Source: a virus
Length of the DNA stretch: 62,723 nucleotides
IMG/VR virus record: IMGVR_UViG_3300028920_000026
Span: 128,001 to 190,723 of that record
Strand: one strand, 5' to 3'
Part shown: piece after piece, positions 1-62,723 of the stretch
Numbering within the stretch: position 1 is the first letter of the stretch
How the letters are laid out: the number at the start of each line of letters is the position of its first letter
Program-made: the position numbers and the translations under genes
Notes under the pieces: generated by a model
Seen by the model: only the letters and a program-made list of their open reading frames with translations
What the model was told of the DNA's origin: nothing
The model's database searches: none

Positions 1-177
1 TCCTGAGATTGTCGGCGATCTGATCCTTCAAGGAATACGTTACATCAAACACATTCTTGATACCTGGACGTAGAGGCGTCTTGACGCCGTACATCGTGGG
101 AGTAGGTTCGACGGCCCTTGCGTCCTGAAGTGTTGTTTCTAAGGTTTTACCTACGCTTCGAAAGCTAAACGTTCCCA

Positions 178-1794
178 CTATGCCTCTTCCTCGCTGCCAT
201 AACTGATTATCTTTTCGACATCAATCACAACCAAAACTGGTCGACGATAGGAAGTTCCAGTAGGATCATCGGACGCATCAGTGGGGCCATCCTCAGGCCC
301 AGCGAACGGATGATTGTAGTAGCCGTCCTGCGTCTTCTTTTCGAATTTGTACGTAACCCTTTTGATCGCCGAACCGACAAGCTTACCGTCTGCACCTTTG
401 TTTTCTGGATCGGGCGCACCTCCACCGATGCCGGGCGCATCTCCAGAGTTTCCTCCCCCATAATCAGAGAGGAACATCTCAACGTGAAGCGGATGTGGTG
501 AATTACCTTCGCTTCCGATGAGAACTACATCGCCTTTCTTGAAGGCTGGAATCTCCTTGTCGCCGCGTGACTTGTCAAAGAGTATAGCGTCACGTTCATG
601 AGCGATCCTCAGCAGGCTGCTGATTGCCGTACCTTCTCTATAGGGTTCAGTGAAGAACCTATCACCCTTTGCACCGGCCGCGATCAGCGCCCCTCTGACG
701 AAGAGGCCGCATGATGATGCGCCTGATGCTGCAAATAATGCCTTTTGCTTGGGTCTTCCAGGTTCTCCTCGTTGACCATTGTCAGTGTCTGCGTTGTCGC
801 CGTACGATGGGTCACCGTCGTTCTTGTATATAAGATTTGGGAAGAGACCCATCGTGTATTTTTCACGCGTATCATCGTTTCCGTACGATGTTCCCTCCAT
901 CGTCTCTGCAAACCTGACTACTTTGTCCCGTGGGCCATCTTCAGAATGTTTACCAGGAAACGGCGGAGGTTCGTAGCCAAATTCTTTGCCCATCGCGCCG
1001 ACCGCCCCACCAGACGCAGACCCCAGCGTAACTCCGATGAGGTCGATTGCTAGACATTCACCCGTTCTGATTGCAAGGACCTTTGTAGTTGCGATCTGAA
1101 GCAATGGGTTTGGACCGTTTGTAGCGGCAAACGCATCGAGGGCGAGCTCACATATCGACGCAAGGTTTAGCGTAAGCAGGTCGATCGCCAACACAGGGAA
1201 CTGACCGATCAAGCTGACGAAAATATTCGGTAGTGCGAGGATCGGGTTGATCGCAAGTGTCGGAAGGTCCGCCATGATCTCAGGGAGCGGGATCTCTGGT
1301 ATCTCTGGAATCGGAATCGCCGGAGGGATCTCGAGAAGTGACATGATGTCCGGCAGCTTTGCCGCGATGTCGGGCGGCATGATTTCGAGCTTTAACATCA
1401 GCCTAGGTAGGTTCAACATCAAACCTGGAAACTTCGGCAACGAGATGCTCGGCATCGGCAGGTTCAACGTTGCGGCGATGTGAATCGGGTCAAAGATGAT
1501 CGGCAGAAACGGTGTCTGCCCAGGCATGTTCAGCGTCTGCGCGACGCTTAGGTACGCGCCTAACGCCCACTTGTGCCAGTCAGCGTACGTTTCTTCATCG
1601 TGTAGATCAGGTATTGGGAATCCTAAAGGCGCTGGAGGAATCTCTGGACCACACGGTGTAAGGAACGGGACTGAGAACTCGCTGCCCAACCTCAGCTGTT
1701 CACAAACATCTTCGATGAATCTGAACTTTGCTCCTTCTGTGAGCTCAGCACCGCCGACCTCAAGGACCCCGGCGTCTTCTTGGGTCATTCCCAT
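178..1794 (-). CDS. Large protein with central Pro/Ile-rich (I-P-E-I-P) repeats and a C-terminal NlpC/P60-like cysteine peptidase domain; possible virion-associated cell-wall hydrolase
   Basis: 538-aa ORF. The C-terminal region ...ASSCGLFVRG...GDVVLIGSEG...HVEMFLSDYGGG matches the Cys...His...His layout of NlpC/P60 (CHAP-like) peptidases. The middle is low-complexity IPPAIPIPEIPEIPLPEI. Its start codon lies 1 nt from the stop of the next minus-strand ORF (operon packing). Confidence 0.45.
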   Translation of the reverse strand: MGMTQEDAGVLEVGGAELTEGAKFRFIEDVCEQLRLGSEFSVPFLTPCGPEIPPAPLGFPIPDLHDEETYADWHKWALGAYLSVAQTLNMPGQTPFLPIIFDPIHIAATLNLPMPSISLPKFPGLMLNLPRLMLKLEIMPPDIAAKLPDIMSLLEIPPAIPIPEIPEIPLPEIMADLPTLAINPILALPNIFVSLIGQFPVLAIDLLTLNLASICELALDAFAATNGPNPLLQIATTKVLAIRTGECLAIDLIGVTLGSASGGAVGAMGKEFGYEPPPFPGKHSEDGPRDKVVRFAETMEGTSYGNDDTREKYTMGLFPNLIYKNDGDPSYGDNADTDNGQRGEPGRPKQKALFAASGASSCGLFVRGALIAAGAKGDRFFTEPYREGTAISSLLRIAHERDAILFDKSRGDKEIPAFKKGDVVLIGSEGNSPHPLHVEMFLSDYGGGNSGDAPGIGGGAPDPENKGADGKLVGSAIKRVTYKFEKKTQDGYYNHPFAGPEDGPTDASDDPTGTSYRRPVLVVIDVEKIISYGSEEEA

Positions 1795-1797
1795 TTG

Positions 1798-3312
1798 TCA
1801 ATCTCCGCTCTTGACAAGGATCCTATCTGCCCACATTCCCTGGCCTTTGACACCTGTAACCATCTGGCCACCCATTGTCGAGATTGGACCTATACCGGTG
1901 ACCTTTCCCGTTTCTCTGTTGAGCGTACATGGGATGTCAGACACAAAGACGCCTTTGTCAGCTTTTTCGTCACCGAGCAGCATGGCACCCGATGCGCCCG
2001 GTCGAATGACAACATCACCGTTCGCTCGAAGCGCGATTGCAGCCCATTGTGATGTGTCTTCTGTTGCACGCATCCTACCGTTGTCGTCACGTTCGTACGA
2101 TGTGACGTAAAAGACCATGTCAGAGCGTGCAATCACCCTTACTTTGTCTGATTTTAGGACGATTGCACCGTCACCCGATGATTCTGACTTGAGTTCTTCC
2201 TCGTCGGCGCCCCTGTCCTTGACGGCTGACTTGTCATCACCCGCAAGGTACGATTCGTTGAATCCTTGAAGGTTGAAGTTTGTGTCGACCATCGTCGTGT
2301 TTGCAACAAAAACACGAGACCTATCATTTACGTAGTCAATGTCGCCTTCTGTTGCCGAACGTTCTGATGCCGACTTTGCGACCTCCTCTCGTTCGAGAGA
2401 GTTGATGACGACGGATCCGAGCGTCTTTTCTGTTTGTCCTCTGCCGACGACAATGTCGATAAGTCCGATGTTTTTACCTTTGATGTCAGCTGCGCTGACG
2501 TCTGGTTCGGGTCCTTTGTTTTCGTTCTCAACGTCGCCGTCAATGTGTGTAGGTCCTATCCTATCAGTGCCAAAGATGATCGCCTGGTTGTTTGAACCCT
2601 CAAGCACAAAGTCCGCTGGGCGCTTGCTCAACCTGGGAACTGCTTCGTATGACGTGAGCTTTGATGCGTTTGAACCCGTTAGTATCTGTTCGTACGCGTC
2701 GCTCCCGCCTGAGATGTACCTTGAGTCGACGGTCGCAAATCGCTCATCATCATCAGAACGATCGCCAGTCCCGTTGAGGAAATCATACTCTGGTTTTGCT
2801 GTACCGTCAGCGAGGTTCTTGCTAGACCCACCCTTTGCAAACTCAGGATCCCCGTCACGCGGTGCGTGACAATGGTTCACATCATCAGAGTGATCGAACC
2901 CAACGATGCGCCAAAGCCACCATCCAATGTCAGTGTCCTTTTGACCAGGAGAATCGTAGAACACCCAGACGTGTTCACCTGCCTTGCACGGCATCGCGAT
3001 GTGCGACGGCATGAACGGGAAGTAGAACATCGGAGGTTCCTGTGGACCACTCTCTGTCAGGACTCGTTGGCCGACGATCGTGTTTCGTGGAAGGACGTTC
3101 ACAAACTTCATGTTTGAAACCTTCAACACGTTTCGCAGGTATGCGACGTACTGTTCAGTCATCGACTTCGGATCAAGCACTTCAAGGATGACGACTTTTG
3201 TGAAGTTCGGCACGGGAGGTGCATTGGCGTTCTCGTAATACTTCGATTCGTCGTTTCGAAGTGCGGGCAGGCGACCTTCTGCTACCGCTTGTTCGATGTC
3301 TTCGTAAAGCAT
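1798..3312 (-). CDS. Hypothetical protein (504 aa), possibly a structural or baseplate-associated partner of the downstream peptidase protein
   Basis: Long uninterrupted ORF, tightly coupled to the 178-1794 ORF. No recognisable catalytic motif. Confidence 0.4.
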   Translation of the reverse strand: MLYEDIEQAVAEGRLPALRNDESKYYENANAPPVPNFTKVVILEVLDPKSMTEQYVAYLRNVLKVSNMKFVNVLPRNTIVGQRVLTESGPQEPPMFYFPFMPSHIAMPCKAGEHVWVFYDSPGQKDTDIGWWLWRIVGFDHSDDVNHCHAPRDGDPEFAKGGSSKNLADGTAKPEYDFLNGTGDRSDDDERFATVDSRYISGGSDAYEQILTGSNASKLTSYEAVPRLSKRPADFVLEGSNNQAIIFGTDRIGPTHIDGDVENENKGPEPDVSAADIKGKNIGLIDIVVGRGQTEKTLGSVVINSLEREEVAKSASERSATEGDIDYVNDRSRVFVANTTMVDTNFNLQGFNESYLAGDDKSAVKDRGADEEELKSESSGDGAIVLKSDKVRVIARSDMVFYVTSYERDDNGRMRATEDTSQWAAIALRANGDVVIRPGASGAMLLGDEKADKGVFVSDIPCTLNRETGKVTGIGPISTMGGQMVTGVKGQGMWADRILVKSGD

Positions 3313-3313
3313 C

Positions 3314-3712
3314 TCAGTTCTTCTTGCCGTTGTCTCTCTTGTTGATCATGTCGTAAATATCGTTGTGTGAAGGTCCATCATCCTTCGCTTGTGCCTTTGC
3401 AATGAGTTCAGCGAGCTTGATCATCTGGTCATTCGCTCGACCCATGCGTTCAAGGAACGTTGCCATCGTCTTGCCGTGAACGGCATGCTCGGAGCTTTTT
3501 TCCTGGCAGATCTTCACCAGAGTCACGTAGTTTGAGTACGCATTTTGTCTATCAGTCAGAGCGTTCTCGTAGATCTCAAGCCACAACAATCGCTTCTTTT
3601 CATCAAGGTCTTCAATGTCCTTTAACAGGGCATTGAAGTTGCCGAGACGCTTCTGCACCTCGGCAGGAGAAAGCATGACGTCAGTCAAAGAACATGAATC
3701 TTGCGTTGTCAC
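3314..3712 (-). CDS. Hypothetical protein (132 aa)
   Basis: ORF in the same-strand gene train. No motif recognised. Confidence 0.35.
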   Translation of the reverse strand: MTTQDSCSLTDVMLSPAEVQKRLGNFNALLKDIEDLDEKKRLLWLEIYENALTDRQNAYSNYVTLVKICQEKSSEHAVHGKTMATFLERMGRANDQMIKLAELIAKAQAKDDGPSHNDIYDMINKRDNGKKN

Positions 3713-4490
3713 CTTTTATCCTCCTATAGTGTCGCTTGATCGACTGCATCGTTGTTGTAAGTTGCTTGGGAGAAAGTCCAGAGATCTCACGTAGGTATAG
3801 CAGGATCGCACCCTTGTTGAGCAGGTCGAGCTCGTTGATGTTCTGAAAAATTGTGATGATCGCATTGATACAAATTAGCTCGTTCTCTGTTCGAGCCTTC
3901 TCCCTGATCTCACATAGAAGGTCGATGACAGACTGAGCCATTGCTTGCTTTTCGAGCAGCTCATCTTGTCCAGGAATCGTACAGTGTTCCTCGATGATCC
4001 TGGACTCATTTGCATTCAGAGCATCCGGATCGTCAAGGCTGACAGACCTGCGAACACGCGTCACGCGCTGCTTCGTCTTGATGATCAGCCAGTTCTTAGC
4101 GACCACATTGAAGTAGCTGAATGCATTCGTTCCACGAGTTGCATCGAACTTCCCGATCGTTTCAAACAGGAAGTTGACACAGTCGTTCTTGAGGTCCTCG
4201 TACGAATCGTGCATCGCACGGAACTTGTGAATGTTGATCAGGTTTTCAACAAGCTTTTCAAATGCAGGCATGATGTCCTGCACGTAGATGCCTTCCCTGT
4301 CCTTGTGATCATTGGACTGTTGGTACCTGACTATTGCATCCTGAGTTCCAGAATGGAAATAGAGCTTCTTCTCTCCGCCCTTGCGTCGACGCTGGATCTT
4401 ACGTCCCTTCGTTGGTACCGTGGAAGGCGTTTGTGTTTGGTCTGTCATCCGGCTCCTCTTCTGCTGCAAAATCGTCCAACAGGCTAGCAA
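3681..4490 (-). CDS. RNA polymerase sigma factor, sigma-70 family (region 2 plus a C-terminal region-4-like HTH); possibly a gp55-type phage late sigma
   Basis: The segment DLKNDCVNFLFETIGKFDATRGTNAFSYFNVVAKNWLIIK matches sigma-70 region 2 (FD..RG..FSTYA..WI). The C-terminal LLYLREISGLSPKQLTTTMQSIKRHYRRI resembles the region 4.2 HTH. An alternative ATG start (M15) lies at 4448. Confidence 0.5.
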   Translation of the reverse strand: MLACWTILQQKRSRMTDQTQTPSTVPTKGRKIQRRRKGGEKKLYFHSGTQDAIVRYQQSNDHKDREGIYVQDIMPAFEKLVENLINIHKFRAMHDSYEDLKNDCVNFLFETIGKFDATRGTNAFSYFNVVAKNWLIIKTKQRVTRVRRSVSLDDPDALNANESRIIEEHCTIPGQDELLEKQAMAQSVIDLLCEIREKARTENELICINAIITIFQNINELDLLNKGAILLYLREISGLSPKQLTTTMQSIKRHYRRIKGDNARFMFFD

Positions 4491-4752
4491 CCTCGTCGCG
4501 CGCTTCCTTCACGACCTTTACAAGAAGTACGACGATAGGTTCATTGCTAACGACCGGGTATTTTGAGACCTTGTCAATTTCAGCGTGGACCTTTATTAAG
4601 ACTTTCTTCGAACGTTCGAGAAAATCCTCCTCATCATTGCGCAGGTCCTCAAGCGAGAGCAAACGACCAGAAAGCCGCAAAGACGCGTTTGCTATAAAAA
4701 AAAGGAAGACCAACGTGATGATGTTTGTAACGATGAGGAGGGTGGTAAGCAT
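4399..4752 (-). CDS. Small membrane protein (one predicted N-terminal TM helix)
   Basis: An internal ATG at 4750-4752 overlaps the TAA stop of the upstream glycosyltransferase (TAATG). The hydrophobic stretch LLIVTNIITLVFLFFIANASL predicts one TM helix. Function unknown. Confidence 0.3.
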   Translation of the reverse strand: MLTTLLIVTNIITLVFLFFIANASLRLSGRLLSLEDLRNDEEDFLERSKKVLIKVHAEIDKVSKYPVVSNEPIVVLLVKVVKEARDEVASLLDDFAAEEEPDDRPNTNAFHGTNEGT

Positions 4753-5921
4753 TATGTCAGCTGCTCCTTGAATGTATCTTCGTATATGTTTGCGATCTTC
4801 TCGAAGCCGTACATGTTGAGCAGCTTGTTTTTGAGCGCCGCGGCCCATTCGTTCGGTTTTAACGAGTTATCGTAGAACTTTCGAACACGACGCTTGAAAT
4901 CAGCCTCAGAGGCTTCAGCCCACCTTGTACCAGGAACGAAGATCTTGTTGTCGATTCTTGAACTATGGATTTCCTTAAGATCATAGTGGACCTGAATAAA
5001 GCGTCCGTGCTTCATAAAGTCCATGTGTCCAGACCACGGTGTTGCGATAACAGGAAGCCCGCTGACCGCTGCTTCAAGGATAGGCAAACCATAACCTTCG
5101 CCACGAGTGATTGCAACGAGGGCTTTCACTGACGGGTGTCTGTAGATCGTGGCTACCTGTTCGTCCGTTAGGCTTCCATGTATGACATGGATTCGCGGGA
5201 ACTCTCCTACGCGGACCTCCTTGATCAGGTCTGTCGTCATCTGAAAGACGCGCTCGCGGTCAATTTTTGTGTTCCTTGCTGTGTTTGTTTTCAAAACAAT
5301 GCCCACATCAGGGTTGTCCTTGAACTCTTCACATAACCACCTGATCGTGAAGAAGATGTTCTTCCTGTCGTTGTATGGGTTCGTACCTGTGATTTGCCCA
5401 AACACCAGAAAGTTGTGTTTCGTTGACGTTTCACCGAGTGGACATTCAGGAAGCGCTTCATCCGGCAACGCGATCGAATCATGAAACGATTCTGGGATCA
5501 CATACATCGGAACTTTGACCTCGCCTGCATTCGTCAGAGACTTTGCCGAGTGTTCTGATGGGACGACGATTGCATCCATTGCATTGCAGTGATTCACCCA
5601 TTCTGGGCTTGCTCTGTCGGTTTCAACGGCCGCAGTGACACCAACGTTGAACTTTGCAATCTTGGGATCCCACTCGTTCGGCAGCTGGACCTGAAAACTA
5701 ACGTCTGCCTGCCCTTCCATCGGCTTAGAGAAGTTCATAAGTTTACCGATCAGCCCATTTTGGGCGTCCGGCGTGAGGTGCCATGGCGTGATCCCCCAAG
5801 GAAGTGCTCCGACGTAGAGGTCAATGTTGTTCCTTTCGACAAGCCATCGCGCGATCTGGCGCGAGTGCACCCCATAACCCGACTGCGTAAAAACCGGGCC
5901 TCTGATGAAAACCTTCTTCAT
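4752..5921 (-). CDS. Glycosyltransferase, GT4/GT1 (retaining GT-B) family
   Basis: The C-terminal EGYGLPILEAAVSGLPVIATPWSG matches the E-x7-E motif of GT4 enzymes. The start was trimmed to the ATG at 5919-5921, which overlaps the stop of the next GT. Confidence 0.65.
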   Translation of the reverse strand: MKKVFIRGPVFTQSGYGVHSRQIARWLVERNNIDLYVGALPWGITPWHLTPDAQNGLIGKLMNFSKPMEGQADVSFQVQLPNEWDPKIAKFNVGVTAAVETDRASPEWVNHCNAMDAIVVPSEHSAKSLTNAGEVKVPMYVIPESFHDSIALPDEALPECPLGETSTKHNFLVFGQITGTNPYNDRKNIFFTIRWLCEEFKDNPDVGIVLKTNTARNTKIDRERVFQMTTDLIKEVRVGEFPRIHVIHGSLTDEQVATIYRHPSVKALVAITRGEGYGLPILEAAVSGLPVIATPWSGHMDFMKHGRFIQVHYDLKEIHSSRIDNKIFVPGTRWAEASEADFKRRVRKFYDNSLKPNEWAAALKNKLLNMYGFEKIANIYEDTFKEQLT

Positions 5922-7159
5922 TAGAACTCCTTCGTCGTCCAGGGCGTGTAGCTCCAGTTTGCGATTGTGTGCTGCAGCGTCTCGTCCCAGCTTGTGACCA
6001 TCTGTTCGATCCTGTAGTCCCGGATGCAGTGTTCCCTGCACTTTTCGCCGAGCGCACGACGTTCGTCTGCACCGAATTCGTACATCTTCATGATCGCATC
6101 AGTGAACGTCTTGTTGCTGACAAAGTCCTCGTAGATGTACGGAATCATCTGGTTTCCAACACAACATCTGACCTCTGGATCGAGCGCGATTCCGTAGTTA
6201 AACCCATCGATGTGGTCCTCAACCTGTCTGCCAAGTCCACCAGTCTTGATCGCGATCGCTGGCGTACCTGCGAGCTTTCCTTCAAGGATCGGTAAACCGA
6301 AGCCTTCGTTGCACGATCTGTTCAGCTGTACGTCAGCGATGTTGTAGATGACATTCATCATGTCAAAGCCGATCCTGTCCTTCGAATAGGTGACGTTGTC
6401 CTTCACGCCCATCTTGTCTGTCACCTGGAACAGGTCGGAACCTTCCTTGTCTTTGGGATCGGTGTGAAGCAGCAACGTTGCCTTTCGATGACCATGATTC
6501 CTTTCAAGTTCATCGAGGAAGTCCTTCCACGATACGATGATGTCATTGACCATCTTACGACGAGCGTTCCTGCCGACGTACAGGGCGATGAAGTGATCCT
6601 CTCGTTCCTTGCCAAGCAGGTTGCGCTTGTGCATCTTGATGTCCTCTTCCGAGAGCGGCTTGTAGAGCTCTGACGGAACGGCATGAGGAACGTAGTGGGT
6701 GCGTTCTGGGAACCATGAACGCACCATCTCGTACGTTGGATAGTTGATGCAGTTGATCAGGTCGGTGCTTTCGTACAGCACACGGTTGAATTCTGGGCGT
6801 GGGTCATTGTCCCACAGGTGATTGTAGACGATGGGACAGATCTGGTGGATCTCGTCTTCCATCTCCCAGACCCACATGAAGAACCTCGGATCCGTGAACA
6901 GGAACAGCGCATCAGGCTTTTCTGAAACGAGTACCTGGCGCAGCATGTTCGGATTTCCGAACCCGTCGGTCGGCTTGATGATGAAGTCATCGTTCACGAC
7001 AACGGTTCTGTAGTCATCGTGTTTGATTGCCGCTCCGAAGCATCGAAACGAATAACGGCCTGTCTTCAACAGACCGTCGATCAACCACCTCGCCTGCGTA
7101 CCCACGCCGCTCGTAGAGAGAGGGTGGTCAGCCAACATCACGATCTTGGACTTTGGCAT
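5921..7159 (-). CDS. Glycosyltransferase, GT4/GT1 family
   Basis: The motif NEGFGLPILEGKLAGTPAIAIKTGG (E-x7-E) is present. The protein is 412 aa. Confidence 0.65.
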   Translation of the reverse strand: MPKSKIVMLADHPLSTSGVGTQARWLIDGLLKTGRYSFRCFGAAIKHDDYRTVVVNDDFIIKPTDGFGNPNMLRQVLVSEKPDALFLFTDPRFFMWVWEMEDEIHQICPIVYNHLWDNDPRPEFNRVLYESTDLINCINYPTYEMVRSWFPERTHYVPHAVPSELYKPLSEEDIKMHKRNLLGKEREDHFIALYVGRNARRKMVNDIIVSWKDFLDELERNHGHRKATLLLHTDPKDKEGSDLFQVTDKMGVKDNVTYSKDRIGFDMMNVIYNIADVQLNRSCNEGFGLPILEGKLAGTPAIAIKTGGLGRQVEDHIDGFNYGIALDPEVRCCVGNQMIPYIYEDFVSNKTFTDAIMKMYEFGADERRALGEKCREHCIRDYRIEQMVTSWDETLQHTIANWSYTPWTTKEF

Positions 7160-7243
7160 ACTATCTGCGTTCTCCTGGGCTCTCAGGACAGATAGTAACC
7201 ACTCAGCGTGAATGTTTTTATCTTGAGGAAGGAATTCTGCCGT

Positions 7244-8167
7244 TTATATCTGTCTGTAGATGGAATCGCAGTGCTCGGTCCCAAAATAATCGCACCACTT
7301 GCAACCCGTCCTGTCCTTGATTGCAATACCGCGGTGGAGCGTGACAAGCATATCTTTGACGAGTTTGCCAGCTCGTTCCGACGTAATGTCACCGACTGAG
7401 ACCGGGAAGAAATCACACAGCGTTCCAGGCTTTCCTTCCCTTTTTAGGATGACAAACGCACACCTGACGTCCTTGAAGTTTGCACCTGTCTTCTGACACC
7501 AGAAGCGTTTGTAGAGGATGAGCTGGTTCTTGGTCATCACGTCCTGCTTCTTTTCCTTGAACCAACCACGCGTCGAAGTCTTCCAATCGATGAGCCACGT
7601 AAGCCGCTTCTTGCCGCGCTTGTCAAGGCACGTGATCACACCATCGATGAAGCCTTTAAACGCGTGTTCGAAGCCCTCGACCTGCTCGTAGAGCTGGTGT
7701 TCAGCCTCAACGAACTCCCAGTTCGGAAAGTTGTCATCCATGAACGCAGGTATCTCTGCGAGGATTGCTCGAGCCTGCTTCTTCCACGTTTCCCGCCCCT
7801 GTACAATGACTCTACCACGAGGCGTCTTGATGTCAACCTTTGAGAACGATTGTTTCCATTTCTCGAGGTCATCACCCGAGAGGACGTCCGATGGTGGGTT
7901 TGCTCGCATCTTGTCCCACATTTTGTCGATCATGTCAGTCGCAATCTCGACCTTCATCTTGCGCGTTTCGAGGAAGTCCTGCAGCGCAGCGTGAATGGCT
8001 GTTCCAAACAGTGCATGGACGTTTTGAACATACTTGTCGAGCTTGTCGATCTGGGCAAGCTTGTGTGCCCAGGTACATCCAAACCACATCGAGAGTTCAG
8101 AAAACGAGACGTGAGGTTTTCCAGTCGGAAGATTCACAAGGTTCAGCTTTACCTTCTTTTTTGTCAT
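7244..8167 (-). CDS. Cas4/RecB-family PD-(D/E)xK exonuclease with a 4-Cys Fe-S signature
   Basis: Motifs FKGFIDGV ... LIDWKTS ... QLILYKRFW (D, D-x-K, QxxxY) are present. The cysteines are one N-terminal Cys (FGCTW) and the C-terminal CKWCDYFGTEHC. The start was trimmed to the ATG at 8165-8167 because the first 26 codons of the track ORF are simply the reverse translation of the tRNA gene. Confidence 0.55.
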   Translation of the reverse strand: MTKKKVKLNLVNLPTGKPHVSFSELSMWFGCTWAHKLAQIDKLDKYVQNVHALFGTAIHAALQDFLETRKMKVEIATDMIDKMWDKMRANPPSDVLSGDDLEKWKQSFSKVDIKTPRGRVIVQGRETWKKQARAILAEIPAFMDDNFPNWEFVEAEHQLYEQVEGFEHAFKGFIDGVITCLDKRGKKRLTWLIDWKTSTRGWFKEKKQDVMTKNQLILYKRFWCQKTGANFKDVRCAFVILKREGKPGTLCDFFPVSVGDITSERAGKLVKDMLVTLHRGIAIKDRTGCKWCDYFGTEHCDSIYRQI

Positions 8168-8184
8168 CGTTCGTCCCCTTTCAG

Positions 8185-8259
8185 CGCCTCCAGAGGGATT
8201 CGAACCCTCGACATTTCCGCGTTTTAAAGACGCGTGCTCTACCACTGAGCTACAGAGGC
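8185..8259 (-). tRNA. tRNA with anticodon 5'-UUA-3' (would decode UAA; ochre-suppressor-type), class I, no encoded CCA
   Basis: The minus-strand read is GCCTCTG-TA-GCTC-AGTGGTA-GAGC-A-CGCGT-CTTTAAA-ACGCG-GAAATGTC-GAGGG-TTCGAAT-CCCTC-TGGAGGC-G. The anticodon stem (CGCGT/ACGCG) is a perfect 5 bp and the loop is 7 nt (C32 U33 UUA A37 A38). The canonical D-arm has G18G19, and the T-loop is TTCGAAT. The acceptor stem has two G-U pairs. The variable region is 8 nt, which is slightly atypical. Confidence 0.6.
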
Positions 8260-8739
8260 GAAATGTTTCTGATAAAAGCGTTTTGAATTGATACTTCTGT
8301 GTGTTTGCCCCTTACCGATGTTTTTGCCCTTGTATGTGTCAGTTTGAGCATGACAATTTGGACAAATAAGACGTAGATTTTCTTTCTTATTGTTTGTGAT
8401 GTTACCATCAATGTGATCAATTTCAATGAGAATTAAACGTGACATCCATGTTGTATTTTTGCATATTTCGCACAAATGACCACGTTCTTTTATGAGACGT
8501 CTTTTTCTCGCAGCATCGGAACGCAACTCATCAAATGATTTTTGATGAGTTGCAATGTTATGAGAAATCAACGCACCCTTTGATTCAAACCTTAAGCCAC
8601 AAATTCTACATTGATGATTTGAACGTCTATATTCTTTGCGTTTTGGAATTTCTCCCTTTCGAACATGACCCGAAATGTGACCAGTAAGTTGTTCTTTTGA
8701 AGAACACTCTTGACCACAATGATGACATTTTAAGATCAT
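8239..8739 (-). CDS. HNH homing endonuclease with N-terminal C2H2-type zinc fingers
   Basis: The HNH core is EIDHIDGNITNNKKENLRLICPNCH. There are two CxxC...HxxxH fingers (CHHCGQ...H, CRICGL...H). The last 7 codons and the TAG stop lie inside the 5' end of the tRNA gene. Confidence 0.7.
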   Translation of the reverse strand: MILKCHHCGQECSSKEQLTGHISGHVRKGEIPKRKEYRRSNHQCRICGLRFESKGALISHNIATHQKSFDELRSDAARKRRLIKERGHLCEICKNTTWMSRLILIEIDHIDGNITNNKKENLRLICPNCHAQTDTYKGKNIGKGQTHRSINSKRFYQKHFASVAQW

Positions 8740-8743
8740 CTAC

Positions 8744-9076
8744 TCATTTTAACGCAAGTGAGAGCGATTTACAAATGGATTTCGCTGATGGTTCAAGCGC
8801 GATGGCCGTAAGTTGGTCGCCGATGTCTGGTTCATGGAACTGGGCGACTTTGTAGTCTCCCATCCTTGCCATCTCGACAAGTTCTTTTAAGAAATATTCG
8901 TTAGGAACCTCGAGCAACGCAATGTAGTTGCTACGCTCAAACCATTCACGATCGAGCTCAGGAAACTCTGCAGTGAATTGTCTAAGCGCATGAGCTGCCT
9001 GTACTGCCCGGTATCCCGGGGCGACCTCGCCCCGGGTCACTAGGTACAGCTTGTCGCCTTCCTTTATCCGCGCCAT
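8744..9076 (-). CDS. Peptidyl-tRNA hydrolase, PTH2 family-like
   Basis: The 110-aa product carries ...GYRAVQAAHAL... (compare the GK.AAQ..HA motif of Pth2). Downstream, W...ALLEVPNEYFLKELVEMARMGDYKVAQFHEPDIGDQLTAIALEP follows the Pth2 fold pattern (W..G..KVVLKV..E.EL..L...A...GL....DAG.T....GT.TVLAIGP). Confidence 0.5.
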   Translation of the reverse strand: MARIKEGDKLYLVTRGEVAPGYRAVQAAHALRQFTAEFPELDREWFERSNYIALLEVPNEYFLKELVEMARMGDYKVAQFHEPDIGDQLTAIALEPSAKSICKSLSLALK

Positions 9077-9079
9077 GGC

Positions 9080-9397
9080 CTACTCATTCATCCATTCAAG
9101 AATTCTTGAGTCGGTCACAAGGACCCTCGATGCGACCTCGCGAGCCAGTACCTTGACCTCCCATTCATTGAGGGATGTCTTCTTTTCCATCAGCCTGTAC
9201 GGTGTACCGCTGAGGAACCCTCTCGCGATGTGGATCGTCCTGCCGTCGCGCTTCTCATTCGTCTTGATCAGAGCGATCGCCTGAGCATCCTCGTGATCCT
9301 TGCGACTACGACAAACAAGCTTTGCGTGACGAAGCTCACGCACCTTTGCAACATGGCCCTTTAGTTCAGCCTTGAGCGTCAATTCTATATGCGACAT
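9080..9397 (-). CDS. Hypothetical protein (105 aa), basic
   Basis: ORF coupled to the Pth2-like gene (its stop lies 1 nt from the Pth2 start). No motif recognised. Confidence 0.35.
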   Translation of the reverse strand: MSHIELTLKAELKGHVAKVRELRHAKLVCRSRKDHEDAQAIALIKTNEKRDGRTIHIARGFLSGTPYRLMEKKTSLNEWEVKVLAREVASRVLVTDSRILEWMNE

Positions 9398-9596
9398 GAT
9401 AGTCCTCCAAAGTCAAACACAAACGAAACAAAACAGACGAGACTGGATTCGCTGTGTTTGGGAGGACTTCGAGCCCGAATTTACGAGTAACCAAGCATGT
9501 AACAAATCATATTGTAATCATACATTTACTTGTGTACACATCTAAAATACAGTTATGTTCTCTCGCTACTTTCATTTTGCAGCAGCGGCTTTGAAT

Positions 9597-10394
9597 TTAC
9601 CCATTTTCGCCCCCAAACAATTCGACGAATAGCCGATTTGCCTCGACTTCCTGGGCATCTTGTGCGGCATTCCATGCGACACTCCATGCGGAATTCGTGG
9701 CAGCGTATGCGGTGGTTGCGGCGGTTGCGGCGGTGGGAGCGGCGTGCCATGTGGGGTCTGCTGCGGCTGCTGCTGCAGCAAGGACTGCGGCTTCGGCGGC
9801 AACGGGCATAGTGGAGGTGACGCTGACGCGTCGTGCAGCAGACCATGCTGCATTCAACTTCTTATCGGTTGCTCTCCTCCATGCATACTGCTCGGCCACG
9901 TTGATTGTATTTTCTAATACTTTATGGTCCGTCTTAAACGCCAAGTGCAGAACAGACCTTGCACACCAAACAGCCCACAACCGCAGGAATCGATCGGTCT
10001 CCTCGCGCGTTGCAATCCAATCAGTATGCAGGATAGTCCCGCAAAGTTTTTTTATGCCAACGTTCACATTACCACTGATGCGGCTTGACGTGAGCAGCGG
10101 GTTGGAGGTATACTTCGCCCCAGTATCCAATGCATCGCGCAGCGTCAGCGAGCCGTGAAAGCCGCGCCCACAGAGCACCGCCGGTCCATCCACCCGTAGC
10201 GTTTTGCCAGCGACGATACGCCGACCATCGTCATGTGCCAGACGTAAGTCGCCTGAAACGAATCGCCATACGTTGTATTGAGGTATTGTCATTCTCATTC
10301 CTTTTCCAGAATAGACGAACACATTGATCATTAAAATTTCTTGCAATGTTCTGACGTTTGCAGAACCAACGTTAATCGTTTGGATTTGAGACAA
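9597..10394 (-). CDS. Hypothetical protein with an Ala/Thr-rich low-complexity C-terminus
   Basis: 265-aa ORF. The C-terminal AAEAAVLAAAAAAADPTWHAAPTAATAATTAYAATN is encoded by a local GC-rich repeat at about 9640-9860. Confidence 0.4.
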   Translation of the reverse strand: MSQIQTINVGSANVRTLQEILMINVFVYSGKGMRMTIPQYNVWRFVSGDLRLAHDDGRRIVAGKTLRVDGPAVLCGRGFHGSLTLRDALDTGAKYTSNPLLTSSRISGNVNVGIKKLCGTILHTDWIATREETDRFLRLWAVWCARSVLHLAFKTDHKVLENTINVAEQYAWRRATDKKLNAAWSAARRVSVTSTMPVAAEAAVLAAAAAAADPTWHAAPTAATAATTAYAATNSAWSVAWNAAQDAQEVEANRLFVELFGGENG

Positions 10395-10773
10395 GGTAAA
10401 CAGCGGTATTCCTACACCATCCGATCCTCTGAGACTTAGACGTGAGGACCTTATAGTAGGTCTTGTGATCCCTATGATCGGCTACTATGTCTATGATCGT
10501 CACCAGCTCGCCGTCCATGACTTTGCCAATGCAGCGCTCGCCTAACTTCATGACTTTTGACCTCTCGCGCATTGCTAACCTACTTGGGGTGCCCAAAAAT
10601 GTCTTCTGCGTTGCGGAATCAGCAACATCCAATTCCTCTTCAATGTCTGCCAAGAATCCCGGCGCTGGGAACAATCCAATGCAGTCCTTCTTACGCCCTT
10701 TGAATTCCTTTGTTGCGATACGACACAAGGAGCCTCTAGTGATCATGTGATCATTGTAAGGCTCCTTGGACAC
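10372..10773 (-). CDS. Hypothetical protein (133 aa)
   Basis: ORF only. Confidence 0.3.
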   Translation of the reverse strand: MSKEPYNDHMITRGSLCRIATKEFKGRKKDCIGLFPAPGFLADIEEELDVADSATQKTFLGTPSRLAMRERSKVMKLGERCIGKVMDGELVTIIDIVADHRDHKTYYKVLTSKSQRIGWCRNTAVYLVSNPND

Positions 10774-10788
10774 ACTTGCATTGTGTCG

Positions 10789-11211
10789 CTACGAACGCAT
10801 CTTAACTTCAATCGTCGACAGGTCGACTTCCTTTTGATCTGCCTGCTTTGCACGCTCTGCTCGTAGGTTGCGGAACCTGATCCCGCAGTAGATCATACCT
10901 CGGACAAGGACCGCTGCTGACTTTCTGAGCCCATGCAGCGCCTTTGGGACGACGACCGGAGACCCATGTCCCTGGTTGGATTCACCAGGATTGTCTGCCC
11001 AATCTGCTGCCGTTCTGTCCATGTAGACTCGAGCGAGGTTCAAGAACCTCGGCACGGTGCGTGCCTCGTCTGCTATGCGCCGTGGAAGGTCGTTTTGGTA
11101 CTCGAGTTCCGACCAGATCGCTTCGGTGGCCTGATCAAACTCTTCACGTGTGATTATTCGACTCATTGCTTGTTCTTTGCTGGATACAAGCACTTCGAAC
11201 ATGGACCACAC
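10789..11211 (-). CDS. Hypothetical protein (140 aa)
   Basis: ORF only. Confidence 0.3.
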   Translation of the reverse strand: MWSMFEVLVSSKEQAMSRIITREEFDQATEAIWSELEYQNDLPRRIADEARTVPRFLNLARVYMDRTAADWADNPGESNQGHGSPVVVPKALHGLRKSAAVLVRGMIYCGIRFRNLRAERAKQADQKEVDLSTIEVKMRS

Positions 11212-11981
11212 CTATGGCGTTCGCTCTGCCCAAAGAAGTCTGGTGGACAGACCATACGGCGATGTTCCTGAGAAAGGCCTTGCCACCACGAGTGATCCGT
11301 CATCTTTTCGAGCTTCTTGCCCGTCAGCTTGTCTTCACCGTCTCGAGCTCGCAGGTCGTAGTCTGGGAAGATGACTGACCCACTCGGCAGGTCGTCTGGA
11401 ACTGTTCCATCGCACGTGAGGTAGCAGATGCGAAGACCGGGCCAGCAGTCGTACAGTTCCTTTGCCTTTCTGTAGTTCCTTGAATCGGCAGAGAGGTTGA
11501 CTGCTAGATTCTTTGCGTCGAGGTCCTGCACAACGTCGAACGTTCGCGTGTAGATCCAGTGCCGCACGTTAGAAGAGAACTTTGCAACCTTTGCGATCCA
11601 ACGAGCGTGCCTGTCGTTCATTACGTCGCCGCTCACATGCCAGCGGAAACCGTCTGAGCAGTGTTCACCGATCCATGCTGCAAACGCTGCAGCTGTATCG
11701 TACATCGATGATTCTGACATGAGGATCCGGTGCATGACACGTTCGTTCTTGCAGTACTCGGCATACACCTCAGGCGCGTGCTTCTGCAGACCATACACGT
11801 AGCACGACTTCATGCAGTCCTCTGTTGCACCGGGACACGTTGAGATGTGTGGCAGGCTCAGCGCGTTCGGAACAGGCACCTCGTAAGAGCCATTGCCAAC
11901 AGTAATCTTGCTGTTCCCATCAACATAGAGCGAAAGCCCGTCACCGACATTGATCAGTTCCTTTACGTACGTCGTCGCCAT
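11163..11981 (-). CDS. Cys-rich hypothetical protein (272 aa)
   Basis: Long ORF with conserved-looking cysteine clusters (CPGATEDCMKSCY near the N-terminus; CGPCSKC at the C-terminus). No confident family assignment. Confidence 0.35.
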   Translation of the reverse strand: MATTYVKELINVGDGLSLYVDGNSKITVGNGSYEVPVPNALSLPHISTCPGATEDCMKSCYVYGLQKHAPEVYAEYCKNERVMHRILMSESSMYDTAAAFAAWIGEHCSDGFRWHVSGDVMNDRHARWIAKVAKFSSNVRHWIYTRTFDVVQDLDAKNLAVNLSADSRNYRKAKELYDCWPGLRICYLTCDGTVPDDLPSGSVIFPDYDLRARDGEDKLTGKKLEKMTDHSWWQGLSQEHRRMVCPPDFFGQSERHRCGPCSKCLYPAKNKQ

Positions 11982-12250
11982 TTCAAAACAACCTTCTTGA
12001 GAAGAATCCTCAACTTTTCAAAAATGCCCGCCTTGACGTCTGGAACTGTTCCACTTGAGAGCTTATCGCCTGAAGCTTCACCGGTAAGGCGGGCAAAGAC
12101 CTTTTCGAAGTTTTTGGAGTGACATTCCTCTGAGCAGAACCAAAGAGAACGTCCACGTCCACCTACCCAACAATTCTCATGTGGTCCAGTGATGAGCCTG
12201 CTGATGGAAAAATGTTTACCACAACCATTACACGGAAGATCATCAGTCAT
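11963..12250 (-). CDS. Small zinc-ribbon protein
   Basis: An internal ATG at 12248-12250 abuts the stop of the dehydrogenase gene. The protein carries CNGCGKH...C..EEC. Confidence 0.3.
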   Translation of the reverse strand: MTDDLPCNGCGKHFSISRLITGPHENCWVGGRGRSLWFCSEECHSKNFEKVFARLTGEASGDKLSSGTVPDVKAGIFEKLRILLKKVVLKWRRRT

Positions 12251-13226
12251 CTGAAACTGCGCGCCCAACCAGAAGTTCCCAGTCACGGTGTTCGGGAGGT
12301 CGAACCTCAAGGTTCTTCTTCATTGCGCCTTCAATAACGACAGGTTCTACACCGACCTGCCGCGCTACGTATGCAAGCGCGTTCATGTCCTTCGGGAAGC
12401 AGTGTCCCCCAAAGCCTCGAACATGCTTGCCGTCAACGACAACGGGACCAGGTACCGCCCAGTGCGAACCTCCGATGCGTTGATCGTACTTAACGTATTC
12501 AACGACCTTGTCGTAGTCAACGTTCAGGCCAAGCTTGTCAAGCGCGGTACAGATGTCGTACATCTCGTTTGCGAACGAGACCTTCGTGGCGAGAAAGCAG
12601 TTGATCGTGTACTTCACGAGCTCGGCCGTCGTCGAAGACGTCTTGATGATCGGAACCTTTGGGTACGCTGCTTGATACGTAAGCTTGACGTCATTGATCC
12701 AAGGACGCGGTCCACCGAGGATGATGCGTGTCTGGTTCAGAAAATCATCAATTGCATTCGCTTCAGTGAGAAATTCAGGATTGAAGATCACATGCAATCC
12801 GTATTTGTTGAACATCTCGTTCCAACGTTCCGTAGAACCAGGAGGACACGTTGATTTGACAACGGCAATGCGTTCACCGTCTACGCTTGCAAGCTCTTCA
12901 AGCACGGACTCAACGATGCGCGTATCTGCTGAACCATCCTTGCGCATCGGAGTAGGAACACCGACAAAGTAGATGCGAGTAAAGTCGATCTTTTCGTCGT
13001 TTTCGATCTTCTTGACAAACTCAGGTAGAGGCTTCACCTCATCGAAGCGCGGAACACCTTTTTTGTATGTCAAGGCGCCATTGATGATCTTGCCTCGGCG
13101 GCGTGGGTCAGCAACTTTTCCCGCCTTATCATAAGCATACACGTCAAATGCATGGCACATACCGACAGAAAGAGACCCACCCACAAAACCCTGTCCAATA
13201 CAGGCAATTGCTCGTTTGTTATTCAT
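12243..13226 (-). CDS. Nucleotide-sugar 6-dehydrogenase (UDP-glucose/GDP-mannose dehydrogenase family)
   Basis: The N-terminus has a Rossmann motif, IACIGQGFVGGS. NPEFLTEANAIDDFLNQTRIILGG matches NPEFLREG...DRIV.G. GFGGHCFPKD matches the catalytic-Cys motif GFGGSCFPKD. Confidence 0.65.
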   Translation of the reverse strand: MNNKRAIACIGQGFVGGSLSVGMCHAFDVYAYDKAGKVADPRRRGKIINGALTYKKGVPRFDEVKPLPEFVKKIENDEKIDFTRIYFVGVPTPMRKDGSADTRIVESVLEELASVDGERIAVVKSTCPPGSTERWNEMFNKYGLHVIFNPEFLTEANAIDDFLNQTRIILGGPRPWINDVKLTYQAAYPKVPIIKTSSTTAELVKYTINCFLATKVSFANEMYDICTALDKLGLNVDYDKVVEYVKYDQRIGGSHWAVPGPVVVDGKHVRGFGGHCFPKDMNALAYVARQVGVEPVVIEGAMKKNLEVRPPEHRDWELLVGRAVSDD

Positions 13227-13921
13227 ATCCTTGCATCCTTATGATTGAGTTCATGTAAAAACTCTCTGTAACCTTGGGTGGTTAACTCATCTTGAGTTAA
13301 CCAATTTAATTCGTAGTTGTTTTGAATACAAAATGTTTGAAGTGCTGATTTTTTCACACCAGCCTTAACATCATATCCTTTGACTTCTTCAATGATTTTT
13401 TGCTTTTTTGATAACCTTACAATCAAAAAGTCAGGAACATAATGTTTTGTCGATCCTTCAAACTCATACGCAATGCTAATTCCGTGTCGTTTTGTCCATG
13501 AAATAACATCATTATCATGATCAAGCTGATGCATACGAAACAGTTCAAGCGCGGAATCAGCATAAAACACTTCATTCATCTTTGTAGATTTGTACGTGCT
13601 CTTTCTACTATGAACAAAGTTATTCTTTATCCTTCCAGACGCGATCCCTTCTGATCTTTTCTTCGACATTACCTGTCGCGTTTCATCGGAATGTTGCTTT
13701 CCAAAGAAGGGATTATTCTCAGCGCTTTGGTTCCTATCAATTGTGCTTTTACCGATTATTTTTCGAGTCTCTTTGGTATGCTTCTTACCAAAGAAAGGAT
13801 TACCTGGTCCTTTATGAAGACAAGATCTGCAGACACGCTTGTATTTTTCAGCGTTGTGCATTGTTGCAGATGTTTTGTAACAAATCCTCTTATTACACTT
13901 TGGGCACAATCTTTCAAACAC
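13223..13921 (-). CDS. Homing-endonuclease-like protein: zinc ribbon + two NUMOD3 motifs + C-terminal PD-(D/E)xK nuclease domain
   Basis: The N-terminus has CPKCN...CRSC. Two NUMOD3-type repeats are present (NPFFGKKHTKETRKIIGKS and NPFFGKQHSDETRQVMSKK). The C-terminal ...ISWTKRHGISIAYEFE...YVPDFLIV...EEVKG is a paralog of the C-termini of the 45507, 49048 and 52421 ORFs. An ATGA overlap joins it to the dehydrogenase gene. Confidence 0.55.
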   Translation of the reverse strand: MFERLCPKCNKRICYKTSATMHNAEKYKRVCRSCLHKGPGNPFFGKKHTKETRKIIGKSTIDRNQSAENNPFFGKQHSDETRQVMSKKRSEGIASGRIKNNFVHSRKSTYKSTKMNEVFYADSALELFRMHQLDHDNDVISWTKRHGISIAYEFEGSTKHYVPDFLIVRLSKKQKIIEEVKGYDVKAGVKKSALQTFCIQNNYELNWLTQDELTTQGYREFLHELNHKDARI

Positions 13922-13951
13922 AAAATCAATTGTACGGAACGTACGTACTGT

Positions 13952-14575
13952 CTACAAACGTACAAAAAATGCAAGTTCGCCACCGACCTGCTCAGCCGGT
14001 GTCTTGAGCGGTCGTGTACCATACCTGTAGTTCACGCCTTCTACGCTGATAGCTACACCTGTTTCTTTTGATAGTTCAGCTGAAACGTCTTCATCGGATG
14101 CATTCGACCTGGGCTGCATGAAGTCGAACACAGACGGGTCCTTTTCTGTAGGCTTCGCTTGGACGGGTAGGACTACGTAGACGCCTATCTTTGCGACCTG
14201 TAACATGCGTTTCAGCATCTCAGGAGCGTTGTTTGAGTGTTCCAACGAATGGCACGTATACACGATGTCATAGCTGTTTTCACCAAACCTATCAACGATG
14301 TCGTGCATGTCCATCTTGACGATGTACTCCTCAGGGGCATCAAGGAGGTCGAGTCCAAGCGCTTCGTACCCAGCGTCGCGGAAGTCCTTGACCTCGCTGA
14401 AGTGCCTCGCTCCGACACAGAGGATCGACTGTGCATCTGGTGCGATCTTCTTGAGCACCTTGATGTCGTGGACGCGGACATCGTGCCGGTTGACAGTCCT
14501 GTGTCGCGTCTTCTCGTGGCGATCTACCTGGATTCGCGTGTACTCGTCGTGCGATCCGTAACTGTACCTCTTCAT
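13952..14575 (-). CDS. Class I SAM-dependent methyltransferase
   Basis: ILCVGARHFSEVKDF (motif I-like) and DIVYTCHSLEH (motif II/III-like) are present. The protein is 207 aa. Confidence 0.5.
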   Translation of the reverse strand: MKRYSYGSHDEYTRIQVDRHEKTRHRTVNRHDVRVHDIKVLKKIAPDAQSILCVGARHFSEVKDFRDAGYEALGLDLLDAPEEYIVKMDMHDIVDRFGENSYDIVYTCHSLEHSNNAPEMLKRMLQVAKIGVYVVLPVQAKPTEKDPSVFDFMQPRSNASDEDVSAELSKETGVAISVEGVNYRYGTRPLKTPAEQVGGELAFFVRL

Positions 14576-14588
14576 CCCGTCCTCCCAT

Positions 14589-15536
14589 TCAGCCGTTTAG
14601 GCATTGCTCGAACATCTTCCTGTATTGCGGCCACATGAGTTCGCGGCGCATGGTCCTGACGTTGTTGTACGCGACACCGATGTTTGGATCAGCATAAACG
14701 ACGTTCTCATGGATGCTTTCAGGCGCAAGCACCTGTTCAGCGATCCCGACGGGCGTGCTGACGATAGGTACACGCATCGCTGCAGCCTCGAGTATCGACT
14801 GCGGACCACCCTCGTGACGAGCAGTGACGAGATAGATGCTGCATGCCCTGTACATCGTTCTGATTGTCTCGAGTGGCGGGCGTTCGATGTACGTGTAGCC
14901 GATACCGACGCTATCGAGCCTGTTCATGATGTACTGACGACGCCATCCGCCGAGTAGCACACGCACCTTTTCAGGCGTTAATGATTCTTTAACGATGTGT
15001 TCTACAGCGTCACAGAACAGGTCTGGTCCTTTTTCGAGCTTCGGAGACTTCAGGTCGTGTCCCTCTGTGTCGCGCTGGAACGAACCAACGATGTACTCGT
15101 CCAGATTGAGGTTGAGTACTTCCCTTGCCACAAGCATGGCTTCCGTCTCCGTACCGACGACATCCGGTGGCGTCCAGAACTCGTCGTTGTACCAGTACCT
15201 CGTGACGACGATAGGCTTTGATGTCAGCCGCCTGATGAATTCTGCTGTCCTTTCATTGAAGCAGTGGTAGAGGTTCGTGACGGTGTCCCTCACGTAGAAG
15301 TCGCGCTTCTGCGCATGTCCAAACTTCTCAGGAACGATGTGATGGACAGTCGTGACGACCCTTTTTGACTGAAGATCGAACGGACTTACCTTGTCCCACG
15401 CCCAGTCTGCAAGCAACCAGATCACATCAGCTTCAGATGGACGATTGACGGCAATGTCTTGGTTTCCTTCGAACCATTCGTCGACCATGCGATCAACGAT
15501 CCAGTCCTCACCAGGAGGAAGCGCGTAGACCCTCAT
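14589..15536 (-). CDS. Glycosyltransferase (GT-B, GT4-like)
   Basis: VTARHEGGPQSILEAAAMRVPIVSTPVG is an E-x7-E-type motif. Confidence 0.55.
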   Translation of the reverse strand: MRVYALPPGEDWIVDRMVDEWFEGNQDIAVNRPSEADVIWLLADWAWDKVSPFDLQSKRVVTTVHHIVPEKFGHAQKRDFYVRDTVTNLYHCFNERTAEFIRRLTSKPIVVTRYWYNDEFWTPPDVVGTETEAMLVAREVLNLNLDEYIVGSFQRDTEGHDLKSPKLEKGPDLFCDAVEHIVKESLTPEKVRVLLGGWRRQYIMNRLDSVGIGYTYIERPPLETIRTMYRACSIYLVTARHEGGPQSILEAAAMRVPIVSTPVGIAEQVLAPESIHENVVYADPNIGVAYNNVRTMRRELMWPQYRKMFEQCLNG

Positions 15537-16513
15537 CGTGTGTTCTCCATGATCTTTGACAGTAAAAATTTTTCTAATTCACTGTCTGATAATGATTTTA
15601 CTTCAGAATAGTAGATCCTAATAAGCTTCATGTTCAACGATTTGAACAATTCATCTTGTACCTGATCTTTAGCTCGACGTTTTTGAGTATGTAAGTATTT
15701 TTTTGACGCTTTTGAAAGACCATGCCAAAATTCACCATCGTGTTCGATCCAAACATCAATTGATTTGATGTAAAAATCAACGGGATGTTTGTTGAACCAT
15801 TTTGGATGTTGAACATCATCATTTCCAAAAATTATCTGAAGTGCCTGCAGGATGCGTGCTTCAATCTTTGTTGTCTTAAACAGGTTGATACCTTTACGTT
15901 CCTTCGTTGCAAGCGCCTTTGCATTGACAACAGGATTTTGCATCGCATTTTTTGTTCCATATTTCTGTATGCACGTCGCCTCAATCTTTTCTTTTGCACC
16001 TGGCATTTGTGCAGGAGACTTCACACCGTGTTTTTCAAATGTTTCAAACGCTTTTTTGTGTGCCTTGTCTGCGAATTCTTTTACTTGAAGAGGATGTTCG
16101 ACTCCATAACGTTCTTTGAACGTTGAACGCATTGTGTTGATTGAAGATGTTCTGATCGTTTGATCACACATCGGATTTTCACCACCGTAACGTTCAACGC
16201 ATGTTTTACGACGTTTTTGTTCAATCATTGGTGATTGAATTGGACGCTCTGCGCCATAACGTTCAACATTTGTACGTTCCTGTGCATTGCACAACACTCC
16301 ACCTTTTTTACGAGCGTTTAATACACACCGTGTATTGCAAAAATGTAACCTAGACCTAGAACCTTTGAGACGATGTGTTCTCGTAAATTCCTGTTTGCAT
16401 TGATCACATTTATAAACATAGACGTTACGTTTGCATTTGCGTTGCGCTGAATTTACATATGTTTCCTTATCGATTCTTAAGAGCATACGATAGAATGTCC
16501 TCATACGCCTCAA
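15533..16513 (-). CDS. Putative homing endonuclease / DNA-binding protein with five tandem ERYG-type repeats and a C-terminal nuclease-like domain
   Basis: The N-terminus has a zinc ribbon, CDQCKQ...C. The repeats are VERYGAERPIQSP, VERYGGENPMCDQ, KERYGVEHPLQVKEF, FEKHGVKSPAQMPG and IQKYGTKNAMQNPVV. The C-terminal ...DFYIKSIDVWIEHDGEFWHG... resembles Vsr/PD-(D/E)xK-like nucleases. It is inserted between two glycosyltransferase genes. Confidence 0.4.
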   Translation of the reverse strand: MRRMRTFYRMLLRIDKETYVNSAQRKCKRNVYVYKCDQCKQEFTRTHRLKGSRSRLHFCNTRCVLNARKKGGVLCNAQERTNVERYGAERPIQSPMIEQKRRKTCVERYGGENPMCDQTIRTSSINTMRSTFKERYGVEHPLQVKEFADKAHKKAFETFEKHGVKSPAQMPGAKEKIEATCIQKYGTKNAMQNPVVNAKALATKERKGINLFKTTKIEARILQALQIIFGNDDVQHPKWFNKHPVDFYIKSIDVWIEHDGEFWHGLSKASKKYLHTQKRRAKDQVQDELFKSLNMKLIRIYYSEVKSLSDSELEKFLLSKIMENTR

Positions 16514-17453
16514 CTACGTATTTGATGTCAACAATAGAACCCATTGCGTATCGTTGCGCGGAATCAAAATCCTTCCAGACGATGTCTTGCTCGACGATAA
16601 TGTCCGGTGGATTATCGTAGTCACGAAGAGTATAGTCATATGCAACTTGTTCCTGTAGCAAAATTCCATTCACTCCTACGAGTTCACGAGTGCCTCCGTC
16701 TGATGTGTGGATAACAGGACATCCACACCCAAGTGATTCAACGACTGTATTCGGTGAATGATCCAACCACGCAAGATGAATCATATAGTCTGCCTGTGAA
16801 TAGACCTGTAGGCATGCCTCGTGAGAGATGCTGCCGGCGTAGAAGATCGATGGTTTGATGTATCTATCGACGGATCTTAACGCCGCAGCGTCAGCGTTGT
16901 TTCCCAGGATCAGCAACCCGGCGTTTGGAAATTTCGTACGCTTCAGGTGTTGAAAAAATTCAACGTTTGCCTTGAGGCGCTTCTGAGGGTGCCAGTTCGA
17001 TGAACAGACAAAAAGCTTATCAAAATCATTGCGTAGGTTCTGAAGTGATACCTGTTGTTGCTGTGTGAGGGCTGTTCTGATCTCGAGCGGATCGATCCCG
17101 TTGTGAATCACTGCGTCGTATTTGTGCTCGCCCCACCAACCTGTGACCTGCTTCCTGTTGAACTCCGACTGAAACACGACCGCCGTTGCAGCATCATAGG
17201 TCCTCTTGATGCCCACGTTCTTCACAGAAAACTCGTCTGGTTTGAACCAGATACCATCAAGACGTTGCACGAATGGTTTGCTCGTGTCCAACCGTGGGCT
17301 CTGTTCGATGAACACGATTGCAACATCGTAGTCATCTGGATCTGCGAGAATGTGTCCACGGTTTGCAAGCGCCTTAGCGAGGCGCTTTGCGAACGAGTTT
17401 GGTCCCGATCGCGATGACATGTCTACGTTGTCAAAGTAGATTTTCAATTCCAT
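16467..17453 (-). CDS. Glycosyltransferase (GT-B fold, GT1/GT4-like)
   Basis: 328-aa ORF. GCGCPVIHTSDGGTRELV resembles the C-terminal donor-binding region of GT-B enzymes. Confidence 0.45.
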   Translation of the reverse strand: MELKIYFDNVDMSSRSGPNSFAKRLAKALANRGHILADPDDYDVAIVFIEQSPRLDTSKPFVQRLDGIWFKPDEFSVKNVGIKRTYDAATAVVFQSEFNRKQVTGWWGEHKYDAVIHNGIDPLEIRTALTQQQQVSLQNLRNDFDKLFVCSSNWHPQKRLKANVEFFQHLKRTKFPNAGLLILGNNADAAALRSVDRYIKPSIFYAGSISHEACLQVYSQADYMIHLAWLDHSPNTVVESLGCGCPVIHTSDGGTRELVGVNGILLQEQVAYDYTLRDYDNPPDIIVEQDIVWKDFDSAQRYAMGSIVDIKYVVEAYEDILSYALKNR

Positions 17454-17828
17454 GATCCTGACGTTAGTTGTTGTAATTCATCATTTACGTAGACCTACAT
17501 ACGTCCACTATCAATCTCTTGACGACCGTAAGTGTTTCGTGCTAGTTCCCTCGCTGCATTGCGTTCCTTGATAAAACGAGCGCTAACATACATCAGGCAT
17601 GGAAACCTTGCCTTGTCTATTGATGACGTGTTGCGCATTGTTCTATAACGTTAGCACTAAAATAAGAACATCGATGAATTCCTTGAGAATCATGTTCAAG
17701 CTGTTTCTGGCGGTACCAGTCGGCCTTGTCAAATTTCCCAATGGACCTTAAAAAGAGTTCGTGTTTTTCGAGCACTGAGATTGTTGACATTAAATGATCT
17801 CTTGAGCGTTCAAATGGGTAGAGATTCC

Positions 17829-18215
17829 TTATGAACGTTTCTTGATTACTGCAACAATTTCCGCGAGTACTGGCGTTCCATGCAGGAGGACACCACACAG
17901 GGCGAGCTCTGACGTGGGCATGTCATCATGTTTCACACGTTCAGTAAAGATGTTCGGATTGAGCTCATCTCTTCCATTGATGGAAACCATATCATAGTAT
18001 GCCTGCGCGACAAAGTTGATGCCCTTGTCTGTGATGCCGTTCTTCAGTGTTGGAATCATCAGGACTATCTCTTGAAGCGCAAGAAAGATGTCCTGATAGA
18101 TCAGTGTACAGCTTTCCTTGTCGGATGGGTCATGACCCCGATGCTTTTGTAACTTTGCCTCAATCGCCCTCTTGACGGCGTCTTCAATCTGCTTATGTGT
18201 GATCTGCGTTCCCAC
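17829..18215 (-). CDS. Hypothetical protein (128 aa)
   Basis: ORF within the glycosyltransferase cluster. Confidence 0.3.
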   Translation of the reverse strand: MGTQITHKQIEDAVKRAIEAKLQKHRGHDPSDKESCTLIYQDIFLALQEIVLMIPTLKNGITDKGINFVAQAYYDMVSINGRDELNPNIFTERVKHDDMPTSELALCGVLLHGTPVLAEIVAVIKKRS

Positions 18216-19203
18216 TTGTCACCGCCTTTATGAATTCACAGTATCGTTCGATGCACGTTTGCCAATCGATGAGCGTGTCCTTGCTTGGAACGGTCCATGA
18301 ACCAGCAGTGAGCTTTTCAACTAGTTCTTCAAACGAATCATACAACAAACACTCATCATTGCCAACAAATTCCGGCCCAGCGCCTCCGTCTCGACGGACG
18401 AATGTAGGCATGTCGCATGCAATCGCCTCTAGAACGTGGTTCGGTCCTGGTTCTGCACGTGACGCAGAGACGTACACATCATACCTACCGAGCTCGTTAC
18501 CAAGGGCTTTTCCATAAAGCGGCTTGATGACCTTTGTATTCTTGAACGTACCTCGATCTCGTCCGATGTAGGTGAATGTGAAGCCTGGATTCTGTCCGAT
18601 CCACTCATCAAGTTGATTGTAGATGTCAAAACCCTTCAATTCATGGTTCGACCAATGATGGGTTACGATGTTGTTTTTATCATTGTCGATCGCGTCTTGG
18701 CATCGAAAGACATCGCGGTCCACGCCATTCCTGACGACGGTCGTTTGCTTGCACGCCCACCCGTCGTTCCTTGTGAAGTAGTCTTTGATGTACTCGCTTA
18801 CAAAGATCGTTCCGTCGATGTACCTGCTTGCAGTACGCCAGTTTGCATCAACGTGGTTTGTTCCCTTTCTTGCATCGTTCTCGTTGACACGAAGAAACAG
18901 CGGAACATTGATTCCGAACTGTGACTGGAACATCTTGTACTGCACGAGCTGCTGCAGCCCAGCACCAAGCGTCTGCTGATCAGTCTCCAGCCCGATCAAG
19001 AGCGCGGCGTCAGGTGCAGTGTTGTGATCCTGTGGACTGATGATCTCAACGTCAAACTTTTCGGCGTATTTGAAAAGGGCCTTGACAAACATGTTTCCGC
19101 CGCCCCACGGCCCTCGAACAGGCGCTCTATTCACGTAGAGTTTCATTGTCATGCGTCTTTGTTGTCCATTGATGTCACAAGCTTGGTGTAATATTCCTGC
19201 CAC
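18193..19203 (-). CDS. Glycosyltransferase (GT4-like)
   Basis: EPGPNHVLEAIACDMPTFVRRDGGAGPEFVG is an E-x7-E-like donor-binding motif. Confidence 0.5.
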   Translation of the reverse strand: MAGILHQACDINGQQRRMTMKLYVNRAPVRGPWGGGNMFVKALFKYAEKFDVEIISPQDHNTAPDAALLIGLETDQQTLGAGLQQLVQYKMFQSQFGINVPLFLRVNENDARKGTNHVDANWRTASRYIDGTIFVSEYIKDYFTRNDGWACKQTTVVRNGVDRDVFRCQDAIDNDKNNIVTHHWSNHELKGFDIYNQLDEWIGQNPGFTFTYIGRDRGTFKNTKVIKPLYGKALGNELGRYDVYVSASRAEPGPNHVLEAIACDMPTFVRRDGGAGPEFVGNDECLLYDSFEELVEKLTAGSWTVPSKDTLIDWQTCIERYCEFIKAVTSGNADHT

Positions 19204-19206
19204 TTG

Positions 19207-19485
19207 CTAATCGTCGTTCCTTGCCATGTCACGCATCGTGTTTAGAGATTCCTCGCCATCGATCCAGACGAGTGCCTGGACGAATCCTAACCATCTCATT
19301 GCCTTTTCGATGTGATCCTCTGCAACGAATTCAACGATCCTGTCACACATCCACGCCGCATGCGGGTAGACCTCGTCGGGATCTGGATGTCCGACCTCGT
19401 CGTACGATTCAACAGGCATCTGCTGAGGGTTTGGAAGGAGTGTCTTATAGTGAGCAGCTAGCTCGAGAACCTTTTCTTTTGTCAT
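19207..19485 (-). CDS. Hypothetical protein (92 aa)
   Basis: Small ORF coupled between two glycosyltransferase genes. Confidence 0.3.
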   Translation of the reverse strand: MTKEKVLELAAHYKTLLPNPQQMPVESYDEVGHPDPDEVYPHAAWMCDRIVEFVAEDHIEKAMRWLGFVQALVWIDGEESLNTMRDMARNDD

Positions 19486-20243
19486 ATTACGTATCCTCTG
19501 CGACGAAGGAATTGAGCCTCGTCGCGTTGGAACCTTGCATCATCTGTTTGGTACGTTTCCGGTACATCTTCGATGGTATAGTGGTACATCACACGTGGTA
19601 GAAATACGCGCTTGCCGGCATTTCTTAACACTGGCAAGTAGATCGCTTGGTCACCCGCACGCTGAATGTATTCTCCATCCTCACCGCGAAAGTTTTCGTC
19701 ACATACATCGTTGAGCAAACGCTTTTTGAACGTCTTTAGGTGGCTTGTGACCCAAGGATGTACGTATGGATCTGCATCGTCAGGAAGCGGTCCACTGATA
19801 TTCTTGTCACTGTAACCCCACCTGTGTGCTGTCCACAACGCATTGCACTTAGTATCATTGTACGCTTCATTGATGATGTGCAATGCGTCGAGGTCGACCA
19901 ACCAATCGTCTGCGTCGATGCGACAGACGATGTCCTCATCGCAGCACGCTTCGTTTATTCCGTAAATGACATTTGCAACTTCCCACTTCTTTTCGCTGTT
20001 CCACTTCACTTTTAAGTGTCGACAACCTTGATCACGTAGCGATCTGAACCTCGTGATGACTCGAGCCTCCTCCTCGCGTTCGTTAGGACTCGAAAGATCA
20101 TCTATGAGATAGAGCATCCACTTTGAATAAGACTGCCCGTACAGCGAATGTAGTAGCCTAGGAAGCGTCGCACTAGCATTGTACATCGGCGCGATGAAGA
20201 CGAATCTATTCTCACGTCGTGTGATGTCTGTGAAGTTTACCAT
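19482..20243 (-). CDS. Glycosyltransferase family 2 (GT-A fold)
   Basis: FIAPMYNASATLPRLLHSL...LIDDLSSP matches the GT2 N-terminal pattern, and RIDADDW is the DXD motif. ATGA coupling links it to the upstream gene. Confidence 0.6.
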   Translation of the reverse strand: MVNFTDITRRENRFVFIAPMYNASATLPRLLHSLYGQSYSKWMLYLIDDLSSPNEREEEARVITRFRSLRDQGCRHLKVKWNSEKKWEVANVIYGINEACCDEDIVCRIDADDWLVDLDALHIINEAYNDTKCNALWTAHRWGYSDKNISGPLPDDADPYVHPWVTSHLKTFKKRLLNDVCDENFRGEDGEYIQRAGDQAIYLPVLRNAGKRVFLPRVMYHYTIEDVPETYQTDDARFQRDEAQFLRRRGYVI

Positions 20244-20938
20244 GGCATCTCGAGGTCAGATGATTGTACGACGAACTGTCCATAGTTGACTGTCTTATCA
20301 ATCCTGTCGTCAGGATATAGCTGTCTGTCCATGACAACGAGTTCGGCATCGAGTCCGGACTGTGCGACAGCCCTACGAACATCTTCACTGTTGTGATCAT
20401 CGATGATTATGAACTTAGCCCAGCGATTCTTTACAAGTTCAATGTCAGCGCTGATGCCATTGAATGATGAATCTCCATCAACAATCACGATATCAAACTT
20501 TTCAGGTTCCTTGAGTTCATGTGTAAGCACAGCATCGCTGGTACCGCGAAAGAACTTGATGAGCTTGAACCAGTCACCTGGAAACGTTTTCGTCATCATG
20601 TCGCAGTATTCTTTTGTGATCTGTGGATCGATCGTACAGATCGATCCATCGTAACCTGCGTCCGACATTGCTCGAGCTGCGCACAGAGTCGAATATCCAC
20701 GACCGGTTCCGATTTCAAGCACACTCTTGCACTCAAACTGCCTGATCATGTAGTAAAGAAGGATACCGCGCTCGTAGTTTGCGCGAAAGAACGCTCCGCG
20801 GGCTGCGTAGTCTGGATTATCGCGGTCTCGTTGTTGTTTCGCGGTCAGTTCACCGATGAAGTCAAAATCACCGAGGTTTACGCCGGCAAGCGTAACGTCG
20901 AACTCTACTAGCTTATCCTTGATGTTTGTCGTCTTCAT
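20237..20938 (-). CDS. Class I SAM-dependent (sugar O-) methyltransferase-like
   Basis: VLEIGTGRGYSTLCAARAM is motif I and FDIVIVDGDSS is the acidic motif. The start was trimmed to the ATG at 20936-20938, which overlaps the TGA stop of the upstream GT2 gene (ATGA). Confidence 0.55.
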   Translation of the reverse strand: MKTTNIKDKLVEFDVTLAGVNLGDFDFIGELTAKQQRDRDNPDYAARGAFFRANYERGILLYYMIRQFECKSVLEIGTGRGYSTLCAARAMSDAGYDGSICTIDPQITKEYCDMMTKTFPGDWFKLIKFFRGTSDAVLTHELKEPEKFDIVIVDGDSSFNGISADIELVKNRWAKFIIIDDHNSEDVRRAVAQSGLDAELVVMDRQLYPDDRIDKTVNYGQFVVQSSDLEMPW

Positions 20939-21876
20939 TCGTCTATCTCCGAAACAGGTCCCTCGACCATGACCTTGCTCTGTGGGTACTTTAGCGGGTC
21001 TCCAGAACTGTCGAGAGGAAGTTCCCAACCCGCTGGAAACGCGACCATTCCGAACGACACAGGGTGCGAAAGCTGCATCAACAGATCCCATGTGTCGTTT
21101 ACGAGTGGATTGTAAACAAGGCGTTCGCCATTTACAGCACCCTGGTAGTACCCGTAGCGCTTGCCGCCTCTCATGAATGCGTATCCACCTCGAGGATCGT
21201 TCCAGATCGGGAGGAAGATAGGAACATGGTGTGTTGCTGAGATTGGTGTATGTTCGTTGTGATAGTCGATCTGTTTTTTGACAGCCTGGTCGTACCAATC
21301 CTCAGAACGTCCCCAGTACTCCTGCGTCTGGGGCCAGTTTGTCGGGTATGGTCCGAGTTCATCGAACACGTTTGTCTTGAAGAACCCCATCGTGTGGAAG
21401 TGGTCGTCGGTGTACCTCCAGAACCTGTGTCCTGCGAACGATGCTTCGTCCTTGACAACCTTTGATTTGAGCGTTGAACACCTGACTCCGTTCGCAGTCA
21501 AACACATGTATGGGCTCTGTCGGAGCGCCTTGGCATACTGTTCGATCGCACCAGTGGGTCCGATGTACTGTAGGTCGTCCTGCAAGAACAGAATGATGTC
21601 GTGTTTTGCACGTTCGATGATGATGTTCTTTGCGATGTATTCGTCGTTCGTCCAGTTCGATTCACCGTACGCACCGCGAACGATTGCCTCATTAATCCAC
21701 ACACGTTTACATTCATATATGTGTTTGTGTAGGACTTGGTGAACCAGCTGTTCTGTTGAGCAGTTGTCGACGATGACGACCTGATGCATTCCACAAATTA
21801 CTTCGTCGCGAAGCGATTCAAGCAGGACGTCTAAGTACTTGCCCCTGTTGAAGCTCGTGATGCCGATCGTGATCAT
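20935..21876 (-). CDS. Glycosyltransferase family 2-like
   Basis: MITIGITSFNRGKYLDVLLESL is a GT2-type N-terminus, and VDNCS is an acidic motif. The start was trimmed to the ATG at 21874-21876, which overlaps the stop of the upstream GT. Confidence 0.5.
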   Translation of the reverse strand: MITIGITSFNRGKYLDVLLESLRDEVICGMHQVVIVDNCSTEQLVHQVLHKHIYECKRVWINEAIVRGAYGESNWTNDEYIAKNIIIERAKHDIILFLQDDLQYIGPTGAIEQYAKALRQSPYMCLTANGVRCSTLKSKVVKDEASFAGHRFWRYTDDHFHTMGFFKTNVFDELGPYPTNWPQTQEYWGRSEDWYDQAVKKQIDYHNEHTPISATHHVPIFLPIWNDPRGGYAFMRGGKRYGYYQGAVNGERLVYNPLVNDTWDLLMQLSHPVSFGMVAFPAGWELPLDSSGDPLKYPQSKVMVEGPVSEIDE

Positions 21877-23819
21877 CTCATGAGTTCCGGTTGGCTCATC
21901 TCTATCTTGATGTGAGGTAGGCACTGACCTTCCCACTTTCTATGGAAGATCCACCCACCAGTCTCTGTGGCGAGTGCCTTTGCCTTTTTAGCAATCATCT
22001 CGTCAGTCACTTCTGACCACGGAACGTCAAAGAAGTTGTTGTTTTCTGCAGTGTCTTCAACCGATTTGTTGAAAAGCGCGTTCCAGTGGTTCTGCCAATA
22101 GTCACGGTACAGCTTGATCTTGCGTTCGATGTCGTACCAGCTGTAGTGGAACACGCCAGGGAGATCTTGCAGGATCTTGTTTAGAAGGCCTTCGTACTGA
22201 CCTTTTGCGGTTGGATCACTGAAAAGTACAGCTCTTCGCAACTTCTCGAAGTCTTGGGTCCAAAAGTTTAGGTGTGGAATCGGATCGCCTGTTTCTGTAT
22301 GGATCATATCGCATCCGTCGGTTCCTTCAAGGGCATACAACTCGCCGCTATCGTCATACATTCGAAGTTGCTTTGGAATTCCGTGCGTGATGTACGGTTT
22401 GTTTCGTGAAAGGCGCCACTTCCACGGTGTCGCATCAACACGTACCTTGTCAGACCCACCCCAATACTCGACAACAGGTAGACACACGATATCAATGCCC
22501 TTCGTGATCGACCTGCATAGCTCCTTGACCTTCGACGCATGAGATTCGTGTACGACCTCATCGCTGTCCTGCTGCCAACAGAACTCTTGTGTACACATCT
22601 TTCGTGCCTCTGCCTTCTGCACGCCGTCAAAGACCGCGTGGCGAGGATGAGACCAATCACGTTTGATTTGCTTGACATTTACCCTATTGATGATGTTCCC
22701 ATCATTCTGATGAACATGTTCTGCTGCAATGCGCAATAATACTTCCCACGTTCCGTCAGTCGATCCACCGTCAACAACACAGACTTCGTCACAGAACTGA
22801 AGCATTGACCTGATCGATTGCTCGAACGGATATTCTTGGGAAACACAGTTGTATGTTGTCGTGTAACCGGAGATTGTGGGCTCGTACTCGATGAACGCCT
22901 TGATGCAGTTCCAAAACACCCCACGAGCTGCATAGAGGTATTGCTCGATTGACTCAATGTCGTCGGTTGCAAACCATTCTTCGTCCTTGTGTTGAACGTT
23001 TGAATTAAGTTCAAGTTCGCAGCCAAGAAGTTTGGCTTCAATAACCATCCTGGGACACGTGTCGCCTCCTTCAGGGAGGTAGACGAATCCCTTTGCGGTT
23101 GCGAGTTTCTCGAGTACTTCGTTATATGGAACATTCCACAGCTGTTCGTGTTCGTATCCTTTTTTAAGACAGAAATCCCTGGCTGCCTTGGCAGCCTTGA
23201 TCCAACTGGGAGAATTGAGGGTGATCCACTTCTTTCGCTCTTTTCCTGAATGCTTCTCGCGAAGCAGCTTGATGCTCGCGAACGTTGCATCGTCGAAGAC
23301 AGAACTGAGGACTACGTTGTCCTTTTCTTCGAGGAATGGGAAGCGATCGTGATATCGCTTCATCTGGGTTTCAGACATCCAAAAAATTCCCATTGCACCG
23401 TAGTAGAATGCAGATGTCATCTTTCCATGCATCTGGTTTGCGCAGTCGCACGGTACGCCTTCCTGGTGCATATGAAGCTCAGTTGACCTGAACCGACAGA
23501 ACTTGTAGTCGTACTCAAGCACGGCGTACTGCATGTTCCCGACGATGGATGGGATCAACCTGATGTCCATCTGTGTCCAGTTACCGAATATCCAGAACCT
23601 GTCGTGTCCCTTTTGCAGAAGTTCGATCGTGACGTCCTTTGATTTGACTCTAAACACTTTGAACGGGCTGGAGTCTATGAGTGCTTGTGTCGTGAGTTCA
23701 GCTCCACCGACGTATTCATCAACGAACATGTCTGCAACAAAGATGATCTGGACATCGGGTGGGATCTCGTTCTTTGGAGGTTCAGGTACGGCAAATGGGC
23801 TTTCAAATGGTGTGAACAT
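21873..23819 (-). CDS. Large multidomain glycosyltransferase (contains a GT2/GT-A domain)
   Basis: 648 aa. FCDEVCVVDGGSTDGTWEVLLRIAAE is the GT2 (D)DGSTDGT signature. Additional N-terminal domains are uncharacterised. Confidence 0.55.
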   Translation of the reverse strand: MFTPFESPFAVPEPPKNEIPPDVQIIFVADMFVDEYVGGAELTTQALIDSSPFKVFRVKSKDVTIELLQKGHDRFWIFGNWTQMDIRLIPSIVGNMQYAVLEYDYKFCRFRSTELHMHQEGVPCDCANQMHGKMTSAFYYGAMGIFWMSETQMKRYHDRFPFLEEKDNVVLSSVFDDATFASIKLLREKHSGKERKKWITLNSPSWIKAAKAARDFCLKKGYEHEQLWNVPYNEVLEKLATAKGFVYLPEGGDTCPRMVIEAKLLGCELELNSNVQHKDEEWFATDDIESIEQYLYAARGVFWNCIKAFIEYEPTISGYTTTYNCVSQEYPFEQSIRSMLQFCDEVCVVDGGSTDGTWEVLLRIAAEHVHQNDGNIINRVNVKQIKRDWSHPRHAVFDGVQKAEARKMCTQEFCWQQDSDEVVHESHASKVKELCRSITKGIDIVCLPVVEYWGGSDKVRVDATPWKWRLSRNKPYITHGIPKQLRMYDDSGELYALEGTDGCDMIHTETGDPIPHLNFWTQDFEKLRRAVLFSDPTAKGQYEGLLNKILQDLPGVFHYSWYDIERKIKLYRDYWQNHWNALFNKSVEDTAENNNFFDVPWSEVTDEMIAKKAKALATETGGWIFHRKWEGQCLPHIKIEMSQPELMR

Positions 23820-23963
23820 GCTGTCATGATTCTAGCGCATCAATTCTGGATGTTCAAAGAAATTTTGTTTGTCAAAACGCCACGTGCGGTAGTAAGATCT
23901 TCTTTTAGTAGATCAGATCTAGAAATCAAATTTCAGCAGTCAGAAAGAATAGAAAGAACAGAA
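23820..23963. promoter_or_regulatory. AT-rich divergent intergenic control region at the minus/plus strand switch
   Basis: About 145 bp of non-coding DNA sits between the start of the minus-strand GT gene (23819) and the plus-strand chaperonin gene (23964). AT-rich runs are present (aaattttgtttgtcaaaa; agaaagaatagaaagaacagaa). Confidence 0.35.
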
Positions 23964-25178
23964 ATGAGAAATAAAAATGGCGCGACAGCGCGCGTGTGTG
24001 TACATGAAGACCTCGCGGTGCTGAAGAAAAGGGTCACAGCTGACCTCGCCAAGTTCGTACAGTCTGGCCTCGTACTTTCGCTTGGAAGGATAGTCGCGCC
24101 AGAAAGTGCATTGTTGGACTTCAAAAACGTTGATGACTTTGGACGACGTCTTATTGAATTTATCGAAACAGCCGCGGTCGAAGCAGAGCGGTACAGTCCT
24201 GGAGCGTTTGCAAGGGTCATCGCTTCTGTCAACAACAAAGCGAGCGTCGACGAGTGGCAAGCGGCGCTCGACAACGGTGCTGATCGTCCAACAGACAAGG
24301 ACATTGATTGGCTCATTGATGAATTCGGAGAAGGCACACCGAAAGACGCGCTACGTGAGGTCATCGATCTCGTTGGGTTCGGAGGACGCGTCTGCGTAGA
24401 ACAAGCAAACGGTCAGGACGTCATTGTCGAACAAGGTAATGGCTTTACGTTTCCTGTCGGTACGCACGACATATTCGTCGGAAGGTACAGGAACCCGCGA
24501 GTGTTCGTTGTCGACGGGTACATTGAAAGCGTTGCTGAGGTGACAACGTTGCTCGAGCAGTCACACGCATCGAAGGAATATCTCGTTATCTTTCACCGTG
24601 GGATGCACGCCGACGTTACAAACACACTCGCAGTAAATTGGAGGAGAGGTACGCTGCGATGCATCCCAGTTCATGTACCTTTCGACGTAGAAGGGATCAA
24701 CACTCTGAATGATATAGCAGTCGCTTGTGACTCCGATGTTACGTCTTCGAACAAGGGAGAGCTGATCAGTACCGTCGATTATGCGTCGCTTGTTTACGTT
24801 GAAGAGATCATTGCTTGGTCAAACAAGCTTTCAATCATGAACGACTCAAACGTTTCTCGTGTTGCTGCTCATGTGCAAGAGCTCAATCGCAGGCGTTGCG
24901 CCATAAACGAAGACGTCATCAAGGAATTGTACGACAAACGCATACGTTCGTTGTCGTCGAACGTCGTCACGCTAAAGCTACCCGTGTGGTCGGGCTACAG
25001 GTACACGAGGTACAGGGTCGATGAGTTCCTGAGGGCATACAGATGCCTTGTTGATCATGGAACAGTCGTCGTCAACGAGAAGAAGCACCTCGCTACAACT
25101 GCGCTTGCGATGGTACGCTACGTTCCTGTGCTCAAGAGACAGCTTGAAGAACTGGGTGCTATCATTAGCTTATCGTGA
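23964..25178 (+). CDS. GroEL-like chaperonin (divergent, about 405 aa)
   Basis: NTLAVNWRRGTLRCIPVHVPFDVEGINTLNDIAVACDSDVTS aligns with the GroEL apical-domain segment [42 protein letters not shown]. The preceding EYLVIFHRGMHADV matches GroEL PLLIIAEDVEGEAL. The start was set to the ATG at 23964. Confidence 0.45.
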   Translation: MRNKNGATARVCVHEDLAVLKKRVTADLAKFVQSGLVLSLGRIVAPESALLDFKNVDDFGRRLIEFIETAAVEAERYSPGAFARVIASVNNKASVDEWQAALDNGADRPTDKDIDWLIDEFGEGTPKDALREVIDLVGFGGRVCVEQANGQDVIVEQGNGFTFPVGTHDIFVGRYRNPRVFVVDGYIESVAEVTTLLEQSHASKEYLVIFHRGMHADVTNTLAVNWRRGTLRCIPVHVPFDVEGINTLNDIAVACDSDVTSSNKGELISTVDYASLVYVEEIIAWSNKLSIMNDSNVSRVAAHVQELNRRRCAINEDVIKELYDKRIRSLSSNVVTLKLPVWSGYRYTRYRVDEFLRAYRCLVDHGTVVVNEKKHLATTALAMVRYVPVLKRQLEELGAIISLS

Positions 25179-25953
25179 GCTTCTCGAGCTTCGCTGGATC
25201 AAGTCCTGCATCGATGAGGTGCTGAGCAAAGCTCAATTCGTCGCCTTCAGCCTTCCAGAGGAGTGCGACCTTCCTTGCAACACCCTTTAGCGCTTCTTCG
25301 CTCGCTTTACCCTTCTGGGTCTCCGCGCTGCTGTCCTCGGGAGGTTGCTCTTGCTCAAGGCTTTTTGCCACGTTCTCAAAATCAACGCGATCAAGCTCGT
25401 CTGTAATCTCGACGATCCTGTCGAATGATAGTAGTGGAACGTCAAGGACATCTTCAGGAGCGATGTCAATAACGTTTGAAAAACCTTTCATCGCTCCGGC
25501 AATAGCGGAGTAGATGCCTTGGGCGACCTTCATCGCTGCGTCTGTGATCGCCTTGCGTTCGTCGCTCCCCAGTTCTTCTTCGTCACTGCGTCTTGCGTCT
25601 GTGATTGCCGTATAGGCATCGATCAATGTACCGCCAGTGTCCATTGCTGATTTGAATGCCTCTTGGTTTTTTTCTGCGGCGGCTGAAACAGCACCGGCAA
25701 TAGCGTCCATCGCTCCGACGAGGCCACGAGCTGCGTTTAGCGCAGCGGCTACGTTTGTTCCACGTTGGATGTTGCCGACGATCTGTGCTGTGATGTTCGA
25801 TAGCTCCTCGCTGAGCGGGTCCTGAAGTTTGTCGAGTTCCTTGGAGACGGCGCTTAGGGCGGCGTTTACCTGGTTCACGTCTGCCTTCGCTTCGTTGAGC
25901 GTCCGAAGCGCTCGACGTTCAATACGACGGAATTTTAGAGTATGACGTGTCAT
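25165..25953 (-). CDS. Hypothetical coiled-coil protein (262 aa)
   Basis: Ala/Glu-rich predicted coiled coil. It is an opposite-strand gene embedded in the plus-strand block, convergent with the chaperonin gene. Confidence 0.35.
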   Translation of the reverse strand: MTRHTLKFRRIERRALRTLNEAKADVNQVNAALSAVSKELDKLQDPLSEELSNITAQIVGNIQRGTNVAAALNAARGLVGAMDAIAGAVSAAAEKNQEAFKSAMDTGGTLIDAYTAITDARRSDEEELGSDERKAITDAAMKVAQGIYSAIAGAMKGFSNVIDIAPEDVLDVPLLSFDRIVEITDELDRVDFENVAKSLEQEQPPEDSSAETQKGKASEEALKGVARKVALLWKAEGDELSFAQHLIDAGLDPAKLEKLTIS

Positions 25954-26002
25954 GACGTTTACTTACAATATCTAGGAAGTTAAGATTGCTTTCGGAGTTT
26001 CT

Positions 26003-26269
26003 ATGACTAACAATGGCAACGAAATCATCAAGAGGTTTTCTCAGGTCGCCATCACGGTGAAGGATGACACCCAACGGGCGATCGTGAACGCAGTTCGCTC
26101 GAAGAAAATCACCCTCGACGCTAAGTCGCTTCAGTTGGTTCTGCAGGTCATTGACGCAAGCATTACGACAACATGGGGCAATTCGGAACGTATCCTCAAG
26201 AAGACCATTGACGAGCAGCTCGATGTTGTGTTTGGAGATGGCTTCGCCGCAGGATCAAAAAAAAGCTGA
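26003..26269 (+). CDS. Hypothetical protein (88 aa)
   Basis: ORF only. Confidence 0.3.
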   Translation: MTNNGNEIIKRFSQVAITVKDDTQRAIVNAVRSKKITLDAKSLQLVLQVIDASITTTWGNSERILKKTIDEQLDVVFGDGFAAGSKKS

Positions 26270-26323
26270 GCAACGACCCAAAACCGAAATCACAAAAGAA
26301 GAGAAGGCCACGAACGTTCTAGC

Positions 26324-26815
26324 ATGGCTGTTTCGAGCGATCAAGAGTTTTCTATGGCGTCTGGTCACAAGCATTTAGTAAGTTGCAGGTGTTCGTTACC
26401 GCAGTTTAAGAACATGGATGACCCACCGTTTCACAAGTTTATCGTGTTCTCAGTCATAGACGATAACGAAAACATAGCATCTAGTTATGCACAGTGTAAC
26501 AATTGCGGCGTGATCCACAGGATCACAGACATCTGTAGGTCAGAGATCGTCAACAGAGAGGACCTCATGACGCTTCCAAGCATCGATGATGTCAGGCTCG
26601 GGATGAATGATCAGCTCGCGGCAACGCTTGATAGGTACAAGGCTGACCTACCGACGTGGCAGGCGGTACAGTACATTATCGACAACGAACGATGGGGTGA
26701 CTTTGTGACGTTGACGTCCGACGAACTTGAAGGTGAGCGTCAAGTGAAGTATATCCAGATCCTGGGCAGGAACATCTTCAAGATCAAGACACACACCCAA
26801 GGAGCGACAGTATGA
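26324..26815 (+). CDS. Hypothetical Cys-containing protein (163 aa)
   Basis: ORF carrying CRCS...CNNCG. It is coupled to the next ORF by an ATGA overlap. Confidence 0.35.
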   Translation: MAVSSDQEFSMASGHKHLVSCRCSLPQFKNMDDPPFHKFIVFSVIDDNENIASSYAQCNNCGVIHRITDICRSEIVNREDLMTLPSIDDVRLGMNDQLAATLDRYKADLPTWQAVQYIIDNERWGDFVTLTSDELEGERQVKYIQILGRNIFKIKTHTQGATV

Positions 26816-27102
26816 CGATAGACGAAGCAAGGATGGATGAGTTCATGACGGAACGTATGGCGTTCGAGAATACTCGGGCGCGAGGCATCGTCCGAGAGAT
26901 CCTGAACTTTGGCGTAAACGATAGGATGATCTTGATCATCATCTCGTCGCTAGCGGCGAACCTTGAGCGCGTCGAACACATGAAGATGATCACGAAGTGC
27001 GTTCGAGAGTTTGAATCGTCTGAAACATTCCTCCTTGACAAGATTGAAGAGAGCGAAAAGGTTGGTTACGTTTTAGGAGAGGACGACGAAGTTGTGGGGT
27101 AG
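26812..27102 (+). CDS. Hypothetical protein (96 aa)
   Basis: ORF translationally coupled to its neighbours. Confidence 0.3.
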   Translation: MTIDEARMDEFMTERMAFENTRARGIVREILNFGVNDRMILIIISSLAANLERVEHMKMITKCVREFESSETFLLDKIEESEKVGYVLGEDDEVVG

Positions 27103-27340
27103 GGTTCCACATCCTCGTGTGTTTGTCTATCTGAATGGCAACCTGTTGTTCGAGCAGACGAAGGAATGTTCAGGCGACTATACACTCAATTCTGCGGCAG
27201 GTCCAAACATCGTAGATTGTTTGCGATTTCAGTTTCCGTTGAAAAAGACAGACCACATCCAGGTTGTCATGGGGGACATTAGGTTTTGTGCTGAGCTTCC
27301 AAGGAACTTTCAGCCACGCGAAAGGATAGACGATGGGTAG
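27092..27340 (+). CDS. Hypothetical protein (82 aa)
   Basis: ORF overlapping its neighbours by a few nt. Confidence 0.3.
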   Translation: MWGRVPHPRVFVYLNGNLLFEQTKECSGDYTLNSAAGPNIVDCLRFQFPLKKTDHIQVVMGDIRFCAELPRNFQPRERIDDG

Positions 27341-27938
27341 GAAGGCCGTTGGCACCAAGAACAACAAACCGTCAGGTTCTGGGATGAAGCGAGCGATGGC
27401 AGCAGCGTTCAAGATCCCGATGATGAAGAACAACGACTCGCGGTTGGTCTACCTTAGCGGTGACGTCACCGAAGACTCGATCTCTGAGATCCAGGAACAG
27501 CTGCTTGACCTCGCATCCGCCAGCCGTGATCCGATCCATCTAGTTGTGTCGACATACGGTGGCGCTGTACACGAAATGTTCTCGCTGTACGACGTGATGA
27601 AGTTCATCCCGGCACCCGTTTATACGGTCGGCCTCGGCAAAGTCATGTCAGCCGGAAGCCTCATCCTTGCTGCGGGCGAGAAGGGACACAGGATGATCGG
27701 CGCTTCAACGCGTGTCATGATTCACTCGCTGTCTGCTGGTTTCTTTGGGAACCTATTTGAACTGGTGAACGAGATTGATGAAATCAAGCGTCTTCAAGAC
27801 ATGTACGTCTCAAAGATGGTAGCAGAGACGAAGATGTGCAAGAACGACGTAAATGCGATGCTGAAGACGAAAGTCGATTCGGTGTTCTCTGCACAGCAGG
27901 CCGTAGAACTCGGTATCGTTGACAAGATCATTACCTAG
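27333..27938 (+). CDS. ClpP-family serine protease (possible prohead protease)
   Basis: LVVSTYGGAVHEMFSLYDVM and GKVMSAGSLILAAGEKGHRMIGASTRVMIHSL match the ClpP active-site regions around the Ser and His. Confidence 0.65.
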   Translation: MGRKAVGTKNNKPSGSGMKRAMAAAFKIPMMKNNDSRLVYLSGDVTEDSISEIQEQLLDLASASRDPIHLVVSTYGGAVHEMFSLYDVMKFIPAPVYTVGLGKVMSAGSLILAAGEKGHRMIGASTRVMIHSLSAGFFGNLFELVNEIDEIKRLQDMYVSKMVAETKMCKNDVNAMLKTKVDSVFSAQQAVELGIVDKIIT

Positions 27939-27956
27939 CTGTGTAGATTCCTGCGT

Positions 27957-29657
27957 TTGTTGGTACATTTGGGATGTATGCCCAGACATGACTACAGGAC
28001 GCACTTTCCGTTCCCAACAATCAGGCCACAGCAGGTAGAGGCGATTGAGTTTACGCTCAATGCCTTCGAATCAGGTAAAAAGTACGTTGTTCTCGAGATG
28101 GGGACCGGATGTGGGAAGTCCGCAGTAGGTGTGTGTATTTCACGGTACCTTCAGCGTTCTCTTACGTATATGTCCGACTTTGCCATGCAGGATGTTTCGG
28201 TAAGGGGGAGCGTAGGTTCGTGGTTTCTGACAACACAGAAGATCCTGCAGGAGCAATACGTAAGGGACTTCGGCAGGAACACGAAGCAGGCTCCGGGTAT
28301 CAGGTCGATCAAGTCGTCAACGAGCTACAACTGTCAGCTTCAGGTGACCGAAGATGATGACAGTAAGATCTCGTGTGGTGAGGTCCATAGGTTGATGTCG
28401 GCGAATGCGATCTTCAAGATGCTGTACGCTCCTTGCATGGATCGTTGCTGCTACAAGGAGGACAAGAAGAGGTTTCTCGAGGCGCTAGAAAGCGTGACCA
28501 ACTACTCGTACTTCTTCACAGAATCTCAGTACGCAAAGCAGATTCAGGGTCGCGAGCTGCTCGTGCTCGATGAGGCACACACAATTGAAGGCCAGCTTGG
28601 AGGCTTTGTTGAAGTGACGATCAGCGAACGCTTTGCGAAGGACGCCTTGAACGTGAAGATGCCAAAGACGTTCAAGGACATCAAGGCTGCTGTACGTTGG
28701 GTTAAGAACAAGTACATGCCTGCTCTCCGCGACGAGGTCATTCGTATGGGCAAGATGCTCGAGGAGATGGGTGACGCTGCAAAGAAGGTTACATCGTTCA
28801 AGGATTACGCCCAGCGCCATGATATGCTCGATAAGCACATGTGTAAGGTCGGTCGTATGCTGAAGGTTTTCATAGAGGATAACTGGATCATGAACCTGAT
28901 TCCCGCTGAGGGTCGTAAGCTCCGCAAGATCCAGTTCAAACCTGTTGATGTGAGCACGTTTGCGTTAGATCACCTCTTTGCGTTTGCTGACAAGGTCCTA
29001 ATGATGTCTGCAACGATCCTTGATAAGGGTGTGTTCTGTAGGTCGCTTGGCCTTGACGAGTTAGATGTAGCATTCCTGAGGATTGGGTCTCCGTTCGATG
29101 TAAAGAACAGACCGATACACGTGATGCCTGTCGGTTCGATGGCAAAGGCGGCGATCGAGAAGACGCTTCCAAAGATGGCAGAGGCGGTTGAGTTCATCCT
29201 CGAACAACATGACGGTGAGAAGGGTATTATCCATTGTGTAAATTTTAGAGTTGCAAACTACATCGTTGAGAACGTAGCGAACAACCGTCTCGTGACGCAC
29301 ACGTCGCAGAACAGGGAACAGATCCTGCGCCTGCACGAGGAGAGTGACGTACCGTCTGTTCTCGTTTCTCCGTCGATGATGGAAGGAGTTGACCTAGCAG
29401 GCGACAAGAGCAGGTTCCAGATCATTTGCAAGGTCCCATTCCCATTTCTCGGTGACGATGTTGTCAAGAAGCGAATGGCAAAGGACAAGATCTGGTACGA
29501 CTATAGGACGGTGATGATGGTCGTTCAGGCTCTGGGTCGCTCGATCCGTCACGAGAACGATCATGCTGTATCGTATGTTCTTGATGCCGATTGGGGTAGG
29601 TTCTATCATCGATCGAGGCGAATGTTTCCCGATGAGATTCTAAAGGCAATTCAGTGA
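27957..29657 (+). CDS. XPD/Rad3/DinG-family (superfamily 2) DNA helicase with an Fe-S cysteine cluster
   Basis: Walker A is EMGTGCGKSA. The DEAH box is LVLDEAHTIEG. The four-Cys insert is C..C...C..CC, between positions 28320 and 28460. The C-terminal ALGRSIRHENDHAVSYVLDADW is the motif VI region. Confidence 0.65.
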   Translation: MLVHLGCMPRHDYRTHFPFPTIRPQQVEAIEFTLNAFESGKKYVVLEMGTGCGKSAVGVCISRYLQRSLTYMSDFAMQDVSVRGSVGSWFLTTQKILQEQYVRDFGRNTKQAPGIRSIKSSTSYNCQLQVTEDDDSKISCGEVHRLMSANAIFKMLYAPCMDRCCYKEDKKRFLEALESVTNYSYFFTESQYAKQIQGRELLVLDEAHTIEGQLGGFVEVTISERFAKDALNVKMPKTFKDIKAAVRWVKNKYMPALRDEVIRMGKMLEEMGDAAKKVTSFKDYAQRHDMLDKHMCKVGRMLKVFIEDNWIMNLIPAEGRKLRKIQFKPVDVSTFALDHLFAFADKVLMMSATILDKGVFCRSLGLDELDVAFLRIGSPFDVKNRPIHVMPVGSMAKAAIEKTLPKMAEAVEFILEQHDGEKGIIHCVNFRVANYIVENVANNRLVTHTSQNREQILRLHEESDVPSVLVSPSMMEGVDLAGDKSRFQIICKVPFPFLGDDVVKKRMAKDKIWYDYRTVMMVVQALGRSIRHENDHAVSYVLDADWGRFYHRSRRMFPDEILKAIQ

Positions 29658-29753
29658 CGTCTCTGACGTAAGTCCACGCACACCCAGGGCAACAAATATT
29701 TACTGTCGATTTTTGAGACGTATATTTATGCTCGAGTGAAAGGAGGCCATCAC

Positions 29754-29981
29754 ATGGCTGCAGAAACAACCAATCCCGTCATTGCAAAGTGGGACGAGAT
29801 TAAGGTACTCGTTGCCGACCTCGAACTCGATGTTGTCAAGAATGCTCGTGGTACTGCCGCAGCCGGCGTCCGTGCCCGAAGGGGCCTGCGTCAGCTAAAG
29901 GTGAAGGCCACCGAGTTTGTTAAGATGACTGTCGAGCGCGACAAGGCAAAGAAGGCCGACAAACCCGAAAAGTCTGAGTAG
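29754..29981 (+). CDS. Small basic Lys/Ala-rich protein (histone H1-like or other nucleic-acid-binding protein)
   Basis: The ATG at 29754 is preceded by a perfect Shine-Dalgarno, AAGGAGG, with a 7-nt spacer. The product is about 75 aa, with AAAGVRARRGLRQLKVKATEF...KAKKADKPEKSE. A strong terminator follows. Confidence 0.4.
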   Translation: MAAETTNPVIAKWDEIKVLVADLELDVVKNARGTAAAGVRARRGLRQLKVKATEFVKMTVERDKAKKADKPEKSE

Positions 29982-30013
29982 AGACGACTTCGCACATCAA
30001 AATGCGACACGAT

Positions 30014-30044
30014 GAGCCCCAGCAATGGGGCTTGTCTGTTTTTT
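30014..30044 (+). terminator. Rho-independent terminator
   Basis: The GC-rich hairpin GAGCCCCA-GCAA-TGGGGCTT is followed by TGTCTGTTTTTTGG, immediately after the small basic protein gene. Confidence 0.5.
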
Positions 30045-30080
30045 GGCTACAAGGATACTTAGAATTGAGGAAAGATAGCG

Positions 30081-30473
30081 ATGCCAGCACCCAGAGCAGT
30101 TCTTGAAGCACTCGAAAAGTTTGGACTTCGTTCCGACAAGGCATATTCACTCGTCCGTTCGGATGGCACGCTTAGGCCAGTAGGATTTAATTCCGAAGAC
30201 ATTCTAATTGTCGCTCCAGATCTAGAGGGTGAACCTGTGAATCCTGAGCCTGTGAAGCCAGCTGTAGTGCAAGAAGAGGCACAGGTTGTTGAGGTTGCAG
30301 AGGAACCTGCTCTTGAACCTGTTGTTGAGGAGCTCGTCGAGAAACCTACGCTCGTCGAGGAGCCGAAGACAGAAGCAACACCTGAACCGGTGAAGCCTGC
30401 GCCTGCTCCTGAAAAGGAAGTGCCGAAGCGAAAGCCGCGTCGCAAGAAGGCTCAGCAGGCGGATGATGCCTGA
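30081..30473 (+). CDS. Hypothetical acidic Pro/Glu/Val-rich protein (130 aa)
   Basis: The N-terminal about 50 aa are structured-looking, followed by a PEP/VKP-repeat low-complexity linker and a basic KRKPRRKK tail. Confidence 0.35.
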   Translation: MPAPRAVLEALEKFGLRSDKAYSLVRSDGTLRPVGFNSEDILIVAPDLEGEPVNPEPVKPAVVQEEAQVVEVAEEPALEPVVEELVEKPTLVEEPKTEATPEPVKPAPAPEKEVPKRKPRRKKAQQADDA

Positions 30474-30733
30474 TCGACCACAGCGTCTCTGAACCTCTGA
30501 ATGATGCTCTTCTCGACCTGACAGATCCTCATCCTAGTCAGGTCGAAGATGTTGCCAACCTTCTCAAGGGTGAGCGGGCCGCTCGCGGCAGCGATGAGAC
30601 AGCAGTTGTGTGACTCCTCGTGTGGAATCCAATCACGACAGCTGCGTCTGTTGCAGTGCACGTTGTGCCTCTTGTGTTCTGCGAAGCACGTTGTATTGAC
30701 TACAGGAAGTTTCCTTTCATTGTGGCCTGACAT
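30452..30733 (-). CDS. Stand-alone sigma-70 region 4 (4.1/4.2 HTH) domain protein with a Cys/His-rich N-terminus
   Basis: LTLEKVGNIFDLTRMRICQVEKSIIQRFRDA aligns almost residue-for-residue with the sigma-70 region 4.2 sequence [29 protein letters not shown]. The N-terminal 45 aa contain C/H residues (CFAEHKRHNVHCNRRSCRDW...HNCC). Confidence 0.45.
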   Translation of the reverse strand: MSGHNERKLPVVNTTCFAEHKRHNVHCNRRSCRDWIPHEESHNCCLIAAASGPLTLEKVGNIFDLTRMRICQVEKSIIQRFRDAVVDQASSAC

Positions 30734-30810
30734 GAGGTTTATGCCTTTCGTGTGATATAGAATCTACTTTGCGTCTACGTTTATGTACAAGGACGAAGAC
30801 AGGAAGACAA

Positions 30811-32217
30811 ATGAAGAAGACGTACGTTCTCGACACCAATGTCCTGCTCGGTGATCCGAATGCTCTCAACGCGTTCGATGACAATGATTTAATCATTCCT
30901 CTTGTCGTGCTTGAGGAACTTGACAGGCACAAGAACAGACAGGACGATGTTGGCGCATGTGCACGTCAGGTGAATAGGATGCTCGACATGATGAGAAAGT
31001 TGGGTAAACTGATCGACGGCGTTGAGACCAAGGGTGGAGGTACGGTCAAAGTTGTTAGCGCGAATGATACGTCAAAACTACCTGCGGAGCTCGACGCATC
31101 AAAAGTTGACAACAAATTGCTAGCATTCATGTTGGCGACGATCGATAAACTTCATCACGCGTCGCTTGATCGTCACAGGACGATCCTCGTTTCACGTGAC
31201 ATCAATGTACGTATCAAGTGCGATGCCTTGGGTATTTTGTGTCAGGACTACAAAAAACTTAGGGTTGCGTCATCGATTGAAGAATTTTACAAGGGCGTTG
31301 TGACGCATGATGTATCGGAAGAGTATATCGATAGATTTTATGATGATGACGGTGCCGTCCCACTTGATGAGTGGGGTGAGCTGTTTCCTAATCAGATCAT
31401 CGTGATCAAGTTTGTTGAAGGTGATCGTACGATCAAGAGTGCAATCGCTCGCGTCATAGATCACCCAGAATTCGTGAACATGCAATGGCTACAACCCATC
31501 AAGAAGACAGAGAAGTGTTTTGGTCTGTTGCCTCGCAACAAGGAACAGAACTTTTCACTTGATCTACTGTTTGATCCAGAGGTAAAGCTTGTGACGCTTG
31601 TCGGACCATCTGGAACAGGAAAAACGCTTATGGCACTTGCCGCGGGTCTCGAGCAGCATACGCATCTCGGCATAAACGAGTGCAAGCGCTATGAAAGGCT
31701 CGTTGTTACGCGTTCTGTACAACCTGTAGGTCGTGACCTTGGATACCTTCCTGGAACGATGTACGAAAAGATGGAGCCTTGGCTTGCTCCTGTACGCGAC
31801 AATCTTGATTTTCTTATGTCAAGGAACGGTAAAAAGCAACAATCACCTCAGAAGAACGGTTCAAAGGGACAAAGGCTTGATCCATATTTTTCATTAATGA
31901 TGGAGAAGGGCCTGATTGAAGTTGAGGCGGTTTCGTACATGCGAGGTCGATCGATTTCAGATTCGTACATTGTCATCGATGAAGCACAGAACTTAACCGT
32001 CCATGAATTGAAGACGATCATCACTCGTGTCGGTGAAAACACGAAGATCGTGTTGACAGGGGACGTTGAACAGATTGATAATGTGAACGTTGATGTCTTT
32101 ACAAATGGATTGACGTATGCCATCGAGAGGTTTAAGAGGTCAAAGATTGCGGGTCACGTAACCCTACTGAAAGGTGAAAGATCGGCTCTTGCGACCGAAG
32201 CGTCAAGAATTCTTTGA
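30811..32217 (+). CDS. phoH: PIN-domain + PhoH-like ATPase fusion (PhoH2-type)
   Basis: The N-terminal YVLDTNVLLGDP...IIPLVVLEELD is a PIN motif. The central LVGPSGTGKTLMALAAGLEQ is the PhoH Walker A, and IVIDEAQNLT is Walker B. The start was set to the ATG at 30811. Confidence 0.7.
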   Translation: MKKTYVLDTNVLLGDPNALNAFDDNDLIIPLVVLEELDRHKNRQDDVGACARQVNRMLDMMRKLGKLIDGVETKGGGTVKVVSANDTSKLPAELDASKVDNKLLAFMLATIDKLHHASLDRHRTILVSRDINVRIKCDALGILCQDYKKLRVASSIEEFYKGVVTHDVSEEYIDRFYDDDGAVPLDEWGELFPNQIIVIKFVEGDRTIKSAIARVIDHPEFVNMQWLQPIKKTEKCFGLLPRNKEQNFSLDLLFDPEVKLVTLVGPSGTGKTLMALAAGLEQHTHLGINECKRYERLVVTRSVQPVGRDLGYLPGTMYEKMEPWLAPVRDNLDFLMSRNGKKQQSPQKNGSKGQRLDPYFSLMMEKGLIEVEAVSYMRGRSISDSYIVIDEAQNLTVHELKTIITRVGENTKIVLTGDVEQIDNVNVDVFTNGLTYAIERFKRSKIAGHVTLLKGERSALATEASRIL

Positions 32218-32296
32218 CAGAGGACTGTTTGGATTAGTTCGCATCCTCTGAAGTCGGTACCGTCTATGTACGCTGCCGTATATTTGTGCTAGACGG

Positions 32297-33304
32297 ATGG
32301 GAATCTTAGATAACAAATCGCGTGTGTTCGATGTCTTGTTGACGCAGCAGGGACGTCAGCAGGTCGTTGATGGAAAAATGCGCATCGAGTATGTGACGTT
32401 TACAGACGACGGCACCTTCTATAAGGCGGATATCGCGAGTGGATCGGCTGACGCAACGACGAGGTTGTACCTTGAGTGTTGTAACCTTCCGCAGGACATG
32501 ATTACGTTCGAGGCGAACGATGCAGGAAGGCTAAACTCATTCAAGAACCTTGGTGGCATTGAAGTAAGAGACGGTAGGATTGTTTCATCATCAATCACAG
32601 CAGCAAGCGGTTCTATTGTTACCGGCTCCAACGAGAACCTTACTGTGTTGACAGGATCAGTGTTTGCGTCAACAGCTGGATCGTTATTAGCATCATCAAT
32701 CGATAACTTCCGTCAGCTTCGCATCCTTGGAACACAAGGCAAACTTCTCGATAGCGAAAAGTTTGAGATGTCGCATAATCAGGTGACGTTTTCGATCACA
32801 GATGATAGACCAATCCCATCAAACATGCGAGAGTATAACCACCTTTCGCGTCTTGAAGGGTTGTTTAGTGACCCACGACTTTCGCGAGCAATCAACTACA
32901 AGTACCTTCCGCCGGTCAATAAGAATGTCGATAGAACCATCGATACGACCGATCCTGTAGCAATCCCAGATGAATTGAAGATTGCACATTTCAAACCATG
33001 GGGCCTCGTCGATCCTCTTGACATAGATGATGTTGTTGTTGAACTTGCGTACTATGAGCAGACGGGTTACATGCGTGAGGTCAAGTTTGATCCAACGTCT
33101 CGTAACAATACGATTGTAGGACAGTTCTTTGAACTGACAAATAATGAACTCAAAAAGCTCGATATCATTGATTTTGGTCGGCATCCGTGGCAGGACGATG
33201 ACGATCGAGTGAAATGGTTGCACGTCTTCTTTGTTGGAAAGGTCATGACCGACGACAACGGTGATGATACATTCATTCACATTTTTACTCTTGTCTTCAA
33301 GTGA
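32297..33304 (+). CDS. Hypothetical protein (335 aa)
   Basis: ORF only. It precedes the giant-ORF trio. Confidence 0.35.
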   Translation: MGILDNKSRVFDVLLTQQGRQQVVDGKMRIEYVTFTDDGTFYKADIASGSADATTRLYLECCNLPQDMITFEANDAGRLNSFKNLGGIEVRDGRIVSSSITAASGSIVTGSNENLTVLTGSVFASTAGSLLASSIDNFRQLRILGTQGKLLDSEKFEMSHNQVTFSITDDRPIPSNMREYNHLSRLEGLFSDPRLSRAINYKYLPPVNKNVDRTIDTTDPVAIPDELKIAHFKPWGLVDPLDIDDVVVELAYYEQTGYMREVKFDPTSRNNTIVGQFFELTNNELKKLDIIDFGRHPWQDDDDRVKWLHVFFVGKVMTDDNGDDTFIHIFTLVFK

Positions 33305-33310
33305 GGCACA

Positions 33311-35827
33311 GTGTTCTATAGGGCGCCAAGAAGAAGAAACATTATCTCGATTGATGAGGATACGTTTGCCACGCTTGAACACATCTATGAGCAACCGTAC
33401 AACCCGTCGTATCCAGATACGAAGCACAAGTGGTATCGTTTCAAGTTTAGGTACAAGGTACCTGTACGCGATGTGTTCAAACACAACGTCTTTACAGTAA
33501 GGGTACGTGTCCTAACGAGGACCCTTGCGTTCAGGCAGATGGTCGCTCGTACGAGAGGACGCGTCCTAACACGCCAATTGATCAATAGGATTCGTTGGCA
33601 GATGACGTACGCAAAGAACCTACGATCTCAGCAGTCTCAATTTGTTGTAGCAGCGCGAAACAGCGACATAAGCGCACATGTGAACAATGATGCGTTGTCT
33701 GATCTTCGTCGCGGCGCACAACCAGAGGATATCAGGTCATTTCGCAGCAAGAGGCTCATAAATCGTCGTGTATCTGACATCCAAGAACGCGGTGAACGTC
33801 GTCCTGTGCTCGGTGGTTACGCCTGGCAGGACATAAATAACCGCGATCAAGTGACGTCAGATGACTTTACGAGCCAGTTCTTTTCGAAGATGCTCATGTA
33901 CGATATGATCATCAAGCGTGGTCTCGATCCTAGCTACGTTGCAAACATGAGTCACAGGACGATGTCTTCACGGCAGGCTGTTGGTGGCCTAGTAAGAAGG
34001 CAACGTTCTCGCGCGTTGACAACCGATTCTGAATACAACGCTCAGACACGTCTAATGTACGGGTATGTTTTCAACACAGACGATATGACAACTGTACGCC
34101 AGACTGATGAAGTGTCCGAACAAACAATGCAGATTCAGACGTTTGAAACAGACGTACAGACACACTACGAGATTCCAGTAAACATGACGCTGTACAGCGA
34201 AAAGATGAGGATCGGAAACGATGACAATACGACGCTTGTTGTAAAGTTTGACCTCATCAGCAACAGGACCGGCATGATAGTCGATGAACTGATTGCTCCG
34301 CTGGATGTTGAGAAACATGTTGAAAATTACAGAATTCCAAATGAACCGCCCGAGCTGCGTATCGCAAGAGCGGAAGACCTGTCAAAGTTCACACTTGAAA
34401 TAACACAACGTGATCCAAAGGCGACGCGAGTCAGAGTGTTGCAGAAAAAGATTCATAGAAATTCGCCTGTCATCAATGATTACGCAACGATCGGTGACTT
34501 TGAAATAGACAAGCGACTGAAGACAGTCAGGGTTCCTGTCATCACACCTGTAAACGATTACACGATCTACAGGGTTATTTCAATGGGAACAGCGGATCAG
34601 CTTAGCTACGAGTTTACGAACGTCGTGTTAAGACCGTCGAAAGTCTACCCAGTTAAGGCTGTATCACTTGTCACTGCGTTTGCTGAGGCTGGGATTTCGC
34701 TAGAGCTGAGGAATATTCCTACAGATGTTGTTTCGATCCAATTCCTCGTTAAGGACAAGACGATCCATGAGAGGAACTGGAGAAACGTTGGCCCTCCGTT
34801 TGTTGTTGATGATTCAATACGAAACCTTGATTTCATGACGGTGACAGATCCGACCGTGAAACATCAACATGTTTACGAGTATACTGTCAAGATGTTCTAC
34901 CTTGCAGGGTCGACAGAACTTGCGGGACATGCTCTGATCGAATTCGTCAAACCAGAATCAAATGTTGTAACAACTGAGATTTCGAACATTGAGATCGCTC
35001 AGGATGATATACCGAACGTAACGTTCCAAATGACGACAGAACTTCTTGATTCTAATCTTGACATTCTGACAGGTTTGATGAAGCTGCGTGAGATCGAAAA
35101 GTACTTCACTGATTCGATTGCAGACGAACGAGACCTGTTCAAACAGCTCGTTGCTCACAACGTCCAGCGCGTCAATATCACGACGGGTGAACGTGAGGAC
35201 TTTGGCGTGATCTCTGATACAATTTTCAATGATGATAGATCAAGGAGGTCAAACGCAGTCAAACCCTTGGACGTTAGAATGAAATACAGGTACGAGGTTT
35301 ATCCTCTATTGAGGTCGCCTGAATCACTTTTTGAGCGCCTGTCGAAGAACAAGGTTGATGAAGTAACGAAGAAGCCGTACAGGTACAATCCTGCAAAGTT
35401 TCTTCATCCTGTAACATTGAATCGTGGAATGATAGTGACGCCACTTGGCAGGAAGACGCTGTTTGCAAAGCAGGAGATGTCACACGGTATTGTTGGAAAC
35501 GTTGAAACTATTGACGTTGATTTTGAGAGGCCTCCTGCAACGATCAATAACATTGATGCTGGACGTATCGATTATGATACCGTAAGGGTCGATTGGCAGA
35601 TTGACGGTCAAATATCACAGATCGATCACTTCATTGTTATGAAGGAAACGCTTGGATCAAGGACGATTATTGGAAAGGTGCATTCGGAGTTTACGGACAA
35701 CAATGCGTACTTCCTTCACAGGATCACAGGTGATGATTCTGCGCAGTTTAGATACGTCATCGTTCCGGTGTTCAACGACTACACGATCGGCATGAAGCAG
35801 GAAAGTAACTACATCGAGGTACAATGA
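33311..35827 (+). CDS. Giant hypothetical protein 1 of 3 (838 aa), probably beta-rich/FN3-like and possibly a virion component
   Basis: Uninterrupted 2.5-kb ORF. The C-terminal region has Ig/FN3-like patterns (RVDWQIDGQISQIDHFIV...FRYVIVPVFNDYTIG). Its stop overlaps the next start (ATGA). Confidence 0.4.
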   Translation: MFYRAPRRRNIISIDEDTFATLEHIYEQPYNPSYPDTKHKWYRFKFRYKVPVRDVFKHNVFTVRVRVLTRTLAFRQMVARTRGRVLTRQLINRIRWQMTYAKNLRSQQSQFVVAARNSDISAHVNNDALSDLRRGAQPEDIRSFRSKRLINRRVSDIQERGERRPVLGGYAWQDINNRDQVTSDDFTSQFFSKMLMYDMIIKRGLDPSYVANMSHRTMSSRQAVGGLVRRQRSRALTTDSEYNAQTRLMYGYVFNTDDMTTVRQTDEVSEQTMQIQTFETDVQTHYEIPVNMTLYSEKMRIGNDDNTTLVVKFDLISNRTGMIVDELIAPLDVEKHVENYRIPNEPPELRIARAEDLSKFTLEITQRDPKATRVRVLQKKIHRNSPVINDYATIGDFEIDKRLKTVRVPVITPVNDYTIYRVISMGTADQLSYEFTNVVLRPSKVYPVKAVSLVTAFAEAGISLELRNIPTDVVSIQFLVKDKTIHERNWRNVGPPFVVDDSIRNLDFMTVTDPTVKHQHVYEYTVKMFYLAGSTELAGHALIEFVKPESNVVTTEISNIEIAQDDIPNVTFQMTTELLDSNLDILTGLMKLREIEKYFTDSIADERDLFKQLVAHNVQRVNITTGEREDFGVISDTIFNDDRSRRSNAVKPLDVRMKYRYEVYPLLRSPESLFERLSKNKVDEVTKKPYRYNPAKFLHPVTLNRGMIVTPLGRKTLFAKQEMSHGIVGNVETIDVDFERPPATINNIDAGRIDYDTVRVDWQIDGQISQIDHFIVMKETLGSRTIIGKVHSEFTDNNAYFLHRITGDDSAQFRYVIVPVFNDYTIGMKQESNYIEVQ

Positions 35828-38800
35828 GCAAGAAGAACACAAAGGGGTTCAGGCGCTCGCTTTCATCGTATACGCCTACGACGAAGATCAAGCTTGACTC
35901 GTCATACACGACGGGATACAACCTTGCGAACATCCAACCTCATGGCCTTGATCAAGTAACACTGCAAAACCTTGCGACTGGACTTCGTGATTACAAGCCG
36001 CCAGCAAAGGGAATCATGTCAACTGGCAGGCGCAAGAATCCGATTGCGTACTGGAGGTATGGTCGCAAAAACACCGTTACGCTCAGCCAGAAGAGGTTGA
36101 TGCCAAACGCCGCGCAGCGAGCGGCGGCAAGAAAATTTGACGCGATTGAGGACATCTCTGGCATCACACGTCAGCGTCCAGAGATTGTGATGGTAACAGA
36201 GTTCCATCCTGTGTTTGAAAAGGATAGGACAATCGAGGAGAACAAGTTCGCGTCGCAGTGGAACGTACGATCGTACGCAAAGTCCCAATTGACTGAACAT
36301 GGTCGGTTGATTGATGCGAGGTTCAATCTTGATTCATTGAACGTGCAGGGGATGCGTAGAACATTTAGAAGGTTATGGAAGCGAGCGAAGCGCAACAAGG
36401 CGCTTATGCAAAGGTTGAAGCGTCAGCGCAGGACGTTTGGTAACAAAATCAAGAGGCTTCGTACGACAGCGAACTTCATGATCCAGATGCTTCGTGTGAT
36501 GGAAAATACAAAGGAGCTGTTTGACCTTCGAGATCTTAGACATACCGCGGAATACAGCCAAAATCTTCACAGTGATTACAAGGAAGGTCAGGTCATTGTT
36601 CCTGATGACCAGTCACAGTACACACGTAACGAGTTGCTTGACTTTACAGAGAAGAACCTACCGGCAAATACATCGATTGCTCGAACGATGGAGCAGTACG
36701 GTTTTACGCGAACGGCGGTTGATTCAAAGTTTACGTCAACAAAGATCTGGTGCCAGTCAGTTCTTGAGTACAGGCACATGCTCGAGTACCATTCAGCGCA
36801 GCTATTGGATAGAGAATCATGGGCAAACAAGCGTGATCAACATCCGACTGCACTTGCCGCTCCGACGTATTTCAGACTCGATATAGCAAACAGAACTTCT
36901 GGCTTGACGCTCCCGACGATGCGTGCGATCGCGAATACCGAACCGTCGCTTGCAGACATTAATGCAGTGACAAATAATATCACACAAGCGTATCTGAAGA
37001 TGAACTGGGGCATTGCAAACAATACCACTCGTATTGCTGCATGGCTGTGGCTGTTTAGCAAGGAGTTTAGGTTCAGCAATGGCCTTGCGAAGCAGGAGGT
37101 CCGCGACGCGCTCAAGAACGGGTTCAGATACAATGTTTCAAACGGTCAAAATGCAGACGTGTTTGAAAGTGTCTTTGGGCTCAGAACGTATGCTATTGAC
37201 CAGGTTCCGGCAACGATTGGAAGGGACCTCTTTTCGTTGGCATACGAGCGACCTGATACCTCAACGGCGGTCATGAATTTTGAATCGAAGTACCTAGAAG
37301 GGACATCAGGAATTCTTTCACCGGGTAGTGAATACTATGTTGACGATGTGCTCGATAATTTTGGACAGACCGTCAGGCCTTCTAAATCGATTGATACGGC
37401 TGACAAAACAAACTATGAATTCGACACAACGAGGCTAAAGGCGTTTGTGAAGCGTCTTGATGAAACACGCACAGCGTTTGAAGCAGTATCAAATGGAATG
37501 AACTTTATGGCTCACTGGCGTGGTGACGATAGAAAGTCCGTCAGTTCGGAACGCGCCATTGCACATCCACCGACGTTCTATAGTTGGATGACGAACAAGT
37601 TCGTCAATATGTCGAAACACGAACTCGACAAGAAGTATGCAGAGGACAACATGACGGGCGTCCTTTCGCTTGCCGCGAAGGACGTAAGATTAAAGTCATC
37701 ATTGTTCATGTTGCTAATGCTAAGAATGTTTCGGGAGAAGCCTCAGACATCTCGCGCTCCCGAGGCGTCAAGAGGGTTGCAGATCGGAAGAGGCAACTTT
37801 ACGACGATTAGACAGGCAGCAAATGTTGTCGTCTCGAAGGTCAAGGCGAACGTTAAGAAGGTTCGTGTCATCAGGACGTCGAATATAAAGGCGTACACGT
37901 CTAAGACGTATACTATGTCATCGGCACAGCTTGCGACGATGTTGGCAAACGGCTCGTCACCGACGTGGGAAAAGATCGAGGAAATATTCAGGTCGATCTA
38001 CAACGCGATGGTTGATCGTGGCGAGGTGATCATTGGTGACAGGACTCGCTACGCTGGTGTCCTTGATACGATGATGATGATGATCGCATTTGAGGTGCTG
38101 ATATCAATCTTTGAAAAGTACTCAAAGCTGCGCGTAAATACCACGACACGCTACGCGCTCTTCCCAGGATACAGGACAGACAGGACAAGTTACACAACAT
38201 CATCTGATGTTATCTTTTTCGATAGCGTAAAGATAGATGCATCAGCGACACGACATGAATTCACTAAAGTCATATCGCGTTTGTTTGTCGAGAGACGTAG
38301 GATGATCATGGGATACGTCGCGCTCTATGCGTCGATGAATACCATCAGAGGAAACCTACAGGCATTTATAAACTACCTCGAATCGCGCAAGACAAAGGAA
38401 CACGTACAGAGGTTAATTGGATTTACGCCCGGATTTGAGGATCCTCGGTTTATGCGACTCATCTTCAACGAACAGCAGATGATGCTGTTTGCATCATCGA
38501 TCTATGATACGACGACGATGTTGAAGAAGTTTTACAGGTCACCTGACATCGATGCAGACGGCGATAGGGATGTTGACGATGCGTTTGATGTATTGGATGA
38601 AAGCATCGTTTCGCCGCACGTAAGAAGGTTGTTTATGGCGACGTTCGGCGATACGCAATTCGCCCAACGTGAAGGAAACAACAAGCAGATCATTACCATA
38701 GGTTTTCCACTTGGTTTCGTCGAAGCATTCAATCAATCGGTCAACACAGATAAGGCAACTGCAACGTCGTTTGATAAGAAACAAAATGATATCATCAAGC

Positions 38801-39978
38801 TGAACGTCTATAAAGTTGATATGCGACATCCAGAGGTGATATTCAAACCGCAGACGTTCTTGTTTGAGATGTCAAGGTTTCCAGTCCGTGTCGGCGAGGC
38901 ACACCTGAAGGTGAAACCAACAGCAACATTCGATGATGTTGTCAATGCAATTGCGACTCGAGACTTGCTGCAGGATCCACACCAGAACGGTGACACAATC
39001 TACTATGGCAATACGTCAGATGCTGACATCATTTCTGATGGACATCAACCATCGTCAGCTCAGGTCAAACAGGCGTTGGCAGACGAGACGTATGACTTTC
39101 TTGATGATGAAGAAAAGCATGAGATCCTGACAAACACAGCGCTCAGCTACATGCTTGAGATCTACATCAAAGCCTTGACAAATCTGAATGTGGGTGAGTA
39201 TGCATTTTTCATGCGTCCCGAGGACGCGGTGAGGAAGGTCAACGCTGAAGTTGTTGATGACATGGTTAGATACGTGTTGGATGACATCATTGAGGACAAG
39301 AGCAAGCGTAGTCCCAAGAGACCAACCAGCATCACTCGTCCGAAGAGGCCAAGAAAATCTAGCCATGGGAAGCGTAATGCTCGCCTGTTTACGTCTGGCA
39401 ACTGGAGTTCGACAAAATCACGAAGCGGTGTTGCTGGAACTGCAAAACGCGACATTTCACCACGTACAGAACAGATTATTGCCTCGAAGGCTGGAGACGC
39501 TCGTGACCTTGCACCTGCGTCAATCAATGAGCTTGTTGGGAAGGCAACGGTCAAAGACATCCCTAAACTCTTGACGGAACTTCGAGCAATGAATGCGATT
39601 GCGAATACGTACAGCCCAATGTCCGATCCAGAGGCTGCTGCTAGGTCATACTTCTCACCGAGGATGTATGACAGGGTGTTCAATATCGTCGTAGATCCAG
39701 ATGATTTTGAGATCGATATTGACAAGACCATGGCGACTCCATACGGCAAGGCCGTCATGGAAGAACTCATCAGGGACGGTGAGGTTGAAGACATCAGGTT
39801 GAAGCTTTATAGGCGCTCACGGTATAGAAGGATGATCAACAGGTACAGGCGCTACTACCTCGCCCGAGGAAGCTGGAAGCCGATCTATAGGCAGCGATCA
39901 CGTGACAAGGGTGAAGGTGATATCATCTTTGAAAAGTATTTTATCACCGTTGAGACGTATGGAGAGGACGTCATATGA
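35824..39978 (+). CDS. Giant hypothetical protein 2 of 3 (1384 aa)
   Basis: Uninterrupted 4.15-kb ORF. It lacks polymerase, ATPase or protease motifs. The C-terminus is basic (KRPRKSSHGKRNARLF) and carries RYRR repeats. It is coupled by ATGA overlaps on both sides. Confidence 0.4.
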   Translation: MSKKNTKGFRRSLSSYTPTTKIKLDSSYTTGYNLANIQPHGLDQVTLQNLATGLRDYKPPAKGIMSTGRRKNPIAYWRYGRKNTVTLSQKRLMPNAAQRAAARKFDAIEDISGITRQRPEIVMVTEFHPVFEKDRTIEENKFASQWNVRSYAKSQLTEHGRLIDARFNLDSLNVQGMRRTFRRLWKRAKRNKALMQRLKRQRRTFGNKIKRLRTTANFMIQMLRVMENTKELFDLRDLRHTAEYSQNLHSDYKEGQVIVPDDQSQYTRNELLDFTEKNLPANTSIARTMEQYGFTRTAVDSKFTSTKIWCQSVLEYRHMLEYHSAQLLDRESWANKRDQHPTALAAPTYFRLDIANRTSGLTLPTMRAIANTEPSLADINAVTNNITQAYLKMNWGIANNTTRIAAWLWLFSKEFRFSNGLAKQEVRDALKNGFRYNVSNGQNADVFESVFGLRTYAIDQVPATIGRDLFSLAYERPDTSTAVMNFESKYLEGTSGILSPGSEYYVDDVLDNFGQTVRPSKSIDTADKTNYEFDTTRLKAFVKRLDETRTAFEAVSNGMNFMAHWRGDDRKSVSSERAIAHPPTFYSWMTNKFVNMSKHELDKKYAEDNMTGVLSLAAKDVRLKSSLFMLLMLRMFREKPQTSRAPEASRGLQIGRGNFTTIRQAANVVVSKVKANVKKVRVIRTSNIKAYTSKTYTMSSAQLATMLANGSSPTWEKIEEIFRSIYNAMVDRGEVIIGDRTRYAGVLDTMMMMIAFEVLISIFEKYSKLRVNTTTRYALFPGYRTDRTSYTTSSDVIFFDSVKIDASATRHEFTKVISRLFVERRRMIMGYVALYASMNTIRGNLQAFINYLESRKTKEHVQRLIGFTPGFEDPRFMRLIFNEQQMMLFASSIYDTTTMLKKFYRSPDIDADGDRDVDDAFDVLDESIVSPHVRRLFMATFGDTQFAQREGNNKQIITIGFPLGFVEAFNQSVNTDKATATSFDKKQNDIIKLNVYKVDMRHPEVIFKPQTFLFEMSRFPVRVGEAHLKVKPTATFDDVVNAIATRDLLQDPHQNGDTIYYGNTSDADIISDGHQPSSAQVKQALADETYDFLDDEEKHEILTNTALSYMLEIYIKALTNLNVGEYAFFMRPEDAVRKVNAEVVDDMVRYVLDDIIEDKSKRSPKRPTSITRPKRPRKSSHGKRNARLFTSGNWSSTKSRSGVAGTAKRDISPRTEQIIASKAGDARDLAPASINELVGKATVKDIPKLLTELRAMNAIANTYSPMSDPEAAARSYFSPRMYDRVFNIVVDPDDFEIDIDKTMATPYGKAVMEELIRDGEVEDIRLKLYRRSRYRRMINRYRRYYLARGSWKPIYRQRSRDKGEGDIIFEKYFITVETYGEDVI

Positions 39979-41924
39979 GCATCTCGCAACCATCGAAGGA
40001 AGTTTACGTTGTAGAGGTACCTGACTGCAAGGACTTTGAAGCATCGTTTACGTACAACTACTTTGAGCCTTCAGAAAGTGTCAGTGAATTTGCAGGTATT
40101 CCGTTGAAATACAGACAGAGGCCGACAGAGCAACGCGATGCGAGCTTTCAGAACTTTGCAGACACACGTGTTCCTCGTTGGGTTGCGCTGCGATGGTCGC
40201 TACCACGTTTACGCGTAAGAGGACTGTTTAGGATTGAGGAAGAACAGAGGGGCGATCAGTTTGACGTGGCGCCGTACAAGGACCTGATCAGAGGGAACCT
40301 TGACAAGATTCTATCAGAAGAGGCGTTTGCGTCTGAGAACTTTGTGTCGCTCGTGTTTCAGGACGGGCAAATGGACGAAACTATGTTCTTTGCTGCATCG
40401 GGTTCGTACGTCCAGCACACGATCGATGAGCCAGATGACAGGACAGACAGCACTCGTCGCGCGGCACTTCGGGCTTCGATGATAGCCCCAGCCGATGTGA
40501 ATCCAACGTTCATCAACGAGGCACTGGCACAACCTACCCTCGGTGAGGGCATCAAGTACCACAAGAACGTAAGCGACCTTAGACAAAACAGACGTACAGG
40601 TATCATTACCAGGCTTCTAAGGAAGGTCACAGCAGGTGCTCAGATCAATACACGCCTACTGTCTACGATGCTAAAGCAGGCGAACATAAGCCCATCGACT
40701 GATGCTGGTGATTTTGACGTCCTTCGTGATCTTGCTGATTCGTATGAGTCTACAGCAAATGCCCATGCAACAGATGATGTAGACGATACTAATTTTAAGC
40801 TGTACCTTCCTTACGTAGACGGCCGCGTCGACGAGTCGGGTTCTGGCAGGACACCACAAAGGTTTGCAAAGCTTGTTGGATACATCGTTGACAAGAACGA
40901 GGTGTTGAGTGATGGTACGTTCGTTGAAAAGGATCCGATCATCATTGAGAACCCTCGTGTCAAGGAGACGATTGACTTTGGTATCAGGTACAACGCAATG
41001 TACACGTACCAGGTCAGGGTAATCTACATGTTGACGGTTCCATCAATTGATGAAGAGACTGGTGACGTTGCAATATTGAAGATTCTTGTGAGCTCGCGTC
41101 CTACACACCTTGAGTACGTCCCAACGACAGAGGAGATCACACCGCCCCCGCCGACAGACATCAACTTTACGTGGGACTATAGACGACTCAATAGAGAAGG
41201 CAAACCTGGGAGCCTAATGATACACTGGACGTTTCCGCCAAACCCCCAGCGCGACATCAAGAGGTTCCAGGTATATAGGAGGAAGTCGGTCGAACACGCA
41301 TTCGAACTTGTCAAGATGTACGACTTTGACGATTCTCTGCAGCAGATTCCGTACAAAGAAGAGTATGATGAGCAGCAGATCGAGTACATTGACTCTCCGG
41401 CGACGTGGTGGTACGATGATGATTTTGTGAAGACATCACGTTTCATCTATACCGTCTGTTCGATGGACGCTCATGGGTACGTATCGGACTACGGTGCGCA
41501 GTTTGAGATTTGGTTTGATCTGTTTGAAAACAGCATCAAGAAGAGACTCATCAGTCACATGGGTGCTCCGGCAGCGTATCCAAACCTGTACATTGAGCAG
41601 GACCTTTTCGTTGATACGATCAGGGTGTCAGGTGAAAAGTCAAAGACGATGGCAGTGTACTTCAATCCAGAATACTACAGGCTGTACGACGACCACGACA
41701 AGAACATTCCTGTGTTTACTACGACGCAGGACGGTGGAAGTTATAGGTTGCAGTTCATCAACATGGACAACCAGAAGGATCAGGTTTTGACGATTTCAGT
41801 GGACGACATCGTCAAGAGGACGAAGGCCGAATACGTTGATGAAACCATCGATTCAAAGGCACTAGATGCTGCCGCCGCCACCCGTGCGGCGAGAGCCTGT
41901 AACCTACGTAAGACATACAGCTGA
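39975..41924 (+). CDS. Giant hypothetical protein 3 of 3 (649 aa)
   Basis: Uninterrupted ORF. ITPPPPTDINFTWDYRRLNREGKPGSLMIHWTFPPNPQRDIKRFQVYRRKS resembles an FN3-like module. Confidence 0.4.
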   Translation: MSISQPSKEVYVVEVPDCKDFEASFTYNYFEPSESVSEFAGIPLKYRQRPTEQRDASFQNFADTRVPRWVALRWSLPRLRVRGLFRIEEEQRGDQFDVAPYKDLIRGNLDKILSEEAFASENFVSLVFQDGQMDETMFFAASGSYVQHTIDEPDDRTDSTRRAALRASMIAPADVNPTFINEALAQPTLGEGIKYHKNVSDLRQNRRTGIITRLLRKVTAGAQINTRLLSTMLKQANISPSTDAGDFDVLRDLADSYESTANAHATDDVDDTNFKLYLPYVDGRVDESGSGRTPQRFAKLVGYIVDKNEVLSDGTFVEKDPIIIENPRVKETIDFGIRYNAMYTYQVRVIYMLTVPSIDEETGDVAILKILVSSRPTHLEYVPTTEEITPPPPTDINFTWDYRRLNREGKPGSLMIHWTFPPNPQRDIKRFQVYRRKSVEHAFELVKMYDFDDSLQQIPYKEEYDEQQIEYIDSPATWWYDDDFVKTSRFIYTVCSMDAHGYVSDYGAQFEIWFDLFENSIKKRLISHMGAPAAYPNLYIEQDLFVDTIRVSGEKSKTMAVYFNPEYYRLYDDHDKNIPVFTTTQDGGSYRLQFINMDNQKDQVLTISVDDIVKRTKAEYVDETIDSKALDAAAATRAARACNLRKTYS

Positions 41925-41955
41925 ACATAACCGTTTCCAGTTGTACAATAGTGGC

Positions 41956-42357
41956 ATGGAAGAGCTAGAACCAGGGACGCTGGATGTGTTGGAGGGCGAT
42001 GGTTATCCCGGTTCGCTCGTCTGTCACTGTGACGATGAATGCTCACGAGGTGTCATCGTTTCTGAAAGATCAACGGGTATCGGTGTCATGTGGTCGGTCG
42101 AGCCGCACATCACAGATTTGTCGATCATCAAGGCAAGACTAAAAAAGGTCATGAATGATTACATTCGCAACGTCAATGATGATGCCATGATGAAAAATCT
42201 GATGTGGAGGTTTCAGTCAGAGCTTGATGTATTCCAAGCCCATCGCCGCATCCACGGTTTTACCGTCGATTTAAACCTTCAAAAGAGACAATTCTTGGTG
42301 AATATCCAACCGGTCGCAAGCATTCAGTACATGACGATGACCATCGACATAAGGTAG
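41956..42357 (+). CDS. Hypothetical protein (about 133 aa)
   Basis: The ATG at 41956 lies just after the stop of the 649-aa ORF. The product contains CHCDDEC. Confidence 0.3.
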   Translation: MEELEPGTLDVLEGDGYPGSLVCHCDDECSRGVIVSERSTGIGVMWSVEPHITDLSIIKARLKKVMNDYIRNVNDDAMMKNLMWRFQSELDVFQAHRRIHGFTVDLNLQKRQFLVNIQPVASIQYMTMTIDIR

Positions 42358-42613
42358 GATATGGAAAATAAACCACAGAAGATTGATCAACTTGCGCGTC
42401 ACAGGTGGACGATTCACGTTGATAGTGAAATTACCATTGACGGCGGAAAGCATCGGCGAAAGAACAGGAATCATTTTGCAAAAGAGTAAGGGTCAATTTG
42501 TGCAATTTGAGATTGGGTTTGCGTTTGTTGAGCAAAAATGCAGATTGGGTAAGGGGATCCTTTACAATTCAAGGAAGTAGTATGACAAAGTTTTGCGCAA
42601 CTACGAAAGAGTC

Positions 42614-43297
42614 ATGATCGTCTATAGTCTGACATCCAGAACCTCCGGAAAGTCGTACGTCGGAAAGACGATCAGGGCGCTTGACCAGCGTTGGCGTGAA
42701 CACGTTTACCATGCCATGAACGATTCTACCGAGATGCCTCTGTATGCCGCGATCAGGAAGTACGGGTCAGACGACTTTACCAAGGAGGTCCTCGCCGAGG
42801 CCGCGTCGGAAGAAGAGCTGAACGAGCTCGAGGTCAGGAATATCGCGGAACTCGGGACGTTCGTCAACGGTTACAACGCGACCCGAGGAGGCGACGGGAT
42901 AAGTGGGTACAGACACACCTCTGAGACAAAGAAGAGGTTTTCTGAGATGAGGAAGGGGTCAGGAAACCACAACTGGGGTGGGTTGAGCGAAGAACATGGG
43001 AGAAATATGGCTCGAGCAAAGGTTGGGATAGGCACGGGTCCAAGGCCACATGCTATGGGATGGCATCACACAAATGAAGCAAAAGAAAAGATCAGTAAAA
43101 ATTCGTCTTCTCAGCCGCGGACCCCAATTTCTGTACGCCAGCTAGATAGTATTGGTCAGGTTCTAGCAACGTATCCTTCTATGAGTCTAGCATCGCAAGC
43201 AGTTGGTGGCCGAGGTCGTGGGATCAAGGCGTGTTGTGAAGGTAGACAAGGGACTTATCTTGGATACCGTTGGGAGTTCGCAAATCCTAAAAGGTGA
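42614..43297 (+). CDS. GIY-YIG homing endonuclease with NUMOD3 DNA-binding repeats
   Basis: MIVYSLTSRTSGKSYVGKT...RWREH...NGYNATRGGDG is a GIY-YIG domain of the I-TevI/Seg type. It is followed by HTSETKKRFSEMRKG... and HTNEAKEKISKNS (NUMOD3-like repeats). Confidence 0.7.
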   Translation: MIVYSLTSRTSGKSYVGKTIRALDQRWREHVYHAMNDSTEMPLYAAIRKYGSDDFTKEVLAEAASEEELNELEVRNIAELGTFVNGYNATRGGDGISGYRHTSETKKRFSEMRKGSGNHNWGGLSEEHGRNMARAKVGIGTGPRPHAMGWHHTNEAKEKISKNSSSQPRTPISVRQLDSIGQVLATYPSMSLASQAVGGRGRGIKACCEGRQGTYLGYRWEFANPKR

Positions 43298-44019
43298 ATA
43301 ATATGGGTTGGTTAGATCATTCGACCAATAATCTGATTCTCGACGCAGTTCTTACAGACATCGGTCGTCAGTTTCTCGCGAGGAACGATGGATCGTTTTC
43401 GATCCACAAGTTTGCCTTGGGCGACGATGAGGTCGACTATGGCATCATCCAGAAGTACGGTCGCACCGTGGGCAAGGAGAAGATCGAAAAGAACACTCCT
43501 GTTTTTGAGGCGCTGACCAACCAGGCGCACGCACTCAAGTACAAGCTGGTGTCTGTCAGCAACCCAAATCTGCTTCGACTCCCCAGCTTCACGCTGTCGG
43601 GCGACTCGAACGTCGACGGGTTGAACTCGGCCGTTACGCTAGGTAGGACGACACAGAAGACGGCGTCCGTCACGATCGAACAGACGATCAAGAATGAAAC
43701 GCAGATCGATGTCGAGCTTCGCGATCAGACGTTTATCATCGAGCTTCCGAACCTGTTCGTTGAGATCCTGAACGATACACCTGAAAACATCGACGAACAG
43801 CAACGTGCGATGTACATCGTACCCAGAGCCCCTGCCGAAAACAGCTTTGGTGGTTCAACTGTACAGTTTACTCTCTCTGTGAAATCGCTTACGGATGCGA
43901 CGTTTACGACGTACGGAACGACCGCAAACAAGAACAAGATCAATGCCTTCCTGAAAGTCACAGGCGTCCAATCAGGAGCCGTCCAAGATATTTCATTGGT
44001 GATCGACAAGACGCTGTAA
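43294..44019 (+). CDS. Hypothetical protein (241 aa), possibly structural
   Basis: An ATGA overlap joins it to the GIY-YIG gene. The product is beta-rich. No motif recognised. Confidence 0.35.
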   Translation: MNNMGWLDHSTNNLILDAVLTDIGRQFLARNDGSFSIHKFALGDDEVDYGIIQKYGRTVGKEKIEKNTPVFEALTNQAHALKYKLVSVSNPNLLRLPSFTLSGDSNVDGLNSAVTLGRTTQKTASVTIEQTIKNETQIDVELRDQTFIIELPNLFVEILNDTPENIDEQQRAMYIVPRAPAENSFGGSTVQFTLSVKSLTDATFTTYGTTANKNKINAFLKVTGVQSGAVQDISLVIDKTL

Positions 44020-44035
44020 TAAGGTTTGTTTTACC

Positions 44036-44212
44036 ATGTGGCAAAAAGTAAATTCAAAAGAACCGCTTCAGTTTGACGATGTTCCAAAGATCATCTTTGC
44101 TGCTGTTACTATTGACGAAACGAACGTTAACATTGAAATGTTTGCAAACGTTTCAAAGCTTTCACCAGAAACGAGGCTTCTGGTTCGTCGTGAATTGGGA
44201 ATGGTGAAGTAA
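44036..44212 (+). CDS. Small hypothetical protein (58 aa)
   Basis: An ATG-initiated ORF fills the gap between two larger genes (MWQKVNSKEPLQFDDVPKII...). It is not in the supplied track, probably because it is under 60 aa. Confidence 0.25.
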   Translation: MWQKVNSKEPLQFDDVPKIIFAAVTIDETNVNIEMFANVSKLSPETRLLVRRELGMVK

Positions 44213-44214
44213 GA

Positions 44215-45456
44215 ATGGCAACCTTTAAAGAAATCCTCCCGTCAGACATCAAGACCGCTAGGTCGTTTCTTAACCAACTGATCGATGTTCTGCAAGAGGA
44301 CATTAGCGCGTCTGTTTCACGTAGGAAGTACCAAGTCTTCGTCACCGGTGGCGTCGGTCCGGGCGTCACCAGCTCTCTGTACCAGACAGTCTATGATCAG
44401 GACTTCACGCTCCAGACGGCAAACCCGATCTTTGATGTGACGTTCGGATTACGTCCTGATGGCGATACAGTAGCAACGTCTCAGACAGGCACGGACGCAG
44501 CAGGCAAGGAGCTCTTTCCATCGTCATCGCTCATGATGCGAGAGAAGATGGACATCTATAGGCAGTACGCCAAGGCGCTGCTCGGTGATTCGACCGCTGT
44601 CTTTACGAGTCCGTTTGATAGCAACGATGTTGGTGACCAGATTGATGTTCCATTGATGATCTCCTTCAAGCGACTGTTTGCAAGGGATCAGATCAAGCGT
44701 GAAACGTTCGCGATGAAGTTCTATCAGACGGCATCAGCCGTTGGTCCAAACGCCCAAGAGATCCCACCAGATGATGGTGATACGCAGGTCGGATATATTA
44801 CAAACCTAAACAGGACGTCGATCTCTGGATCTGCGATCTATACGGACGTCGGATCGTCAACGAACAAGCTTACGACGTTTGGAGGCCAGGTCGGTAACAT
44901 TGTCGATTCTGCAAATACGTCACGTAACGTCGGCCTGATGTTCTACGACAGGGGTATCGCGGTCTTCGATCTTGAGAAGATCACTTCTGCGAGTCAGTTC
45001 ATGTCAGGTGTCATCGACGGGATGACGCCTTCGGGCCTGCAGGTGCTCGGCGGTGCAAGCACCCCGACGTCTGGAACCGCAAAGTTTGTTCCTGACTTTG
45101 TCGTCTCAGCGAGCATCGACAATGTCATCGATCACGTGTGTTCAGCTAGGTTCCAGTCGGGTTCAAACACCGCGCTTACGTTTCAGAACGTTACAAACAT
45201 CAACTCGACGCTCATCTTCTGCAGGACGTCGGCAGACGAGTTCAACTATTCGGCGAATCCAACGTTCGTTGACAACGATAACAGGATTGTTGTCATCGAT
45301 CAAGGCCAAGAAGATACACAGCAGTCGTTCACCTTTGTGACGTCTGTCGGTCTGTATGACGCAAACGACAACCTGCTCGCTGTTGCAAAGCTTTCGCGAC
45401 CCGTTGAAAAGTCGCCCGAGAGAGACTTTACCCTAAGAGTTCGACTTGACTTTTAG
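44215..45456 (+). CDS. Hypothetical structural protein (413 aa) sharing a C-terminal domain with the 845-aa protein
   Basis: The C-terminus, FVTSVGLYDANDNLLAVAKLSRPVEKSPERDFTLRVRLDF, is clearly homologous to the C-terminus of the 46497-49034 ORF, FVYITGINFHDDNMNVVMKAQLAQPITKRFRDKLAFKVKIDF. Confidence 0.4.
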   Translation: MATFKEILPSDIKTARSFLNQLIDVLQEDISASVSRRKYQVFVTGGVGPGVTSSLYQTVYDQDFTLQTANPIFDVTFGLRPDGDTVATSQTGTDAAGKELFPSSSLMMREKMDIYRQYAKALLGDSTAVFTSPFDSNDVGDQIDVPLMISFKRLFARDQIKRETFAMKFYQTASAVGPNAQEIPPDDGDTQVGYITNLNRTSISGSAIYTDVGSSTNKLTTFGGQVGNIVDSANTSRNVGLMFYDRGIAVFDLEKITSASQFMSGVIDGMTPSGLQVLGGASTPTSGTAKFVPDFVVSASIDNVIDHVCSARFQSGSNTALTFQNVTNINSTLIFCRTSADEFNYSANPTFVDNDNRIVVIDQGQEDTQQSFTFVTSVGLYDANDNLLAVAKLSRPVEKSPERDFTLRVRLDF

Positions 45457-45506
45457 GATGTTTTTTTACTGGTATACAGAGCAATACGCTGAATTACTAT
45501 CTGTAC

Positions 45507-46478
45507 ATGCCGATGTACGGTTACGTATGCAAGAAGTGTGGTACAGAATTTCAATCGCCTAAGAAAGGTAAGAAGTACTGTTCACATGAGTGTTTCGCTC
45601 ACCGCTTTGATCCTGTGACGAAGACGTGCGAGACCTGTGGATGTGAATTCACGGTCGCGTATAGGTTTAGAGGTCAGAAGACGTGTGGTAAGGAGTGTGC
45701 AAAGTCGGTGATCTCAAAGACGTTGAACGCGCGTGAGGTGAAACAGTGCCTTGCGTGTGGGAAGGACTTTGAGGTTGTGCAATCGTACAAGGACGATGCA
45801 AAGTACTGTTCGTACGAGTGTTTTCTCTCGACTCGAGCAACTCGTCAGCCAAATGTAACAAAGGTCTGTGAGTATTGTGATCAGGAATTTGTTGTTCCGT
45901 TTGTGAAGAATAACAGGCGATTCTGTAACAAGAGCTGTGCAAACAGCGGTGAAAATAATGGGTCTTTTGGACTAACTGGATCTTTACATCCAACATCAAA
46001 TGTTTCAAGTTGGAATAAAGGTAAGACAAAGTACGATGATTCTCGGTTACGAATGCTAGGCGAAAAGATATCAACGATCATAGCTGATAAGATCGTTAGT
46101 GGAACATGGTCACCGCCTTCTACGGGATTCAAAGGCGAACACTACACCGGCATAAAGAACGGTGGTGAAGAGGTTTACCTACGTTCATCGTTTGAAAGTG
46201 CTGTTGCTCGAAGTCTAGACGAGGACGATGATGTTGTATCGTGGGTTCACGAACCGTTCAGGCTTCCGTACATGTTCGATGGTAGCATTCACAATTACGT
46301 ACCTGATTTTCTTGTTTTCTTTAGAGATTGTACCGAACTGTGGGAAGTCAAACCAAAGATGTTGACTGAAACTGTGCAGAATATCGCTAAACGTGAGGTT
46401 GCTACTGCATGGTGTACTTCAAACAAGACAACATATAGAGATGTTACAGAAGATGACATTGGCTTGCTGTCATGTTAG
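45507..46478 (+). CDS. Homing-endonuclease-like protein: five tandem zinc-ribbon repeats + C-terminal PD-(D/E)xK nuclease domain
   Basis: The repeats have the form C..CG..F.......YCS.EC (CKKCGTEF...YCSHECF; CETCGCEF...CGKECA; CLACGKDF...YCSYECF; CEYCDQEF...FCNKSCA). The C-terminal VVSWVHEPFRLPY...YVPDFLVFF...ELWEVKP is paralogous to the 13223, 49048 and 52421 ORFs. Confidence 0.5.
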   Translation: MPMYGYVCKKCGTEFQSPKKGKKYCSHECFAHRFDPVTKTCETCGCEFTVAYRFRGQKTCGKECAKSVISKTLNAREVKQCLACGKDFEVVQSYKDDAKYCSYECFLSTRATRQPNVTKVCEYCDQEFVVPFVKNNRRFCNKSCANSGENNGSFGLTGSLHPTSNVSSWNKGKTKYDDSRLRMLGEKISTIIADKIVSGTWSPPSTGFKGEHYTGIKNGGEEVYLRSSFESAVARSLDEDDDVVSWVHEPFRLPYMFDGSIHNYVPDFLVFFRDCTELWEVKPKMLTETVQNIAKREVATAWCTSNKTTYRDVTEDDIGLLSC

Positions 46479-46496
46479 AAGGGATACTTACACGAG

Positions 46497-49034
46497 ATGG
46501 CAATCGTCACGCTGACAAAGGATGACTTCGACTCATATTCGGTGCTGACGACTCCGACGCGCTACTTTAGGTCGAGTTCGCTTGGCGGTGTGACAGGGTC
46601 AGTCTACGTCTATGCGAGGCACTCTGACGTTGAGAAGGAACTTGCACCGCTCGATGCGTTTAGGGACGCGACACACGATGACTCTGACATAGCGGCGTTG
46701 GTGAAGCAGATCCAAACGTTCGGTCGCTTTATCATGAAGAACCCAACGTATCCTGAGCAGTGGAGACCTGCGTTCAACGCGGCGCTCGAAACGTACCTTA
46801 CAAAGGTGAACGAGCTGGGTACGTCAGCGCGCAAGTTCAAGGCAATGGAGGTAAACAGGTTCGTGCCTGGGACAAGGTGGTCTCAGAACATGAGCAGGAA
46901 GCTAACTGTCAAGAACACGCTTAACAAGTACTACAGGGTTCTCTATCCGAGCGCGCAGTGGGCGTTTACGAACTATAACAGCCTGAACTTCTTTTCATCA
47001 TCCCAAGTTCCGAATTCGTCGGCGCTCATCTACCCGATGAGGTCAGCTCCTGCTGAACATACCGGATACGCGACAGGATCGTACATTCCGAGTGGCGCAT
47101 TTTCGCTTGATTTCTACATTAATCCGAGGTACAAGTCGTTCGAGGGAGACGCCGGTCCTGTCATCGTCCCTGGGACGATCATGCATGTTCCTGATGTGTT
47201 TGCGGTCTCGATGATTACGGGTTCGCTCCGTGATGAGCGTAGCCGTGTCGATTCCTGGCGCCTTATGCTACAGGTAAAACACTCGACAAATATCAATCCG
47301 TCGATGGCGCAGACGAACGTCGGTGGAAATTATCCGTATGACATGATCTTCATGTCTGATAACAACGTGTTTCGTCACAATAGGTGGTACCATGTCGTCG
47401 TCAGGTGGGGGACTGATGCTGTGAACAATGGTACTGGTTCGTTTAATATTGACGGTGTCGATAGGGGTAAGTTTGTCATTCCGTCGGGAACGATCGCACT
47501 CGAACTTCCGGCGTCTGGTTGGCAGGAACCGGCAGCACTGTTTATCGGCAACTACTTTGAACCTTTTGATGGCGCGATCGACAATCAGGCATTGACGTTC
47601 TTTGGTACCGACACCGCGCTTCGAGAGGGGTTGGACGAGCTCGATGATGTCCTGAATCAGAACGAACCGAATGACTATCAGATGAGGTTTCCGCTCGTTG
47701 CTGAGATGCATGATGTTGCGATCAAGCGTCACTATATGGACGATGTTGATATTGCGGCGTCCGCGTCTGTTGGTCCGATGGCGATCGATTCGGGAAGCAA
47801 GGGAATCGCGTTCTATCTTCCACCGTTCTTCGTTCAGGAATCTTCATTTAGACAGTACGTTACTGACCGTGGAGGGATTCTACAGACACCGTTCTTTGAG
47901 ATCGACGGTACGACAGACGATCCGTTCAACGTGGCGATGGCATTTGGTGTCAACGGCCATTACATGAACCTTGAGAACTATGTTCGAGACTTTGCATCAG
48001 ACAACAACCCAAGGCTTCATCAGTTGTCGGGAACGGCGATCTCGTACACGACTCAGGCACGTGAGGCCAACGAGTTTCTATACGATGATCCGTATGTTCG
48101 AAAGCGAAATTTGACAATCCTGCCGTGCGACGATGGAAACTTCAGGCCGAGCTACGAGCTTCTCATGTCAGAGAGCCTGAATACGAAGTTTGTAAATGAC
48201 CTTGGATACGAGGATCACAGCCTTGTAAGCCTAGACAACCTGCTGCTTGATCAGTCGCTTATATTCGGTACAGATTTTGATTCGATCAATGGAGATGATT
48301 CAAAGTCGGATGATAAGGTTGAGGCGTTCGTAAACGAGCAGATCGGTTTTACGCCTGAACAACCTGGTATCTCTCCGGGAGCTGCGTTTAACACATACAT
48401 CAGGGCGATCAACGATTCGATCGCGTCTGGCAACTATGGAGCAGGCGTCCAGGCAGGTGCTCCGCTGACGATCTTCAACAGGACACGTGATTCCAGCAGC
48501 AATCAGGTCACGTTCTTCGACTTCAGCAACCTGTTCTACGGCGATCGCATCGTGCCAGGGACGTTTACGATCAAGGATCCGTCTATCACGGGTTCTGGCG
48601 GACACGTTTCGCTGACGTTGAAGGATGATGGTTTCGGAAACCTCTACAGGGCAGACTGCCAGACGAGCGCATCAACGTGGTGCAACGTCGGTAACATCTA
48701 CTACAACGAGGGCATTGTCGTCGTCAAGAATCCGAGTGCGTACTTCTTTGGCAAAGAAGAGTACGAGATGTCGTTCAAGGGTGAACGTCGAGTCCACGTT
48801 TTGAACGTGAACGTTGTAGTTGGAAAGAACGAATTCAACTCATCATCCAATCCAAACTGGATGCCTGTCTCTGCGTCAGCATCAACAACAGACCCAGACC
48901 AGGACTTTGTCTATATCACAGGTATCAACTTCCATGATGACAACATGAACGTTGTTATGAAGGCACAGCTAGCACAACCGATCACGAAGAGGTTTAGGGA
49001 TAAGCTTGCGTTCAAGGTGAAAATCGATTTTTAG
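46497..49034 (+). CDS. Large hypothetical structural protein (845 aa)
   Basis: Long ORF. Its C-terminal about 40 aa are homologous to the C-terminus of the 44215-45456 ORF. Confidence 0.4.
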   Translation: MAIVTLTKDDFDSYSVLTTPTRYFRSSSLGGVTGSVYVYARHSDVEKELAPLDAFRDATHDDSDIAALVKQIQTFGRFIMKNPTYPEQWRPAFNAALETYLTKVNELGTSARKFKAMEVNRFVPGTRWSQNMSRKLTVKNTLNKYYRVLYPSAQWAFTNYNSLNFFSSSQVPNSSALIYPMRSAPAEHTGYATGSYIPSGAFSLDFYINPRYKSFEGDAGPVIVPGTIMHVPDVFAVSMITGSLRDERSRVDSWRLMLQVKHSTNINPSMAQTNVGGNYPYDMIFMSDNNVFRHNRWYHVVVRWGTDAVNNGTGSFNIDGVDRGKFVIPSGTIALELPASGWQEPAALFIGNYFEPFDGAIDNQALTFFGTDTALREGLDELDDVLNQNEPNDYQMRFPLVAEMHDVAIKRHYMDDVDIAASASVGPMAIDSGSKGIAFYLPPFFVQESSFRQYVTDRGGILQTPFFEIDGTTDDPFNVAMAFGVNGHYMNLENYVRDFASDNNPRLHQLSGTAISYTTQAREANEFLYDDPYVRKRNLTILPCDDGNFRPSYELLMSESLNTKFVNDLGYEDHSLVSLDNLLLDQSLIFGTDFDSINGDDSKSDDKVEAFVNEQIGFTPEQPGISPGAAFNTYIRAINDSIASGNYGAGVQAGAPLTIFNRTRDSSSNQVTFFDFSNLFYGDRIVPGTFTIKDPSITGSGGHVSLTLKDDGFGNLYRADCQTSASTWCNVGNIYYNEGIVVVKNPSAYFFGKEEYEMSFKGERRVHVLNVNVVVGKNEFNSSSNPNWMPVSASASTTDPDQDFVYITGINFHDDNMNVVMKAQLAQPITKRFRDKLAFKVKIDF

Positions 49035-49047
49035 GATTGCCAATGCT

Positions 49048-50055
49048 ATGAGGGTGATGTATAATTCCCTCATGCTCATCGAGATCAAGGAACTTCCTCG
49101 TTCCAAACCTGGAGCTCGTGGTCTTCCACCTCGAATCTGCATCCTTAAATGTGATATCTGTGGAAAGACGTACGAAAAGAAGTATGCTAAATCTCAGGTC
49201 AAAGCCAAGATTCATCGTTGTTCATTGAAGTGTGCATATGCTGCTCGCGGTCCCGGATCTCGCGGCGGTGAAGTTGTAGTCAGAAACTGTGCTCACTGTG
49301 GTAAAGAACTTCCACTGATGACAAAGGGAAGCATCTCTAGCGAGCATAGCTTCTGTGGTAAATCATGCTACGCAAAGTGGCGGTCAGAACATCCAGAAGT
49401 CTATGCTGCAAATACCGCCGCGATGCATACGCCTGAAGTAGCTACAAAGATATCGCAGAGGGTTCAAGAACGTATGCAGCAACCTGGTTATGTTCATCCT
49501 ATGCAGGGTAAACATCATACTCAAGAGACGAAGGATGCGATCTCGCGGCATCATAGAGATACAGGTTGTCTCAATGGCGAGAAGAACGGGATGTTTGGAC
49601 GTAGGCATACGAAGCAAGCGCGTGAGAAAATGTCAAACGCCGTATCACGCCGCATTATTGAAGGACGAATGATTGCGTATGGTTCTAAATGGAATGTGCA
49701 TGGACATTTTTATGCAAAGAAATGTTCAAATTACGATGAATGTTTCTATCGATCTAGCTGGGAACTTAAGTTCATGCAGTGGCTCGATGCGAATGATGCA
49801 GTTGAATCGTGGGAATATGAATCGGTTCGTATTCCGTACTGCTACAACGAACACAAACGTTGGTACGTTCCTGACTTTCTCGTGACGTATATCGATGGGA
49901 CACGTAGGATGTACGAGATCAAACCTGCTGAGTTTGTTTCTACGGAACGTGCCGTGTTGAAGGAAGCCGCTGGTAGGAAGTTTTGTGTTGAGAATAACAT
50001 ATATGAATATGTTGTGTTGACAGGAGATTCATTGTGCCAGATGGAAGTTACTTAG
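49048..50055 (+). CDS. Homing-endonuclease-like protein: zinc ribbons + NUMOD3-like repeats + PD-(D/E)xK nuclease domain
   Basis: Zinc-ribbon segments are CDICGK...CSLKCA and CAHCGK...CGKSC. The repeats are HTPEVATKISQR, HHTQETKDAISRHH and RHTKQAREKMSNAVS. The C-terminal RSSWELKFMQWLD...ESWEYE...YVPDFLVTY...YEIKP is paralogous. Confidence 0.5.
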   Translation: MRVMYNSLMLIEIKELPRSKPGARGLPPRICILKCDICGKTYEKKYAKSQVKAKIHRCSLKCAYAARGPGSRGGEVVVRNCAHCGKELPLMTKGSISSEHSFCGKSCYAKWRSEHPEVYAANTAAMHTPEVATKISQRVQERMQQPGYVHPMQGKHHTQETKDAISRHHRDTGCLNGEKNGMFGRRHTKQAREKMSNAVSRRIIEGRMIAYGSKWNVHGHFYAKKCSNYDECFYRSSWELKFMQWLDANDAVESWEYESVRIPYCYNEHKRWYVPDFLVTYIDGTRRMYEIKPAEFVSTERAVLKEAAGRKFCVENNIYEYVVLTGDSLCQMEVT

Positions 50056-50065
50056 TTTAAGAGAA

Positions 50066-51220
50066 ATGTCGTTTCTTCTTCGTAGTTTTGTTAAAAATGT
50101 TCTACTACAGGAACGTCGTAGGGATGACCTTGCTAAATTAAGTGAGTTAGCAGGTGATCGTAACCTGTTCATAACGTTCCGTAATCATTTAACTTTAAAT
50201 ACGAACGTCAGTACACAGTACGCAACACCTCTTGGATTGTACGCATATCCATTGACGGTTGATATTGTTCGTCAACTGAAAAATGATGAGTTACCATTTG
50301 CAACAGAGATGAAGTACGTTGTGTTGTTTGAATGTACTTCACCACAATCATTGCTAAAGCTGCAACACATCAATTCGATAGATGATGCACTTGATGTATT
50401 TTCAAGAGTTGCAACTGATATTGAAATCGATGATGTTCGTGTTGATCTTGAAGCGTCCGGTAAGAATCCAGCGGAGGGGCTTTGGGCGTTGTTGTACTCG
50501 TACGCAAACATGCGAAGAGGAAAATATCGCTTCAACAAAGTGACATCAACGTTTTTTGACAAGTTTAGTGTGTCATATGACTTGACATCAGGTCACGGTC
50601 GTTCTGTTACAACTTTGCTAAAGCGTGCAGGTTATTCTGGGATTGTTGATTACGGTGATGGAATCATTCATCACAATGAACCCACGCAGGCTGTGTTCTT
50701 TAATGTTCCGGATTTGAAGATTGTTGAAGCGTTTGACAATCCTCTCATTGTTGGGCGTGAATTTATAAAGAACGATAGTGTTAATGTACGTAGCTTTGAA
50801 ACATTGATCTCTCAATTGAAGAATCAATCAAAAGGTATCATCGTAAGAACGTTCAAGACAATGAACGTAATTGGGTTGTTGTCAGATCCATCTAAGATCT
50901 ACCAAATAAATTGGAAAAAGATCAGCCCTGCTATAACGCAGCTTCTTCTAAATCATCCTGAGGTGCTTGATATTGACGGCACGATGGATCGATTATTGCT
51001 TGGGTTCGATATTGATAGGTTACCAGATCTCGTCAAAAGAAAGTTCATGAGCTTTAACGTAATAACAGATATGCTTGCGCAGCAAGGTCAATTGTTAAGT
51101 GCCCAACAGGCGTTGCGTTTGTATGATGCAGCTGGCAATAAAAAGAAGGAACTTATTGTTCGCTACATTGATAAGCTGTGTTATGAACCTGATGAATTCG
51201 ATAAGATGATGAGCAAATGA
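50066..51220 (+). CDS. Hypothetical protein (384 aa)
   Basis: ORF only. An ATGA overlap joins it to the next gene. Confidence 0.35.
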   Translation: MSFLLRSFVKNVLLQERRRDDLAKLSELAGDRNLFITFRNHLTLNTNVSTQYATPLGLYAYPLTVDIVRQLKNDELPFATEMKYVVLFECTSPQSLLKLQHINSIDDALDVFSRVATDIEIDDVRVDLEASGKNPAEGLWALLYSYANMRRGKYRFNKVTSTFFDKFSVSYDLTSGHGRSVTTLLKRAGYSGIVDYGDGIIHHNEPTQAVFFNVPDLKIVEAFDNPLIVGREFIKNDSVNVRSFETLISQLKNQSKGIIVRTFKTMNVIGLLSDPSKIYQINWKKISPAITQLLLNHPEVLDIDGTMDRLLLGFDIDRLPDLVKRKFMSFNVITDMLAQQGQLLSAQQALRLYDAAGNKKKELIVRYIDKLCYEPDEFDKMMSK

Positions 51221-51792
51221 GCAAAAATCCCATTGTAGATGCATGCAAGTTCTGTATGTTTGCACATGATTTTGATGTTGGTGATTCAAGGTTTTTACCA
51301 AACATCGATCAGATGTTCGTGATCAACAGGTATTTCTATCGTCCGGAAGCTGCGATCTTCAAAAAGAAGCGCCGTGTTGGGATGTCAACGTTGTTTATGT
51401 TGCTAGCGATGTATGAATGTATAAACGGAGCAAGGGTCCATGTTTATGCATCGACACCACAGATGGCTGCGTACAATGCTAGGATGTTTGAAGCGTTTGT
51501 GTCGACAACGTGTTTATCGCAGTCATTTGGAAGGGCGTTGACGACAAAGTCGTTTTCAAACGGCGCATTTATCGATTTTAAGGTCGCAACAGTACCAAAC
51601 CTACGTGGTGTTTGTGGAGACGTAGCGTTCATTGACGAGGCGCAGTCCCTTAGGGAAGAGTGCTTCATTAAGGAAGCCCTGAAGAATCGTGTAGCAAACA
51701 ATATATCCGTGTCATGGACAATTGATGATCAAGGCAACACGATTCCTGTGCCCGATAAATACGCTCAGCTCGTATGCAGCCTTACAGAGTAA
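51217..51792 (+). CDS. Terminase large subunit ATPase-domain paralog (191 aa, lacks the nuclease domain)
   Basis: KRRVGMSTLFMLLAMYE...VHVYASTPQMAAYNARMF...GAFIDFKVATVPNLRGVCGDVAFIDEAQSL aligns with the authentic TerL at 59163, SRQLGLSTVAAAYAVWL...ILVIATKLQTATNF...GSQIKAIPTSEDAGRSEALSLLIVDEAAFI. These are the Walker A-like, coupling and Walker B segments. Confidence 0.45.
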   Translation: MSKNPIVDACKFCMFAHDFDVGDSRFLPNIDQMFVINRYFYRPEAAIFKKKRRVGMSTLFMLLAMYECINGARVHVYASTPQMAAYNARMFEAFVSTTCLSQSFGRALTTKSFSNGAFIDFKVATVPNLRGVCGDVAFIDEAQSLREECFIKEALKNRVANNISVSWTIDDQGNTIPVPDKYAQLVCSLTE

Positions 51793-51818
51793 CAAAGGCA
51801 TAATAACAAAGGAACGCG

Positions 51819-52409
51819 TCAATGACGTTTAGAACCCATCGGAAGGTTTCGCTTGTCACTTGCATTCCAGGGTGTCTTACCACCTATCGCACCGGGTCCA
51901 GTTCCCAATCCCAATCCACCGCTGCTAAAGCCAGTTCCGCCTCCGCCCATGCCTGCGAATGGGCTTGTACCGTGAGCAGCTGACATTGCACCTCTGAAGT
52001 GTCTTTGTGGTTGGCGCCCCTGGAATGAAAGACCCCAGCCGATGAGTTCCTGCTTGACGCTTTTGATAAGTGCTTGGCTCGGCAACGCTCCTTCGACGCC
52101 TCGTTTGTTGAAGTCGATGTTTCTTGCGAGTGCCTGAAGCTCTGCTGTTGAGTACGAGTCCTCATCGTTGTCCATTTTGTACTCGACAAACGTCGCAACG
52201 TCATTGAACTCAGGCATCTCCATGAGCTCGAGTACGTCCTCTTCGAATGCTAGGTCTCCTGATGCCTGTGTCTGCCTGATGCTCCCGCCACGTTTGATAC
52301 GATCATCGTGTTTTGCTGCGTCTTCCTCAGCGGTACGAGATCGTTCACCGTACCAAGGCTGGCTCTCAATAATGGCCTCAATGAATTCACGAAGTAGGTC
52401 GACGCTCAT
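51819..52409 (-). CDS. Hypothetical acidic protein with a Gly-rich C-terminal tail (196 aa)
   Basis: This is the only minus-strand ORF in this part of the plus block. Its C-terminus is GMGGGGTGFSSGGLGLGTGPGAIGG. Confidence 0.35.
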   Translation of the reverse strand: MSVDLLREFIEAIIESQPWYGERSRTAEEDAAKHDDRIKRGGSIRQTQASGDLAFEEDVLELMEMPEFNDVATFVEYKMDNDEDSYSTAELQALARNIDFNKRGVEGALPSQALIKSVKQELIGWGLSFQGRQPQRHFRGAMSAAHGTSPFAGMGGGGTGFSSGGLGLGTGPGAIGGKTPWNASDKRNLPMGSKRH

Positions 52410-52420
52410 GAAGCATATTT

Positions 52421-52828
52421 ATGCCCGTGGCCGTGAAGCGACGTCGACGTAGGAAAAGAAAGTACCATCGAGGCATTCATACCTCGACGAAGCTTCTGAA
52501 CGCTCCAGTAAAGTATAGGTCCGGGTGGGAGCTAAAGTACATGCAGTGGCTAGACGAGAATGATGATGTTGAATCGTATGAGTACGAAGCGATGTACATC
52601 GAATACGTCAGCAACAAGAGGACAGGACGTGTGCGGAGATATCTACCTGACGTTTATGTGCACATGGTAGACGGGTCGCACAGGCTCGTAGAGATCAAAC
52701 CCTCGTCCAAGGTCAACAAATCCACCAACAAGAAGAAGTTGGACGCGGCACGAGGATGGTGTCAGGCACACGGTGTAATGCTGGAAATTGTTACTGAGGT
52801 CACACTAAAAGGTCTAAACATCCTATAA
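52421..52828 (+). CDS. Stand-alone PD-(D/E)xK nuclease-domain protein (homing-endonuclease-like paralog)
   Basis: YRSGWELKYMQWLDENDDVESYEYE...YLPDVYVHM...VEIKP has the same domain as the C-termini of the 13223, 45507 and 49048 ORFs. The N-terminus is basic (VKRRRRRKRKYHRG). Confidence 0.45.
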   Translation: MPVAVKRRRRRKRKYHRGIHTSTKLLNAPVKYRSGWELKYMQWLDENDDVESYEYEAMYIEYVSNKRTGRVRRYLPDVYVHMVDGSHRLVEIKPSSKVNKSTNKKKLDAARGWCQAHGVMLEIVTEVTLKGLNIL

Positions 52829-52838
52829 AAGATTAAAT

Positions 52839-53615
52839 TTGGGTGACTTACATATGGTTATGTTTATCAGCGTAGGAAAACTTCGATCGTTGGTATTGAG
52901 TGTTCTTTCAGAGGGTCGCCTCGAGCAGGTAAAGGAACGATTTTTTGAGATCGAGGATGTTATTGACGTTCTTTCACAGAATGATCCATCACACAGCAAC
53001 AAGTATCTAGCCTGGATGGCTCGTCAGGTGATGCATGGGTTCACCGTAGAAAAAGTCATTGAATCTATCAATCGATTTCACTCTAATATTAGGAGGATGT
53101 CTCCTGAACTTAGGGACATAAACGTATTTCATGATGTTGACGCACTAGATGATGAGGTCATGAAGGTTGCAACCGTGCTGACTCGTCGTCAGATGGATGC
53201 AGCTGCGCGCCAAGAGGCGCCAGTTATCTACAGTGATGGTCCAATCATACTCAGGCGTATCCTCTCACATGCTGCGTCTAGCAAGTATGGGAAGGGTACA
53301 AAGTGGTGCATATCTTCTCGTTGGAACGATGAAGATTGGAAAGCTTACGCGCGTACATGGAACATTTATGTTCTTATCAATTCAAATAATTCAAGAAAGA
53401 TTGCAATCATTGCGAACAAGAACGGCGATTCCGAGTGGGAAGTCTATGATGAACAAGATGAGCACTTTGAGATAGATGTAGACGATGACGTATATAGGGC
53501 GATGGGCCTTGTAAACATTGCCATTAATCGAACGTTTGATGATGATGTTTCTGATATCATCAAGAATTGGGGTTGGATAGATGCGATACAGAATGACATT
53601 GAGCAAAGCACCTAA
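52839..53615 (+). CDS. Hypothetical protein (258 aa)
   Basis: ORF only. Confidence 0.35.
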   Translation: MGDLHMVMFISVGKLRSLVLSVLSEGRLEQVKERFFEIEDVIDVLSQNDPSHSNKYLAWMARQVMHGFTVEKVIESINRFHSNIRRMSPELRDINVFHDVDALDDEVMKVATVLTRRQMDAAARQEAPVIYSDGPIILRRILSHAASSKYGKGTKWCISSRWNDEDWKAYARTWNIYVLINSNNSRKIAIIANKNGDSEWEVYDEQDEHFEIDVDDDVYRAMGLVNIAINRTFDDDVSDIIKNWGWIDAIQNDIEQST

Positions 53616-53729
53616 ACTTGTTGTTCGTTGGACAATATTGCGTGCATACGCTGGATATCGATGTCATTTATCATATAAATGTAGGTAGACTTGCCAGATC
53701 TAGGCGTATGTTGTACCTTTGATTTCACT

Positions 53730-54299
53730 ATGATACCTGAACTCGTGCTTGGGCTCGACGTATCGACGAGCGTGACAGGAATTGTTGTCCTTGAGAATGT
53801 TGGCGACTTTGAACCGAAGAAACACGTCGTTCACTGGACGCCGTGCGAGCTTGCAAAGCACAAGTCATTCTGGGACAAGACAAGAGTCCTATACGATGCG
53901 TTGGACGATGTTCGTAGGATGTATGCGTTGGACGTCGGTGCAATCTACGTTGAGGAACCCATGAAGCGCTTTGCGCAGGGGTTCTCGTCAGCTCAAACTG
54001 TGAGCATTCTCCAACGCATGAACGGTATCGCCTGTTACATTGCGTATACGATGTGGAACGTTGAACCAACGTATGTCAACGTTTCGTCGGCTCGAAAGGC
54101 GGCGGGTGTCAAAGTCGTTCAGACAAAGAAGGATCCACAGAATAGGAACGCCAAACAACAGACGTTTGATCACATGTTGGCGAACGATCTGAATCACGTG
54201 CAGTGGCCACAGAAGAAGTCCGGTGTTCCCAAGGACTTTGCATACGACGTCGTCGATGCATATGTTATTGCCCGTGGAGGCATGTTGCTGAACAAGTAA
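53730..54299 (+). CDS. RuvC/YqgF-fold Holliday-junction resolvase-like nuclease
   Basis: The N-terminal LVLGLDVSTSVTGIVVLE has the RuvC-like first catalytic-Asp context. YVEEP supplies an acidic Glu. The C-terminal YDVVDAYVIARGG supplies the terminal Asp. The start was set to the ATG at 53730. Confidence 0.4.
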   Translation: MIPELVLGLDVSTSVTGIVVLENVGDFEPKKHVVHWTPCELAKHKSFWDKTRVLYDALDDVRRMYALDVGAIYVEEPMKRFAQGFSSAQTVSILQRMNGIACYIAYTMWNVEPTYVNVSSARKAAGVKVVQTKKDPQNRNAKQQTFDHMLANDLNHVQWPQKKSGVPKDFAYDVVDAYVIARGGMLLNK

Positions 54300-54323
54300 A
54301 GGCGCATAGCGTATTTTTGATAT

Positions 54324-55271
54324 GTGCTCTCTTTGACGGAGAAGATCGATTTTATAAGAAGGGTGTTTGGATCGTATCAGCTTCAACGCAACGAGAAGAA
54401 CATTGCCGTCAAGTGCCCGCTGTGTGGAAACACGTCATCAGACAAGAAGAAGCTCGTCATCAGATTAGAGGATGATCTTTGCCATTGTTGGGTCTGTGGC
54501 TATAAGGCAAGGTCGCTTGTTCACCTTCTCAAAAAGTTTTCAAGGGACGATCTTAGAGAGTACGTTGACAAGTTCTACGACGGCAAGAAGAACGTAGACA
54601 TCGATGATGTTGAAAAGAGGATTATCAGGCTTCCTGACGACTTCAGGCTTCTTGTTCTATCGAAGGACGATAATGATCCAGATACAAAAGCGGCGATCAA
54701 GTACTGTCAACGACGTGGATTATCAGACAGAGATCTTTGGTTTTACAAGCTTGGGATCTCCAACGATCGTCGTTGGTATAGGAGGGTGATCGTTCCGAGT
54801 TTTGACCGCGAGGGAAAGTTGAATGATTTTGTGGGTCGAACGATCGGGAAGAACGTTCTTCCAAAGTACGATTCGCCTGGACATGACAAACTAGGAAACA
54901 TCTTTAACGAGCTGTACGTTGATTGGTCAAAGCAGCTTGTTCTATGTGAAGGTCCGTTCGATGCGATGAAGTGTGGTGACAATGTTGTTCCGCTTCTTGG
55001 AGCAGAATTGAACGAAGAATCCTTGTTGTTCGAACGCATTGTTGTAAACAATACACCTGTAGCGCTCGCCTTGGACGCCGACATGGAAGAGAAGATACCG
55101 CTGATCGTTAAGAAACTAGAAGAGTACGACGTATCAGTTGTTGTCGTACGTGTCGATGATGATCCAGGGGCACTTACTCGTGAACAGTTTGCCGTTGCTC
55201 TTCGAGATGCACGTCCGCTGACGTGGTTCAACAGCATACAAGAGAAGCTACAACGTGCTGTGTTAGCATAA
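54324..55271 (+). CDS. DNA primase (zinc-binding domain + Toprim), T4 gp61/DnaG-like
   Basis: Zinc ribbon: CPLCGN...CHCWVCG. Toprim: LVLCEGPFDAMKCGDNVVPLLG (E...D.D). It lies in the replication-gene cluster. Confidence 0.55.
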   Translation: MLSLTEKIDFIRRVFGSYQLQRNEKNIAVKCPLCGNTSSDKKKLVIRLEDDLCHCWVCGYKARSLVHLLKKFSRDDLREYVDKFYDGKKNVDIDDVEKRIIRLPDDFRLLVLSKDDNDPDTKAAIKYCQRRGLSDRDLWFYKLGISNDRRWYRRVIVPSFDREGKLNDFVGRTIGKNVLPKYDSPGHDKLGNIFNELYVDWSKQLVLCEGPFDAMKCGDNVVPLLGAELNEESLLFERIVVNNTPVALALDADMEEKIPLIVKKLEEYDVSVVVVRVDDDPGALTREQFAVALRDARPLTWFNSIQEKLQRAVLA

Positions 55272-55284
55272 TTTAGGAGAACAT

Positions 55285-58200
55285 ATGATCAGGATTGCTC
55301 ACCTCGCTGACGTTCACTATAGAGGGCTTGCACGTCACGATGAGTACAGACAGGTTTTTGATGCGTTTGCCGAGGACGCATTGGCTGCGTCTGTTGATAG
55401 GGTCTACGTTGCAGGCGACATCTTCCACACAAAGACGACGGGCATAAGTCCAGAATACATCCAGGAGATCTCTCGTTGGATGACACAGCTCTCGTCAGTC
55501 GCAGAGACACATCTGATTCTTGGCAACCATGATGGGAACCTGATCAACCTCTCGCGTCAGGATGCCGTTACGCCAATCTTTGACCTCGTTAAGCAACACG
55601 GTACGAAGAATCCCATTCGCCTCTGGAAATGGAGCGGCGTTTACGATTTCGCGCCGGGGATGAAGCTGTGCCTGTTTAGTATCTTTGACAAGGAGACCTG
55701 GGACAAGGTCAAGCCCGTCCCTGGCTACGTCAACATTGCAACTTATCATGGACCAGTAAGCGGTGCACGAACGGAATCTGACTGGGTCGTTGAGGGTGAT
55801 GTCTCGCTTGAGATGTTTAAAGAGTATGATTTTGTTTTTCTCGGAGACATTCACAGGCTTCAGTATCTCTGCTACAGGATGATCAAAGGAGAAGAACGAC
55901 CTTGGATTGCATATCCTGGTTCGGTATTACAGCAGAACTATGCGGAGGCAATCGATCATGGGTACCTGCTTTGGGAGATTGAGGATGCAAGAGACTTTGA
56001 CGTTTCGTTTAGAAAGCTTCCTAATCCACGTCCGTTCATCACTGTCAACTGGAGGGGGAATGTTGAATCTACTGTTGAGCAGGCTCGTGGTTTTGGTGAT
56101 GGCGTTCGTGTCCGCGTCAGAAGCGATAGACACATAGCGCAAGGTGATTCTGACGCATTATCGACGGCCTTGAGGAGCGAAGCCGGTGCATCAGAGATCA
56201 CGTTCAAGTCAGACGTTGTTGTCGGCAATCCTGTTTTCAAAGGAGAAGACAACCAAACACTCGTCAGAGATGACTTCAGGAATGCAGATGTTGTTCTGGG
56301 CCTTGTGCGGTCGTTCCATTCGAGCACGTCTTTCAATGATGATGACATCGACCGCATGCGCAGCCTCATCAACGGGTACATCCATACGATTACCAATGGT
56401 GATGATGTCACGCGTCATACAACGTGGTCGTTGCGTGAGTTCAGGTTCGACAACCTATATGGGTACGGAGAAGGAAATGTCATCAACTTCGACAAGCTAA
56501 ACGGAATCACAGGTATTTTCGGTCCAAATAGGACAGGAAAGTCGTCGATCCCAGGCGGCATCATGTATACCTTGTTCAATACGTCTGATAGAGGAATGAT
56601 CAAGAACATCGACATTTGCAACGTCAGGAAGCCTTACTGCTACGGCAAGGTGAGGTTCTCTGTAGATGGTGTCGATTACATTGTTGAACGTCAGACGTCG
56701 AAGCACGAGACGAAGAAAAAGGGCGTGTTCAATTCAATCACGGCATTGAACATCTGGAAGGTCGAGCAGGACGGATCGCTGAACGATCAAGTCTGTGACA
56801 GCAGGAACAATACAGAGAAGGCGCTGCGTAAGATACTTGGAACAGCCGAGGACTACCTCCTTACAGGATTGTCATCGCAGGGTGAGACCGATTCGTTCGT
56901 CAAGTATAGGTCGACTGCACGCTGGCGTGTGTTGGCGAGGTTCCTCGATATTGACATCTTTGCAAGGATGGAACACTTGGTAAAGGAGGACATCAAGGGA
57001 TTCAAGGCACAGCTTCGCAACTTTCCAGAAAGGAACTGGGGAGAGCTCGCGAGGGATGCCCGTCGTCGTCTAGAGGAATGTACTGAATCGATCGAAGGAA
57101 AGGTTGATGAGCTTCAAAAGGTAAACGCTCGTCTTGCTGATGTGAACGCGCTTCTTACGGCGCACGGATCAAAAGTTGTTGTTACGCCTGTTCAGGTTGA
57201 ACAGTTGAGAATGAAGCTCGAGTCCGATGAAGCGCAGCTGCTTGATAATAAGGAGGAGCTAAAAACGCTTCGTTCAGAAAACAAAGCGAATGAGAAGAAA
57301 CTTTCAAAGATCGATGATCTTCTAGCTCAGCATGATATCACAGCGCTTCGTGCGAAGGTCGATGAAATTGGAACAGCACGAACTCGTGTAAGTGACCTCA
57401 AACATGCATTAGAACGTCACGATTCGACGCTTGCATCAAAGAAGCGTTCCGCAAAGTTGCTTGAGACAGTGCCCTGCGATGACAAGTTTCCTACATGTAG
57501 GTTCATTAAAGATGCTCATGAGGATAAGGCAAAGATAGCAGAGCAGGAGAGGGTCGTGCAGGAGGCGCACCAGCTTCTTGTAGAGGCACAGGAAATGTTT
57601 AAGTCGATGTTGGAGGACGACATCGAAGGACGTCTGAAGAAGCTTGAGGCACTTCGTGATCGTCGGTCGAAGCTCGAACTCGCGATCTTGCGCAAGAAGA
57701 ACGAGATTGACAGGCTCGAACACGCATTACGGGCAACGGAAGAAAAGGTCGAGCAGGACATGTCGACGTTGCAGGAGCTCGAGTCGGCGCTGAACGACGA
57801 AGAGAATTCTGAGATTGTTCAGCTTCGAACTGAGTCTGACAACATCAGAGAGCGCATCGATGAGATCGATAACGAGAGGTTTGCCCTTGCGACAAGAAAA
57901 GGCAGGATTGAGTCAGAGATCACGAATATGCTGACAGAGAAGCGCACTCGCGATGAGATCCTCGGAAACATGAGGATTCACGAGCTGCTGGCGATAGCAT
58001 TTTCGAAGAAGGGTATTCCACGCACAATCATCACGAGCCAGCTTCCTGTCATCAATATTGAGATTGCAAAGCTTCTCAGCGGTGTTACGAACTACAAGAT
58101 CGAGTTTGAGGTCGAAGACGGTACAGATCGCCTAGAGATGTACATTGACTACGGAGACTCACGTAGGATCATCGAGCTCGGTAGTGGTATGGAGAAGCTC

Positions 58201-58455
58201 GTTGCGTCGATTGCAATTAGGGTCGCGTTGATCAACGTATCGAGCCTCCCACGCCCAGACGTCTTCTTCATAGACGAGGGCTTCGGTGCCCTTGATTCTC
58301 TGCAGATCGAGACAGGCACACGTCTCGTTCGTGTGCTAAAAGATTACTTCAAGAATGTGCTGATCATCAGCCACGTCGATGCGGTCAAAGAGATCGTTGA
58401 CGGGTTGATTGAGATCACGAAGGACGAGCAAGATTCACGCGTTGTGTATGATTGA
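55285..58455 (+). CDS. Fused Mre11/SbcD-like phosphoesterase + Rad50/SbcC-like ABC ATPase (single 1056-aa polypeptide)
   Basis: The N-terminus has calcineurin-like motifs I-V (IAHLADVHYRG; VYVAGDIFH; ILGNHDG; ATYHGPVSG; VFLGDIHRL). The C-terminal part has Walker A, GIFGPNRTGKSS, a long coiled coil (about 56900-57900), a signature-like SGMEKLVASIAIRVAL, Walker B/D-loop VFFIDEGFGALD, and the H-loop ISHVD. Confidence 0.65.
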   Translation: MIRIAHLADVHYRGLARHDEYRQVFDAFAEDALAASVDRVYVAGDIFHTKTTGISPEYIQEISRWMTQLSSVAETHLILGNHDGNLINLSRQDAVTPIFDLVKQHGTKNPIRLWKWSGVYDFAPGMKLCLFSIFDKETWDKVKPVPGYVNIATYHGPVSGARTESDWVVEGDVSLEMFKEYDFVFLGDIHRLQYLCYRMIKGEERPWIAYPGSVLQQNYAEAIDHGYLLWEIEDARDFDVSFRKLPNPRPFITVNWRGNVESTVEQARGFGDGVRVRVRSDRHIAQGDSDALSTALRSEAGASEITFKSDVVVGNPVFKGEDNQTLVRDDFRNADVVLGLVRSFHSSTSFNDDDIDRMRSLINGYIHTITNGDDVTRHTTWSLREFRFDNLYGYGEGNVINFDKLNGITGIFGPNRTGKSSIPGGIMYTLFNTSDRGMIKNIDICNVRKPYCYGKVRFSVDGVDYIVERQTSKHETKKKGVFNSITALNIWKVEQDGSLNDQVCDSRNNTEKALRKILGTAEDYLLTGLSSQGETDSFVKYRSTARWRVLARFLDIDIFARMEHLVKEDIKGFKAQLRNFPERNWGELARDARRRLEECTESIEGKVDELQKVNARLADVNALLTAHGSKVVVTPVQVEQLRMKLESDEAQLLDNKEELKTLRSENKANEKKLSKIDDLLAQHDITALRAKVDEIGTARTRVSDLKHALERHDSTLASKKRSAKLLETVPCDDKFPTCRFIKDAHEDKAKIAEQERVVQEAHQLLVEAQEMFKSMLEDDIEGRLKKLEALRDRRSKLELAILRKKNEIDRLEHALRATEEKVEQDMSTLQELESALNDEENSEIVQLRTESDNIRERIDEIDNERFALATRKGRIESEITNMLTEKRTRDEILGNMRIHELLAIAFSKKGIPRTIITSQLPVINIEIAKLLSGVTNYKIEFEVEDGTDRLEMYIDYGDSRRIIELGSGMEKLVASIAIRVALINVSSLPRPDVFFIDEGFGALDSLQIETGTRLVRVLKDYFKNVLIISHVDAVKEIVDGLIEITKDEQDSRVVYD

Positions 58456-58458
58456 TGC

Positions 58459-58749
58459 ATGCGCATCTCGCGTTGTCGTGTTCGTACCGACAAAGAAACG
58501 CACATAACGGTCACAATCGACCGTGAAATATGCACCGTTCCAGTGGTTTGCCCACTGTGCAGGTCGGTCATGCGTTCATGGGACGACGAGGTCGCATGGA
58601 ACGAGCTGAGCTGCTGTGATGCGTGCGCTCAAAAATGGGCCCGACAGGACAAGGAGCGTTGGGTTGCAGGATGGCGTCCTGATCCTCAGGAGGTTCAAGA
58701 TGCCGTTCGTGATCGTCCACGATTGTTTCTTGCTCAGCAGATATCATGA
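58459..58749 (+). CDS. Small zinc-ribbon protein (96 aa)
   Basis: CPLCRS...CCDAC. ORF between the Mre11-Rad50 gene and the terminase genes. Confidence 0.3.
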   Translation: MRISRCRVRTDKETHITVTIDREICTVPVVCPLCRSVMRSWDDEVAWNELSCCDACAQKWARQDKERWVAGWRPDPQEVQDAVRDRPRLFLAQQIS

Positions 58750-58782
58750 GAGCGAGATACCTATCTGTGGAGATACAGGAAC

Positions 58783-59166
58783 ATGCCTGCAAAGATCGAT
58801 TACAACGCCCTTGGACAGGCGCTTGATACGACTTGGGGTCGTAGCTCGACGCCGCTCACATCGTCAACATCAGTGAAGATGCAACTTGCTGGCGAAGGCA
58901 CCATCAAGGTAAACTACGCATCGATCGTTAGCTTTAGAAACCAACGAGAACTTCAACAGACTCGTGCAAGGTATGTTGATGAGGCCCGCTGCATCATCAA
59001 TGCAACGATAAACGATGTCAAGAAAACGTACAAGGAACTGACGGGTAAGAGCATCAAGACGTCTGAAGTGACGGCGGATGACTCGCTTGAGGTTATTGGT
59101 CTTGCAGTGCATAATCCCATCAAGAGAGCGTATGCACGACGTACTGCAATATTTGAGATCGCATGA
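58783..59166 (+). CDS. Possible small terminase subunit (127 aa)
   Basis: Its position is immediately upstream of, and translationally coupled (ATGA) to, the large terminase. The size is consistent. No sequence motif recognised. Confidence 0.3.
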   Translation: MPAKIDYNALGQALDTTWGRSSTPLTSSTSVKMQLAGEGTIKVNYASIVSFRNQRELQQTRARYVDEARCIINATINDVKKTYKELTGKSIKTSEVTADDSLEVIGLAVHNPIKRAYARRTAIFEIA

Positions 59167-60797
59167 CCAAGAAGCAACAGGTTGTAGAGATCCTCAAGTG
59201 TGGCAGAGATCCATCGTACTTTATCAACAATTACGTCAAGATCCAGCATCCCATTCGAGGGTTGATTCCGTTCAAGACGTACAAGTTTCAGGATCAGTGT
59301 CTTCTTGACTTTGAGAAATACCAGTTCAACATAACATTGAAGTCTCGCCAGTTGGGACTTTCGACAGTAGCGGCGGCATATGCTGTGTGGCTTGCGATAT
59401 TTCATCGTGAGAAGAACATCCTTGTCATTGCAACGAAGCTTCAGACGGCAACAAACTTCATCAAAAAGGTGAAAGTTGCACTTGCAGGTCTACCAGACTG
59501 GTTAAAGCTTCCGAAAGAGGTCGGTATTGCAAAGACTGAGGTTACGTTTGACAACGGCTCACAGATCAAGGCGATCCCAACGTCAGAGGACGCAGGTCGT
59601 TCAGAGGCGTTGTCGCTCCTCATTGTCGATGAGGCGGCGTTTATTCGTGACTTTGGAGAGATCTGGACAGGTTTGTATCCCACGTTGTCAACGGGTGGTC
59701 GAGCCATCATCATCTCTACGCCAAACGGCGTTGCGGGTGTAGGCGCTCAGTACTATAGGATGTGGACAGAGGCAGAGGCCGGTCAGAACGACTTCAATCC
59801 AATCAGGCTCGAGTGGACGATTCATCCAGAGCACGATAAAGAGTGGTTCGATAAACAAGCCCGCCAGCTTGGTGATCCCAAGAGGATCGCTCAGGAGCTT
59901 CTCTGTGACTTTCTTGCGTCTGGTGATACGTTCCTACAACCCGACGATCTAGCATGGGTACGTTCACAGATCAAAGAACCTATCTCTCGTGAAGGTTATG
60001 CACACAACGTTTGGGTCTGGTCAAAGCCACACCCTGACGCCAAGTACGTCATGTCTGGTGACGTTGCTCGTGGCGATGGAAACGACTATTCAACGTTCCA
60101 CATCATTGATGTAGCAACATGTAATATCGTTGCTGAATTCATGGGTAAGCTTCCTCCCGATAGACACGGCGAACACATGGCCGAGTGGGGGAAGAAGTAC
60201 AATGATGCTCTCCTTGCCGCAGAACTAAACACGTATGGGTATATGACGAACGTCAAGCTTCGTGACATGGGTTATCCACACCTCTTCTACAAGAAGTGTA
60301 ACATGGATCCTTGGTTATACCTTGCGAGCGATGATGAGCTGCCAGGGTTCGACAACCAAAAGAAGACGCGTACGCAAATTCTGTCAAAGCTTGAGGAGTC
60401 GATCAGGAACAGAACATTCCATTCACATTCACGTAGGTTGTACGAACAGCTCAACACGTTTGTCTGGAACAATGGCAAGGCGATGGCGTCATCTGATAGC
60501 CACGATGACCTTGTGATCAGCGCTGCTATCGGTTGTTGGATTGTTGACGGTGGTGACAAGGTAACAGAGGCAACGCTTGCAATGACAAAGGCGATGCTTG
60601 CGTGTTCTCATAGGGAACAGGGCGTACGCCACGAGAAGCTTGCACAGATCGACAACGTTAAGCCCCTGGTGAATCCAGCGTTGTTGGGCATGAATCCACA
60701 CAGTGTTTACAGACCACGCGACCCGTCACAGGTGAGTCGTAATGCACGAGTAGCACCGGGAGCGTTGAACGACTTCAACTGGCTTTTGGGTAGATAG
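59163..60797 (+). CDS. terL: Terminase large subunit (T4 gp17-like ATPase + nuclease)
   Basis: The N-terminus, YFINNYVKIQHPIRGLIPFKTYKFQ, is followed by Walker A-like LKSRQLGLST and Walker B LLIVDEAAFI. The C-terminal nuclease region contains acidic residues (HIIDVA...SDSHDDLV). Confidence 0.75.
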   Translation: MTKKQQVVEILKCGRDPSYFINNYVKIQHPIRGLIPFKTYKFQDQCLLDFEKYQFNITLKSRQLGLSTVAAAYAVWLAIFHREKNILVIATKLQTATNFIKKVKVALAGLPDWLKLPKEVGIAKTEVTFDNGSQIKAIPTSEDAGRSEALSLLIVDEAAFIRDFGEIWTGLYPTLSTGGRAIIISTPNGVAGVGAQYYRMWTEAEAGQNDFNPIRLEWTIHPEHDKEWFDKQARQLGDPKRIAQELLCDFLASGDTFLQPDDLAWVRSQIKEPISREGYAHNVWVWSKPHPDAKYVMSGDVARGDGNDYSTFHIIDVATCNIVAEFMGKLPPDRHGEHMAEWGKKYNDALLAAELNTYGYMTNVKLRDMGYPHLFYKKCNMDPWLYLASDDELPGFDNQKKTRTQILSKLEESIRNRTFHSHSRRLYEQLNTFVWNNGKAMASSDSHDDLVISAAIGCWIVDGGDKVTEATLAMTKAMLACSHREQGVRHEKLAQIDNVKPLVNPALLGMNPHSVYRPRDPSQVSRNARVAPGALNDFNWLLGR

Positions 60798-60822
60798 TTA
60801 ATACGTTGAGAGGCGTAACAAC

Positions 60823-61191
60823 ATGGACAAGAAGACCGCTGGAAAGAATAGCACCGTGAAGATCACGATCAGTGAGAAGCGGATGCGTGAAATCATCAGT
60901 GAAGAACTTGCTGCTGTCATCAAGGAGGCCGGCAAGTCTGTCATCACCGAGGACATGCAGACCGAAGATGAGCAGAAGAAGTCTCACGAGATCTCTGCCG
61001 CAGCGAGCACGCTCCATGATGCGATCGAGTCTTTCGAAGGTGAAGACCTTCCTGACGTACCGTCGGAGCTCGCGTCAGCGCTCCAGTCCGCAAAGTCGGT
61101 GTTGGCAAACATGGCTGATAGTCCAGGTCAGTATAAGGGCGGTGCGCCGGTAGCAGACAGTGGCGCTCCTGTTGAAGGAGAGAGGTTCTAA
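60823..61191 (+). CDS. Hypothetical acidic helical protein (122 aa) between terminase and portal
   Basis: ORF; Glu/Asp-rich. Its position suggests a head-assembly accessory or scaffold-like protein. Confidence 0.3.
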   Translation: MDKKTAGKNSTVKITISEKRMREIISEELAAVIKEAGKSVITEDMQTEDEQKKSHEISAAASTLHDAIESFEGEDLPDVPSELASALQSAKSVLANMADSPGQYKGGAPVADSGAPVEGERF

Positions 61192-61260
61192 CCTATACGA
61201 AGTTCGACTTGATTTTACCATCGAGTATAGCTTGCTCGTAAATGGGCTGGCGAGGTCAAG

Positions 61261-62723
61261 ATGCCAAAAAAGACATCAGTTTCGTTATTCAGGCGCCTTA
61301 ATCGGCTGTTCAGGAGCGGTCCGCAGATCAGAAGAAAAATTCGCACGTCTGACACGACGATGGCGGTCCCCGACAAGACAAAGTCGTCGGGTGTTCTGCT
61401 GTTTCAAAAGTCGATGTCACCGACGTATGCGACCATCACGTCAAACGCGTACAACCTGAGTGAGAGGTTGATGCGTTATCAAGATTTTCAAGAAATGGAA
61501 TACACTCCTGAACTGGCAGCGGCACTCGACATTTATGCTGATGAGTCAGTGCCTCAGGATGAGAAGGGACGCATCCTTCACATCTACTCGGAGAACGAGA
61601 AGATCAAGGAGGTGCTTGAGGACCTCTTCTACAACGTTTTGAACGTTGACTTCAACCTGCGTCCGTGGGTCAGGAACCTCGTCAAGTATGGAGACTTCAT
61701 CCTCTACAACGACGTGCATCCTGAGTACGGCGTTATGAACGCGTTCCCGATTCCGGTGAACGAGATCGAACGTGAAGAGAACTACGACAGAGAGGATCCA
61801 TTTGCGGTCAGGTTCAGATGGGTCACGCTTGGGAACAGGACGCTCGAAAACTGGGAAATTTCACACTTTAGGCTTCTTGGAAACGACATGTTCCTGCCGT
61901 ATGGTTCGTCGGTTATCGAACCTGCCCGCCGCATCTGGCGTCAGCTGATCCTCATTGAGGACGCGATGTTGGTCTACAGGGTGGTCAGGGCACCAGAACG
62001 TCGTGTCTTCTATATTGATGTTGCAAACATCCCTCCTGACGAGGTTGAGAACTACATCAACCAACAGAAACAACAGTTGCGTTCGTCGCAGGTTATCGAT
62101 CGTGAAAGCGGTCGAGTAGACCTTAGATACAACCCGCTCTCTGTAGATGAGGACTACTTCATCCCAGTTCGTGGGACGGAGTCAGGAACGAAGATCGATA
62201 CGTTGACGGGTGGACAGAACACCGCTGCCGTCGAGGACGTCGAGTACATTCAGAAGAAGATGATTGCCGCGTTGAAGATCCCAAGGGCGTACCTCGGATA
62301 CGACGACATGCTTTCGTCAAAGGCGACACTTGCACAGGAGGACATTCGCTTTGCGCGTACGATTAATACAATTCAGAAGACAATCATTGCCGAGCTGAAC
62401 AAGATCGCAATCATTCATCTGTACGCACATGGCTATACAAACGAGGATCTCATGGACTTCAACCTTAGGTTGACGTCTCCTTCAACGGTCGCTGAACAGC
62501 AGAAGCTTGAGCTCTGGCGAGCGCGTTTTGAGATCGCAGGTGCTGCCCCCGAGAACATGTTGCAACCCAAGTGGTTGATGAAGAACATCCTCAATATGAC
62601 AGATAAAGAGATCAGAGAGAATGCAGCAGGCGGCGGCGGAGGCGCTGGTGGAGGAGGCGGGGGAGGTAGCCTTGCTGGTGACCTCGGCGGTGGAGAAGAT
62701 ATCTTTGGTGGCGGCGACGAAAG
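61261..62723 (+). CDS. Portal protein (T4 gp20-like), 3' partial (runs off the window)
   Basis: The ATG at 61261 opens a frame that stays open to the window end (487 codons). It was not in the track because no stop is reached. The translation (...LLFQKSMSPTYATITSNAYNLSERLMRYQDFQEMEYTPELAAALDIYADES...) has the length and composition pattern of gp20-family portals. The last about 35 aa are Gly-rich. Confidence 0.65.
   Translation, partial: MPKKTSVSLFRRLNRLFRSGPQIRRKIRTSDTTMAVPDKTKSSGVLLFQKSMSPTYATITSNAYNLSERLMRYQDFQEMEYTPELAAALDIYADESVPQDEKGRILHIYSENEKIKEVLEDLFYNVLNVDFNLRPWVRNLVKYGDFILYNDVHPEYGVMNAFPIPVNEIEREENYDREDPFAVRFRWVTLGNRTLENWEISHFRLLGNDMFLPYGSSVIEPARRIWRQLILIEDAMLVYRVVRAPERRVFYIDVANIPPDEVENYINQQKQQLRSSQVIDRESGRVDLRYNPLSVDEDYFIPVRGTESGTKIDTLTGGQNTAAVEDVEYIQKKMIAALKIPRAYLGYDDMLSSKATLAQEDIRFARTINTIQKTIIAELNKIAIIHLYAHGYTNEDLMDFNLRLTSPSTVAEQQKLELWRARFEIAGAAPENMLQPKWLMKNILNMTDKEIRENAAGGGGGAGGGGGGGSLAGDLGGGEDIFGGGDE

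Follow-up and report, generated by a model that had tools for sequence, protein, structure and literature searches.

Why would a giant uncultured phage encode a relative of the chaperonin GroEL close to a ClpP protease? Such a pair lies in a 62,723-nucleotide stretch of viral DNA, here called the window. The original prediction read it either as a virus-controlled folding and quality-control module or as a prohead protease with its assembly chaperone.

The locus and its genes

The two genes follow directly after a strand switch (23819/23964), which coincides with the minimum of the cumulative GC skew at about 22-24 kb. The features of the region, in window coordinates, are:

23820..23963, no strand: intergenic space from which the minus-strand glycosyltransferase block and the plus-strand block diverge; probably the module's promoter region
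23964..25178, plus: short GroEL-like protein, 404 aa; group I chaperonin fold, equatorial domain reduced, ATP site missing
25165..25953, minus: X, convergent helical low-complexity protein, 262 aa; poorly conserved, in 28/74 related loci
26003..26269, plus: A, small conserved protein, 88 aa; in 60/74 loci
26354..26815, plus: B, putative zinc-binding protein (KHLxCxC...CNNCGxxH), 153 aa; the ORF opens at 26324 and the conserved start, M11, is at 26354
26812..27102, plus: C, small helical conserved protein, 96 aa; directly upstream of ClpP in relatives
27092..27340, plus: 82-aa ORF, unconserved in relatives; lineage-specific or not a gene
27333..27938, plus: ClpP-family serine protease, 201 aa, Ser106-His131-Asp182; basic variable N-terminal extension without the canonical axial loop
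27957..29657, plus: DinG/XPD-type DNA helicase; conserved downstream neighbour
29736..29981, plus: Hc1 histone-H1-like protein; conserved downstream neighbour
30452..30733, minus: small sigma-70 region-4 protein; linked to ClpP in a sister lineage too

This layout agrees with the predicted position of the pair at the head of the plus-strand block, with its spacing of about 2 kb (2.15 kb as measured) and with the convergent gene in between. The five small genes counted there are in fact four plus-strand ORFs of 88, 153/163, 96 and 82 aa. An upstream ATG at 23850, used in a 442-aa call of the GroEL-like gene (P0291), is unsupported by the family alignment. Sigma-70-like hexamers at 23869-23898 (+) and 23857-23829 (-) are consensus matches only, and the scan for consensus promoters and terminators did not define the operon structure of the module.

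A, B and C match neither Cpn10 nor any other Pfam, NCBIfam or PHROG model. Profiles of A and C find nothing significant in PDB, and B has no recognisable fold. In relatives, a gene of ~191 aa lies directly upstream of the GroEL-like gene; it is missing from the window. This gene was rejected as a co-chaperonin or split equatorial domain because its product is a coiled coil with a C-terminal transmembrane helix and is not GroES-like. An AAA+ unfoldase was likewise rejected as a partner, since an FtsH/CDC48/PAN-like gene lies near the module in a single related locus (L006), barring weak matches in L057 and L060; the L006 gene has no homologue in the window. A defence or anti-defence role was also set aside, as PADLOC yielded only a chance coiled-coil match for X.

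A GroEL relative without an ATP site

A profile of the GroEL-like family matches GroEL at E=2e-24 over residues about 19-424, and the three-domain equatorial-intermediate-apical fold of group I chaperonins is present. The apical and intermediate domains are best kept, which bears out the signature noted for them in the original prediction. With Pfam PF00118 and TIGR02348 as the family references, the protein has no match to Cpn60_TCP1 (PF00118) even at E<=1. The NCBIfam GroEL models give 25-57 bits against cut-offs of 352-1041, and the homology is nonetheless significant. The suspected absence of equatorial elements is real: ~100 aa of the C-terminal segment and ~25 aa of the N-terminal segment are gone, and the family holds no counterpart of GroEL 417-517. 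In GroEL, the remainder of the nucleotide pocket and the contacts between rings lie in the C-terminal equatorial helices.

The nucleotide pocket was judged by the GDGTTT loop (D87, T89-91), D52, the catalytic D398, G415 and N479/A480/D495, and both the GroEL-like protein and its family (170 members) lack it. The window protein has PGAF (residues 79-82) in place of GDGT and E354 at the position of D398. Across the 170 members, the D87 position is G in 134 and D in none, and the T89 position is F in 125; D52 is replaced by T or S, D398 by Y, R, V or L, and the positions of G414-416 vary. With the ATP residues and the C-terminal equatorial helices lost, the GroEL-like protein therefore appears unable to run the ATP cycle of GroEL. 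Strictly, an unconventional mode of nucleotide binding could outlast the loss of the canonical residues. Its sequence points to a group I chaperonin descendant turned pseudo-chaperonin, rather than the working chaperonin first supposed. The original prediction had named two observations that would refute it, a failed Cpn60 HMM search and lost ATP-binding motifs, and both were made.

Phage chaperonins of the EL gp146 type are recognised by a full-length subunit with a conserved nucleotide pocket and by ATPase activity without a co-chaperonin. The suggested comparison with phage EL reveals an opposite trend: EL gp146-type proteins conserve their nucleotide pocket better than any other part (PMC7185714), whereas here it is lost, in a protein of 404 aa against 545-558 aa. 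EL gp146 (PDB 6TMT), OBP gp246 (6HDD) and the chaperonin of Bacillus phage AR9 are ATPases of 511-609 aa, and relative to them the GroEL-like protein is short of ~100 aa of C-terminal equatorial domain.

Elements for ring formation seem to be retained. The predicted strands 9-13, 37-44 and 399-403 correspond to ring elements, suggesting that the ring-knitting N-terminal strand, stem-loop and C-terminal strand are kept; this predicted secondary structure is consistent with an oligomer. The GroEL minichaperone (residues 191-345/376; PDB 1KID, 1JON) is an engineered monomeric apical fragment, whereas the natural GroEL-like protein keeps the intermediate and a reduced equatorial domain, the predicted ring-forming strands and a partly polar groove. 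The CCT-like domain of PIKfyve (PDB 7K2V) is a chaperonin-derived non-ATPase, but it is eukaryotic and group II-derived, belongs to a larger enzyme and is tied to the GroEL-like protein neither by evolution nor by context.

The apical groove of helices H and I, which binds substrates and GroES, was assessed at Y199, Y203, F204, L234, L237, L259, V263 and V264. Of these, L237 and V264 are retained, and 101/170 family members have L or I at L259. In addition, T261 and N265 are invariant and R268 is found in 160/170. Other positions have changed: L234 is H in 112/170, with H/N substitutions noted there, V263 is K or R in 122/170, Y199 has become P and F204 has become S. The window protein itself has T194, T219 and A223 in place of L234, L259 and V263. 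This conserved but altered groove suggests a specialised partner rather than generic hydrophobic binding. Because the groove is more polar than that of GroEL, general holdase activity is uncertain. An apical domain retained without enzymatic activity could also act against the host chaperonin system, as a decoy or an inhibitor that sequesters host GroES or co-assembles with host GroEL. We consider this very improbable, as the changes at L234, V263, Y199 and F204 alter the GroES and substrate contacts and no part is more diverged and truncated than the equatorial domain, which makes the ring contacts.

The GroEL-like family comprises at least 740 clusters at 50% identity, has a median length of 405 aa and comes from metagenomes only. 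No member turned up in cultured phages, in BFVD or in 185,579 representative cellular genomes, and the zero count in the latter led us to reject a cellular or prophage origin. Cultured phages have no DNA similarity to the window. At the protein level, the GroEL-like protein finds among cultured relatives only canonical GroELs of phages or hosts, 20-30% identical, and its BFVD matches are all 511-609 aa or longer. The neighbouring genes of 838 and 1384 aa have no match in cultured phages.

Linkage to an intact ClpP

The gene at 27333 does encode a ClpP-family protease, as predicted. Pfam CLP_protease (PF00574; MEROPS S14) matches it at 2e-36 (125.9 bits, cut-off 20.2), and the triad S106/H131/D182 is intact. 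Within its clade, the triad is kept in 63/63 (Ser), 63/63 (His) and 60/63 (Asp) sequences, and the window ClpP is probably catalytically competent. The N-terminal axial-loop region is absent or variable. The hydrophobic cleft of ClpP is the docking site for ClpX/ClpA; here it is altered in part (Y60H, Y62V, L114G).

The gene order GroEL-like, A, B, C, ClpP recurs among 74 non-redundant viral loci that carry the GroEL-like gene. B is found in 72/74 (97%) and ClpP in 62/74 (84%), making B the most conserved member of the module and the closest partner of the GroEL-like gene. Where present, ClpP is always on the same strand as the GroEL-like gene, 0.8-3.3 kb downstream. In 36 loci without X the median distance is 1.1 kb, and in many of them the gap between the GroEL-like gene and A is only about 10-60 nt. 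The five genes look like an operon. The block has been maintained through an inversion (L007) and through changes of flanking genes (L006, L007). ClpP is missing from 12/74 loci, cleanly so in L024, where its neighbours are retained; the GroEL-like gene persists, with B missing from just two of the 12. ClpP can thus be dispensed with, and the core pair is the GroEL-like gene and B.

A second arrangement exists in the sister lineage, the nearest other ClpP clade, located by searching outward from ClpP. There, a full-length, GDGTTT-positive GroEL, presumably ATP-competent, lies 1.4-2.7 kb downstream of ClpP in 28/28 loci. Between them is a 594-aa gene that matches nothing in PHROG, Pfam or PDB and lacks a homologue in the window. 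The adjacency is absent from the cultured GroEL phages Va1 and immuto, and none of the cultured phage chaperonins examined is linked to ClpP, unlike the gene described here. In Marine et al. 2017, the neighbours given for GroEL are GroES, sHSP and a kinesin-like gene, with Clp unmentioned. The literature searched gave no account of ATPase-dead phage chaperonins or of a phage ClpP-chaperonin linkage.

Synteny in the clade extends well past the module, to the glycosyltransferase block, helicase, Hc1 and PhoH; therefore, the adjacency could partly reflect descent. The two genes might then be unrelated early or middle accessory genes, linked by a shared expression class and inherited synteny, with ClpP acting on host proteins alone or with a host AAA+ partner and the GroEL-like protein working with B only. 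In line with this, jumbo-phage ClpPs are patchy and predicted to act on host proteins (PMC7824862), stand-alone ClpPs without a chaperonin occur in PA5oct, Tsamsa-like and other phages, and loss of ClpP mostly leaves B in place. We nevertheless find this explanation unlikely. The linkage withstands inversion and flank replacement, and it recurs in the sister clade with another gene order and a canonical GroEL. The missing axial loop and the changed ClpX/ClpA cleft residues (Y60H, L114G) also speak against it. The window ClpP resembles the ClpPs of PA5oct, vB_pir03 and Tsamsa-like Bacillus phages in being short, encoded outside the head module and 28-35% identical to them. It differs from these stand-alone proteins in its loop and cleft, and its clade is encoded next to a chaperonin homologue as well as to the conserved small proteins A, B and C.

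The part of the original prediction that made ClpP a prohead protease is contradicted by the phage itself, which encodes a Peptidase_S77 (T4 gp21-type) prohead protease between terminase/portal and the Gp23-type capsid gene; with this separate enzyme in place, ClpP is not the head protease. A head-maturation pair, with X as scaffold and the GroEL-like protein as capsid chaperone, is largely refuted and has very little probability left. The top PHROG matches of ClpP are 'head maturation protease' families, its canonical N-terminal loops are missing, and X is scaffold-like (helical, low-complexity) and in L007 follows ClpP on the same strand. Set against this, NCBIfam gives the protein 120 bits to a cellular ClpP subfamily, below the equivalog/subfamily cut-offs (120 vs 228), compared with 61 bits to Clp_rel_HeadMat (NF045542; cut-off 120). 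In addition, ClpP is dispensable in some relatives and X is missing from 46/74 loci.

A possible client-binding ring beside ClpP

The GroEL-like protein could still assist virion assembly independently of ClpP. An ATP-independent ring would hold or template some large structural protein, such as the major capsid protein of gp23 type, replacing or assisting host GroEL as T4 gp31 does, and its adjacency to ClpP would be incidental. The phage does encode a Gp23-family capsid protein, and the dependence of T4 gp23 on GroEL/gp31 is established (cited in PMC5649160). Furthermore, canonical GroEL lies within the structural block of the cultured Vibrio phage Va1, and the GroEL-like gene remains where ClpP is lost. 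However, the gene is ~35 kb from the head module, amid replication and transcription genes, and in 74 loci no structural gene is linked to it as B and ClpP are. A folding client would also have no release mechanism without ATP or a lid. We therefore judge this role improbable.

Since the ATP site is lost and the cluster with an intact ClpP is conserved, the GroEL-like protein probably forms a ring that binds proteins passively and works together with the protease. Our tentative reading, held with a little less than even confidence, is an ATP-independent client-binding ring that cooperates with the phage ClpP and is not a folding machine. Of the predicted folding and quality-control module, the linkage stands, with 62/74 loci and a second arrangement in the sister lineage, whereas the working chaperonin does not. 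The GroEL-like protein would be a client-binding platform, holdase or adaptor, probably a single ring. Its clients may be a delimited set of proteins, either non-native or specific ones, of host or phage, which it captures and hands to ClpP; alternatively, it may regulate ClpP. The module would act early or mid infection and serve phage proteostasis or host takeover, not head maturation.

Organelles offer an analogy. The chloroplast co-chaperonin Cpn11/20/23 of Chlamydomonas caps ClpP (10.1101/2021.07.26.453741), and the apicoplast CPN60 of Plasmodium binds the Clp complex (PMC12282863). In both, seven-fold chaperonin-system rings bind and modulate the ClpP barrel, and the cooperation proposed here would be of the same kind. 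Those systems are canonical, ATP-competent and encoded by unlinked genes, whereas here an apparently ATPase-dead GroEL derivative shares one cluster with ClpP and the interaction is putative. A bolder version, which we consider quite unlikely, has the GroEL-like protein forming a single seven-fold ring that docks, along a common axis, on the equally seven-fold barrel of ClpP; A, B or C might serve there as adaptors or regulators. In such a symmetry-matched, ATP-independent, chaperonin-capped protease, the cap that selects substrates would be the degenerate chaperonin instead of the hexameric AAA+ unfoldase, and the sister lineage, with ClpP and canonical GroEL, would represent the ATP-driven ancestral form. 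If true, self-compartmentalising proteases would gain a new class.

To our knowledge, all characterised chaperonins, phage ones included, are ATPases. A large family in nature that has retained the half of GroEL which binds clients but dropped its motor would add a new functional class to a much-studied fold, and would reveal what a chaperonin ring does without ATP. The cluster also houses an abundant putative zinc protein, B. The consistent encoding of the GroEL-like gene beside ClpP, together with the pairing of ClpP and canonical GroEL in the sister lineage, suggests that large phages partner a chaperonin with a protease, an arrangement undescribed in the literature searched. This partnership would provide a testable handle on the means by which giant phages remodel the proteostasis of host or virus and on whether seven-fold chaperonin rings can gate the seven-fold ClpP barrel.

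Remnant of a chaperonin and its family

The genes discussed here lie at the head of a plus-strand block, as originally predicted, just past the strand switch from a minus-strand block that ends at 23819:

23964-25178 (+): GroEL-like ORF, 404 aa
25165-25953 (-): convergent gene X, 262 aa
26354-26815 (+): gene B, 153-aa protein with Cys/His motifs
27333-27938 (+): ClpP ORF, 201 aa

The 404-aa protein is a GroEL homologue, but a distant and reduced one. The Cpn60_TCP1 search proposed with the original prediction came back empty in Pfam, even at E≤1, and NCBIfam GroEL models, with cut-offs of at least 352 bits, score the protein at just 25-57 bits. PHROG 5725 'chaperonin groEL' aligns to residues 171-339 (8e-16), and in the PDB, phmmer picks up Cpn60/GroEL (8e-14 to 1e-6), residues 126-369 corresponding to GroEL 157-412. 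A family profile built from 28 members matches GroEL at 2e-24, from residue ~19 to ~424, and AF2 models the protein with confidence (pLDDT 87.7). The label 'phage chaperonin' therefore holds for descent and for a fold in the GroEL superfamily, but not for the ATP pocket, the full equatorial domain or the curated thresholds.

E. coli GroEL was placed into the family alignment and 170 family representatives were scored. To judge from the aligned residues, the nucleotide site is gone, from the window protein and from the family alike, contrary to what a GroEL-type chaperonin would require.

GroEL nucleotide-site residues and their counterparts (GroEL; window protein; 170 representatives)
G86-D87-G88-T89; P79-G80-A81-F82; 134 have G at position 87 and none has D, 125 have F in place of T89
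D52; A45; T or S
Catalytic D398; E354; Y, R, V or L
G414-G416; V370-N371-E372; variable

The suspicion that equatorial elements may be missing proved correct. About 25 residues are absent from the N-terminal equatorial part, and beyond GroEL residue ~416 only ~32 profile positions are left against ~130 residues in GroEL, which removes the inter-ring contacts as well as the helices on which N479, A480 and D495 sit. The apical groove is kept yet changed. T261 and N265 are invariant, R268 is present in 160 of the 170 representatives, and L237 and V264 are retained; L234 has become His in 112 and V263 Lys or Arg in 122. Thus, the client-binding half of the chaperonin fold is preserved, while the ATP motor and the inter-ring surface have been removed.

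In GroEL, the inter-subunit sheet of the ring is built from three elements that the AF2 model retains: the N-terminal strand (9-13 in the window protein), the stem-loop hairpin (37-44) and the strand at the C-terminus (399-403). This makes it plausible that the protein forms a single ring. An apical domain kept without the motor might also be read as a decoy of the host chaperonin, a reading we consider very improbable indeed.

At E≤1e-30, an exhaustive profile search returned at least 740 representatives of clusters at 50% identity. The best 150 of these 740 are ~280-460 aa long, and the median is 405 aa among the 170 analysed members. Precomputed tables assign them no Pfam domains, and the few members named in their sources are called 'hypothetical protein' and, once, 'chaperonin GroEL'. 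No encoder was found among cultured phages, nor among 185,579 cellular genomes scanned; BFVD holds no short members, its phage GroELs all being full-length at 511-609 aa. Some distant members reach 450-510 aa with a longer equatorial domain, yet are still motif-less; one of them (L043) reads 'AGADPASTALL' where GroEL has 'AGDGTTTATVL'. These longer forms suggest that the family may have arisen by stepwise decay of a full-length chaperonin.

Conserved linkage to B and ClpP

Between the GroEL-like gene and ClpP, ORF calling gives X and four small plus-strand ORFs (88, 153/163, 96 and 82 aa) rather than the five small genes first counted. Six independent metagenomic loci share the order GroEL-like, X (minus strand), A (88 aa), B, C (96 aa), ClpP, although their GroEL-like proteins are just 24-51% identical; the contigs of two of them measure 301 and 314 kb. 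At one related locus (L007), A-B-C-ClpP is inverted as one block, and different genes flank the module at L006 and L007. A scan of IMG/VR contributed 80 more loci. For linkage counts, all ORFs were scored with module profiles at 74 non-redundant loci having at least 4 kb downstream.

Module genes present at the 74 loci
B: 72
ClpP: 62
A: 60
X: 28

ClpP is invariably on the same strand as the GroEL-like gene, 0.8-3.3 kb downstream. Where X is missing the distance is ~1.1 kb, and the gap to A is in many cases just ~10-60 nt. The small helical protein C occurs at nearly all loci having both B and ClpP. Hence the proposed pairing stands as part of a tightly conserved five-gene cluster of GroEL-like, A, B, C and ClpP. 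That GroEL-like and ClpP are two unrelated accessory genes draws on the loci where ClpP is lacking, but appears unlikely, given that the linkage survives the inversion and the changed flanks and recurs in another gene order in a sister lineage. ClpP is nevertheless dispensable in some lineages: at L024 it is cleanly absent with B, C and a helicase kept, and the most distant family members retain B only. The chief reservation about a partnership with ClpP is that ClpP is missing in 16% of loci while B is almost always there, which makes B the obligate partner of the GroEL-like protein. Highly conserved, with at least 179 homologues, B has a confident AF2 model with no structural or sequence match in PDB, Pfam, PHROGs or NCBIfam, and may have a new fold.

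In relatives, the GroEL-like gene has a directly adjacent upstream neighbour of 178-196 aa (L002 9403-9993, L003 9424-9999, L005 7438-7974), in L002 and L003 a coiled-coil protein with a C-terminal transmembrane helix; this gene is absent from the window.

The ClpP protease and the surrounding phage genome

The ClpP-family protease predicted at 27333 is confirmed by the Pfam CLP_protease match (2e-36). Its triad is Ser106, His131 and Asp182; all 63 non-redundant members of the clade have Ser and His, and 60 have Asp, so that the enzyme is predicted to be active. The canonical N-terminal axial loop is absent or swapped for a variable basic extension. The ClpX/ClpA docking cleft is partly altered in the clade (Y60H, Y62V, L114G), and positions F82, I90, M92 and F112 remain hydrophobic.

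A T4-type large terminase marks the source of the window as a tailed phage. The same phage is present as a 331,213-bp contig (L170, ENA ERZ27252253 k141_1101516), which makes it a jumbo phage. No DNA similarity to cultured phages was found. Its other features include:

4752-23819 (-): ~19 kb with at least nine glycosyltransferase/methyltransferase genes and DUF7487
8184-8259 (-): the single tRNA called by ARAGORN, anticodon TTA ('tRNA-Stop', would read UAA), overlapping the ends of two ORFs
29736-29981 (+): Hc1 histone-H1-like protein
30452-30733 (-): small sigma-70 region-4 protein, 24.8 bits in Pfam, just over the cut-off, overlooked when genes were called on the contig
33311-41924 (+): three consecutive large ORFs of 838, 1384 and 649 aa, with no match in Pfam, PHROGs or NCBIfam
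42593-43297 (+): homing-endonuclease-like gene, GIY-YIG and NUMOD3
45507-46478 (+): homing-endonuclease-like gene, TnsA-like/HNH
46497-49034: 845-aa gene flanked by two of these three homing-endonuclease-like genes
49048-50055 (+): homing-endonuclease-like gene, TnsA-like and NUMOD3
55285-58455 (+): 1056-aa ORF, SbcD-like nuclease (Metallophos, N-terminal) fused to SbcC-like ATPase
59163-60797: T4-type large terminase
~61261 onward: T4-like head module (L170 12099-21635), mostly past the window end

The glycosyltransferase block, which points to an elaborate glycan-modification capacity, also precedes the module in ~300 kb relatives, there with sugar epimerase/dehydratase genes as well. It stops at 23819, where cumulative GC skew turns; the skew minimum (22000-24000) coincides with the divergent switch 23819/23964 and could mark a replication origin, a terminus or mere transcription-associated skew. 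The tRNA could hint at stop-codon recoding or be a false positive. The 838-aa and 1384-aa ORFs have no tblastn match in 50,697 cultured-phage records.

On the 331-kb contig, the genes after the terminase are, in order, a probable portal of 675 aa, a Peptidase_S77 prohead protease, several small genes, one of them for a peptide deformylase, and a Gp23-family major capsid gene. The separate Peptidase_S77, of the T4 gp21 type, and the capsid gene rule out ClpP as the prohead protease that had been suggested alongside an assembly chaperone. NCBIfam likewise gives ClpP 120 bits to cellular ClpP subfamilies versus 61 bits to the ClpP-related head-maturation model (cut-off 120), below both cut-offs. 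A head-maturation pair of GroEL-like and ClpP is thus largely refuted. The GroEL-like protein could still serve assembly without ATP, as a chaperone of the gp23-type capsid or of some other virion protein. We consider this doubtful, because the module lies ~35 kb upstream of the head genes among a helicase, Hc1, the sigma-r4 protein, PIN-PhoH, nucleases and SbcCD, surroundings that would suit a non-structural role early or midway in infection.

A sister lineage and a possible mechanism

As a reciprocal test, we searched IMG/VR outward from the window ClpP. The 26 closest ClpPs all lie inside the same module. The next clade, 38-48% identical to the window ClpP, comprises 49 non-redundant loci, some on contigs of 115-205 kb. 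Its GroEL is full-length (~525 aa) with the GDGTTT loop intact; in L129, the example inspected over its whole length, LGPRGRN, IEDAL and VAGGG are present too. At all 28 loci with enough sequence, this GroEL follows ClpP at a distance of 1.4-2.7 kb downstream, with a 594-aa unannotated gene in between. The order, e.g. at L129 3373-8954, is sigma70-r4, an acidic 224-aa protein, a 129-aa protein, ClpP, the 594-aa protein, GroEL; at this locus ClpP occupies 4857-5528 and GroEL 7377-8954. The small sigma-70 region-4 protein near ClpP is common to both lineages and, with Hc1, is a conserved module neighbour. ClpP is therefore paired with a chaperonin in two arrangements, which differ in gene order and in the genes lying between; by their motifs, one of the paired chaperonins would be working and the other degenerate. 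Marine et al., who surveyed the neighbours of viral chaperonin genes, make no mention of Clp, and the pairing is absent from the cultured GroEL phages Va1 and immuto.

We suggest that a single ring of the GroEL-like protein would capture specific or non-native proteins without ATP and work with ClpP, and B, to degrade, process or regulate its targets. An isolated GroEL apical domain is well known to work as a chaperone without ATP. There is precedent for chaperonin-system rings on ClpP: a chloroplast co-chaperonin caps and inhibits ClpP (10.1101/2021.07.26.453741), and Plasmodium CPN60 binds the Clp complex (PMC12282863).

The GroEL-like proteins are best seen as a new and widespread family of pseudo-chaperonins, specific to phages and encoded with ClpP. 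We know of no earlier description of an ATPase-dead chaperonin family; its interest lies in this apparent novelty and in a link to ClpP that is directly testable.

What the first reader, a model, noticed from the sequence alone, without database searches (positions are those of the whole stretch)
33311..41924. Three translationally coupled giant ORFs (838 + 1384 + 649 aa; 8.6 kb) with no recognisable enzymatic motifs
The three ORFs are joined by ATGA overlaps at 35824 and 39975, so they form one translational unit taking about 14% of the window. I found no polymerase (no NADFDGD, no DxxSLYPS), ATPase, protease or glycosidase signatures. Instead there are FN3/Ig-like beta segments (for example ITPPPPTDINFTWDY...MIHWTFPPNP; RVDWQIDGQISQIDHFIV) and a highly basic RYRR-rich C-terminus on the middle protein. 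They lie between phoH and the structural-looking genes. Candidate roles are giant ejected or internal virion proteins, an adhesin or fibre complex, or an entirely new module. They could also be glycosylation substrates for the upstream locus.
Basis: seen in the sequence. Interest (0 to 1): 0.6.

Follow-up and report, generated by a model that had tools for sequence, protein, structure and literature searches.

The report
Extra baseplate genes of huge phage
The three giant genes are real and match no known protein family, and in related uncultured huge T4-like phages they sit inside the tail-baseplate gene cluster, so they are most likely extra structural parts of an enlarged baseplate rather than enzymes or injected proteins.

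Summary
ORFs 33311-35827, 35824-39978 and 39975-41924 exist with ATGA overlaps. They have no Pfam, PHROG or PDB sequence match, even with family profiles. The coupled unit has four genes, because g0 (32297-33304) is joined just as tightly. The window is part of a 331-kb T4-like phage with Gp23 capsid protein, gp21-type protease and T4-type TerL. The ORF3 family is large: 314 IMG/VR loci and 1305 50%-identity clusters. ORF3 folds confidently into a novel N-terminal domain, two tandem FN3-like domains and a C-terminal beta domain. ORF2 is mostly helical and poorly modelled.

The main evidence is gene context. In 25 related loci one strand carries hub protein, gp25, gp6-like wedge, two further wedge-cluster proteins, p317, p1398, g0, ORF1, ORF2, ORF3, g4 (g5-g6 follow g4 in the ORF3-anchored loci). 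In the window's lineage this cluster is split, and gp25 and gp6-like lie just left of the window on the other strand. Cultured relatives (Flavobacterium phage immuto, Microcystis phage Mel-JY01) have the same cluster without these genes.

Best reading (about 0.62): a clade-specific expansion of the peripheral baseplate. No fold match or proteomics supports this. The basic RYRR tail is lineage-specific. Moderate interest.

The parts
32297..33304 (+). g0 (335 aa), the first gene of the tightly coupled four-gene unit. Its N-terminal roughly 42 aa resemble the N-terminus of g4.
   Evidence: Conserved directly upstream of ORF1 in 66 loci. The junction is 15 nt or less, or overlapping, in 56 of 62 loci. 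hhalign g0 against g4 gives 88.5% over aa 1-42. No Pfam or PHROG hit.
33311..35827 (+). ORF1 (838 aa, GTG start), a family with no database match. The N-terminus is basic (only moderately so across the family). An internal tandem repeat (about aa 350-420 and 451-523) and an FN3-like C-terminal region are inferred from sequence only.
   Evidence: Seven homologues in the word-indexed protein search and 70 loci by jackhmmer. No Pfam, PHROG or PDB hit. fn3 hits 2 of 44 homologues. Internal repeat at hhalign 88.6%.
35824..39978 (+). ORF2 (1384 aa), a family with no database match. It is predominantly alpha-helical, with short conserved beta motifs (VYKxD...IVFKPxxFLFELSRFPxR and FDRVFNxxxDPDxFEID). 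The basic N-terminus, the basic linker (about aa 1150-1215) and the RYRR insert (about aa 1325-1355) are lineage-specific.
   Evidence: The AF2 model of aa 185-1384 has mean pLDDT 47 and is mostly helix. No Pfam, PHROG or PDB hit. Window pI 9.6 against family median 5.8. The DADGD motif is not conserved.
39975..41924 (+). ORF3 (649 aa), the best conserved of the three. Domains: N-terminal alpha/beta domain aa 1-290 (39975-40844), FN3-like domain aa 298-383 (40866-41123), FN3 domain aa 390-520 (41142-41534), C-terminal beta domain aa 549-607 (41619-41795), terminal helix.
43294..44019 (+). g4 (241 aa), a highly conserved protein that follows ORF3 in relatives. It has homologues in the baseplate-to-fibre clusters of cultured myoviruses.
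   Evidence: Present in 83 loci, 55-82% identical to the window copy. tblastn and HMM hits to immuto gp107, the Mel-JY01 211-aa protein and RM378 p129. No PDB or PHROG hit.
44215..45456 (+). g5 (413 aa), highly conserved. Its C-terminal roughly 100-aa domain is shared with g6 and with several paralogues in cultured relatives.
   Evidence: No PDB or PHROG hit.
46497..49034 (+). g6 (845 aa), a paralogue of g5 at its C-terminus with a concanavalin-A-like lectin domain. Its length varies (770-1734 aa), which makes it the likeliest receptor-binding protein of the cluster.
   Evidence: Laminin_G_3 at E 8e-5, also recorded for the L006 homologue. hhalign g5 against g6 gives 100%. Length range.
42593..43297 (+). 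GIY-YIG/NUMOD3 homing endonuclease inserted between ORF3 and g4. It is not part of the module.
   Evidence: It is absent at this position in most relatives.
178..4490 (-). Hub-side start of the phage's canonical baseplate cluster, on the opposite strand. It holds a homologue of immuto gp118 (3681-4490), p504 (1798-3312) and p538 (178-1794). The cluster continues left of the window into gp25, a gp6-like wedge protein, the c_370 and c_1300 homologues, p317 and p1398.
   Evidence: L172 is 100% identical to the window over 11,617 nt. It carries GPW_gp25. Its gp6-like protein matches the immuto/Mel gp6-like profile at E 1e-111 and hits PHROG 'baseplate wedge subunit' families.

Best explanation
g0, ORF1, ORF2 and ORF3 most likely encode structural proteins of the tail baseplate of a T4-like huge myovirus. 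They look like a clade-specific addition to the outer (peripheral) baseplate, made in fixed proportions from one translationally coupled message.

**Shown**
- The phage has a T4-type head and packaging set.
- It has an ordinary gp25 and gp6-like wedge core, encoded elsewhere in the genome.
- In many related genomes the four genes lie, on one strand and without interruption, between the wedge-core genes and the conserved g4 (with g5-g6 following g4 in the ORF3-anchored loci).
- Smaller cultured relatives have the same cluster but lack p317, p1398, g0 and ORF1-3.
- ORF3 carries two tandem FN3-like domains of the sort seen in phage tail-tip and baseplate proteins.

**Inferred**
- The proteins assemble onto the wedge, at the position that gp8-gp11 occupy in T4.
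- ORF2 would be a large helical scaffold. ORF1 and ORF3 would be beta-sandwich-rich outer parts.
- Together they would carry or position g4 and the lectin-bearing g5/g6 proteins for host-surface contact.
- In the window's lineage an inversion or insertion of about 28 kb (glycosyltransferases, GroEL-like, ClpP-like, helicase, PhoH) has separated this half of the cluster from the wedge-core half.
For: - **T4-like phage.** TerL is 38% identical to Flavobacterium phage immuto TerL. Peptidase_S77 and the Gp23 capsid protein lie downstream of TerL on the same 331-kb contig.
- **Canonical wedge core is in the same genome.** GPW_gp25 and a 612-aa gp6-like protein are present (E 1e-111 to immuto/Mel/LR756508 gp6-like; PHROG 'baseplate wedge subunit'), followed by homologues of the next two cluster proteins. 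The DNA carrying them is 100% identical to the window over the overlap.
- **Contiguous order in relatives.** In 25 of 78 loci, baseplate core genes (gp6-like and/or the c_1300 homologue) and ORF1/ORF2 lie on the same strand. In the loci annotated in full (L176, L192, L193, L236, L248 and others) the order is p504 - gp25 - gp6-like - c_370 - c_1300 - p317 - p1398-like - g0 - ORF1 - ORF2 - ORF3, followed by g4 where the locus extends that far.
- **Cultured relatives lack the block.** They carry gp25 - gp6-like - c_370 - c_1300 - (0 or 1 gene) - g4 - g5 paralogues - annotated tail fibre and tailspikes.
- **Order, size and junctions are conserved** across about 80 loci.
- **ORF3 structure.** Tandem FN3-like domains. 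Many of the named BFVD matches are tail proteins, gpJ or tail fibres.
- **Upstream neighbours.** In L084 and L067 the gene upstream of g0 hits PHROG tail-fibre families.
- **No catalytic family or motif** was found with single sequences or profiles.
Against: - No sequence or fold similarity to any known baseplate, fibre or tail protein beyond the generic FN3 domains. hhalign of the four family profiles against every baseplate-cluster family of the cultured relatives gave nothing.
- ORF2 could not be modelled (pLDDT 47), and ORF1 was not modelled at all.
- There is no cultured member of the clade, so no virion proteomics or imaging exists.
- Phage structural clusters can also hold assembly chaperones or non-virion proteins, so position alone does not prove virion incorporation.
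- g4 and g5 have no assigned function themselves.
Confidence: 0.62

Rival explanations
1. The proteins are internal head or ejected proteins, like the T7 gp14-gp15-gp16 core or phiKZ inner-body proteins. They would be packaged with the DNA and delivered into the host, with the basic stretches binding DNA.
For: Three consecutive large proteins of about the sizes of T7 gp15 and gp16. ORF2 is mainly helical. The window copies of ORF1 and ORF2 have strongly basic stretches.
Against: The basic stretches are not conserved: family median pI is 5.8 for ORF2, and the RYRR insert is absent in P0004. ORF3 has surface-type FN3 domains; for ORF1 the FN3 evidence is weak. The genes lie inside the baseplate cluster in 25 loci, far from the head module with the gp21-type protease and Gp23. 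There is no PHROG hit to any internal-virion or ejection family.
Confidence: 0.08
2. ORF2 is the tail tape-measure protein, and ORF1 and ORF3 are tail-tip proteins assembled with it.
For: ORF2 is long (1384 aa), mostly helical, and narrowly conserved in length at about 1200-1470 aa in most loci. At about 1.5 Angstrom per residue (my own knowledge) this would fit a tail of roughly 200 nm, which is plausible for a 331-kb phage.
Against: It lies downstream of the wedge genes rather than between the tube or chaperone genes and the hub. It has many invariant aromatic and beta motifs and several globular-looking segments rather than a repetitive helix. No PHROG or Pfam tape-measure hit appears in 37 homologues. 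The cultured relatives lack the gene yet have contractile tails.
Confidence: 0.07
3. The proteins are not virion components. They would be assembly factors or scaffolds for the baseplate or fibres, or host-interaction proteins that merely travel with the cluster.
For: No homology links them to any virion protein. In the window they are co-oriented with PhoH, with no predicted terminator between PhoH and ORF3.
Against: Chaperones are normally small, whereas these total about 3200 aa with FN3 domains. The PhoH adjacency is lineage-specific. Their size conservation across more than 70 loci is typical of parts that must fit a fixed geometry.
Confidence: 0.13
4. The proteins are virion structural proteins located elsewhere on the particle, such as the neck, collar or whiskers, sheath decoration, or capsid-vertex fibres, rather than on the baseplate.
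For: FN3 and Ig-like domains also decorate capsids and necks, for example T4 Hoc (my own knowledge). Nothing ties the folds specifically to a baseplate.
Against: They are embedded between the wedge core and g4-g6 in the contiguous arrangement. They are not near the head or neck genes, which follow TerL.
Confidence: 0.1

Closest known systems
T4 peripheral baseplate proteins gp7-gp8-gp9-gp10-gp11 (wedge periphery that carries the fibres; Taylor et al. 2016, cited from my own knowledge)
   Same: The gene position matches: downstream of the gp25 and gp6-type wedge core, with the variable-length, lectin-bearing g6 as the last gene of the cluster. The proteins are large and multi-domain, with no enzymatic motifs, and are tightly co-expressed. 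Neighbouring genes share domains (g0 with g4, g5 with g6), much as T4 gp10, gp11 and gp12 share a fold.
   Different: No detectable sequence similarity, and no fold match was obtained. The three genes are absent from cultured relatives that already have a complete cluster. ORF2 appears largely helical. Any analogy to particular T4 proteins rests on position only.
Baseplate cluster of Flavobacterium phage immuto (NC_055915, gp113-gp105) and Microcystis phage Mel-JY01 (PP395634)
   Same: These are the closest cultured relatives by TerL. They share gp25, the gp6-like protein, c_370, c_1300, g4 and the g5 paralogues in the same order.
   Different: They lack p317, p1398, g0 and ORF1-3 entirely. 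Those six genes, about 4900 aa in total, are an insertion specific to the uncultured huge-phage clade.
FN3-bearing tail-tip proteins of siphophages (lambda gpJ, the T1 tail-tip protein in PDB entry 9l9p, a T5 tail-tip chain in entry 7zn2)
   Different: Only the FN3 pair matches. The N-terminal 290-aa domain and the C-terminal beta domain of ORF3 have no counterpart there. The hub-forming domains of gpJ are absent.
T7 internal core proteins gp14, gp15 and gp16
   Same: Three consecutive large genes, with the middle or last about 1300 aa and helical.
   Different: There is no sequence match. The phage is a T4-like myovirus. The block lies in a baseplate cluster, and ORF3 carries FN3 domains (ORF1 probably does too).

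Membership tests
Conserved contractile-tail wedge core (gp25/GPW, gp6/Baseplate_J-like, gp7/gp53-like) | Sequence or profile similarity to the GPW_gp25 or gp6-type wedge families | tested here: not met
   No Pfam or PHROG hit for ORF1-3 or g0. hhalign against the gp6-like, c_370 and c_1300 families of the cultured relatives gave probability below 1%. The genome encodes separate canonical gp25 and gp6-like proteins.
Baseplate or tail structural module (membership by genomic location) | Encoded inside an uninterrupted, co-oriented cluster of recognised baseplate genes | tested here: met
   In 25 related loci the baseplate core genes and ORF1/ORF2 are on one strand, and in the loci annotated in full the order gp25 - gp6-like - ... 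- g0 - ORF1 - ORF2 - ORF3 is uninterrupted. In the window itself the cluster is split.
Baseplate or tail structural module | Physical presence in the virion baseplate | not testable with these tools
   There is no cultured member. This needs virion proteomics or cryo-EM.
FN3-domain phage tail proteins | A fibronectin type III fold | tested here: met
Tape-measure proteins | Long helical protein encoded between the tube or chaperone genes and the hub, with a match to tape-measure families | tested here: not met
   ORF2 is helical, but it is encoded after the wedge genes. None of 37 homologues hit a tape-measure family.
Known tail-fibre or tailspike families | Profile match to fibre or spike families, or fibrous repeats | tested here: not met
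   No Pfam, PHROG or PDB sequence hits. tblastn against 50,697 phage records found no match for ORF2 or ORF3; ORF1 was covered only by the nucleotide megablast of the whole block.
Virion or two-barrel RNA polymerases (N4 gp50, crAss gp66, YonO type) | A conserved DxDGD-type metal-binding motif | tested here: not met
   The DADGD in the window ORF2 is replaced by NVDQS and DVPGN in P0004 and P0005. There are no polymerase family hits.
T7-type internal core or ejection proteins | Profile match to the gp14, gp15 or gp16 families, in a podovirus context next to head genes | tested here: not met
   No PHROG hits. The context is a T4-like myovirus.

The most novel reading that the evidence does not exclude
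A widespread, entirely uncultured clade of T4-like huge phages (at least 1305 50%-identity clusters of ORF3) has inserted into its baseplate gene cluster a six-gene set of about 4900 aa: p317, p1398, g0 and ORF1-3. These proteins are not homologous to any described baseplate component. ORF2 (1384 aa) and the N-terminal domain of ORF3 may represent new folds. If so, these phages carry a baseplate periphery that differs architecturally from T4's.
Probability: 0.45. Interest if true: 0.5.

Novelty: new variant of a known kind. Interest (0 to 1): 0.36.

Why it matters
- **Annotation.** Huge phages are known almost only from metagenomes, and most of their large genes are unannotated. Placing four conserved unmatched genes (about 10 kb in all) in the baseplate cluster annotates several hundred IMG/VR loci (314 for ORF3) and more than a thousand protein clusters.
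- **Evolution.** It shows how a T4-type baseplate cluster grows by insertion of new genes as genomes get larger.
- **Next experiments.** It names concrete targets (ORF2, and the N-terminal domain of ORF3) for structure determination. It also points to g6 as the more likely receptor-binding protein for host prediction.
- **Limits.** No new mechanism is involved, and the functional assignment rests on gene context.

Tried and rejected
- **RNA polymerase idea.** DADGD in ORF2 looked like a metal-binding motif, but it is not conserved.
- **ORF1-3 as diverged gp6, gp7 or gp10 equivalents.** I inferred this from synteny with immuto and Mel-JY01. I rejected it because hhalign found no similarity and the phage has its own canonical gp25, gp6-like, c_370 and c_1300 genes just outside the window.
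- **Capsid or portal role.** Rejected because Gp23 and the gp21-type protease lie downstream of TerL.
- **T4 late promoter TATAAATA.** No occurrences. Sigma-70 promoter-like and terminator-like sites are at chance level.
- **AF2 of ORF2 (aa 185-1384, 5 sequences).** pLDDT 47, so I did not use it for fold search.
- **Search for gp6-like genes on the same IMG/VR contigs.** Uninformative, because the 80 returned rows were all close immuto relatives.
- **GTDB genomes.** One mis-binned MAG contig only, so no host clue.
- **Literature.** Searches for immuto, Mel-JY01, LR756508 and jumbo-phage FN3 baseplates gave nothing relevant.
- **g4 and g5 profiles.** No match in PDB or PHROGs.

Full report

Yes. 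The ORF list gives 33311-35827 (838 aa, GTG start), 35824-39978 (1384 aa) and 39975-41924 (649 aa), all on the + strand. The sequence shows CAATGAGC at 35822 and CATATGAGC at 39973. Each start ATG therefore overlaps the previous TGA stop.

These are real genes. ORF2 has homologues at 24-56% identity over its full length, ORF1 at 35-65% and ORF3 at 28-69%. In about 80 IMG/VR and metagenome loci the same genes recur in the same order and with nearly the same lengths.

The tight junctions are conserved too. ORF1->ORF2 overlaps or is within 15 nt in 62 of 69 loci, and ORF2->ORF3 in 68 of 74. The upstream gene g0 (window 32297-33304, 335 aa) is joined to ORF1 just as tightly in 56 of 62 loci. ORF3 is normally followed by a true intergenic gap.

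**2. Absence of known signatures**

- Pfam, PHROGs and PDB sequences gave nothing significant for the three proteins.
- Profiles of 59-64 family members against PDB sequences gave nothing.
- Scanning 37 ORF2, 44 ORF1 and 59 ORF3 homologues one by one gave no recurring family. The only exception was Pfam fn3, in 2 of 44 ORF1 homologues.
- No record among 50,697 phage genomes matches the block at the DNA level or encodes a detectable relative of ORF2 or ORF3. The clade has no cultured member.
- A DADGD in ORF2 that could be taken for a polymerase metal site is not conserved.
- ORF2 is markedly basic here (pI 9.6; RYRR insert) but not across the family (median pI 5.8). The insert is missing or different in the distant homologues.

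**3. What kind of genome is this?**

The window belongs to a 331-kb contig.

- Its large terminase is of the T4 type, 38% identical to that of Flavobacterium phage immuto and 41% to that of Microcystis phage Mel-JY01.
- Downstream of TerL on the same contig lie a T4 gp21-type prohead protease (Peptidase_S77) and a Gp23-family major capsid protein. The head module is accounted for, so ORF1-3 are not capsid or portal proteins.
- The rest of the window carries replication and recombination genes: helicase, PhoH-PIN, RuvC, primase and a fused SbcCD. It also carries a GroEL-like gene, a ClpP-like protease, a minus-strand glycosyltransferase island and several homing endonucleases.

**4. Structure**

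ORF3 was modelled with its 59-sequence alignment and gave a usable model (pLDDT 78, pTM 0.70). Its parts are:

- an alpha/beta N-terminal domain (aa 1-290);
- two consecutive beta-sandwiches (aa 298-383 and 390-520);
- a small C-terminal beta domain;
- a terminal helix.

All it shows is a predominantly helical protein with a few beta elements, so I did not use it for fold comparison.

It contains an internal roughly 70-aa repeat (hhalign 88.6%) and FN3-like sequence patterns.

**5. Context: the decisive evidence**

The genes after ORF3 are g4 (43294-44019), g5 (44215-45456) and g6 (46497-49034).

- They are conserved in all loci.
- g5 and g6 share a C-terminal domain, and g0 and g4 share an N-terminal motif.
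- g6 carries a concanavalin-A-like lectin domain.

g4 and g5 have homologues in immuto, Mel-JY01, Rhodothermus phage RM378 and the 484-kb uncultured phage LR756508. In immuto, Mel-JY01 and LR756508 they follow directly after a cluster annotated or recognisable as baseplate. The order there is gp25-like, gp6-like wedge protein, a roughly 370-aa protein, a roughly 1300-aa protein, zero or one further gene, then g4 and the g5 paralogues. In immuto, annotated tail fibre and tailspikes come next.

My first idea was that ORF1-3 are diverged counterparts of those wedge proteins. That idea failed for two reasons.

- Profile-profile comparison shows no similarity.
- The phage has its own canonical set just left of the window on the minus strand. 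A contig 100% identical to the window over 11,617 nt continues from window ORFs 3681-4490, 1798-3312 and 178-1794 into:
  - GPW_gp25;
  - a 612-aa gp6-like protein (E 1e-111 to the immuto/Mel/LR756508 family; PHROG 'baseplate wedge subunit');
  - homologues of the roughly 370-aa and roughly 1300-aa proteins;
  - a 317-aa protein and a protein of at least 1398 aa.

The link came from more distant members of the ORF3 family. In them the gene just upstream of g0 is not PhoH. It is a protein of 800-930 aa that is homologous to that protein of at least 1398 aa.

I fetched loci around this family and annotated them. In 25 of 78 loci, baseplate core genes (gp6-like and/or the c_1300 homologue) and ORF1/ORF2 lie on one strand within the locus. 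In the loci annotated in full, that strand carries, without interruption:

p504 - gp25 - gp6-like - c_370 homologue - c_1300 homologue - p317 - p1398-like - g0 - ORF1 - ORF2 - ORF3, followed by g4 where the locus extends that far.

In contigs close to the window (for example the pairs L181/L011, L185/L048 and L200/L010) the two halves are tens of kilobases apart, about 30-50 kb, on opposite strands. That is the arrangement in the window.

So the contiguous arrangement is widespread in the clade. In the window's lineage the cluster is split between p1398 and g0, with about 28 kb of other genes between the halves.

Compared with the cultured relatives, the huge-phage clade has six extra genes between the c_1300 homologue and g4: p317, p1398, g0, ORF1, ORF2 and ORF3, about 4900 aa in total.

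**6. Most likely function**

The best-supported reading is that g0 and ORF1-3 are structural proteins of an enlarged baseplate periphery. They occupy the genomic position that gp8-gp11 hold in T4, between the conserved wedge core and the fibre-bearing parts (T4 architecture from my own knowledge of Taylor et al. 2016).

- *Shown:* the genomic placement, the conserved coupling and sizes, the FN3 content of ORF3, and the lack of any catalytic signature.
- *Inferred:* virion incorporation; ORF2 acting as a helical scaffold; ORF1 and ORF3 forming an FN3-rich outer layer; and a connection to g4 and to the lectin-bearing g5/g6 proteins.

I give this 0.62.

Rivals:
- non-virion assembly factors (0.13);
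- structural proteins elsewhere on the particle (0.10);
- internal or ejected proteins (0.08), weakened by the non-conserved basic regions and the FN3 domains;
- ORF2 as tape measure (0.07), weakened by its position after the wedge genes, its many invariant non-repetitive motifs, and its absence from the cultured relatives.

**7. Comparison with what is known, and novelty**

The module works like, and sits where, peripheral baseplate proteins do. It is not a member of any described family: every sequence-based membership test failed, and the only fold match is the generic FN3 domain.

The family is large. ORF3 has 314 relatives in IMG/VR and 1305 clusters at 50% identity in the 1.84-billion-protein library, 725 of them at E <= 1e-30. 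It occurs on contigs up to 369 kb. Only one GTDB genome holds it, a 108-kb contig in a MAG labelled Halobacteriovorax, which is probably mis-binned.

I rate it a new variant of a known kind: a T4-type baseplate cluster expanded by genes with no database match.

**8. Verdict**

Interest is moderate (0.36). The result is a useful annotation and an example of how a baseplate gene cluster grows in huge phages. It reveals no new mechanism, and the assignment rests on gene context, with no fold match beyond FN3 and no virion proteomics.

Noticed in passing
window 42593-43297, 45507-46478, 49048-50055 (+), and 52421-52828: Homing-endonuclease genes (GIY-YIG/NUMOD3, and TnsA-like/HNH types) are inserted between the conserved baseplate-cluster genes ORF3/g4, g5/g6 and after g6. 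Most relatives lack them at these positions.
   Followed up: partly
window 178-4490 (-) and locus L172: The left end of the window is the hub-side start of the phage's canonical baseplate cluster on the opposite strand. It continues outside the window into gp25, a gp6-like protein, two further wedge-cluster proteins, p317 and a protein of at least 1398 aa. The cluster is split from g0-g6 by about 28 kb.
   Followed up: yes
window 32297-33304 and 43294-44019: g0 and g4 share an N-terminal motif of about 42 aa (hhalign 88.5%). This may be a common docking segment.
   Followed up: partly
window 44215-45456 and 46497-49034; L087, L088, L089, L090: g5 and g6 share a C-terminal domain of about 100 aa. 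The same domain ends one to five proteins in immuto, Mel-JY01, LR756508 and RM378 (five in Mel-JY01, one in RM378). g4 and g5 are much better conserved (55-82% identity) than ORF1-3 (about 20-40%), yet they have no PDB or PHROG match.
   Followed up: partly
window 4752-19203 (-): An island of several glycosyltransferase genes, with a UDP-glucose dehydrogenase-like gene in the same region (a PD-(D/E)XK-type exonuclease also lies inside the span at 7244-8245), sits between the two halves of the baseplate cluster. I did not test whether it modifies virion proteins or DNA.
   Followed up: no
window 55285-58455 (+): SbcD-like (N-terminal) and SbcC-like (C-terminal) nuclease subunits are fused into a single 1056-aa ORF. 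The fusion is also seen in relatives, at about 1030-1060 aa.
   Followed up: no
window 27333-27938 (+) and L091 14949-15602: The phage encodes a ClpP-like protease in the window as well as a T4 gp21-type prohead protease (Peptidase_S77) downstream of TerL, outside the window.
   Followed up: no
window 23685-25178 (+): A GroEL-like chaperonin ORF (PHROG 5725, E 1e-15 over part of the protein).
   Followed up: no
window 38536-38550 (ORF2 aa 905-909): A DADGD motif resembles the metal-binding motif of two-barrel RNA polymerases, but it is not conserved in distant homologues.
   Followed up: yes
L006 897-1103, L002 1690-1920: Relatives carry a small histone-H1-like (Pfam Hc1) gene upstream of PhoH (after ClpP in L006, after the helicase in L002). 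I did not check whether the window ORF 30081-30473 is its counterpart.
   Followed up: no

Follow-up and report, generated by a model that had tools for sequence, protein, structure and literature searches.

Deviant Walker A motifs are reportedly an established concept in terminases since the 2004 work of Mitchell & Rao (Virology 321:217, cited in PMC6379665). Such terminases have their conserved lysine at the N-terminal end of the P-loop, not within GK[ST]. A second relevant system is T4 vs.8, a published stand-alone homologue of the large terminase (TerL) ATPase (PMC13601566, Nat Commun 2026). The 2026 report describes it as activating the immune sensor Avs2 without being a terminase, and examined its co-expression toxicity with Avs2, Avs3, and Upx (PMC13601566). 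The TerL ATPase domain is recognised by both Avs2 and Upx. Stand-alone proteins of this terminase-ATPase-like kind have been recognised just recently.

Here we analyze ORF191, a small gene in a 62.7-kb window (the whole stretch of DNA under study) from an uncultured, 331-kb phage of the T4 superfamily whose relatives carry a T4-type TerL, portal, and prohead protease. We compared its product with the resident TerL, with TerL proteins generally, and with vs.8. The explanation we favor, and hold about half-confidently, is that the ORF191 region is a very diverged TerL-type ATPase core within a recently split accessory gene. If true, this second independent example would suggest that phages have repeatedly recruited the terminase ATPase core beyond packaging.

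ORF191 and its genomic neighborhood

The original prediction described a 191-aa ORF about 7.4 kb upstream of the real terminase gene as a truncated paralog of the TerL ATPase domain. The ORF list bore out the gene where it had been claimed (Table 1), and its end lies 7,371 nt before TerL. ORF191 is real and coding, with a codon log-likelihood of +0.19 per codon in its own frame vs −0.49 in the other two frames. It is also an orphan known only from this jumbo phage. A word-index search of 5.8 billion clusters returned only the self-match, and an exhaustive phmmer search of 1.84 billion representatives found no homologue beyond ORF191 itself. The single extra match (P0002) was spurious because it is a translated tandem repeat. 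Nothing relevant was recovered by tblastn against 50,697 phage records at E ≤ 10. ORF191 matched no Pfam family at E ≤ 1 and no PHROG, the vs.8 family included, at E ≤ 0.1, searches that the TerL of the window passes, and it had no match in NCBIfam, PADLOC, or PDB sequences. The resident TerL itself was unambiguous, matching Terminase_6N (E = 4e-13) and T4 gp17 in the PDB (E = 3e-39), with about 8000 homologues.

Table 1 Coordinates of ORF191, its motifs, and the surrounding features within the window.
Feature	Position	Strand	Description
Homing-endonuclease-like gene, 335 aa	49048..50055	+	Zinc ribbons, NUMOD3, TnsA-like PD-(D/E)xK nuclease; begins the window-specific insert
384-codon gene	50066..51220	+	Forms the 5' portion of the 572-codon reconstruction; family homologues P0124-P0128
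Perfect 8-bp tandem duplication	51209..51225	.	ATGAGCAA ATGAGCAA (+A), at the stop/start overlap of the upstream gene and ORF191
ORF191	51217..51792	+	191 codons; orphan CDS, product with TerL-type ATPase-core motifs
Deviant Walker A-like P-loop	51364..51390	+	K50-K-R-R-V-G-M-S-T58; aligns with TerL K60-S-R-Q-L-G-L-S-T68 (BLASTP, hhalign)
NG..RG..DE block	51553..51639	+	F113-S-N-G-A-F-I...L-R129-G...V-A-F-I-D139-E140-A141; candidate NG beta-hairpin, R-G, Walker B and catalytic Glu (block alignment, PSSM)
Accessory gene, 196 aa	51819..52409	-	Window-specific, convergent, closes the variable slot; N-terminus MSVDLLREFIEAIIE
TnsA-like gene, 135 aa	52421-52828		Downstream of ORF191; conserved syntenic core, 3/3 relatives
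TerL (comparator)	59163..60797	+	Authentic, T4 gp17 type (Pfam, PHROG, PDB gp17)

The 384-codon gene immediately upstream had no match in Pfam, PHROG, NCBIfam, or PADLOC. Residues 20–227 of its product matched a phage family profile (P = 1e-22), and this family forms tandem paralogue arrays in two other loci (L015 and L016). Family members are 405–504 aa long and end near the end of the 384-aa ORF, without an ORF191-like extension. Searches of IMG/VR for the locus, using the 384-aa protein and TerL, found no close relatives.

Three syntenic relatives (L002–L004) shared the 845-aa protein, the 135-aa TnsA-like protein, the RuvC-like protein, primase, SbcCD, a 127-aa protein, and TerL with the window. 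The 384-aa gene, ORF191, the reverse 196-aa gene, and a 258-aa gene were missing from all three. The suggested check of whether related phages carry the same stub or a full-length second terminase turned up no ORF191 homologue in these genomes. The 196-aa gene likewise had no tblastn match in these relatives and none in Pfam, PHROG, NCBIfam, or PADLOC. G+C content in this accessory slot was 0.39–0.44 vs about 0.50 in core genes.

ORF191 had also been described as surrounded by homing endonuclease genes, which was accurate on one side only. The upstream 335-aa NUMOD3/TnsA-like gene (Pfam Tn7_TnsA-like_N 3.4e-10, NUMOD3 4e-9; PHROG endonuclease 9e-21), two genes away, is mobile, and one relative (L003) has a homologue at a different site. 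The downstream 135-aa TnsA-like gene, on the other hand, belongs to the core. The hypervariable slot between two conserved core genes, the endonuclease neighbor, and the low G+C content together argue that the gene containing ORF191 is dispensable, fast-evolving, and outside the packaging machinery.

A tandem duplication at the gene junction

The upstream gene and ORF191 meet at a perfect 8-bp tandem duplication. The first copy encodes the last codons of the upstream gene (M-S-K), and the second copy, ATG-AGC-AAA (M-S-K), is the start of ORF191 and makes the ATGA stop/start overlap. No other period-8 tract occurs in the window, periods 7, 10, 11, and 12 are unrepresented, and a tract like this would fall on any one junction by chance with a probability of order 1e-4. 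The junction sequence was identical in a second, independent assembly (L001), which matches the window without differences over 20.5 kb and so offers no SNPs for a selection analysis. Deleting one ATGAGCAA copy yields a single 572-codon ORF. Since both ORFs carry the duplicated ATG-AGC-AA codons in frame, the sequence before duplication must have read as one ORF. Because of the tandem duplication at the junction, ORF191 has probably become a separate gene only recently, having previously formed the 3' portion of a 572-codon ORF. Genes split by a short tandem duplication, with the downstream part translated by termination-reinitiation at an ATGA overlap, have a perfect repeat at the breakpoint, two open halves, and a new start supplied by the second copy, and the ORF191 junction appears to be of the same type.

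We searched for a one-copy junction allele using an anchored variable-gap pattern in JGI metagenome contigs and IMG/VR, collections without this contig, and found no match. A fused 572-aa form would contain the junction-spanning peptide EFDKMMSKNPIVDACK, and a split form would have the N-terminus MSKNPIVD. Other origins of the junction were rejected. A programmed frameshift would have to jump +8 at a duplicated octamer that is not slippery, and this is no known recoding signal; a transposon target-site footprint does not fit adjacent repeats with element ends absent. A MAFFT alignment (A2) suggested that the conserved C-terminus of the upstream family reads through the junction; hhalign of ORF191 with the profile of that family rejected this (P = 0.54).

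We propose that an accessory gene confined to this phage lineage formerly occupied the locus as a single 572-codon ORF. Duplication of the octamer (ATGAGCAA twice) would have changed the reading frame, ending the upstream part at TGA, while the second repeat copy would provide an ATG overlapping that stop (ATGA). With the ATG overlapping the stop, the distal 191 codons could still be made by termination-reinitiation, a step we infer. In methodological terms, the annotated ORF boundaries would be a recent accident of the 8-bp duplication.

Structure prediction was informative only for the upstream half. AF2 modeling of the 572-aa reconstruction, from a five-sequence alignment, was confident only for residues 20–224, and the ORF191 region had pLDDT <50. 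Foldseek searches of this model against PDB and BFVD hit nothing but uncharacterised phage proteins, which matched its N-terminal family domain. A single-sequence AF2 model of ORF191 had pLDDT 35. The helix/strand order predicted up to the hairpin was ASCE-compatible, but neither model is trustworthy. Since both models were unusable for the ORF191 region, they provide no fold evidence there.

Resemblance of ORF191 to the TerL ATPase core

BLASTP aligned ORF191 residues 50–147 with TerL residues 60–163 at 23% identity (E = 0.043 as a single comparison). The three blocks that the original prediction had aligned with TerL were all reproduced in this one collinear alignment, in the same register, and hhalign (four profiles) and HMMER returned an identical register. 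Overall identity was about 21–27% over 100–150 columns. The Smith–Waterman comparison of ORF191 with TerL was matched by 37 of 2000 shuffles, and phmmer within the window gave E = 0.82. With hhalign, ORF191 had P = 0.0016–0.015 and probabilities of 3–16% against TerL profiles; in the run with P = 0.0019, none of 600 shuffles reached its score and it ranked first among 112 real proteins. In hmmsearch ORF191 ranked 1, 1, and 7 of 288 at 2.3–6.5 bits, the seventh place coming from the clade-only HMM and lying inside the noise. Taken over the whole domain, these sequence statistics are marginal, and P-values of 0.002–0.015 are not significant after allowing for the ~70 proteins of the window.

The motif blocks gave a clearer signal. 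ORF191 has its Walker A-like loop at residues 50–58 and its Walker B-like segment at 135–140, and the block running NG..RG..DE is ungapped with spacing identical to that of T4 gp17 (NGSSI...VRG...IYIDEC). The best position of the P-loop PSSM in ORF191 was residue 47, scoring 25.0–31.3 vs ≤22.7 in 139 real decoys. With the all-sequence and outgroup profiles, the Walker B block PSSM scored 24.5–28.4 on ORF191, and real decoys reached at most 24.4. We then scored both blocks jointly, requiring Walker A followed by NG..RG..hhhDE in the right order and spacing, against 228 decoys and 20,000 shuffles. Joint scores for ORF191 were 49.5, 47.1, and 52.3 vs 31.0, 25.0, and 36.9 for the top decoy. None of the 20,000 shuffles reached ORF191, and the Gumbel-extrapolated P of 1e-5 to 8e-5 is optimistic because the blocks were picked after the alignment was seen. 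The result persisted with a profile lacking the phage's own clade. Thus the alignment in the original prediction, for which insignificance would have counted as refutation, was marginal across the whole domain, but its motif blocks, chosen post hoc, appear to resemble TerL in order and spacing clearly beyond chance. The resemblance is also supported as TerL-specific, beyond what P-loop proteins share in general, since PhoH reached a joint score of only 24.0 vs 47–52 for ORF191. Further along, a possible coupling motif, I-S-V-S165-W-T167, lies 26–28 residues past D139, where TerL has STP at +29 to +31; there was no confident alignment in this part.

The P-loop of ORF191 lacks the classical GxxxxGK[ST], as R-R-V-G-M-S-T has no lysine before [ST]. 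The Walker A of the resident TerL clade is itself deviant (KSRQLGLST), with K60, R62, G65, L66, and T68 invariant and K60 present in 55/55 sequences. TerLs of Flavobacterium phage immuto and Stx phage Min27 have the same deviant P-loop, in which lysine lies upstream and the GK position is hydrophobic. Terminase-type Walker A loops read x-R-Q-x-G-K-[ST]-T or, in the deviant form, K-[SA]-R-Q-L-G-[LIF]-S-T. The ORF191 loop fits the deviant form, keeping K, R, G, S, and T, with a hydrophobic residue at the GK position. The N-terminal placement of the lysine is therefore common to deviant Walker A terminases, this TerL clade, immuto, Min27, and ORF191. The work of Mitchell & Rao reportedly deals with the same motif class but concerns functional full-length terminases, unlike ORF191. 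Among conserved positions, ORF191 retains K50, R52, G55, S57, T58, D139, and E140, while the TerL-invariant Q63 is replaced by Arg and many further clade invariants are not retained. A replaced Walker A lysine had been taken as a sign of inactivation. The letters are indeed GMST, but they are no evidence of inactivation, as the resident TerL clade also lacks that lysine (L66). The argument fails because the resident functional terminase has the same deviant loop, one shared with immuto and Min27, and the catalytic residues of ORF191 are kept.

The predicted stop before any nuclease domain was confirmed. ORF191 ends 51 residues past Walker B without lid or nuclease, nothing follows in frame, and the next gene is convergent. 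Because the protein ends at residue 191, there is no space for a lid subdomain.

Competing explanations and comparison with known systems

The sequence evidence for TerL ancestry of ORF191 is moderate and not conclusive. An unlikely but serious alternative is that the resemblance is due to chance. ORF191 would then be a unique C-terminal region, evolving fast within an orphan accessory gene unrelated to TerL, and its Walker-like strings would be coincidental. The lack of any match in Pfam, PHROG, NCBIfam, PADLOC, or PDB fits this, as do the in-window phmmer E of 0.82, the seventh rank with the clade-only HMM, the low hhalign probabilities, the failure of AF2 to fold the region, and the fact that the resemblance came from a whole-window scan, which amounts to multiple testing. 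However, the two motif blocks score best at the expected sites in the correct order and spacing, with a joint score far above all decoys and shuffles, and the rare deviant Walker A type is the one found in the resident TerL. The weak global scores are also what a true homologue gives: as a positive control, vs.8 scored no better than ORF191 against the same TerL profiles. If the likeness were nonetheless chance, the locus would merely be an ordinary orphan accessory gene. It is far less probable that ORF191 belongs to another P-loop NTPase family sharing only generic Walker A/B features. PhoH (28.7, barely lower than the 30.1 of ORF191) and a helicase from the window did score near the top in hhalign, so the TerL profile detects generic ASCE similarity. 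Yet PhoH fell well short of ORF191 in the block test, no Pfam P-loop family matched even at E ≤ 1, and nearly all other P-loop families have the GxxxxGK[ST] that ORF191 replaces with a terminase-type deviant loop.

Two further explanations accept a TerL origin and differ in the history of the gene. ORF191 could be a long-standing stand-alone gene for a vs.8-like TerL ATPase that overlaps its neighbor, with the 9-nt junction repeat coincidental or the split form being the selected state, which we consider improbable. ORF191 does begin where TerL begins, because the TerL-profile alignment starts at ORF191 residue 3 and TerL residue 15. The upstream family is complete at ~400 aa with no such extension, GC3 is unequal between the two ORFs (0.37 vs 0.48), the vs.8 family provides existing stand-alone proteins of 173–193 aa, and phage operons often contain ATGA overlaps. 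Against this, the only perfect period-8 tract in the window falls exactly on this junction, with a chance of ~1e-4, the pre-duplication sequence necessarily reads as one ORF, and no ORF191 orthologue was found anywhere, which is unexpected for an old and selected gene. The history in the original prediction seems very unlikely: there, an endonuclease-mediated rearrangement would have left behind a recently truncated, inactivated copy of the resident TerL. A homing endonuclease gene does lie two genes upstream, and the Walker A block scored 31.3 with the phage's own TerL clade vs 18.7 with outgroups. The Walker B block showed the opposite preference, 28.4 with outgroup TerLs vs 21.0 with the clade (RG vs RS in the clade). 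Identity to TerL is only ~23% with no DNA similarity, the frame is intact across 191 codons with normal coding statistics, the catalytic residues are retained with the "lost lysine" being the native state of a functional TerL, and the 384-codon gene separates ORF191 from the endonuclease gene. With that identity, the mixed block preferences, and no homologue in the three relatives, the idea of a recent cut-down TerL copy was not supported.

Under our favored reading, a diverged TerL-type core in a recently split accessory gene, the distal part would correspond to the N-terminal RecA-like ATPase core of TerL, with the deviant Walker A, NG hairpin, R-G, and hhhhDE and without lid or nuclease. 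The product alone would be incapable of cutting or packaging DNA, and its likeliest activity may be nucleotide binding or hydrolysis, or contact with partners of the terminase ATPase domain; the original prediction had put forward dominant-negative, regulatory, or accessory packaging ATPase roles as possibilities. If true, ORF191 would offer a second sequence for testing contacts with terminase partners or with terminase-sensing defence. A far more speculative scenario, to which we attach very little confidence, makes the undivided 572-aa product an internal protein targeted to the capsid. It would have a T4 IP-like leader, of the M..LL.EA/EFIEA form that the S77 prohead protease might cleave, and would come from a tandem-array family. 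Its C-terminal cargo, a terminase-ATPase mimic, would enter the cell along with the DNA and counter terminase-sensing immunity as a decoy or inhibitor; the 8-bp repeat would then act as a slippage switch between a fused (packaged) and a split (cytoplasmic) form.

Compared with the TerL N-terminal ATPase domain (PF03237; PDB 3CPE, 2O0H), ORF191 appears to have the same order and spacing of Walker A, helix plus strand, NG hairpin, R-G, and hhhhDE, but it fails the Pfam model, lacks the lid and the RNase H-like nuclease, and has Arg for Q63. The comparison with vs.8 is closer in kind. Both are small proteins of T4-superfamily phages (173–219 aa in the vs.8 family, PHROG 1488, vs 191 aa), and both have a TerL-like Walker A/B core, end ~40–50 residues past Walker B, and lack lid and nuclease. 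Both also lie in accessory regions distant from the packaging genes, where T4 vs.8 adjoins denV, ipII, and ipIII. ORF191 is not a member of the vs.8 family, as hhalign against a nine-member vs.8 profile gave P = 0.58, BLASTP found no match, and neither did the PHROG search. The vs.8 loop is the canonical GGRQ[ST]GK[ST] while that of ORF191 is the deviant K..R.G-M-ST, and the vs.8 family occurs in about 1000 phage records while ORF191 is a singleton. Unlike vs.8, ORF191 seems until recently to have encoded the C-terminal portion of a 572-aa protein. It would also differ from vs.8 in the deviant Walker A of its phage's TerL clade and in its attachment to a different protein family, making ORF191 akin to vs.8 in kind but probably independent in origin.

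An orphan reading frame in a variable slot

The 191-codon open reading frame (ORF191) is coding, with a codon-statistics score of +0.19 log-likelihood per codon in its own frame versus -0.49 for the other two. It is also an orphan, with no match in Pfam, PHROGs, NCBIfam, PADLOC, or PDB sequences. Because the source contig of the window is 331 kb, and relatives carry a T4-type portal and S77 prohead protease beside the large terminase gene (TerL), we assign the phage to the uncultured jumbo phages of the T4 superfamily.

We compared the locus with three relatives whose TerLs were 59–60% identical. Their gene order was a ~845-aa protein, a small variable gene, a ~130-aa TnsA-like protein, RuvC-like, primase, SbcD/SbcC, a 126-aa protein, and TerL, and tblastn confirmed the conservation of these genes. 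ORF191 is located in a variable slot. The same searches found no counterpart in the three relatives of ORF191, the 384-aa gene upstream, the convergent 196-aa gene, or the 258-aa gene. G+C of the window-specific insert was 0.39–0.45 vs ~0.50 for core genes. Flanking by homing endonuclease genes, as originally predicted, held upstream (the NUMOD3/TnsA-like gene) but not downstream, where the 135-aa TnsA-like gene is a conserved core gene and not mobile.

PHROGs labels the family of the 135-aa protein 'head closure'. In two larger window genes that look mobile, the TnsA-like nuclease domain is joined to zinc ribbons and NUMOD3, and the TnsA-like genes look like a homing-endonuclease family built upon a TnsA/endonuclease I-type nuclease. 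SbcD (Metallophos) and SbcC (SMC_N/AAA_23) were fused in the window and one relative, and separate in the other two. T4-type portal genes were much enlarged in two relatives, and one (L003) contained two intein-splicing and HNH domains, indicating an intein-invaded portal directly beside TerL.

Coordinates of features in the window and in comparison contigs (named where not the window)
Feature	Position	Strand	Remark	Basis
Perfect tandem duplication, period 9	9714-9734		21-nt tract	
Larger TnsA-like gene with NUMOD3	45507-46478			
NUMOD3/TnsA-like homing endonuclease gene	49048-50055		start of window-specific insert	
384-codon gene	50066-51220	+	ends ...D-K-M-M-S-K-stop	
Perfect 8-bp tandem duplication	51209-51225		exactly on ATGA stop/start overlap	sequence
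ORF191	51217-51792	+	191 codons	ORF list
135-aa TnsA-like gene (PD-(D/E)xK)	52421-52828		same position in 3/3 relatives	
SbcD/SbcC, fused	55285-58455; L004 6065-9214		1049-1056 aa	
SbcD/SbcC, separate	L002 5723-9272; L003 6044-9309		215-218 aa plus 860-873 aa	
TerL	59163-60797	+	genuine T4 gp17 type	Pfam, PHROG, gp17 structure matches
Enlarged portal genes	L003 13189-17925; L004 12044-18616		1578 aa; >2191 aa	
384-aa family paralogue arrays	L015 1-5716; L016 35-3783			
Leader-like N-termini, window	50066-50115; 52365-52409 (-); 52839-52915; 60823-60950			
Leader-like N-termini, phage contig	L015 1161-1200; 3246-3285; 4487-4526			
T4 vs.8	L017 9254-9913			

The junction and the upstream gene family

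ORF191 begins M-S-K-N-P, and the DNA at its junction with the 384-codon gene reads GATAAG ATGAGCAA ATGAGCAA AAATCCC. This duplication was the sole period-8 tract in the 62.7-kb window, which had none of period 7, 10, 11, or 12 and one of period 9 (GGTTGCGGC, inside an ORF and in frame). A second assembly (Logan, SRR8554435) was identical across 20.5 kb of the locus, making an assembler artefact unlikely. Deleting one copy yielded a single uninterrupted 572-codon ORF; the pre-duplication sequence necessarily read through, and until recently ORF191 was therefore the 3' end portion of a longer gene. Its start codon now comes from the second copy of the repeat, and the distal part would be translated through reinitiation at the ATGA. 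A long history of the two parts as one gene is opposed by the upstream homologues, which are complete at 405–504 aa, by the upstream family profile, which covers residues 20–227 only and stops short of the junction, and by GC3, which climbs from 0.30 to 0.49 along the 572-codon reconstruction.

The 384-aa protein belongs to an unannotated family without a Pfam match that forms arrays of 3–4 tandem paralogues in other phage contigs, with conserved motifs LGINPxSKYxTPLGIYAYP and GDGIIHHNEPTQAVFF. One array (L015) adjoins NAD-salvage genes (NAMPT, NMN transporter, NadR-like/NUDIX). N-termini similar to the capsid-targeting leader of T4 internal proteins (MKTYQEFIAEA in ipII and ipIII) occur in the window-specific accessory proteins and the 384-aa family paralogues: MKIYDLLEARRNP, MKIQDLLEARRNP, and MKIHELLEARKNP in paralogues, MSVDLLREFIEAIIE in the reverse 196-aa protein, and the stretch ..NVLLQERR in the 384-aa protein. 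Judging from these short motifs, the leader-bearing proteins may be packaged and processed by the S77 prohead protease.

Resemblance to the large terminase

The resident TerL matched Pfam Terminase_6N (E=4e-13), PHROG 2 (E=2e-48), and T4 gp17 structures (E=3e-39). It had ~8000 homologues, the best 120 at 56–77% identity and many from 200–340 kb contigs; the nearest cultured TerLs were those of Flavobacterium phage immuto (38%) and cyanomyoviruses (~32%). Aligned with gp17, it has Leu66 at the T4 Lys166 position, and K60, R62, Q63, L64, G65, L66, and T68 were invariant in 55/55 clade members. The clade loop LKSRQLGLST (within residues 57–69, alignment A1) has an invariant Lys six residues before the canonical Walker A lysine position (T4 K166). 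T4 superfamily TerLs have two loop types, canonical xRQxGK[TS]T vs deviant LK[SA]RQLG[LIF]ST, the latter present in this clade, phage immuto, and Stx phage Min27; the deviant Walker A here lies within otherwise gp17-like terminases. In deviant terminase Walker A motifs, an upstream lysine takes over the function. Such motifs are already well recognised (Mitchell & Rao 2004, as listed in PMC6379665). ORF191 has a deviant-type loop, F-K-K-K-R-R-V-G-M-S-T, that retains K, R, G, S, and T; D139 and E140 are also retained, so ORF191 is not visibly inactivated. The first proposal, that GMST in place of GK[ST] means the catalytic lysine has been lost, is contradicted by Leu66 in TerL itself.

By whole-domain methods, the similarity of ORF191 to TerL was marginal. 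The three blocks originally matched fell in one collinear BLASTP alignment (ORF191 50–147 vs TerL 60–163, 23% identity; E=0.043, single comparison), with a Smith-Waterman score reached by 37/2000 shuffles. TerL was the top phmmer hit among 67 window proteins, yet at E=0.82. Against the 55-sequence TerL clade alignment, hhalign gave P=0.0019 (probability 14%), a score matched by 0/600 shuffles, and ORF191 ranked first against 112 real non-TerL proteins, barely above the window PhoH-like ATPase (30.1 vs 28.7). P was 0.0016 with profiles adding ten diverse T4-superfamily TerLs and gp17, and 0.012–0.015 once the phage's own clade was left out. Hmmsearch gave 6.5, 4.5, and 2.3 bits (ranks 1, 1, and 7 among 288 sequences). 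Both AlphaFold2 models were unusable over the ORF191 region.

We also scored ungapped position-specific blocks for Walker A (TerL 57–69) and the NG hairpin/R-[GS]/Walker B (TerL 129–159), imposing order and spacing (55–90) on the joint score. The best positions in ORF191 were the expected sites, residues 47 and 113. Joint scores were 49.5 (all TerLs), 47.1 (outgroup TerLs only), and 52.3 (clade only), against 31.0, 25.0, and 36.9 for the top of 228 real or reversed decoys and 24.0 for the genuine P-loop ATPase PhoH. The ORF191 score was reached by 0/20,000 shuffles (extrapolated P 1e-5 to 8e-5, with blocks fixed only after the alignment had been seen). The second block was ungapped and spaced exactly as in T4 gp17 (N0, G1, I4, S/T10, R15, G16, I24, D25, E26).

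T4 vs.8, published as a terminase ATPase domain homologue (PMC13601566), served as positive control. Against the same three TerL profiles it gave P=0.062, 4.7e-5, and 6.6e-5 by hhalign and E=0.038, 0.003, and 0.0006 by hmmsearch, values about as weak as those of ORF191. Low global scores are thus what a real stand-alone relative gives. Chance resemblance to TerL, the main rival, would suit the marginal whole-domain scores, but the motif-block test and this control shift the balance to real homology, and we consider chance rather unlikely. ORF191 probably encodes a TerL-derived ATPase core, and we infer both this ancestry and nucleotide binding by its product. A recent copy of the resident TerL gene is disfavoured by the ~23% identity and by a mosaic block fit: Walker A was own-clade-like (31.3 vs 18.7 for outgroups), whereas Walker B was closer to canonical outgroups (28.4 vs 21.0 for its own clade), with R-G as in gp17 instead of the R-S of the TerL clade. 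Our best explanation, a composite reading in which we place about half our confidence, is a diverged ATPase core of the terminase type within an accessory gene that is specific to the lineage and was split recently. The original prediction of a truncated TerL paralogue is partly confirmed as an observation and partly supported as an interpretation.

Comparison with T4 vs.8

The nearest known kind to ORF191 is T4 vs.8, which has the TerL-like Walker A/B core only, adjoins denV and internal-protein genes, and activates EcAvs2 (PMC13601566). It is annotated at 219 aa, with homologues of 173–193 aa in ~1000 T4-like phage records. The annotated homologues at the compared loci mostly begin near T4 residue 38–45, and the T4 start may be annotated too early. 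Homologue labels vary, from 'terminase large subunit' (Klebsiella phage Roth01) to 'internal head protein' (Yersinia phage P8). A 9-member vs.8 profile gave P=6.6e-10 against canonical TerL and P=0.58 against ORF191, which therefore lies outside the vs.8 family. Unlike vs.8, ORF191 carries a deviant loop, is a singleton, and was recently attached to a different protein family; if TerL-derived, it would be an independent instance of the vs.8 architecture.
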